DNA of 35,214 nt, taken from assembly GCF_001194135.2 (NCBI RefSeq), contig NC_068984.1, forward strand, positions 93,974,318 through 94,009,531, in the 5' to 3' direction. Position 1 is the first letter of the stretch. The number at the start of each line of letters is the position of its first letter. The DNA comes from Octopus bimaculoides. Its lineage: Eukaryota. The notes below the pieces were generated by a model. The model searched no databases, was not told where the DNA came from, and saw nothing but the letters and a program-made list of their open reading frames with translations. Made by a program: the position numbers and the translations under genes. This document shows positions 1 to 35,214 of the stretch, in pieces.

Positions 1-71
1 CTGAATTTTCAGATTTTTTATATGCTAGGCCACTTGGTTTTAAATTGAATTAATATTCAATTTATCATCCT

Positions 72-74
72 ATC

Positions 75-114
<40 letters not shown>

Positions 115-250
115 CAACACACACACGCACATACGTACACCAATTGCATACATATTTTTTGTATGCATACATGTTTGTATGTGTGTGTGTGTGTTGCCCG
201 TATATCAACAAAACACACACACACACATCTTGCCTTACATATATATATAC
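72..250. repeat. (TA)n/(CA)n/(TG)n microsatellite cluster
   Basis: Direct reading. Similar tracts at about 2060-2158, 3540-3595, 3980-4107, 4580-4618, 17270-17425, 19189-19435, 20667-20823, 23535-23570 and 34486-34620. Confidence 0.95.
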
Positions 251-414
251 GGATAAATTTAAAATAAATATATTTTGGAAATGGCGATTTACGGTACAAT
301 ACCTAGAAACATGAAAATCAGACCACATGGGTTTGTTTACATCAATTCAGCAGTTTCCGTAAAAAGTGTTGGGTTAGGGAAGTGGGAAAGAACGTGAAAG
401 AGATAGAGAGAGCG

Positions 415-650
415 CTCTCTCCCTCCCTTACACACATGCCAGTTATCTCTCACCTTCTGTCTCTCTCCCTCACTTACACACATGCCAGTTATCTCTCACC
501 TTCTCTCTCTCTCCCTCCCTTACACACATGCCAGTTATCTCTGACCTTCTCTCTCTCCCTCCCTTTCACACATGCCAGTTATCTCTCACCTTCTCTCTCT
601 CTCACTCCCTTACACACATGCCAGTTATCTCTGACCTTCTCTCTCTCCCT
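415..650. repeat. Minisatellite, 5 units of about 44-46 bp
   Basis: Core cacacatgccagttatctct recurs at 431, 477, 523, 567 and 613, separated by CT-rich spacers. Confidence 0.9.
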
Positions 651-1038
651 GTCTCACACACACAGCAACATTACACACACACACATGCTGCTCTCTCACA
701 CTAACAAAAGAACTTCACATACACACCACACTTTCTGTCTAGCATACTCACTATAAAAAGATAGCGTCTATTTCTTTTTGGCAACATGTGTTTTGTGTGT
801 AATGTTGCTGTGTGTGAGAGAGAGAAAAAAAGAAAGAAAGAGAGCTAACTGGCATGTGTTTGTAAGGGAGGGAGAGAGAGAGAAGGTATTTTTTCCTTTT
901 TGCTTGTTGTTTGCTGCTTACCACACAACTCCCACTTTTTCTTTACATTTTTTTTGTGTTAGACGCTGGCAAACAAAAAGTTTCTCTCCTTCACGCACAA
1001 ACTTCGAAATTGGTAAAAGTTATGGTTGAAAATCGATT

Positions 1039-1446
1039 NNNNNNNNNNNNNNNNNNNNNNNNNNNNNNNNNNNNNNNNNNNNNNNNNNNNNNNNNNNNNN
1101 NNNNNNNNNNNNNNNNNNNNNNNNNNNNNNNNNNNNNNNNNNNNNNNNNNNNNNNNNNNNNNNNNNNNNNNNNNNNNNNNNNNNNNNNNNNNNNNNNNNN
1201 NNNNNNNNNNNNNNNNNNNNNNNNNNNNNNNNNNNNNNNNNNNNNNNNNNNNNNNNNNNNNNNNNNNNNNNNNNNNNNNNNNNNNNNNNNNNNNNNNNNN
1301 NNNNNNNNNNNNNNNNNNNNNNNNNNNNNNNNNNNNNNNNNNNNNNNNNNNNNNNNNNNNNNNNNNNNNNNNNNNNNNNNNNNNNNNNNNNNNNNNNNNN
1401 NNNNNNNNNNNNNNNNNNNNNNNNNNNNNNNNNNNNNNNNNNNNNN
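1039..1446. other. Assembly gap
   Basis: N run. Other gaps: 3596-3948, 16145-16177, 18307-18960, 24326-24335, 29301-30060. Confidence 0.99.
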
Positions 1447-1965
1447 TGTGTAGATAAATAAATAAATGGAGTTAAATGCAAGTGTTATTCAAATTCTTTT
1501 ACTTCCAACATATGTTTCGAAGACAACATTGGTATTATTTGAGAAGGAATAAAATGGTGTAAAACAATGCAATCTTCTCATCGGGTAAAGAAAGACACCA
1601 AACACATCAACAAGACATTTTACCAGAATGTAAAGACTGGGTATAATGATGAAGTAAACGGTAATAATTAAAAAAAAAAAAACTGTTAGTAGATATAACA
1701 TCAAAGGTAGCATATAGAAAGAGAAGGAGGAGAAGGAAAGAAATTAGCAGAAAACTAATAGTGGAGAAATATAGAGCGATGGGTGGATTAGAGTAAAGCT
1801 TAAAAGCATGGAATTAGATATATTTAGTGGAAGTGAAATGTAAGAAGACAATCATAAGTCAAATTATATACAATGGTAACACACGTTTTATAAACATGAT
1901 CTTTTTAGATATCAGATCAATTTAAAGATCATAATAAACAATATAATTGGAATTGAATATTCTCC
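1447..1965 (-). mobile_element. PLE-type pseudo-LTR/3' UTR remnant carrying a degenerate hammerhead
   Basis: Contains the hammerhead topology at 1502-1589. The segment 1464-1523 is visibly homologous to the arm of the fold-back at 34630-34691. Outer boundary approximate; abuts a gap. Confidence 0.55.
1502..1589 (-). ncRNA. Degenerate type I hammerhead ribozyme motif
   Basis: Minus strand: tttac CCGATGA gaagattgcattg...caatgttgtcttc GAAAC ATAT GTT ggaag. Core has U4->C, stem II GAAGA/TCTTC is perfect at its base, stem I has one mismatch. Confidence 0.6.
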
Positions 1966-2113
1966 CCTATTTCTTTACCGTATGATAAAGATAAACATTT
2001 CTGCTCGCTTTGTAGTAGCAAAATGTTTTATATTCTATTCTCGAAGAATCCCCTTGCAAACACATATGTATATATACATACATATTTACATACATATACA
2101 TACATACATAAAG

Positions 2114-2160
<47 letters not shown>

Positions 2161-2161
<1 letters not shown>

Positions 2162-2524
2162 TGTTGGCACTCTGTCGCTTACAATGTCAGGGGTTCCAGT
2201 CAATCAGATCAACGGAACAGCCTGCAAGTGGCTGAGCACTCCAGACACGTGTACCCTTAACGTAGTTCTCGGGGATATTCAGCGTGACACAGTGGGACAA
2301 GGCTGACCCGTTGAATTACAGACACAACTGAAACAGGAAGTAAGAATGAGAGAAAGTTGTGGTGAAAGAGTACAGCAGGGTTCGCCACCATCCCCTGCCG
2401 GAGCCTCGTGGAGCTTTAGGTGTTTTTGCTCAATAAACACTCACAACGCCCGGTCTGGGAATCGAAACTGCAATCCCATGACCGCGAGTACGCTGCCTTA
2501 ACCACTGGGCCATTGAGCCTCCAC
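2161..2524 (-). mobile_element. tRNA-derived SINE
   Basis: Pol III A box TGGCCCAGTGG (2502-2512) and B box GTTTCGATTCC (2458-2468) on the minus strand; flanked by TA-rich simple sequence. Confidence 0.8.
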
Positions 2525-2559
2525 ATATATAAATATATATCTACATACATAAATGACAG

Positions 2560-3540
2560 CCACTGTCACTGGCTATACTGATCATACAAAATTATCACAG
2601 CAATAAAAAACCAAGACGACATCAGAAGCTTACAGTGGGACCCGAAATCAATATACAAGTGGGCTGAAGTAAACAACATGCAGTTTAATGCAGAAAAATT
2701 TGAAGCACCGCACTATCAACTCAAGAATGCACTGCAGCCTGCATATACAGGATCTGAAGGCATTACAATCCCAGAGCCACAGGCAGTGAAAGACTTGTGG
2801 ACCAGTATGTGAAATGACGCATGATTTCATAACCACATTACCAACATGGCTTCAAAGTGCAGACAATTAGCAGGATGGATACTGAGGTTCTTCAAGACAA
2901 GAGACCAAGAAACTATGTTGACTCTGTGAAGAACTTTTATTCTCAGCTGCCTGGACTACTGTTTCCAGTTATGGTCACCACGTAGTGCCAAATTAACAGA
3001 GGAACTTGAAGGAGTCCAACGTCATTATAGTAAAAAGATTGAAACAGTGGAACAGATGAGCTACAGGGATGGGCTGAGAAAACTGCAACTTTACTCTCTG
3101 GAGCAAAGGTATGAGAGATATGCAATGATGTACATATGGAAAATTCTAGAAGGGCTAGTACCTAAATTTGGCATTGTTATACAAAAGCCAGAAATGGATG
3201 CCATTGTATTGTACCAAAGGTATCACCCACTACATCTAGATTCAAGACCAGGTACTGCTATAGTCTAGGGTTCAAAGGCCTACAGCTCTTTGATGCCCTG
3301 CCACAAAAATCAAGATATCTCCCTAAGGTGGAAGCAGAAGTCTTCAATAAGGAACTAGACATCCTCCTCCTCATAATACGGGATGAACCAACAGCCTGAC
3401 ATGAGGTGCAGACGTGGGCAGTAGAATCTAACTCCCTTATACACTAAATGGACCAACAACTGGAACAAAGGTACATACAGGAGTGATGATATGAAACACC
3501 TAAGACTAAGGAAACGCATGGCTGAAACGAGTAAAACAAT
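2560..3540 (+). mobile_element. Decayed CR1/L2-type LINE, 3' part of RT ORF and tail
   Basis: Broken frames: W(A)EVNNMQFNAEKF, CLDYCFQLWSP, LQLYSLEQRYERYAMMYIWKILEGLVPKFGI. Same family as 20829-21237. Clade assignment within the CR1/L2 group is tentative. Confidence 0.75.
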
Positions 3541-3557
3541 ATACACATATACATATA

Positions 3558-3595
<38 letters not shown>

Positions 3596-3994
3596 NNNNN
3601 NNNNNNNNNNNNNNNNNNNNNNNNNNNNNNNNNNNNNNNNNNNNNNNNNNNNNNNNNNNNNNNNNNNNNNNNNNNNNNNNNNNNNNNNNNNNNNNNNNNN
3701 NNNNNNNNNNNNNNNNNNNNNNNNNNNNNNNNNNNNNNNNNNNNNNNNNNNNNNNNNNNNNNNNNNNNNNNNNNNNNNNNNNNNNNNNNNNNNNNNNNNN
3801 NNNNNNNNNNNNNNNNNNNNNNNNNNNNNNNNNNNNNNNNNNNNNNNNNNNNNNNNNNNNNNNNNNNNNNNNNNNNNNNNNNNNNNNNNNNNNNNNNNNN
3901 NNNNNNNNNNNNNNNNNNNNNNNNNNNNNNNNNNNNNNNNNNNNNNNNCTGCAGAGTTCCCGAATTAGATCCAACGGAAATATACATATATATG

Positions 3995-4047
<53 letters not shown>

Positions 4048-4048
4048 A

Positions 4049-4081
<33 letters not shown>

Positions 4082-4107
4082 TATATATACATACACACAC
4101 ATACATA

Positions 4108-4570
4108 TCATCATCATCATCGTTGTTTAACGTCCGCTTTCCATGTTGGCATGGTCAGACGGTTTGACTGAGGGCTGGCAAGCCAGAAGGCTGAACCAGG
4201 CTCCAATCTGATGCCCTTTCTAACGCCAACCACTGTGAGAGTGTAGTTGGTGCTTTTTACATGTCACCAGCACAAGGGCCAGTGTGGTGGTACTGGAATC
4301 GACCAAGCTTGAATGGTGCTTTTTATATTACATCAGCATGGACCCAGTCAGAAAACACCGATCACACTCAAATCGTGCTTTTTACATGTCAGCAGCACAG
4401 GAGCCAGTCAGGCTGCACTGGGAATGATCACACTTGAATGGTGCTTTTTAAATGGTACCGGGACAGGACTAGTCAGGTGGTACTGGCATCGACCACGCTC
4501 GAATGGTGCTTTTTACCTGTCACCAGCATGGGTGTCAATCAGGTGGTACTGGCCACAACAATGACTTCAC
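4108..4570 (-). mobile_element. 5'-truncated RTE LINE 3' UTR (or RTE-tailed non-autonomous element)
   Basis: (GAT)n tail plus ggaaagcggacgttaaac. Matches the 3' UTR contiguous with the RTE ORF at 21249-21950. Contains five 59-66 bp subrepeats. Confidence 0.8.
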
Positions 4571-4577
4571 TTGACAT

Positions 4578-4618
<41 letters not shown>

Positions 4619-4740
4619 CTCTTTTACTTGTTTCAGTCATTTGACTGCGGCCATGCTGGAGCACTGCCTTTAGTTGAAGAAATTGACCCCAGGACTTATT
4701 CTTTGTAAGCCTAGTACTTATTCTATTGGTCTCTTTTGCC
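4619..4740 (-). mobile_element. SINE 3' portion with CR1/L2-type tail, truncated at the RTE junction
   Basis: Minus-strand tail ggcagtgctccagcatggccgcagtcaaatgactgaaacaagtaaaag is shared with the LINE tail at 20851-20891. Confidence 0.7.
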
Positions 4741-7352
4741 TCTTATGCCCAACTTTTCTCTCAAAACACTTACAATCTGTCATACATGCACATTGACATT
4801 GGACATCCAGCAAAGCATGCTAGCTTCATTTCTTACAAGCCTACACATGTACTCAGCCCATGTTTTATTGCCATGTAGCATGGCTGTTCCCACACAGGCA
4901 TTGTACAATCTGCTTTTCACTCTGAGGGAGAGGCCTTTGTTACCAACAGAGGCAGGAGCTCTCAGAGCTTTGCCCAGCCTATTCTTATTCTAGCAGCTAT
5001 GCTCTCGGAGCATCCACCCCTGCTTCTTACTTGGTCACCAAGGTAATAGAAGCTATCAACTACTTCTATTTTTACCCTTTGGAAGTTGGTGGAATCTATT
5101 TTCTGTATATTTTTAGTGTTTATTGTACCTGTGCATCTTCCACATGCAAAAACTATTTTCCCTGTTATCCTTCTCTGATATTGCTGCATCTCCTATGTGT
5201 CCATAGCCTACACCAGGTACATCTTATGAAGTTACTACCTTTGCCTTTTCTACAGATCGAGAAGGGCCATCTACCTAAAGGGACTTGTGATTTGTCTCTT
5301 ACTTACTAAGACTTTGGTTTTTGTTAGATTAACTCTAAACCTTGCTTCCATGCCTGAAATTTCTTCTCTAGTTCTGGTAGTGATTTGGCCATAAGAACTA
5401 TGATGGAGGACTATGATGAACAAGAGGAGGCTGAGGACTGATCCTTGGTGAACTCCTACTTGTACCCTGAATTCCTTGCTATACTGGTTGCTAACCTTCA
5501 CCATACTGACAACATCCCTGTATATGGTTTCTACAGCTCTCACTAACCACTTATCTATCTTTAGCATCTGCATTAACCACCAGATAAGGGAGCAGGGGTC
5601 TCTGTTAAAGCTTTCTTCATGTCGACAAAAAGAGTTTATTTTTGGCAAGATATTTCTTCTGCAGCTGCTTAACAAGGAATATAGCATCAGTTGTGCTCTT
5701 GCCTGGCACAAATCTGAACTGCATCTCATCTACACTAACTCTCTCCCTAATTAATTGAGCTATGATCCTTTCTGTGACTTTCATCACCTGGTCCAGCAGT
5801 TTGATACCGCTGTAATTATTCCTGTCTAAGGCTCATTTTTGCTTTTCTAGCAATTGACTATGATGCTGCTACACCAATTGTTGGATATGACTCCCTTTTA
5901 GACAACCTGATTAACTATACAAGTGACTAGGCTATATTCTGCTCCGTCAGATATTTTAAACATCTCAGCAGAGATTCCTGATGGGCCAGGGGCTTTCCCT
6001 GTCTTCAGGTCCTTAATTGTTTTATCTACTAAGCTACTGTTGATTTGGATAGCTGGTCCCTCAGCTGGGTCAACATTTGGCAGACTCTCCTTCTCTCATT
6101 CATTCTCCACATTTAGCAACCTTTCACAATAGTATTTCAAAGCTTCTTTCTTTGCAGAATCATTAAATGCAAGTGTACAATCATCTATGTGGACACATTT
6201 CTCTCCTATGACATCATGGTTTTCTCTCACACACTGTCTTGCAATCCAAAACACTTCAAGTCTCTGGTGCTCATGCAGAACATAGGTAAACTTTTTTTTC
6301 CCTACTTATCTCCTGGCTAGATACACCTGTCTCCTAGCTTCCTTTCTCATTATCTGATACAGTTCCCTGCTACTCCCACTCTTCCAGTCCTGTTTCTTTG
6401 TTCTGATGGCCTAATCTACAGCATTGTTCCACCACCATGTCACCCTAAGTCTGGATGGGACTTAGCACCAGTTGAAGAATTTATCTGTAGCACTCAGCAA
6501 GCTATCCCATAGGAATTCTCAGTTACCCTCTATGTTACAAGTCTGTAGTTCCTCCTCCTTCTCATCAAATTTCTCAATTAGGGTATCCCCAAATCTCTGA
6601 CCATATAAAGGGTCCTTAAGCTTCCAAATCTTTCTTTTTCAGATTGGTCTGCTTTTTGGCCTCCTTCTGACCTGAAGTCTAAAGTCACTAATGAATAGTC
6701 TATGCTGGGGGTTACATTCTTCATCAGGGAAGGTCTTAGAGTTTATGAGCAGCCACGTATCCCACTGTCTGGTGAGAATGTAATCGATCTGGCTGGTGTG
6801 GTCTCCCAATTGGTAGGTTATCAGGTGGCTGGCTGGCTTCCTGAAGTTTGTGTTGCAGATCAATAAGTTATTCGCATCACAGAACTGCAGTGGCCTTTCC
6901 CCCTCTTCATTTTGGGAACTAATTCCATGGCCCCCATGTACACCATGGAAGATACTGGCCTACTGCTCAACAGGCCCATTGAAATACTCAGCCATGAAGA
7001 TGAGACCATTGTCATAAAAGCAGTCATTTTGTTCATTTGGTAGACCCACTTGTGGAGCATAGACAGAGATAGTTGTCTCTGTACCATTGTGCAAAATTAG
7101 ATTGAGCTTAAGTACTCTAGCACATACTCTGACTACCTCTATGACCTTATCCACCTATTTCTCTACAAGAAATATGCCCACAGCACCTACCCCATCACTG
7201 TTACCTTCCCAGAAGATGTTATACCTATATGTCTTGCCTGTGAGGAACCTGGCTTAAGCTCCCCTCCACCTTACCTTTTGAATGCAACTCACATGAGCAC
7301 ACCTCTGTTCAAGCATTTCAACAATCTCACCAAACCTACCTCTCAATGTGCC
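4741..7352 (-). mobile_element. RTE-clade LINE, decayed (APE endonuclease + RT)
   Basis: Fragments VDKVIEVVRVCARVLKLNL...ISVYAPQVG, SQIDYILTRQ, GVHQGSVLSLLLFIIV, FYYLGDQV, with many stops and frameshifts. Same family as the copies at 21249-23533 and 30190-32682. Confidence 0.9.
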
Positions 7353-7403
7353 TATCTATCTATCTATCTATATATATATATATAAAGAAAACAGAGAAGT
7401 ATT

Positions 7404-7585
7404 GAAGTATTGATGAACAACAATTGACTTACGTCAATTATTATTTATCAATTCAATGCAAATAGGCTGCATCCCATCCAACAGCTGTTTCTGCTTCCAA
7501 TGTTGTATGGTATTGCCATTGATATGCAAAAATATTTATCATAAATATTTATTGATGTAAGTCACTTGCTGTTCATCAATACTTC
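7404..7585. repeat. Imperfect inverted repeat (35-bp arms) enclosing a half hammerhead
   Basis: Arms 7404-7438 and 7551-7585 with 3 mismatches; interior minus strand GAAAC AGCT GTT ggatgggatg (7470-7491). Confidence 0.8.
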
Positions 7586-7599
7586 TCCATTTTCTGTTT

Positions 7600-7940
7600 G
7601 CTTTAGATTTGGATTGTTGATAAACCTATGTTTATCCTTTCTTTACCTATAATGTATGAGCATAATATGTTTGCATATGTATGCCCATGGTTAAACATAG
7701 GTAATATACTGGTAGTGTAATGGATAGTTCTATCCTTTAGATAGTTATTTTAACCTCTAACTCAGATAACCTTAGCTAGCCTCCTTTTTTTCTCTCCTTG
7801 TTTCTTTCTGTGTTCCTTTCTGTGGAAGAGCGTAGGCTCGAAATGCTAAAGACTTCAATTCCCGAGCGTTATACTAATACATCTATTTGTTTTCTACACC
7901 ACCTGTCTTTGTCTATTGTGTTTTTTGTGAATTCTCCTTA
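7600..7940 (+). mobile_element. Probable PLE-type pseudo-LTR/3' UTR remnant
   Basis: Pyrimidine-rich UTR-like tract containing a minimal hammerhead-like motif at 7816-7851 and ending in (TA)n. Boundaries approximate. Confidence 0.45.
7816..7851 (+). ncRNA. Minimal hammerhead-like motif (degenerate)
   Basis: cttt CTGTGGA a GAGC gtag GCTC GAAAT GCT aaag: stem I cttt/aaag and stem II GAGC/GCTC in the correct order, but the core deviates (A6->U) and stem III is unpaired. Confidence 0.45.
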
Positions 7941-8058
7941 TATATATGGGCAATGTCTGATGATTGTGCTGGGACATCAGATGTGTTATAAAACCATGTT
8001 TGGCATATGAAACTAATAGTAGCACATATTGTGTTTATTAAATAATAATTATATACAT

Positions 8059-8330
8059 ATCATCATTTTAATGGCCACTTTTCATACTTGCATGGTCAGA
8101 TGGAATTCATTGGAGTAGATTTTCTACAATGAGATGCCCTTCCTGTCACCAACTATCACTGTCAAGGCATGGAAGGACAAGCACACATACACACTGGCTT
8201 CTTTCAGTATCCTTCAGCCAAATCCATTTACAAGACTTTGATTGGCTAGGTGCTGTAGTAAAAGACACTTGCACAACCCAAGGTGCCATACAGTAGGACA
8301 CTGGGTTGGGCAAGTGTCTTTTACTGGTTT
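8059..8330 (-). mobile_element. Old SINE with RTE-type (GAT)n tail
   Basis: Minus strand ...ggcaccttggg...caagtgtcttttactac...ggatttgg...ctgaaagaagcc...ggaagggcatc...tgaaaagtggccattaaaatgatgatg. Confidence 0.6.
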
Positions 8331-8618
8331 TCATCATTGTACTTGCAACTATGTTGTGATATCCAACTTCAAAAGCTTTAGTTGACCGTGTTGACCATAG
8401 TATTTATTTCAGTCTAGTACTTAATTTATTGATATACATTATTCAGAAAAGTCAAGATACAAAGAACAGATTCCAAGTAAGAAGTGTTAGCTGTTTTAGC
8501 TGAAAATGCGTGCTGTTTGGAATATTTGAAAATAATTCTTGTATAAAACAAATCTGATTAAAAACTGGAATAATTATTTTGACTTTATGCAATGAAGTTT
8601 ATTTCTAACACATCTTAC

Positions 8619-8731
8619 CGCATTATGGTTCCTGAATTGTTTATGCCTTCACCAGCAGCTTTCTGTATAGCGTTGTGTTTTGATTGCAACCGAGCAAGAC
8701 GATTACAGCTAAGTGTGTATTCCTTAAATTT
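8619..8731 (-). CDS. SRGAP: srGAP-family coding exon (end of F-BAR extension); not in the ORF track
   Basis: gtattctag|AAA TTT AAG ... ATG CG|gtaaga; 113 nt, phase 0/2; KFKEYTLSCNRLARLQSKHNAIQKAAGEGINNSGTIM(R) matches srGAP KMKEY...N...KLQAKHD..QK.LGE. I found no downstream (RhoGAP) exon in 1-8618. Confidence 0.9.
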
Positions 8732-9109
8732 CTAGAATACATTTAAAATTAATGAATAAGACAAGTGATTATCACAGTAAATATTTTTTTAAATAACTAA
8801 TATAACTCTACCAAGGTGAAATTAAATATAAAGTAAAAAATTTTCACCAAACTAATTTATTATAATTTTCTGAGAACCTTAGTCATATAATTTTACATTT
8901 TCAAATAAGATACAAGCTTTTGATAACACAAAATAGACTTTTAAAGAAACCTTTTAGGATCCTAATTTAAATTTATAACTGGCTATTGAAAGCAAGGAGT
9001 AAAAATTAAGATAAAATAAAGTCTTTTTAATTTAAAATTAATAAAGATTTTTGACTGAGGATTCTGGAAAGAATAAGTTAAGAAAAAAAAAAACCCCAAA
9101 AAAACTTAC

Positions 9110-9280
9110 AGAAAGATAATAAGACTCCGTCTCCAAGCGATCTGCTTTGTGTTTTGCAGCCTCATGGGGAGACTTTGGTGGAGGAGGGTTATCAGTTAAG
9201 AAGAGGAGTGTCACATCGTGATCGTTCACAGAGATCATTTTCATAAGGGAGTTTTCGGCAGTCTCAAGTGTTTTCCACAA
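9110..9280 (-). CDS. SRGAP: srGAP-family coding exon (F-BAR extension)
   Basis: cttttctatgacag|TTG TGG AAA ... CTT TCT|gtaagt; 171 nt, phase 0/0; LWKTLETAENSLMKMISVNDHDVT...KADRLETESYYLS (srGAP KT.E......D.DV....ETE.FY). Confidence 0.9.
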
Positions 9281-10199
9281 CTGTCATAGAAAAGTGAAAG
9301 AAATGTAATATAATTAGCTTGAATTTCACTAACCATTCAACAGAAATTAAAGAACTTAAAGAACTTCAATGTTTTACTTTTGTTCTCACTGGAACATTAT
9401 GTAAATAGCCAACAGTCATTTACCTCAATCTAGTAGATAAAAGTGGTTTCTGATACAAAAAGTTATTCGAAACAATCCCAATAGAATTCAGTATAATTCT
9501 TTGGGATAAGAAAACTTAAGCAGATGTTCAGAAGTTAACCAAAGAATAAAAAGAATTGGAGGACGAGCTAGATTAGTCATTTAGAAATGTAAAAGATGAA
9601 AGAAAAAATCCTTAAAAAGTTATAAGTGAAAACAACAGGTAGTGACTTTGAAGTTGAACTCTAAACTTGCAAGTTCAAATCCTGCTACAAGTATAATATG
9701 GTATCTTTGAAAGACATATATTTGACCGCAGCTAGCACAATTTGATTTATTGACACCACAAGTATCACCCAACTATATAAAATAATTTATTTTTAGAGTC
9801 TGAAAGTGAAGTGTTAGTCACAATACTTTTTAAATCAAGATTTGGTATTATGAATATTTTGGTTAAAATATAGCAATTACAAAGTTATATGGTTGGTTGA
9901 GTAAAAAATTCAAATACTACAACAAAACTAAACATTCTTCATCAAATTGATTAGCAGAGATTAATAATTATAAAGGCAAAATACTTTTAATAATGCATTT
10001 AATCAACACTTTTGATCATTACAAGATACAGAAAATAATTTAAACCTGATCACTTCTTAATCATATACAAAGCTCATGCCAGAAAACTGCTTACACATCT
10101 ACTACTAAAATTACACAGGCTCTAAAATGTCAAAGAAGATTGTGTGGCTGCTTGCAAACTCTCTCTCTCTCATTAACAGATCTCACCCACTGGATTTGT

Positions 10200-10430
10200 A
10201 AGCCAGTAGATGAGACATGTTAGTGAGAGTTAGCAGGTTACATACTGTTTCATACCTCTTCCACCATGACAAGTATAACCTTCTGTGGTTCTTAAGTAGC
10301 AATATACCATGTTTGTTCCAGCCCACCTGATGCATCCATCTCTCCTACACTCATTATTCTTGTTACTCATCCCACAGACATATCCAATCTTTCCCCCTTC
10401 AAATCTGCAACACTCTCCACTTCAGCTTTA
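10200..10430 (-). mobile_element. Very old LINE ORF 3' fragment (RTE-like)
   Basis: Degenerate minus-strand translation ...KIGYVCGMSNKNNECRRDG..IRWAG...EGYTCHGGRG resembles RTE C-termini; weak. Confidence 0.3.
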
Positions 10431-10939
10431 TATTAAATGTTTTTAACAAAAATATGACTATTGCTCAATTACTGATTCAACCATGCAAGCCGATTTAGGT
10501 ATATAATTTTTTCAGTTTAATATATATATTTTTGGCAAAACAGTCAAAAACTGTTTGAGTATATTCATAATCATAGCCAATTTTTTTTTAAAAATCAATA
10601 CATTTTTGGCAATAATCTTCAAGAATCTGTTGTAGCTGAGAAGCAAAAAAAAAAAAGACGATATAAGAGTTTAAGTTCCACTACAATAGTTGTGTTGGAT
10701 ATTTAAAGTAGGGATGTTTCTTATCTATTAAACAATTCCAAAGGTTTCCAGTATTAAAAAACAAACAAACAGAAAACAAAACAAAACAACAAACAAATGA
10801 ATTCAGAGTAATTTCTTTTTCTGTGAAGACCAATAGTTTTAAAATCTAAAGTATAAATTTATATAGAAACATAACAGGCAACAATGACATTAATGAATGC
10901 TTCCTAAGCCAGAAGAGTAAAGTAATATCCTTTACTAAC

Positions 10940-11032
10940 TTCATCATTTTCTAAGTGTACACCTTCTAATCGTGCTTTTAAGGTTTCACAGCGATGGGTC
11001 ATTTCATCCACAACTGCATTGATAGAGCGTGC
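10940..11032 (-). CDS. SRGAP: srGAP-family coding exon (F-BAR extension); not in the ORF track
   Basis: ttttttcctcttttaag|GCA CGC TCT ... GAT GAA|gttagt; 93 nt, phase 0/0; ARSINAVVDEMTHRCETLKARLEGVHLENDE aligns to srGAP ELVQRCQQLQSRLSTLKIENEE. Confidence 0.88.
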
Positions 11033-11202
11033 CTTAAAAGAGGAAAAAAAGAATATTTAGTCATCACATACATTGAAATTAAAACAAAAATGTTTTAAGA
11101 CAAAATGTTTAATTCATATTTTATTTATAGTGAAGAATTACATATTGTTAAAAACAATAATGGCTACAGAGTTGCAAGAAATAAAATCTTAAAATATTAT
11201 TG

Positions 11203-11260
11203 ATGGTGGTGCCCCAACATTACCACAGCCTCTGGGCTGTAACAAGAAAAGATTAAAAGA
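11203..11260 (+). mobile_element. Isolated CR1/L2-type LINE/SINE 3' tail
   Basis: ggtggtgccccaacattaccacagcctctgggctgtaacaagaaaag; homologous to the tails at 4621-4668 and 20851-20891. Confidence 0.5.
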
Positions 11261-12157
11261 ATATATTTTTCAAAACAATAATGTACGAAAAATAGACTGA
11301 TTGAAAGCATTTGCTGGACTGAAGTTCAGATGTGAAAGTTAAGAATAAGTTGGTTCTGCCAAATTTCCCAAACATGATGCAACAAAACAAAGCGGAAGCT
11401 TTTATGTGCTTGTTTACAGCTAAATTTTTCATTAACAACATCCTACCATTTTAAAAATGAAAGGAAAATATATAACTATGAAAACACAATACTAGATACA
11501 CTATGCCTTGTCAGGATACTCATGAGTGTTGCTGGTAACATGTAACCCAGGATGACCTGTTGCATGCTCAGGTTGTCAGTGACTAAACTGGTAAATCTAC
11601 TGAGCCTATTTGATGAGGAGGCTGATTTTTGGACACACTGCAAGATGAAAACAAAACCTGTCAAAGGGTGGACAAACTCAGGAGAGTCAATGGTCATCCA
11701 ACTGCATGTACATATACATGTTTAAGAGGCATGTGATGACTGGAGTTTTTGGTAGTCAAGTTTCAATAGGCAGAAAGGAAATGTCCAGCAACACTGCTGT
11801 AGAACATATACTTCAGAGCATAATGAGATACATAGATTATCCTGATCATTTCACTGCAGAACCCCTAGTTATCTTAGCCACACCATATCATAAGACTAGG
11901 AAATCAGAGATGAGAGGTGAGAAATGGAACAATTTTCCTTCATTATAAATTAAGACTGAAAAAGTCAGCTGGTGATGAGAGAGCAGCAATTCAAACAGAA
12001 AGAGAGGAAACATCATATGATCAACAGAGAAGACAAGAAAACAATACTTTTTTCTGTTATATATCAAATAAATGTCAGGAAGGAAAAGTATAGTAGATCC
12101 ATTGTTTATATGGGCATATTATGACTATAAATCTTTCAATAGAAATTTATGTCTCAC

Positions 12158-12379
12158 CTCATCTCCTTTATATGGTTGATACTCAAACTTTTTTGGTAAC
12201 ATGAACATAGCATTGTGTAACTCAAGGAACTTTTGTTTGTCTGCCCGAGCATCAAGACCTTGGATGCATTGATTCAGTCGGTCAATAGCTCTCTGGTGAG
12301 AGTTACGTAACTGTTCGTGGGATGAAAGATACATTTTCATAGTTCGAGCAACACAACTATGGTAACCAAAATTCATACA
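12158..12379 (-). CDS. SRGAP: srGAP-family coding exon (F-BAR C-terminal part)
   Basis: ccttacag|TGT ATG AAT ... GAT GAG|gtgaga; 222 nt, phase 0/0; CMNFGYHSCVARTMKMYLSSHEQL...LDARADKQKFLELHNAMFMLPKKFEYQPYKGDE matches srGAP C.DLGYH...DKQ..ME....F..P.KFEFQPH.GD. Confidence 0.93.
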
Positions 12380-12439
12380 CTGTAAGGAAAAAAGAAGTAT
12401 AAATATTTAAAATCAGTGTCTATGATAAATGTTAGAACA

Positions 12440-13140
12440 AATTCCACAACCATCCTCAATTACTACCACTTAAACTCACAAACCATGACTTTTTTGTAGG
12501 AGAGATAGTATACAATCAATTATCTTAACTTCACTTTCAATAAAGGTTTCAAAACTTCCAAAGCCACTTAAGTCATTTGTACTGTGTAGAGAAAGTGGCA
12601 TTACTGAGAGAGCTGCATACAAGTGGTTTTCACACTGAAGGGGAAATTCAACCTCATAGATTCTCTGCATTCCAATTGGCCTGTTCGTTCAAATGAAAAT
12701 TGATTGAATGAGCTCATCTCATTCACAAGAATCTATGCCAATCAACTAAGAATACTATCACATGTCACCATCACTCACTGGACAATTCAACTGAAATGAT
12801 CAGACTGAAGACACAGCATGCTTCTTCAACATGATGGCACTCACCTCCACATCATTAAGTTGACCAATAATGCTATTTAAGAGCTCAGTTACGAAGTTCT
12901 ACTACACTCACTGTATTCTCCTGATATACTGCTTACTGCTTTCATATTATCACTTTTTATAGTTGTTTGCCAACAGTTTGCAAGGCATTTTGTTCAACAA
13001 TGACATGGAGCTGAAACTATGGCTTGATAAATTCTCCCAGTCAAGATCTAGTGATTTTTACCATCAAGGCACTAACAAGCTAGCAGAATGTTGGTAAGTT
13101 GTGAACAATAAAAGAGAATGTTTTATTGACAAGGTTGTTA
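12440..13140 (+). mobile_element. Highly decayed, internally deleted mariner
   Basis: Broken frames ESGITERAAYKWFS (HTH region), MLLQHDGTHLH, LYSPDI, WLDKFSQSRSSDFYHQGTNKLAECW*VVNNKRECFID. No convincing TIR pair. Confidence 0.7.
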
Positions 13141-13362
13141 TAACTGTTAATGAATAATAAGGATTAGAATACATTGAACAAAAAAAAAAGAGAAAAAAAA
13201 AACGAACAAATTTATCTCATAATATTAGTTACTTCATCATTAAACATGACAAAAAGTAACCTTTTGCTCAAATTAAATTGAAATTTAGATTTTAAGCCTA
13301 TATTCTGTAAATAGTTTGCTACTGGGATGCTAGGTTTCAATATAGATTTTGTAAAGCTATAT

Positions 13363-13535
13363 CATCATCATTTAACATTTGGTTTCCATGGTAGCATGTG
13401 TTGGACAGTCTAACAGGGGCTGGCAAGGCTGGGAGCTGTACCAGGCTCAATTGTCTGTTTTGAATGGTTTCTACAGATGGATGCCCTTCCTAATGCCAAC
13501 CACTTTACAGAGTGTACTGGGTGCTTTTAGGATCA
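13363..13535 (-). mobile_element. RTE 3' tail fragment
   Basis: catcatcatttaac...tttccatggtagcatgtgttggac...gtttctacagatggatgcccttcctaatgccaaccac; homologous to 4108-4570 and 21249-21430. Confidence 0.75.
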
Positions 13536-13733
13536 TCAAGTACCTTGCAAGACAAAAAAGGCAAAACCCCTCAACTGGGAGTAAAGAGTTATATTGAGGA
13601 GGGGGCTTTGTAAATGATACCATAAAGATGAAAATCAAAATCAAGATAAAAAGTCTTTAAAAGATAAAATAATAATAAATGGATAATGATAATAATGATG
13701 ATAACAGTAATGAACATGAACTTTTTCACTTAC

Positions 13734-13862
13734 ATCCATAAGGTCTGTGATATCATCAGAGTAATATTTATTGATGGCAGCATTAGCAGACTCTATACAT
13801 AAAAGATAATCATTTCGTGCTTTCAAAGCCTTTAATTTGTTCTCATTGTATTTGTGTTTCCG
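13734..13862 (-). CDS. SRGAP: srGAP-family coding exon (F-BAR)
   Basis: tttgtag|CGG AAA CAC ... ATG GAT|gtaagt; 129 nt, phase 0/0; RKHKYNENKLKALKARNDYLLCIESANAAINKYYSDDITDLMD matches the srGAP KYxENKLKAxKARNEYLL...KYY..D..DL.D motif. Confidence 0.93.
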
Positions 13863-14749
13863 CTACAAATAGAAAGTAAATATACCAAATATATAGGATA
13901 CATAAATAAAAGCTAATTTGAACATGACTTCTTGTGATATTCCTCCTGCCAAAGCCAGCAATGATTTTCATTTATTTATTTTATGAAATAGCCAAATTGT
14001 AAGAGACAAAAAAGCAGAGAATGAAATAAAATACAAAAAAGGTGAAGAAAGAGAAAGGAGAAAAAGAGTCATAGAGAAATCAAGAAAAAGTGAGGAAGAG
14101 AAAATTAAAGAAGTGAGAATTAAAGATACATCTATTTAAGAATAAACAAGAACAAGGAACCTCCAATGTAGTTGTGCAACTACTGCAAACAGCATCTGGA
14201 TCTTGCTTAAACCATACCCTACTGTGGTCAGTAAAGGATACACTTGGACAATGTAGTTTCTGATATGTCAAAAAAAACAAACAAACAAAAAAACAACCTA
14301 TGATCAAAGATTGGAATGCAGGTTAGAAGCTAAAAACATTTTAATAAATTAGAAAGATGTTTATCTTGATTAACAATGCATAATCATTCTTATAAGGCCT
14401 AATTCTTTAGGATTAGAAGTCTAAGAGCATCTAAAGGTTTCATGAATACTCTATTGTCCAATTCTTCCTTAGAAATGACTGAATTCTGACAAATAGTAAT
14501 TGTATGTGAGCATGTGCTTATGTATTTTGTGATAAAATAAGGACTAATAGAAATATCAAAGCACTTTTGTTGAATTTAAACAGGTTAAGGCATTTGCAAC
14601 CCCTAATGCCAGGAAACATGAAGTCAATGAAATTTGACAGTAGAGCATTTATTTATCGTCAAACAAGACTAAACTCAATTTTGTTGAATAACTACATGAG
14701 AAAAAATTTGGAAAAAACAGACAGAACATTGGATTAATGATATTGCATG

Positions 14750-16177
14750 TCTATAATATAAATCCCGGTGTGTGTGTGCGCGCATGCGTGTGTGTGTAAA
14801 AGATTATAACGGCTGTGTTTTTCAACTGATTTTCTCCAAACTGGGAACATGCATTACTTACATTCCAGAGATGGTTTTAGACTCTTAAAATTTTTCACAT
14901 AATGAGTAACAGGCCCCATGGGGGTAGAAAATAGCTATTCCTGGAGAAGGGAGGTAACTCTTTGCAAAGTAACTTTCAGAAACTGATTGTCTTCTTTACA
15001 TCCATTGGTCAAAAAATCATCACAATCTCATCTAATATATAAAATAGAGATGTGTGTGTATTCACTTTTCACATGTATCTCTATCTCTCTATCAATCGCT
15101 ATTGTTTTCACTGTAAGTTTTCAATTGCTATTTAAAAACAACAACAACAAATTACTGACAGAAAGAAGTTCACAATTACTGATGAAAGTAATTTCATACA
15201 TAATTTACTGACAGAAGTAACTTCAAAAATTTCACTCAAATCCGTACACTAAGTTAATTTCCCTAAAAATTACTTATTTACTTTGCAATGGTTTTGTGTT
15301 TTTCTATTGTTAACAGATTTTTTTCTGGTTCCTACGATACTGGCTCTTTGGTTCACTAAGTGACAAATTTTGCTTCAACCTGTACAATTCTTTATTTTCT
15401 GTAATAATTTCTTATTTACTTTCTGCCCATTGTATTAAGAAATATAATTTCCATTACCCAGTTATTTTCATTATTTACTATTTTCTGCACACATGTATTT
15501 CTGTATATGTATATAACCATGCCTAGAAGGAAAGTGTCAAATTTGTCTACAATGTCAAGGTCAGCCAAAAGAATGTCTCTGTCCAGGGAAAGAGAAACCG
15601 CTGCAGAAAGGGAAGCATACCAAGAAACAAACAGACTGAGCACTAAAAAAGTCAGAGCATCTCAAAGTGATGAACAGAGGTATGCATGGCTGACAAGGAA
15701 TAGGATCTCCACTGTAGAATGAAGAACAATTGCAACAGCTCAGAGAAGCAACTTCTATGAAGTAGCCTTCAATTAGCAATTCATTATGCAGATAACACTA
15801 CAGTTTCCATTGGTGCGATGACAACTGAGTGCATACATTGTAAAGCAAAGAAGTGACCTGGAGAGACACCTGCACTGTGCTGCAGTAGTGGAAAGGTTAA
15901 ACTCCCTGCAATCCCCCAACCTCCAGAGCCATTAAAGAAACTGTTGTCATCAACTGACTAAGATTCCAAGCACTTCCAAAACAAAATTAGACAATACAAT
16001 GCTGCACTACAGATGACATCATTTGAAGCCACAAGAAATTTAACTGAGCCAGGATTCATGCAAACTTTCAAGATCCAAGGTCATATTTATCATTGGATTG
16101 GCTCTGTACTATCTCTGTCAAATGAATCACCAAAATCAGCCTTTNNNNNNNNNNNNNNNNNNNNNNNNNNNNNNNNN

Positions 16178-16209
<32 letters not shown>

Positions 16210-16389
16210 TTGAAAACTTTCTTTTAACATTTCAATTAACATCTATGTTCTATGCTGGCATGGGTTGGAGAGTTATTAATGTAGAAAATTAGTATCTCAG
16301 CTACTAGCAGTTGAGACATGCGTAACCTATATGGCATTTAAAAATTTTATTATTCTCATTAACCCAGGCAATGCCGGTATATCTGCTAA
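14750..16389 (+). mobile_element. Internally deleted Helitron with N-terminal RepHel remnant
   Basis: 5' TCTATAATATAAA at 14750; ATG at 15519 (MPRRKVSNL...); CIHCKAKK*PGETPALCCSSGKVKLPAIPQPPEPL and QYNAALQMTSFEA...GFMQTFKIQGHIYHWIG. 3' hairpin-like acccaggcaatgccggt followed by CTAA (degenerate CTAG) at 16386-16389. A gap and (TA)n lie inside. Confidence 0.8.
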
Positions 16390-16463
16390 ACCAAGTATTA
16401 TAACATAAAACATGTTTGAATCTATTAGCATAAAATAACATAAATTAAAACTGAACAGCTTAC

Positions 16464-16619
16464 CTTTTCTTCCCTATGTTCAAATCTTTTTAAACTTCTT
16501 GTGGTTCCAGTTTTACCTTGGAGTTGTTGTTCAAGTTTCTTCTTTTGTGCTTGGACATCTTGCAATTTAGCTTCAGCATTCTTAGCTTCAGCTTGATATG
16601 CATGATAAGTCTTCATTGC
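16464..16619 (-). CDS. SRGAP: srGAP-family coding exon (F-BAR), first exon visible in window
   Basis: ttttgcag|GCA ATG AAG ... GAA AAG|gtaagc; 156 nt, phase 0/0; AMKTYHAYQAEAKNAEAKLQDVQAQKKKLEQQLQGKTGTTRSLKRFEHREEK resembles the srGAP MKTYHxY...AxxKL segment (recognised from memory). Confidence 0.9.
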
Positions 16620-17266
16620 CTGCAAAACAATACAATCATTCAGGTAGTAAGTATGGGAAAACTTCTCTTATACAAATATATGCATATAAAATCTCATTAC
16701 TAAAGTATGTTTATACCAACTTTACCATTTAGTTCTCATGTAGAACATGTTCCTGGCTACTTCTTCCTTAATCCTTTTCAGTTATCACTTGTTTGAATGT
16801 CTGTGTGTGTGTCTGTGTGTATGCATGCATACATGTATATACATATATACATGCATGTTCTTTATGGCCATGCCCACACATCTCTCAGTTGAAAGGTCAT
16901 TGACTCGTGAGCTCCTGGGTGCTAGCGCTATGTAAAAAGCACCTGTGCTGGTGCCACAGAGAAGTATGCATGCCAGTGCCATGAAACAGCTGATTTTGAT
17001 CAGAACAATATGAGAAGAAAGTTCACATCCAGAACTTCAAAATGATATATAATTTTCCATGGAACAAATGTATTTTCACATAAAAATCATCAAGCAGAAA
17101 GTGTGTTTTTATGTGATCAAACCTTCAATTCTTTGTATCAGTAATCTTATTGCTTATGTGAGCTGTTCTTCATTGTTTGCACAGCATGTTACCTGCAAGG
17201 TTCTGGTGCACAATGGGTCAAAATTATCATAGTGAATAAGGAGTTTCATGAATTCCATTTTCTTTT

Positions 17267-17319
<53 letters not shown>

Positions 17320-17425
17320 TATACACACACACATATCTATATATATACACACACATATATATATATACATACATACATATATATATATACACACACACAT
17401 ATATACATATATATATACACACACA

Positions 17426-17985
17426 TGGTGGTTGTCTACTCCTTACACAGAGTTTGACCACCTCCTGTACCTACACCTTAGCTCCTTCATGGTGTCTGAT
17501 GTGGCTTTTTAAACCAGACAGTGTTTTGAAAAAACACCCACACAGATTGCACCTCTGATTTGAACTACCAATACCTGCAGATAAGTTCTGCTCATTGTGG
17601 ATCTTAACATGTCTTTTATGACCCCCATTGGATTTGCAAGCCTTCTGGCATACACTACATTCAAATGTGTGCACAGACATATAGTCAGAACAGTTAGTTG
17701 AAGTTTGTTTCCCATGGGTTCGCAGGTGAGATTTGAGGCCAGCCAAAGACAGGCATGGTCTGTCACAGACTGTGCACACAAAAAGGTCTTTGTCATTCAC
17801 CTTCTCGATCTTAACATTCTTCCTTAAATATCTTTTCAGTCTTGCTTGCGTTATTCTGGCCTCTTCAAACGCTTTCATTCCATTCCACACATTTGTTCAC
17901 CATCCAACTCGATCCGAAGCGAGGGTTTCTATATCTTCTGGAACCATTCCAAGTGACTTCATAGTATTCCTTATGCCATCTTTAT
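17426..17985 (-). mobile_element. 5'-truncated RTE-type LINE 3' end encoding three C2H2 zinc fingers
   Basis: [51 protein letters not shown] is an RTE-type C-terminus. It is followed by CTVC..HLRTH, CSVC..HVKIH and CNLC..HIRHH; stop at 17471; (CA/TG)n on both sides. Confidence 0.75.
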
Positions 17986-18022
<37 letters not shown>

Positions 18023-18157
18023 CACACACATATACATATATAGACACACATATATATACGCACACATATATATATACACATATATAACATATATATATAT
18101 ATACACACACATATACATATATAGACACACATATATAACATATATATATATATATAG

Positions 18158-18202
<45 letters not shown>

Positions 18203-18269
18203 TATATATATATATACATATATACATACACATATATACACACACATATATATGCACATACATATATAT

Positions 18270-18306
<37 letters not shown>
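17986..18306. repeat. Compound (CA)n/(TA)n/(TACA)n microsatellite
   Basis: Direct reading; runs into a gap. Confidence 0.95.
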
Positions 18307-18960
18307 NNNNNNNNNNNNNNNNNNNNNNNNNNNNNNNNNNNNNNNNNNNNNNNNNNNNNNNNNNNNNNNNNNNNNNNNNNNNNNNNNNNNNNNNNNNNNN
18401 NNNNNNNNNNNNNNNNNNNNNNNNNNNNNNNNNNNNNNNNNNNNNNNNNNNNNNNNNNNNNNNNNNNNNNNNNNNNNNNNNNNNNNNNNNNNNNNNNNNN
18501 NNNNNNNNNNNNNNNNNNNNNNNNNNNNNNNNNNNNNNNNNNNNNNNNNNNNNNNNNNNNNNNNNNNNNNNNNNNNNNNNNNNNNNNNNNNNNNNNNNNN
18601 NNNNNNNNNNNNNNNNNNNNNNNNNNNNNNNNNNNNNNNNNNNNNNNNNNNNNNNNNNNNNNNNNNNNNNNNNNNNNNNNNNNNNNNNNNNNNNNNNNNN
18701 NNNNNNNNNNNNNNNNNNNNNNNNNNNNNNNNNNNNNNNNNNNNNNNNNNNNNNNNNNNNNNNNNNNNNNNNNNNNNNNNNNNNNNNNNNNNNNNNNNNN
18801 NNNNNNNNNNNNNNNNNNNNNNNNNNNNNNNNNNNNNNNNNNNNNNNNNNNNNNNNNNNNNNNNNNNNNNNNNNNNNNNNNNNNNNNNNNNNNNNNNNNN
18901 NNNNNNNNNNNNNNNNNNNNNNNNNNNNNNNNNNNNNNNNNNNNNNNNNNNNNNNNNNNN

Positions 18961-19188
18961 CATAAAAGACACCATTTCGAGCGTGGCCGTTTTCGTGCGG
19001 GTGACACGTAAAAGCACCCACTACACTCTCTGAGTGGTTGGCGTTAGGAAGGGCATCCAGCTGTAGAAACTCTGCCAAATCAGACTGGAGCCTGGTGTTG
19101 CCATCCGGTTTCACCAGTCCTCAGTCAAATCGTCCAACCCATGCTAGCATGGAAAGCGGACGTTAAACGATGATGATGATGATGATGA
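18961..19188 (+). mobile_element. RTE 3' tail fragment (5' part hidden in gap)
   Basis: ...gagtggttggcgttaggaagggcatccagctgtagaaac...gcatggaaagcggacgttaaac(gat)n. Confidence 0.85.
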
Positions 19189-19435
19189 TATATATACATA
19201 TATATATATATATACATACATATATGTATATACATACATATATGCATATATACATACATATATATTCATACATACATATGTATATACATATATATATGTA
19301 TATACATGCATATATATATATATACATACATTTCTATATGTATACACAAACACATACTATACATATATATATACACATACATAAATATAGATACATACAT
19401 ATATATCTATGTATATACATACATACATATATATA

Positions 19436-20666
19436 TTGTGTTGTCCGGAAAGCTCGTGCCGATTTTTAAAGGAAAGAAAAAGGTCAATAAATACTTGCCA
19501 TTACATTTTTAATCAACCAAATATGAACCATTTTGTTGCACAATGCGTCACCATCTTTCCTTTTACTTGAAAATACCCTCTTCCAGAATTGAGGTGGTTT
19601 TTATGGCAAAGAATTCAAGGTATCTTTTTACGTCATCCAAAAAACTGGAATTTTTACCATTAAGACTATTCTGCAGAGACCTGAACAAGTGGAAATCCGA
19701 AGGAACAATATCTGGTGAATATGCAGGGTAGGGTAACACATCCCAGCCGAGCTGCAGCAATTTTTGTCTGGTTCCCCCCAAAATGTGCGGTCTTGCGTTA
19801 TCATGTTGGAAAACAACACACTTCCTGTTGGCCAATTCTGGATGTTTCTCTTGAATTGCTGCTTTTAACTCGTCCAGTTGTGTGCAGTATTTCTCATAAT
19901 TGTCTGGTTACTTGGGGGAAGCTCATAGTACAGAATTCCTTTCCAATCCCACCAGACACAAAGCAAGATTTTTTAGGGTGAAAACCCATTTTTGGGGTGG
20001 CTAAGGGTGGCTCATGTCGCTTACCTTGGTAGATAATACATTTCTCATCACCTGTCACAATTTGCTTTAAAAAAGGCGCGTTTTCATTCCGTTTATAAAG
20101 CAAATCTCAGATGGAAATGAGATCCAAAAGGTTCTTCTCACTCAACTCAGGTAGTACCCAAACATCGTAGCGATTTCTGTACCCAAGATTTACCAGGAGC
20201 TCATGAATGATGGATTTTGACAAGTTGAGGCTTTCTGCCAATTCTCGGGTTATGCAATGTGGGTTATCCTCAATTAATGACTTGATTTGGTCATCATCTG
20301 TAGTGGATGGTCTGCCTGATCGCTCTTTATTAATAAGGATACAATCTCCAGCACGGAACCCTGCAAACCACTTCCGTACAGTTCTTTAAGATAAAGAAAC
20401 ATCACCACAAACTGTGCATATTTCTGTGGTTGCTTGTGTGACATTTTTCCCTTTACGGAAAAAAGAAAAGCATCAAGTGCCGAAAATGAACTTTATTATC
20501 TTCCATTTTAAAGGGTTACAGAATTAACACAGGTTATAGAAACATAAACCTTCTTCCAAGAAAAGATAGCTTAAACTGTGCTCTAAATGGAGGCGTAGTC
20601 AAATACTATTTTATAAGTCGAAAGGTAAGCTACTATAAATCGGCACAAACTTTGCGGACAACCCAA
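19436..20666 (-). mobile_element. Near full-length mariner (D,D34D) with broken transposase
   Basis: TA target sites on both sides. TIRs ttgtgttgtccggaaagctcgtgccgatt (19436) and rc ttgggttgtccgcaaagtttgtgccgatt (to 20666). Motifs IVTGDEK, QHDNARPH, YSPDIVPSDFHLF; 1231 bp. Confidence 0.92.
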
Positions 20667-20669
20667 TAT

Positions 20670-20714
<45 letters not shown>

Positions 20715-20828
20715 TATACATACATATACATATATACATACATATACATATATACATGCATATACATACATATATATACATAGATATATATACATACATA
20801 TATGAATATGCATACACATACATATCAT

Positions 20829-21237
20829 TTTTGTTTCATTTTATTTTATCTAGTTTCAGCTCATGAGCTGTGGCCATGCTGGGGCACCGCCATTTGGTGT
20901 TGCTACACAATTTTACTTCACAAATTTTACTTCAGGAATTGACATTTGGTGCATGAGAGAGTTTGATGCAGCTGCTCTCATCTGCACCTCCTGCCGTGAA
21001 GTTGGTTCATCTGGGACACCTGACAGGAAGAGGTCCAGCCTCATCTTGAAGACACCTATATCCACCGCATGCAGGTCTCTCAGGTCCCTCGGGAGGATAT
21101 TGAAGAGCTGTGGACCTCTGACGCCCAGGCTATTGCAGTATCTTGTCCTACATCTTGATGGAAAATTTGGAGTCCTTGGCACTATGCAATGGCGTCCAGT
21201 TCTTTTATTTGTGTAACTTTCAATGCCAAAGTTTATC
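20829..21237 (-). mobile_element. CR1/L2-type LINE 3' end
   Basis: NFGIESYTNKRTGRHCIVPR...NSLGVRGPQLFNILPRDLR...FKMRLDLFLSGVPDEP; 3' UTR with stem-loop and (AAAAT)n-like tail. Confidence 0.8.
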
Positions 21238-21248
21238 ATCAAAATATA

Positions 21249-23533
21249 TCATCATCATCATCATCTAACGTTCGCTTTCCATGCTAGTGTGGGTTGGACG
21301 ATATGACTGAGGACTGGCAAGCCAGAAGGCTGCACCAGGCTCCAATCTGATCTGGCAGAGTTTCTACAGCTGGATGCCCTTCCTAACGCCAACCACTCCG
21401 AGAGTGTAGTGGGTGCTTTTGCGTGCCACCGGCACGAGGGCCAGTCACACAGTACTGGCAACGCTCAAAAAGGTGTTTTTTACTGGCCATGCTCAAAAAG
21501 GTGTTTTTTACGTGCCACCTGCACAGGAGCTAGTCCAGCGGCACTGGCAATGACCTCGCTCGAATGAATTCCTAACGTGCCACCAGCACAAGGGCTAGAA
21601 GGTGATGCTGGTAACGATTATGCTCTAATGGTGCTATTTACGGGCCACTAGCACGGAAGCCAGACAGCTGCTCTGGCAATGAACAAGCTCGGACAGTGCT
21701 GTTAGTGCTCCACTGGCACAGGTGACAGTCATCGAGCATGCTTCGATTTCGATTTCACTTGCCCCAACAGGTCTTTGCAAGCAGAGTTTAGTGTCCAATG
21801 AAGGAGAGGTTGGCATGGGCGCCAGTCGTCAAATTCAGTTTGATTTCGATTTCAGATTTCAAATTTACTTGCCTCAACAGGTCTTCACAAGCAGAGTTTT
21901 TAGTGTCCAATGAAGTAAAGATACGAATATGTGAGCTGGCTACACTTCTGGCAGAGGTCACTTGCTTTGCTGGGTCTTCTCACGTACTGCATATTTCCAA
22001 AGGAACCGGTCACTGGTCATTGCCTCGGTGAGGCCTAAAGTTCAAAGGTTGTGTTTCACCACCTCATCCCAGGTCTTCCTGGGTCTTCTGTCGAGTATGC
22101 ACACTGACATTACTCATCCATCAGAGCATACTGGCTTCGTTTCTTGTGAGCTGACGCATGTCCTCACGGCCCATGTTTCACTGCCATGTAGCATGGCTGT
22201 TCGTACACATGCATCATACAGTTTGCCTTTTACTCTAAGTGAGAGGCCCTTTGTCACCAGCAGAGGTAAAAGCTCTCTAAACTTTGCCCAGGCTATTCTT
22301 ATTCTAGCAGCTACACTTTCAGTGCACCTTCCCCCGCTACAAACCTGGTCACCTAGATAGTGGAAGCTATCAACTACATCCAGTTTTTCTCCCTGGAATG
22401 AGACGTAAGTTGTTTCCTGCACATTTTCAGTGTTTATTGCTCCTGAGCATCTGCCACATACAAAAACTATCTTGCTAGTTAGCCTTCCTTTGATATTGCT
22501 GCACCTCTTATGTGTCCATAGCTTACACTGGGTACATCTTATGGAGTTTCTACCTACGCCTTTTCTACAGATCGAGCAGGGCCATTTACCTGAAGGGGTT
22601 TGTGTTTTGTCTACCTTCCTACTTATTAGGACTTTGGTTTTAGCTAGGCTTATTCTAAGACCCTTCGATTCTAGTCCTTGCTTCCACACCTGAAACTTTT
22701 CCTCTAGTTCTGATAGTGACTCAGCAATTAGTGCAAGGTCATCAGCATAGAGGATCTCCCAGGGGCATCCTATCTCGAATTCCTCTGTGATCGCCTGGAG
22801 GACTATGATAAATAGGAGGGGGCTGAGGACTGAACCTTGGTGGACCCCTACCTCTACCCGGAATTCTTCACTGTACTCGTTGCCAACTCTCACCTTACTG
22901 ACAGCGTCTCTGTACATGGCTTGCACTCATTTATCCCTAGTTTCCTCATTGACCACCAGATAAGGGAGCGGGGGACCCTGTCAAAGGCTTTCTCCATGTC
23001 AACGAAAGCCAGGTACAGAGGTTTATCCTTGGCTAGGTATTTCTCCTGCAGCTGTCATACCAGAAATATGGCATCAGTGGTGCTTTTCCCTGGAACGAAC
23101 CCAAACTGCATCTCATCTAAACTGACTCTCTCCCTAATTAGTTGGGCTATGACCCTCTCGGTGACCTTCATTACCTGGTCCAACAACTTGATACCTCTGT
23201 AACTGTTTATGTCTAAAGCGTCACCTTTACCTTTGTAGCAGTTGACAATGACTCCTTCGTGTATCACCTGATTAACTATATGGGTGACTAGGCTATAGCC
23301 GACACTGACAGATATTTTGAGCATCTCTGCAATGATTACTGATGTGCCAGGGGCTTTCCCTGTCTTTATACTCTTGATTGCTTTATCTACCAAGGTACTG
23401 TCAATTAGGATAGCTGGTCCCTCTGTTGGGGCGACATGTGGCAGACTCTCTTCTTCCCATTCATTCTCTTTATTAAGCAGCCTTTCATAGTGGCATCTCC
23501 AAACCTTTCTCTTTGCAGCCTCGTTTAGTGCAA
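21249..23533 (-). mobile_element. RTE-clade LINE 3' half (RT + about 700 bp 3' UTR)
   Basis: YLAFVDMEKAFDRVP, GVHQGSVLSPLLF, ILYADDL, CRKGVGRNSIRCTQCKLWTHKRC, GRPRKTW. The UTR has tandem subrepeats and a (GAT)n tail. Confidence 0.93.
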
Positions 23534-23613
23534 ATACATATATATATATATATATATATAAATATACATGCATAAATCAAAAACTTAAAATTAAAACAGA
23601 ACACAAAGGATTC

Positions 23614-23714
23614 TGCGGTACACGTGTTTCAAGCTTTATACACAAACAGTTGTTGCATCATTATATGAGTATATAATTGATAGACAGGATGGTATAAAGC
23701 TATCTTCAGCCCCA
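23614..23714 (-). ncRNA. Type I hammerhead ribozyme at the 3' end of PLE1
   Basis: tgggg CTGAAGA t AGCTTTATAC [50 nt] GTATAAAGCT t GAAAC ACGT GTA ccgca: intact catalytic words, perfect 10-bp stem II, palindromic stem III, stem I 4/5 paired. Predicted cut between 23619 and 23618. Confidence 0.82.
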
Positions 23715-24682
23715 AATACATTCTTTCCCAAGATTATATCACAAAGAAGGAATCACAAAGAAAAAAGAAAAAGAGAGAGAAACAGGAGAGAGAAAAAGGG
23801 GAAGTCCACTTGGTATTATTCATTGTAATATGTTTATCCTTTAAGTTGATGCATTTACATAAAAGTTTGTTGGTATTCCGAAATCTGTCCATATTGTGCC
23901 ACAATTCAGGGTAGAGTGAAAGATAAATAAACATAACTAGCTATATGAAATAGGAGAGGATCCCAAAAAGAAAGAAGTTGGATGTTAAAACAATACAAAA
24001 TACGAAGAAAACAATATAAAATACACAAATGGGGGGGGGGGGTATAAGAAAAAATATGGATAATAAAGTAAGATGCATATAAAAGATTTAGTAGGGTTGG
24101 AGAAAGGTAGTAAAGGAAAACACAAGGAAATTGGATAAATAAATAGAAGAAATAGAAAAATAAAAGAAATAAAATGAAATAACAGAAGTAAAGAGAAAGG
24201 GGAATAAGAAAAAACCTAAAAGTAGAAAAAGAGGTAAATAGAAATAAAGATAGATAAAGAGATCTAAAGGGATGAGTTCCTAAATGACAGACATACATGA
24301 TGCTGTCTGGGCCAAGAATAGTGAGNNNNNNNNNNTAAATAATGTCAAGCTAGAATAAACTTGAAATAATATATCCTTGTGGTGAGTGGTCAGTTTAGCC
24401 AAAGTACATCACTACAACTTAAGTATACAAACTTATCTATTATATTGGTACATTCACTTACCTAGAGGATAAAAGGATGATGGAAGTGGTAAATGGTAAT
24501 TAGCACATAAAAACTAAACAATGAATAATTAGAAAATGTAAAAAAAGTTAGAAAATATAAAGGGGAAAACTAGGGTTGGAAGTTAAAAATTCAAAATACA
24601 GAGTATTGGGAACATTTCAACCGCAGTAATATAATAGTAATATTGTATTACATAATGTAATAGTAATAAAAAATAACAACAC

Positions 24683-24730
24683 CAACAACAACAACAACAA
24701 CAATAATAATAATAATAATAATAATCATAA
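24683..24730. repeat. (AAC)n(AAT)n microsatellite inside the PLE1 3' UTR
   Basis: Direct reading of the sequence. Confidence 0.9.
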
Positions 24731-27700
24731 TAAAAAAATAGTGGTTTGAAAAGGTACATTGATTAGAAGAATATTGTGATTGGGGAAATTACGGCTTATC
24801 TATTTGTGTAAATTATATGGCATAGTGAAACTACTACTATAATCGTGTTTTAATCATTGGGTATTGGTATATGAATATAAAGGAGTCTGGGTTTGCATCT
24901 CCTAATTAATTCTAGTATAATATTATTATAAAAACATTGCAGTAAAGAGTGTTATTTAATGTTACCCTTATGTATTGTAGTGTTATTCGAAATCTTAGAG
25001 TCAGTGACTAAAAAGTTTAGAAATTTTCCTGTAAAGGTGGGATTATGGATCCCGGGTTATTAAATATGTGTGTATATTATGGGGTCAGAATCTAGCTATG
25101 CAAGGGTAAACTGAATAATTAAGGTAAATAGTTAAGTTGGGGGTAGATTACGGGCTTCGTTAATTCAATGTCTGAATGGTGGCAGGATGGATCTGATGTG
25201 GGAGTTACCAATGAGAGAAGATTTAGAAGTGATTATAACTTAAAAGAGGGGACTTAGGGATTATAGTATCTAAAGGTTTTAATCATTTTATGTATACAAG
25301 ATGGTTTGAAATCTGATCTCTTATTAATTAGCTTGTTTTTATCAGGGAATCTAATGATTTTCAAAAGTTCTAAGGAACATAACTGGCAACCAGTTCTATT
25401 ATTTCTATACGTTGCAGCCGATCCAACTATGGACCATCTAAGGTTAATGTTAATGTTTTCGTCTTTAAGTTCCCAAATTCTGAGATAATGAGGTGCTATT
25501 GGCCTTGTCTGAGTCTAAATTATGACCTGTGGTTATAGAACCTAGATTTCCAGGAGGAAGAGCACCCAAGGTAGGTGAGGGTGTTCGTTTCCGTAATTAT
25601 TTCGCAAGAGTATACTACGTTTTTTACTAGGCAGTTTCCACGTAAAGGACATGTTGATGTAGTTACACAATTGCACCCGATTTTATAGTTGCTAGGCCGT
25701 CTTATGTTTTCATTTGGGGGGTAACTGCTTATAGGATTGTTATCTATGTTAGTTCTCGGGTGGTTAGGGTTTACGCCTACATTGTTGTTACTATTATTGT
25801 TGTTACCTCTATTTGGGTTGTTTGGAGCTTCACCACTTCTATTCATTCTGCCGTTAACACTGGTACTATATTTATTATTTCTATCAGCAATATTATTAAT
25901 TATATTGGAATCGTGGCCCGTATAATTATTATCGTGATTACTATTTGAGGTGGAGTTGGATATTCTATTATTAGTAGCAGTATCATTATTTAACGTGGAA
26001 GTACTATAAGGTGTGCCGCTATCCTGTGTTGGGTCTAGGTTTAGTGATTCATCTATTGTACTGTGATTTGCTATTTGGATATGGTTATAAGGCCTAATAT
26101 TGTTGTTGTCATAATTATTATTATTACTAGCATTATCAACAATGTTATAATTTTCAGGAATATTAGTTTGTATACTATCAGTAGAAGTTCTTGGATTATC
26201 GGAGTTAGGCTGATAATTATTATTTATTCTTAATCTAGCTTTTTTAGATATAAGGCATTTCATATTAGGGAGGGTTGAATATGAGATTCTAACAGTTTTA
26301 GTGGAAAAGATACTGTTATATTTGTGAGTGGGTGGAAAGTTCTTTGATATAATTGAAAATATTTTCTTACATAATCTACCTGTGACCGCTACATTGTATG
26401 GTATGTTATACCATATGTAGTTGCGTAATTTATTGTTACTTCGTTTAGTAATTCTTCTATTTCTATCGTTAGGGTTTTCTCTATTATCAGTACAATTTTT
26501 TTCTTTATGATTTTCGATCCTATGCCTATTTGTATTAGTACTGATTGTATCTGTTCTTTTGTTTTTGTTTTTATTCGACTTATTTTCTATACCACCATTT
26601 AGGGAATTAATTATAGATTTACTAATTTGATTACATGATGGGTTAATGTTCATGGATGATGTTTTAGACAGTTTACAATTTAACTTTTTAACAAAAGATA
26701 TTTTCTGGGAGTACCCAGTGTTAGAGAGGGCTTGATTGTAATGATGGGCATGATCTCTAAAAATGTTTTCATTCGAGGATAATTTAGTTAGTCTATCCGA
26801 AACAGCCTGGACAGTGGTATTAATTATAGAGGGAGGGGAGGGGGTGATTGGAAATTGTGCTAATGTAACTAGTAGTTTCTCCTGGCTTTCTGTAAGGGAA
26901 GTGAAGTCCTTTATCTAAGTCTAGTGTAGCATCTAAAAAATTAACAATCTTAGAGTTAGTCATAAATTCAAGTTTTAGATTAAAAGATTTCAAGAAATGC
27001 CTAATCTTTTTCTTAATTCTTTCTAGGGTACTTTTGCTATTGGTAGGGTATATGAATAGTGCATCATCTCTGTATAGACCCCACCCCCTGAAGGCCTGGT
27101 ACCTCCGAGAATAGCCTCTTAAGTAGAAAGGCTCCGACTAAGTCAGTTACCTGAGCTGAGTCACTCGAGCACAAAGCCACATTGAAGTTATCAGGGGTGT
27201 CAGACCTAGTCCAATTATTGTTTTCCTAGCTAAGAGTATTATATCAATTTTTTCTCTATCTATAAGAGAGAGGTTATGAGCATAAATTAGGGACTTATTC
27301 AATAGGATAGGAGAGATGCTTGCATAGTAATTCGATATGTCGAATTGTATGAATGAAAAGTTTTTCTTACACTTGATAGAGTTGAACCATTTTAGAATGT
27401 CCTCAGTATAAACCCATATGTTGAGTGGGATGTGAGGTTTAATTCGGGGAATTACTCCATCTAGAATTGTCTTCAGTCTGCCTATGTCTGACTTAGTTGG
27501 GCATATTAGCCTCACTTCTATGTTCTCTGGGAATCCTTTTTTATGGTCCTTAATGCTAATCCAAGGTTCCTGGGGGATGAGAGGTTCGGTCCTTTCTAGT
27601 AGATCTAGCTTAGTCATAACTTTTTTGATTTTGCTGTTGGTTTGTATGAGGTTATCTGTTGATGTAACTTTATATTTTCTATGGAGTTCCTTAATTATTA

Positions 27701-28206
27701 GTGATCTATACGTGTTATAGTCTACTTTATACCAGTTACGGGTTTTGTCGGCAGGTATGATTAGACTATCTTCATTTTTCAGTGAGTCTAAAAATTGCTT
27801 TAGTTTCTTCAAGTGGTTGTTACGAATAGTTCTATGTTTTCTGAGTTTAATTCTTTTGTTAAATTCAGGGATATCTTTTTCGAAGTCTTCTAATGCAAAG
27901 TTCGGTGGTGGGTTTCTTCTACTTTTGAATACTTTTATGTTTACGATATCTTCCTGGTTCCTGTTTGAGTTATGTTTATTTCTATTATCAAAGTGATAGG
28001 CAGCCCATCTAATTCGTCTAAGGAAATCTGTAGTCCTGTGGATAAGAGCCGTCATGTAAGCGTCATCAGTGTGCAGTGGCATGTTTTTGGGAAAGAAATC
28101 GGTGTGAATCCTTTGTATCATTGTTCATTCATCAAGTATTAAAAGTTGTCGTGGGTATGTAAAAACCAATGAAAGGGATAACATGAATCACGTAGGTAAA
28201 GCAAAT

Positions 28207-28348
28207 TTTAGAGGTAATACTTCATAATTGTAAGCACCTGTATATGCCTTTGTGTTCTGTTTTAATTTTAAGTTTTTCATTTATTCTTTCACCTCAGCCA
28301 CTAAGTGGCATATACAGGTGCTTACAATTATCAAGTATTACCGCTAAA
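28207..28348. repeat. Inverted repeat, 42-bp arms, at the PLE1 5' end
   Basis: Arms 28207-28248 and 28307-28348, 2 mismatches, 58-nt spacer. Confidence 0.9.
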
Positions 28349-28761
28349 TATACATACATATATACATATATATATAAATATATATGTATACATACACATA
28401 TAAATATATATGTATACATACGCATATAAATATATATATATATACATATATATACATACATATATAAATATATATATACATACATGTATATACATACATG
28501 TATATACATACATACATATATATATACACATATATATACAATATACATATATACATACATATATATACATACACATATATATATACATACATATATAAAC
28601 TTTTTTTGTGAACAATGAAAAAAACAGAAAAACGAGACGTGCAACATAAAGAGTATACCCCTTCGTCAGTCGTCCCTGTTTAATCTACTCCGCGTTTCGA
28701 ATAGATATATATATATACAGACATATATATACATACACATATATACATACATATATATATG

Positions 28762-28799
<38 letters not shown>

Positions 28800-28808
28800 C
28801 ATATATAC

Positions 28809-28905
<97 letters not shown>

Positions 28906-28986
28906 CATATATATACATACATACATACATACATATATACAAATACATATATACATACATATATATACAAACATATATACATATAA

Positions 28987-29047
<61 letters not shown>

Positions 29048-29050
29048 CAC

Positions 29051-29088
<38 letters not shown>

Positions 29089-29300
29089 ATATATACATAC
29101 ATATATATACATATATATATATACATACATACATACATATAGATACATATATATATATCAACATATATACATACATACATATATATACATATATATATCG
29201 ACAAAAATATATATACATACATATACATATATATATATATATACACAAACATATACACACACATATATACACATATATGTATATATATATACATATATAT
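28349..29300. repeat. Long compound (TA)n/(TACA)n microsatellite with a roughly 110 bp non-simple island (28598-28705)
   Basis: Direct reading; runs into a gap. Confidence 0.95.
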
Positions 29301-30189
29301 NNNNNNNNNNNNNNNNNNNNNNNNNNNNNNNNNNNNNNNNNNNNNNNNNNNNNNNNNNNNNNNNNNNNNNNNNNNNNNNNNNNNNNNNNNNNNNNNNNNN
29401 NNNNNNNNNNNNNNNNNNNNNNNNNNNNNNNNNNNNNNNNNNNNNNNNNNNNNNNNNNNNNNNNNNNNNNNNNNNNNNNNNNNNNNNNNNNNNNNNNNNN
29501 NNNNNNNNNNNNNNNNNNNNNNNNNNNNNNNNNNNNNNNNNNNNNNNNNNNNNNNNNNNNNNNNNNNNNNNNNNNNNNNNNNNNNNNNNNNNNNNNNNNN
29601 NNNNNNNNNNNNNNNNNNNNNNNNNNNNNNNNNNNNNNNNNNNNNNNNNNNNNNNNNNNNNNNNNNNNNNNNNNNNNNNNNNNNNNNNNNNNNNNNNNNN
29701 NNNNNNNNNNNNNNNNNNNNNNNNNNNNNNNNNNNNNNNNNNNNNNNNNNNNNNNNNNNNNNNNNNNNNNNNNNNNNNNNNNNNNNNNNNNNNNNNNNNN
29801 NNNNNNNNNNNNNNNNNNNNNNNNNNNNNNNNNNNNNNNNNNNNNNNNNNNNNNNNNNNNNNNNNNNNNNNNNNNNNNNNNNNNNNNNNNNNNNNNNNNN
29901 NNNNNNNNNNNNNNNNNNNNNNNNNNNNNNNNNNNNNNNNNNNNNNNNNNNNNNNNNNNNNNNNNNNNNNNNNNNNNNNNNNNNNNNNNNNNNNNNNNNN
30001 NNNNNNNNNNNNNNNNNNNNNNNNNNNNNNNNNNNNNNNNNNNNNNNNNNNNNNNNNNNNATTTAAAACTTACGATTAAGCATTGCTTCTTCAATTTTGT
30101 TCAAAAAAGCCCAAAGAATTAATCCCGGGTGAAGTGCTGCTTGCCTGGCACCCCCTCTCTCTCTATATATATATGCCTTTCTCTCATCA

Positions 30190-32682
30190 TGCCTGACCCT
30201 AGCTATATATAAGAAGTCTCCCCTGGCTGGCGGTACACCCGACCCGACCCCAACCCTTCCACCTGTACCGGAAGTTCATATCCTCTGTCATCTACGGCTG
30301 TCTCTCGGAACTCGCCTAGAGGCCTCACACCATCCCCTCCCCTACCTTTGGGTAGCGCATAAAGATTGTGTAATGTATGCAGGTTGTAGGTATTGTTTTG
30401 CTTATGAATTCTGCCAATTGCAAGTCTTCTTTTCAGGTACACAACACTGCTTTCCCCCTTTCCCAGGCCACAGACCCACACCTCCAACACCCACACTGTC
30501 AGGATTGGCACTCTCAACGTCGGCACGCTGAAAGGTAGGTCTGGTGAGATTGTTGAGATGCTTGAACGGAGATGCGTAGATCTGTGCTGCATCCAAGAAG
30601 TAAGATGGAGAGGAGGTTCCGCGAGGTTCTTCACAGGCAAAGGACACAGGTACAAGATTTTCTGGGCAGGGAACACTGACGGGGTTGGGGGCATAGGAAT
30701 ACTTCTAGCAGAGAAATGGGCTGATAAGGTAATCGAGGTAGTCAGAGTATGTGACAGAGTACTTAAGATTAGACTAGTGCTTCATCATAGGTTAGCTACC
30801 GTCATCTCAGCCTATGCCTCTCAACCGGTAGAGTAGACCGACTTGGAGGAGAAGGGTGTGGAAACTTAAAGACCCTGCAAATGGACGGAGATTTAGAGAC
30901 ATGTTGCTTGAACCATTTGACGAAATAGAAGGGGATATAGCATCATACAACGTAGAAGACAATTGGAGATTTCTGCGGGACAACCTGCTGAGAGCCACCG
31001 ACCAGATCTGTGGCTGGTGTAAAGTCCCATCTCGACCCAGAGTAATGTGGTGGTGGAACAAGGAGGAAGACAGGGCTATTAGACAAAAGAAACAGGCTTG
31101 GAAGGACTGGAAGAACGGTGGTAGCAGGGAATTGTACCAGTCTGCCAGAAGGGAAGCTAGGCAACAAGTTTATTTAGCTAGAGGGGAAGCAGATAAGAAA
31201 AGATTTGCCAATGTTCTGCGGGTATTTCGTGTTGCAAGACAGTGTAGGAGAGAGAATAGTGATGTCATAGGAGAGAAATATGTTCCCATGGATGATGGTA
31301 CGCTTGCACTAAATGAGGCTGCAAAGAAAGAGGTCTGGAGATGCCACTACGATAGATTGCTCAATAAAGAGAATGAATGGGAGAAAGAGAGTCTGCTGTA
31401 TGTCGACCCAACAGAGGGACCAGCTATCTGAGTTGACAGTACAACGGTAGATAAAGCAATTAAGAGTATGAAGACAGGAAAGCCACCAGCCCATCAGGAA
31501 TCACTGCAGGGATGCTCAAAATATCTGACAGTGTCGATTATAGCCTAGTCACCCGTATTGCGAACCAGGTGATACACGAAGGAGTCATACCCAATGACTG
31601 GTGTAGCAGCACCATAGTCAACTGCTACAAAGGTAAAGGTGACACTTTAGATACAAATAATTACAAAGGTATCAAGCTGTTAGATCAGGTAATGAAAGTC
31701 ACAGAGAGGGTCATAGCCCAACTAATTAGTGAGCGAATCAATTTAGATGAGATGCAGTTTGGGTTCGTGCCAGGGAAAAGCACCACTGATGCCATATTTC
31801 TGGTAAGACAGCTGCAGGAGAAATACCTAGCCAAGGATAAACCTCTGTACCTGGCTTTCATTGACATGGAGAAAGCCTTTGACAGGGTCCCCCAATCCCT
31901 TATCTGGTGGTCAATGAGGAAACTTAGGATAGAAGAATGGTTAGTGAGAGCTGTGCGAACCATGTTCAGAGACGCTGTCAGTAAGTTGATGGTTGGCAAT
32001 GAGTACAGTAATGAATTCCGGGTAGAGGTAGGTGTCCACCAAGGTTCTGTCCTCAGCCCCCTCCTATTTATCATAGTCCTCCAGGCAATCACAGAGGAAT
32101 TCAAGACAGGATGCCCCTGGGAGCTCCTCTATGCTGATGACCTTGCACTAATTGCTGAGTCACTATCAGAACTAGAGGAGAAGTTTCAGGTGTGGAATCG
32201 AAGGGCCTTAGAATCAACCTAGCTTAAACCAAAGTCCTAATAAGTAGGAAGGTAGATAAAACACAAACCCCTTCAGGTAGATGGCCCTGCTCAGAATGTA
32301 GAAATGGTGTAGGTATTAACTCTATAAGATGTACCCAGTTAGTCTTTGTATGTGGCAGATGTTCAGGTGCAACAATCACTGTAAACAAACAGGAAACAAC
32401 TTCTGTCTCATTCAATGGAGAAAAACTAGAGGTAGTTTATAGCTTCCGCTATCTGGGAGACCAAGTTAGTAGTGGGGGTGGGTGCGCTGAAAGTGTAGCT
32501 GCTAGAATGACAATAGCTTGGGCAAAGTTCAGAGAGCTCTTACCTCTCCTGCATACAAAGGGACTCTCACTCAAAGTAAAAGGCAGACTGTATGACGCAT
32601 GTGTACGAACAGCCATGCTACATGGCAGTGAAACATGGGCTGTGACTGCTGAGGACATGCGTAAGCTCGCAAGAAATGAAGC
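30190..32682 (+). mobile_element. RTE-clade LINE 5' part with internal deletions, 3'-truncated at PLE2
   Basis: TVRIGTLNVGTL, DLCCIQEVRW, ISAYASQ then a jump to VWKLKDP (APE C-terminal part deleted); YLAFIDMEKAFDRVP, LLYADDL; ends at ...RKLARNEA. 5' boundary approximate. Confidence 0.92.
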
Positions 32683-34485
32683 ATATATTGGCAGACCGAT
32701 TCCCAACCATTAGGGGGCGGTCTATACCAGGATGACTGTTTGCTTTATCTACATAATACCACAAACCAAAAAATACAAAGAGTTAAAAATAGATTATTCA
32801 GGTTTTTCCGTAGAATGGGTTTTGGTATCATCTTTGAAGATGAAACCTCCATAGCCAATTTCCTTGATGTCACTCTAGACCTACACACAAAAACCTTTTT
32901 CCCTTACCATAAACCCTCCACTAACCTTAAGTATATTAGCCAGTTTAGTAATCGTCCCAAAACAGTAATAAGAAATTTAGTTAGGAACATTTCACTTAGA
33001 TTTTCAAACCTATCCACAACTGAAAATATTTTCAACAATGAAGCTGAATTTTATAACTCTGCCTTATTAAAAGCAGGATATAAAGAAAAAGTTAGATACA
33101 TTAATTCTACTTACAATCATAATACCTGTGATAATAAAGATATTAAAATTGATAGTAACGATAAATACAATGATTGTCCTCATCATAAACCGATTGATAA
33201 TAACAAAGAGTCAGACGTTTTTCTACATTATAGGGGAGGTAACCGACAATTTAAACCCTTTTTTAATAATAATAATAATAATAAATTGAAGTCTTTTAGA
33301 AATAATAATAACACACATACAAAACCTGAATCTGATAAAAATATCTGGCTAATAATTCCATTTGGAAAACAGATTAAATCAAATCTGGTTTCCCAGTTCC
33401 GAAATATTGTTAATAAGAATTTTCCAAGACATTCTCACTACTTCCCAGTCATAAACACGCACAAGATTAGATTTGGATTTTCAAACACTAAAAATATCTC
33501 GCAAATAATATCCGCACACAATATGAGACTATTAAATTCACACACGGGTACTGATAGCAATAACATTAATTCAGACAATACAAACCATCACCATTATAAC
33601 AATAACAATACAAATAATAACCCAAGTAACAATAATTATAATATGAAATATAATAATAATAATAATTACCACAACATCATTATTTCGGAAGTTAATAGCA
33701 ACAGAATTAGTTTTTTAAGTGATAATGCGAAACTCAAGAACACTATATATCAATGCAAGGTCAGCACCCCTCACAATGTGTCTTTTTACATTGGATGGTC
33801 CTTTTCGCCAATATGCAGAAGAATATCAAACCATTATTCTTCTTTTAGGGATAGAAATAAACGCAATACCATGAGTCTTAGCATATTAATTTGGGGACTT
33901 AAAGACAACAACATAAAATTTAACTTAGACTGGTTAATTCTCTCCACACCTATACCATACGATAAAGGTAGGAAATTTTGCCCATTATGCAATACGGAAC
34001 TGTTCTTCATTTTATTCTCGAAGAATAAACTGGTGAACATGTTCATTGAAAATGCGTACAGATGTAAACATTGGCAACCCCACGCATTTTTTTCATACAA
34101 TTAACCCATACTAATTTATATGACGTAGACGACTCACCTATTTATCTATTAGTTTTTCACATAATTCGATCGATACAAGATAATTATACCTTTATATGTA
34201 TAAAGGTATGGTTGGCTTGTTTCACTTCATATATGTTATCTGAACACTCTCCATCTTTTGAACCCAAATTAGGACACCCAGAACGTCTATAAACATGAAC
34301 TTAAACATTACTTTCAGTTTAACTTAACATAAACATAACTTCCAACTATGTTAAATACGTTGTGCTCCAATAACCTAATTCCTTTGATTTCACTGCTCTT
34401 TCGTACCTCCATCTCCTTCACTTGCTGCTTTCACTTTCTTCAGCAAAGACAAGAGTTATTTATCCTGTTTAGGTTATACACACAC
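32683..34485 (+). mobile_element. Penelope-like element PLE2, 5'-truncated just upstream of the YxDD motif
   Basis: GLYQDDCL, ANFLDVTLDL, PYHKP, NIWLIIPF, TIY..FYIG, RRISNH, CPLCNTE, LVN..RCKH. Open frame from about 32713 to the stop at 34104; clearly diverged from PLE1. Confidence 0.88.
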
Positions 34486-34517
34486 ACACACACATATGTA
34501 CATACATATATATACAT

Positions 34518-34567
<50 letters not shown>

Positions 34568-34620
34568 TATGTATACATATATATACATATACACATATAT
34601 ATATACAAATATATATATAC

Positions 34621-34854
34621 ATAAATTTAGTAAATGGAGTAAAACGCATTTGTTAACTGAATACTTTTATTTCCAACATATGTTTCGAAGATTACAAATT
34701 ATACCTTCCAGAGGAATAGGTGATGTTGATAAGAATGTAATCTTATCAACATCACCTATTCCTATGGAAGGTATAATGTGTAATATTCGAAACATATGTT
34801 GGAAATAAAAGTCTTCAGTTAACAAATGCGTTTTACTCCATTTACTAAATTTAT
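34621..34854. repeat. Near-perfect fold-back palindrome (114-bp arms, 6-nt loop)
   Basis: Arms 34621-34734 and 34741-34854, 4 mismatches. Each arm carries GAAAC ATAT GTT ggaaat (34675-34686 minus, 34789-34800 plus). Confidence 0.95.
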
Positions 34855-34994
34855 ATATTTACTCAAGTACCCAAAATAACAAGGAGTTTCTACCTCATAA
34901 ACAGGAGTTACACCACAGTCATTTTGTGATCTTTGCTACCCTGGCATCTATTAATCAATTGATTTTGTCCGAGTTAATTATTAACTAAGAGAAA

Positions 34995-35113
34995 ATAAAT
35001 ACATATAAATATATATATATGCATATACATATATACATATATATATACACATATATATATGCATATATATACACATATATATACTCACATATATATACAC
35101 ATACATATATATG

Positions 35114-35162
<49 letters not shown>

Positions 35163-35214
35163 ATACACACATATATATGTATATATATACATATATATGT
35201 ATATATATATATAT
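34995..35214. repeat. Compound (TA)n/(TACA)n microsatellite
   Basis: Direct reading. Confidence 0.95.

What the first reader, a model, noticed from the sequence alone, without database searches (positions are those of the whole stretch)
23614..23714. Near-intact hammerhead ribozyme oriented to cut the srGAP pre-mRNA
Seen: canonical CUGAAGA and GAAAC...GUA, a perfect 10-bp stem II with an unusually long 50-nt loop, and palindromic stem III. Blemishes are a G-G mismatch in stem I (tgggg versus an expected tgcgg) and a U/U pair at the base of stem II. It lies on the same strand as srGAP, upstream of the first visible exon. Established: PLEs carry type I hammerheads in their pseudo-LTRs, and intronic hammerheads are known in animals. 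Inference: co-transcriptional cleavage could lower or reshape srGAP output or release PLE RNA from the host transcript; a dimer requirement could act as a safety catch.
Basis: partly seen in the sequence, partly recalled or inferred. Interest (0 to 1): 0.7.

Follow-up and report, generated by a model that had tools for sequence, protein, structure and literature searches.

The report
Relic retrotransposon hammerhead in srGAP intron
The motif is a real hammerhead-ribozyme sequence, but it is the ordinary 3'-end ribozyme of a dead Penelope-like retrotransposon that landed, sense-oriented, upstream of the visible srGAP exons, and nothing shows that it cuts or regulates the srGAP transcript.

Summary
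It is not chance: dinucleotide shuffles give 0.024 relaxed and 0.0005 strict hits per window.

Rfam finds no hammerhead here. That result is uninformative, because Rfam also missed the hammerheads in 20 related loci.

The element on the same strand, with ORF remnants at 28124-25257, is a decayed Hydra-clade Penelope-like element (PLE). I fetched 72 related PLE loci from metagenomes. They carry type I hammerheads on the RT strand, upstream of the ORF and 85-465 nt after its stop, followed by a 31-112 nt tail and (TA)n. A covariance model built only from these relatives finds the candidate (26.1 bits, E about 1e-5). It also finds a second hammerhead at 7949-8029 (+).

- **U/U "blemish":** it is a subfamily trait, seen in 12 of 39 distinct relatives.
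- **Real oddities:** the 72-nt helix II segment (10-29 nt in relatives), the G-G mismatch in helix I, a helix III one nucleotide short, and 1.5 kb between the ORF stop and the ribozyme.

The srGAP orientation is confirmed, and intronic placement is inferred. Regulation of srGAP is unsupported. This is a new member of a known kind, of low to moderate interest.

The parts
23611..23717 (-). Whole type I hammerhead motif (candidate A)
   Evidence: Sequence read. Descriptor hit. Family covariance model R1: 26.1 bits, E about 1e-5.
23710..23716 (-). Helix I, 5' strand (uuugggg)
   Evidence: Pairs with 23612-23618 at 6 of 7 positions; G-G mismatch at 23712/23616.
23703..23709 (-). Core box CUGAAGA (C3-A9)
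   Evidence: Matches the invariant columns of 35 relatives.
23631..23702 (-). Helix II segment of 72 nt: U-U at 23702/23631, 10-bp perfect stem 23692-23701 with 23632-23641, and a 50-nt loop 23642-23691 that holds an inner AT-rich hairpin
   Evidence: The same segment is 10-29 nt in relatives.
23627..23630 (-). Core box GAAA (G12, A13, A14, A15.1)
23620..23627 (-). Helix III, the palindrome ACACGUGU (A15.1 to U16.1)
   Evidence: As a monomer it is 2 bp plus a 4-nt loop, +1.4 kcal/mol. Two copies form an 8-bp intermolecular helix. It is one nucleotide shorter than the 9-10 nt of relatives.
23618..23619 (-). Predicted cleavage site, between A17 (23619) and C1.1 (23618)
   Evidence: Position follows from the core numbering. 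Cleavage itself was not tested.
23612..23618 (-). Helix I, 3' strand (ccgcaga)
23568..23611 (-). T-rich tail of about 50 nt between the cleavage site and the microsatellite; taken as the 3' terminus of the PLE insertion
   Evidence: Relatives show the same layout: a tail of 31-45 nt or 92-112 nt, then (TA)n.
23538..23567 (.). (TA)n microsatellite, the presumed insertion target
   Evidence: Hydra-clade PLEs insert into (TA)n (PMC8557442 section 11).
23718..25256 (-). Non-coding stretch of 1.5 kb between the PLE stop and the hammerhead. It holds (ATT)n/(GTT)n repeats, CT-rich sequence and a 10-N scaffold gap at 24326-24335
   Evidence: No PLE coding similarity. Relatives have 85-465 nt here.
25257..28124 (-). 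Decayed Hydra-clade Penelope-like element ORF (RT plus GIY-YIG). It covers residues 5-695 of 706-aa relatives, with an in-frame stop near 27140, frameshifts near 26840 and 25520, and an N-rich insert at 25729-26174
8618..16619 (-). srGAP exons (F-BAR region, matching human SRGAP2 residues about 163-490), at about 16536-16619, 13734-13862, 12161-12382, 10886-11020 and 8618-8737
   Evidence: PDB 5i6j match, E = 9e-46. tblastn.
7949..8029 (+). Second hammerhead of the same family (candidate B), antisense to srGAP: CUGAUGA-U-[45-nt helix II segment]-U-GAAAC-UAAUA-GUA
   Evidence: Model R1: 30.1 bits, E about 6e-7. Sequence. Its minimum-energy fold is not the hammerhead fold.
22097..23533 (-). 5'-truncated LINE fragment (RT plus PHD) abutting the (TA)n. 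It is not part of the hammerhead element
   Evidence: Self-BLAST against the copy at 30522-32682. Pfam RVT_1 and PHD.

Best explanation
The motif is the 3'-terminal type I hammerhead ribozyme of a Hydra-clade Penelope-like retrotransposon (PLE). The PLE inserted, in the sense orientation, into a (TA)n microsatellite in what is most likely a large srGAP intron.

In this PLE clade a hammerhead sits on the coding strand upstream of the ORF and again shortly after its stop, a short tail away from the element's 3' end. The literature proposes that it processes PLE transcripts, working as a dimer through its short palindromic helix III and/or with help from the PLE protein.

Here the carrier element is dead. 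The ribozyme keeps every invariant core base. It has a mismatch in helix I, a helix III one nucleotide short and a greatly expanded helix II, and it has no partner copy nearby. I therefore read it as a decaying molecular fossil with little or no self-cleavage and no demonstrated effect on srGAP.

What is shown: the motif, its family membership, the PLE context and the strand. What is inferred: intronic placement, low activity and lack of host function.
For: **Motif**
- It is present and non-random.

**PLE on the same strand**
- Its translation aligns to residues 5-695 of 706-aa relatives.
- It carries the Hydra-clade marks listed in PMC8557442 section 11: PADKTRNWYKV (DKT), RW[A/K], CNCVTTSTC (CxCX5C), GIY-YIG, CxxC and CxH.
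- TA-rich microsatellites lie on both sides.

**Related loci**
- 72 related loci were fetched.
- The descriptor found same-strand hammerheads in about 45 of them.
- The hammerhead lies upstream of the ORF and 85-465 nt after the stop, with repeat units of 2.39-2.76 kb.
- After the 3' hammerhead come 31-45 nt or 92-112 nt, then (TA)n. The window has about 51 nt, then (TA)n.

**Family structure**
- The family alignment shows changes on both sides at 20 of 22 pairs.
- Model R1, built without the window, scores the candidate 26.1 bits, E about 1e-5.
- 62 of 63 model hits lie on the RT strand.
- U-U flanking helix II, followed by GAAAC-AC.GU-GUA, recurs in relatives L008, L009, L014, L031 and others.

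**Decay and dimer need**
- The ORF has an in-frame stop and frameshifts.
- Monomer helix III is unstable at +1.4 kcal/mol. The dimer gains about 13 kcal/mol through an 8-bp helix III.
Against: - The hammerhead lies 1548 nt after the PLE stop, against 85-465 nt in relatives. That interval contains a 10-N scaffold gap, so the link to this particular copy is not secure.
- No 5' hammerhead is seen upstream of the ORF. That region is microsatellite followed by a 760-N gap.
- Pfam and PDB sequence searches do not recognise the PLE proteins, even intact relatives. The clade assignment therefore rests on motif-level agreement with the published description.
- Activity was not measured, so "inactive relic" is an inference.
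- The relatives were collected with a pairing descriptor, which inflates the apparent covariation.
Confidence: 0.85

Rival explanations
1. It is a working intronic ribozyme. Transcribed as part of the srGAP pre-mRNA, it self-cleaves, alone, with PLE protein, or paired with transcripts of other copies. This lowers or reshapes srGAP output.
For: - It is sense-oriented and upstream of srGAP exons.
- All invariant core bases are intact.
- The dimer fold is favourable.
- Precedents exist for intronic ribozymes: hammerheads in RECK, CTCL and DTNB (PMC6155905) and the CPEB3 ribozyme, whose inhibition raises CPEB3 protein (PMC10919898).
Against: - No partner copy with a matching helix III is in the window. 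Candidate B is on the other strand and its helix III is not complementary.
- Helix I has a mismatch and helix III is shortened relative to the family.
- No loop-loop tertiary contact is possible, because helix I is open and helix II is very long.
- PLE hammerheads show low activity in vitro, and the anole Poseidon PLE (PAc) hammerhead cleaves only with its protein and leaves no RNA-seq ends (PMC4209133, PMC11167929).
- Slow hammerheads in introns did not impair splicing (PMC2995048).
- The carrier PLE is dead.
- Intron membership is unproven.
Confidence: 0.07
2. It does not belong to the PLE copy at 25257-28124. It is instead a separate, heavily 5'-truncated PLE copy, or a short non-autonomous hammerhead-bearing element. 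The scaffold gap joins two unrelated pieces.
For: - The spacing of 1.5 kb is about 1.1-1.4 kb longer than in relatives.
- A 10-N gap lies at 24326-24335.
- Candidate B sits alone, with no PLE coding sequence nearby, between (TA)n at about 7365-7385 and TA-rich sequence near 8045. This shows that solo hammerhead-bearing fragments exist in this genome.
- Most PLE hammerheads in other genomes are solo copies (PMC4209133).
Against: - It has the same strand and order as expected for the 3' end of the copy at 25-28 kb.
- No hammerhead or (TA)n closer to that ORF's stop would mark a different 3' end.
- One relative has 465 nt between stop and hammerhead, so the spacing varies.
Confidence: 0.3
3. It is a chance resemblance: an AT-rich inverted repeat that happens to be flanked by CUGAAGA and GAAAC.
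For: - Rfam hammerhead models give no hit.
- The fold is no more stable than shuffled sequence (z = -0.63).
- The window is rich in AT palindromes.
Against: - The shuffle expectation is 0.0005-0.024 per window.
- An independent family model gives E about 1e-5.
- The layout relative to a PLE and to (TA)n is correct.
- It shares subfamily quirks with relatives.
- Rfam misses all true relatives too.
Confidence: 0.02

Closest known systems
Hammerheads of Penelope-like elements (Cervera and De la Pena 2014, PMC4209133), specifically the Hydra clade of PLEs (Craig et al. 2021, PMC8557442)
   Same: - Type I topology on the element's sense strand, near its 3' end.
- Short palindromic helix III that implies dimeric action.
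- Helix II longer than the canonical 4 bp, a short open helix I, and an extra base after A9.
- The host element has the DKT, RW[A/K] and CxCX5C motifs and a (TA)n target.
   Different: - The helix II segment is 72 nt, against 10-29 nt in 39 distinct relatives.
- Helix I has a G-G mismatch.
- Helix III is 8 nt, against 9-10 nt.
- Only one hammerhead is visible for this copy.
- It lies 1.5 kb rather than about 0.1-0.5 kb after the ORF.
Conserved intronic hammerheads of amniotes (RECK, CTCL, DTNB; Rfam HH9/HH10; reviewed in PMC6155905)
   Same: A type I hammerhead, sense-oriented, inside or apparently inside a host gene intron, and thought to derive from retroelement hammerheads.
   Different: - Those are conserved across species, have loop-loop tertiary contacts and are found by Rfam models.
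- This one sits in a decayed transposon, lacks such contacts and has no Rfam hit.
- Its conservation across species could not be tested.
CPEB3 intronic HDV-like ribozyme (PMC10919898)
   Different: It is a different ribozyme class, it is conserved in mammals, and its activity has been measured. No activity is known here.
Animal non-LTR retrozymes (PMC7229834; bioRxiv 10.64898/2026.07.22.740005)
   Same: They carry type I hammerheads related to PLE terminal repeats and are non-coding.
   Different: - Retrozymes are tandem arrays of short units, each with a hammerhead. Here there is a single copy with no tandem repeat.
- In vertebrates, retrozymes are reported to be depleted from introns.

Membership tests
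Hammerhead ribozyme, type I | Conserved core: C3 U4 G5 A6 N7 G8 A9, and G12 A13 A14 | tested here: met
   CUGAAGA at 23709-23703 and GAA at 23630-23628.
Hammerhead ribozyme, type I | A15.1-U16.1 pair, and a cleavage-site base H17 that is not G | tested here: met
   A at 23627, U at 23620, A17 at 23619, giving a GUA triplet.
Hammerhead ribozyme, type I | Three helices around the core, with helix I open (5' and 3' ends) and helices II and III closed | tested here: met
   Helix I has 6 of 7 pairs, helix II has 10 bp, helix III has 2 bp plus a 4-nt loop. Helix III is unstable as a monomer.
Hammerhead ribozyme, type I | G10.1-C11.1 closing pair of helix II (typical, not absolute) | tested here: not met
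   The closing pair here is U-U. The same U-U occurs in 12 of 39 distinct relatives, against G-C in 19, so it is a subfamily trait.
Hammerhead ribozyme, type I | Match to the curated Rfam hammerhead models | tested here: not met
   No hit at gathering score or at E<=10. The same models miss the hammerheads in all 20 related loci searched, so the test has no power for this clade.
Hammerhead ribozyme, type I | Site-specific self-cleavage | not testable with these tools
   This needs in vitro transcription or RNA end mapping.
PLE terminal-repeat hammerhead | Lies on the sense strand of a PLE, near its end | tested here: met
   It is on the same strand as the PLE ORF at 28124-25257, about 51 nt before the (TA)n, as in relatives. 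62 of 63 family hits are on the RT strand.
PLE terminal-repeat hammerhead | Present in both flanking repeats of the element | tested here: not met
   No hammerhead lies upstream of the ORF. That region is microsatellite followed by a 760-N gap, so absence is not proven.
PLE terminal-repeat hammerhead | Short palindromic helix III, enlarged helix II, and an extra base after A9 | tested here: met
   Helix III is ACACGUGU, helix II has 10 bp, and U 23702 follows A9. These are the features listed in PMC4209133.
Hydra-clade Penelope-like element | DKT instead of DKG; an RWK motif; a CxCX5C linker; a C-terminal GIY-YIG with CxxC and CxH; no CCHH | tested here: met
   The window copy has PADKTRNWYKV, RIRWAAY, CNCVTTSTC, VVYSCEI...YLG, CQLC and CIH. 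Relatives show RWK, DKT, YRDDG and CNCRxKxxC. Absence of CCHH was judged by eye only.
Hydra-clade Penelope-like element | Insertion into (TA)n | tested here: met
   The 3' flank is (TA)n at 23567-23538 and the 5' flank is TA-rich microsatellite from about 28294. Relatives show the same.
Hydra-clade Penelope-like element | Short element, under 3 kb | tested here: not met
   The span from about 28.2 kb to 23.57 kb is about 4.7 kb. The excess comes from an N-rich insert in the ORF and the 1.5-kb 3' stretch.
Hydra-clade Penelope-like element | Recognisable RT and GIY-YIG domains in general libraries | tested here: inconclusive
   Pfam and PDB sequence searches find nothing, even for intact relatives. 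The clade is described as highly divergent (PMC8557442).
Domesticated intronic hammerhead (RECK/CTCL type) | Conservation at the orthologous intron position across species | not testable with these tools
   No related host genomes are available. The protein database lacks this organism's srGAP.
Domesticated intronic hammerhead (RECK/CTCL type) | Location inside the host gene's transcription unit, in the sense orientation | tested here: inconclusive
   Sense orientation is confirmed. Exons for SRGAP2 residues 1-162 are not in the window, so they should lie beyond 35214, but this is an inference.
Non-LTR retrozyme | Tandem array of short units, each carrying a hammerhead | tested here: not met
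   It is a single copy, with no direct repeat of the region.

The most novel reading that the evidence does not exclude
The U-U-closed, long-helix-II hammerheads of this host (72-nt and 45-nt helix II segments in the two copies seen) could be a functional lineage-specific variant that current Rfam models cannot see. The sense copy at 23.6 kb could then cleave nascent srGAP pre-mRNA, when PLE protein or transcripts of sister copies are present. That would tie the output of a neuronal-development gene to transposon activity.
Probability: 0.05. Interest if true: 0.65.

Novelty: new member of a known kind. Interest (0 to 1): 0.27.

Why it matters
As it stands, the finding mainly corrects an annotation. 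A convincing-looking ribozyme next to a gene turns out to be transposon baggage, and a "defect" (the U-U pair) turns out to be a family trait.

Two practical points follow:
- Rfam's hammerhead models miss the whole set of Hydra-clade PLE hammerheads. Genome scans that rely on Rfam will under-count ribozymes in invertebrate genomes. A clade-specific model built from 35 sequences found them readily.
- If the sense copy were shown to cleave in vivo, it would be a natural test of whether a weak, dimer-dependent intronic ribozyme can affect a long-intron gene. Published work with engineered ribozymes suggests it would not.

Tried and rejected
- **Rfam at three stringencies:** no hammerhead. I rejected this as evidence of absence after Rfam also missed the hammerheads in 20 related loci.
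- **Second copy in the window by sequence:** none found. Candidate B was found only with the family model.
- **Pfam on the PLE ORFs and on intact relatives, and PDB sequence and profile searches:** no hits, so they gave no help with classification.
- **The search for homologous proteins with the PLE RT:** one hit on a 1.3-kb contig. With the srGAP exons, no protein from this organism. I therefore could not identify the organism, fetch the gene or obtain sister copies.
- **Supplementary files of the two key papers:** not held, so I could not compare with the published Hydra-clade hammerhead sequences.
- **Alignment of the flanks of candidates A and B:** only a 37-nt CT-rich patch matched, with no real homology. 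The two copies cannot be shown to be one family beyond the ribozyme itself.
- **Descriptor hit at 6734-6619 (-):** it lies inside a LINE ORF, has a 3-bp helix II and is not found by the family model. I judged it chance.
- **TTGATAA...GAAACATATGTT at 34726-34805 (+):** I considered it as a U3-A8 variant hammerhead for the plus-strand PLE. I rejected it because the box lies inside a perfect 16-bp hairpin, helix I does not pair, and the model gives no hit.

Full report
**1. The observation**

On the minus strand the sequence reads uuugggg-CUGAAGA-u-agcuuuauac-[50 nt]-guauaaagcu-u-GAAA-CACGUGU-A|ccgcaga.

A simple descriptor scan recovered it with a 10-bp perfect helix II set one base in from each core box, a 2-bp helix III with a 4-nt loop, and 6 of 7 helix I pairs. 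So the motif, the G-G mismatch (23712/23616), the U/U (23702/23631), the 50-nt loop (23691-23642) and the palindromic helix III are all really there.

**2. Is it more than chance?**

In 2000 dinucleotide-preserving shuffles of the window, a descriptor loose enough to accept the candidate gave 0.024 hits per window. With helix II of at least 8 bp it gave 0.0005.

The fold is not unusually stable (z = -0.63). The signal therefore lies in the arrangement of core boxes and helices, not in the energy.

Rfam gave no hammerhead hit at gathering score on the whole window, at E<=10 on 551 nt, or at E<=10 on 117 nt. I later found that Rfam also misses every hammerhead in 20 related loci. This negative therefore reflects the models' coverage, not the sequence.

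**3. What surrounds it**

The window is a draft animal genome with six N gaps and many TA/CA microsatellites.

- **srGAP.** On the minus strand, from 16619 down to 8618, lie exons matching the F-BAR region of SLIT-ROBO Rho GTPase-activating protein. They match PDB 5i6j (human SRGAP2) at E = 9e-46 and correspond to residues about 163-490. The tblastn probe was a human SRGAP2 sequence written from memory, so it is approximate.
- **Missing exons.** No exon for residues 1-162 is found anywhere in 16.7-35.2 kb. Those exons should lie beyond the window's end. The hammerhead is therefore sense-oriented and most likely inside an intron of at least 18.6 kb. This is an inference, not an observation.
- **Transposons.** The interval 17-35 kb is packed with them. 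It holds mariner-like remnants, three LINE copies with RT and PHD domains, and two copies of an element whose translation shows RT-like and GIY-YIG-like motifs.

**4. The element is a Hydra-clade Penelope-like element (PLE)**

The minus-strand copy (28124-25257) contains:
- PADKTRNWYKV and RIRWAAY;
- a CNCVTTSTC linker;
- a VVY...YLG GIY-YIG core;
- CQLC and CIH motifs.

It is flanked by TA-rich microsatellites.

Craig et al. (PMC8557442, section 11) define the Hydra clade by just these traits:
- DKG changed to DKT;
- an RWK motif;
- a CxCX5C linker;
- CxxC and CxH motifs;
- no CCHH motif;
- insertion into (TA)n;
- "canonical HHRs readily detected";
- hosts that include Mollusca.

Database support is otherwise thin:
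- The only database homologue, P0001, carries RWK and DKT.
- Pfam and PDB sequence searches recognise neither the window copy nor intact relatives. The assignment therefore rests on these motifs.
- A 14-sequence alignment of relatives also shows a YRDDG catalytic box.

The window copy spans residues 5-695 of 706-aa relatives. It has an in-frame stop near 27140, frameshifts near 26840 and 25520, and a 445-nt N-rich insert. It is dead. The plus-strand copy (32719-34071) is 5'-truncated, and I found no hammerhead after it.

**5. Relatives elsewhere**

A scan of metagenome contigs with the RT alignment returned 72 loci.

- **Position.** In about 45 loci the descriptor found a type I hammerhead on the RT strand.
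  - It lies upstream of the ORF.
  - Where the contig is long enough it occurs again one unit (2.39-2.76 kb) downstream, 85-185 nt after the stop (465 nt in one locus).
- **3' end.** After the 3' hammerhead the element runs 31-45 nt (or 92-112 nt) and then meets (TA)n. The window shows the same layout, with about 51 nt from the cleavage site to the (TA)n at 23567-23538.
- **Covariation.** Thirty-five distinct relatives align cleanly. They show changes on both sides at 20 of 22 pairs, 81% of cells paired against 59% in shuffles, and a sharp drop when partners are slid. Because I collected them with a pairing descriptor, part of this is built in.
- **Independent model.** A covariance model built from these 35 sequences, without the window, was run over the window with filters off. 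It gave exactly two significant hits:
  - 7949-8029 (+), 30.1 bits, E about 6e-7;
  - the candidate at 23611-23717 (-), 26.1 bits, E about 1e-5.
  - The next best hit had E = 0.23.
- **All loci.** Across all loci, 62 of 63 hits are on the RT strand. Nearly all relatives score 30-60 bits, with one weak hit at 20.9 bits.

**6. What the family comparison changes**

- **U/U.** It is not a defect. Among 41 distinct core-intact hammerheads (39 relatives and the 2 window copies), the bases flanking helix II are G-C in 19 and U-U in 14, two of which are the window copies. The U-U relatives also share the U-[U/A]GC...GC[A/U]-U pattern and the GAAAC-AC.GU-GUA helix III seen here, for example L008, L009, L014 and L031.
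- **Long loop.** It is a true outlier. The A9-to-G12 segment is 10-29 nt in relatives, against 72 nt here and 45 nt in the second window copy. With two of two host copies expanded, the expansion may be a lineage trait. I cannot test that with one window.
- **Helix I.** The G-G mismatch has no counterpart in the well-scoring relatives, whose first five helix I pairs are nearly always paired.
- **Helix III.** It is 8 nt here against 9-10 nt in relatives, and the model places a one-base gap. This leaves 2 bp plus a 4-nt loop, calculated at +1.4 kcal/mol.

**7. How it most likely works, or worked**

In PLEs the hammerheads are proposed to cut long or tandem PLE transcripts, acting as dimers through the palindromic helix III (PMC4209133).

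Measured activity is low. A Schistosoma PLE hammerhead cleaved weakly, and only as a dimer or trimer (PMC4209133). The anole Poseidon PLE (PAc) hammerhead cleaved only with its own protein, was dispensable for insertion in vitro, and left no RNA-seq ends (PMC11167929).

For this copy, cofolding two molecules gives -55.5 kcal/mol against 2 x -21.3, with an 8-bp intermolecular helix III. The hammerhead-consistent monomer fold (-20.2) is slightly worse than the minimum-energy fold. A partner is therefore needed, and none exists in the window. Candidate B is on the other strand, its helix III (ACUAAUAGU) is not complementary, and its own minimum-energy fold is not a hammerhead.

With an open 7-bp helix I and a very long helix II, there can be no loop-loop contact of the kind that makes natural hammerheads fast at cellular Mg2+. 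This last point is inferred from established knowledge summarised in PMC4209133.

**8. The srGAP idea**

Orientation is right and intronic placement is likely. The functional claim has no support.

- Published experiments found that a hammerhead cleaving within an intron left splicing efficiency unchanged, whereas a much faster HDV ribozyme blocked it (Dye 2006 and Fong 2009, as described in PMC2995048). A weak, dimer-dependent ribozyme in an intron of at least 18 kb should matter even less.
- The counter-precedents are conserved across species: the amniote RECK, CTCL and DTNB hammerheads (PMC6155905) and the CPEB3 ribozyme (PMC10919898). I cannot test conservation here, and this motif sits in a decayed transposon.
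- A 2026 preprint reports that vertebrate retrozymes are depleted from introns (10.64898/2026.07.22.740005). That would fit mild selection against such insertions, not a host function.

**9. Open point**

The hammerhead is 1548 nt past the PLE stop, about 1.1-1.4 kb more than in relatives. The interval holds microsatellites, CT-rich sequence and a 10-N scaffold gap, and it has no PLE coding similarity.

Either this host's family has a long 3' region, or the hammerhead belongs to a separate truncated copy or a short non-autonomous element. Candidate B apparently does, sitting alone between TA-rich tracts. I put about 0.3 on the second option. It does not change the main conclusion.

**10. Verdict**

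The hammerhead motif is real and correctly described, and it is correctly linked to PLEs. It is an ordinary member of a published class (Hydra-clade PLE hammerheads). It shows signs of decay and has one unusual feature, the hyper-extended helix II.

The proposed regulation of srGAP is speculation that the present evidence makes unlikely, though it does not exclude it.

Noticed in passing
window 7949-8029 (+): A second hammerhead of the same Hydra-clade family: CUGAUGA-U-[45-nt helix II segment]-U-GAAAC-UAAUA-GUA. The family model scores it 30.1 bits, higher than the reported one. It is antisense to srGAP, in the intron below the exon at 8618-8737, with no PLE coding sequence nearby, and it lies between (TA)n at about 7365-7385 and TA-rich sequence near 8045. 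Its minimum-energy fold is not the hammerhead fold.
   Followed up: partly
loci L001-L072 (metagenome contigs): Rfam release 15 hammerhead models detected none of the hammerheads in 20 related PLE loci, even at E<=1. A model built from 35 of these sequences finds them at 30-60 bits. Rfam-based scans will miss this whole group.
   Followed up: yes
loci L008, L009, L011, L014, L015, L018, L019, L024, L031, L041, L052, L067: About a third of Hydra-clade PLE hammerheads (12 of 39 distinct relatives) have U-U instead of the usual G10.1-C11.1 closing pair of helix II. I could not check whether this is already described, because the supplementary files of the source papers are not held.
   Followed up: partly
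window 25729-26174 (-): A 445-nt asparagine-rich, low-complexity insertion inside the PLE reading frame, between the RT and the endonuclease linker. The plus-strand PLE copy (32740-34104) also has N-rich runs.
   Followed up: no
window 6619-6734 (-): A weak hammerhead-like descriptor hit (CUGAUGA ... GAAA, helix II of only 3 bp) inside the endonuclease coding region of a LINE copy. The family model does not find it, and I judged it chance.
   Followed up: yes
window 34618-34691 and 34786-34857, also 1451-1523: A roughly 72-nt sequence is present as an inverted pair about 95 nt apart, with a third copy at the other end of the window (79-81% identity). The spacer holds a perfect 16-bp hairpin. 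It looks like a small MITE-like repeat next to a microsatellite.
   Followed up: no
window 4786-7352 (-), 22097-23533 (-), 30522-32682 (+): Three copies of one LINE family (apurinic-type endonuclease, RT, PHD finger), 69-82% identical to each other. The middle copy is 5'-truncated exactly at the (TA)n that ends the hammerhead element.
   Followed up: partly
window 19566-20385 (-): Mariner/Tc1-like transposase remnants (helix-turn-helix region and a ...VFQHDNARPH... catalytic region), broken by frameshifts. This identification is by eye only.
   Followed up: no
window 17471-17890 (-): A 139-aa open reading frame with several C2H2 zinc fingers (Pfam zf-C2H2, E about 1e-8 to 1e-9), in the same orientation as srGAP and about 0.9 kb upstream of the first visible srGAP exon. 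Whether it is a gene fragment or part of a transposon is unknown.
   Followed up: no
window 415-662 (+): A direct repeat: 415-572 and 507-662 match at 94% identity over 158 nt, offset by about 90 nt. A further partial copy lies in inverted orientation at 809-878.
   Followed up: no
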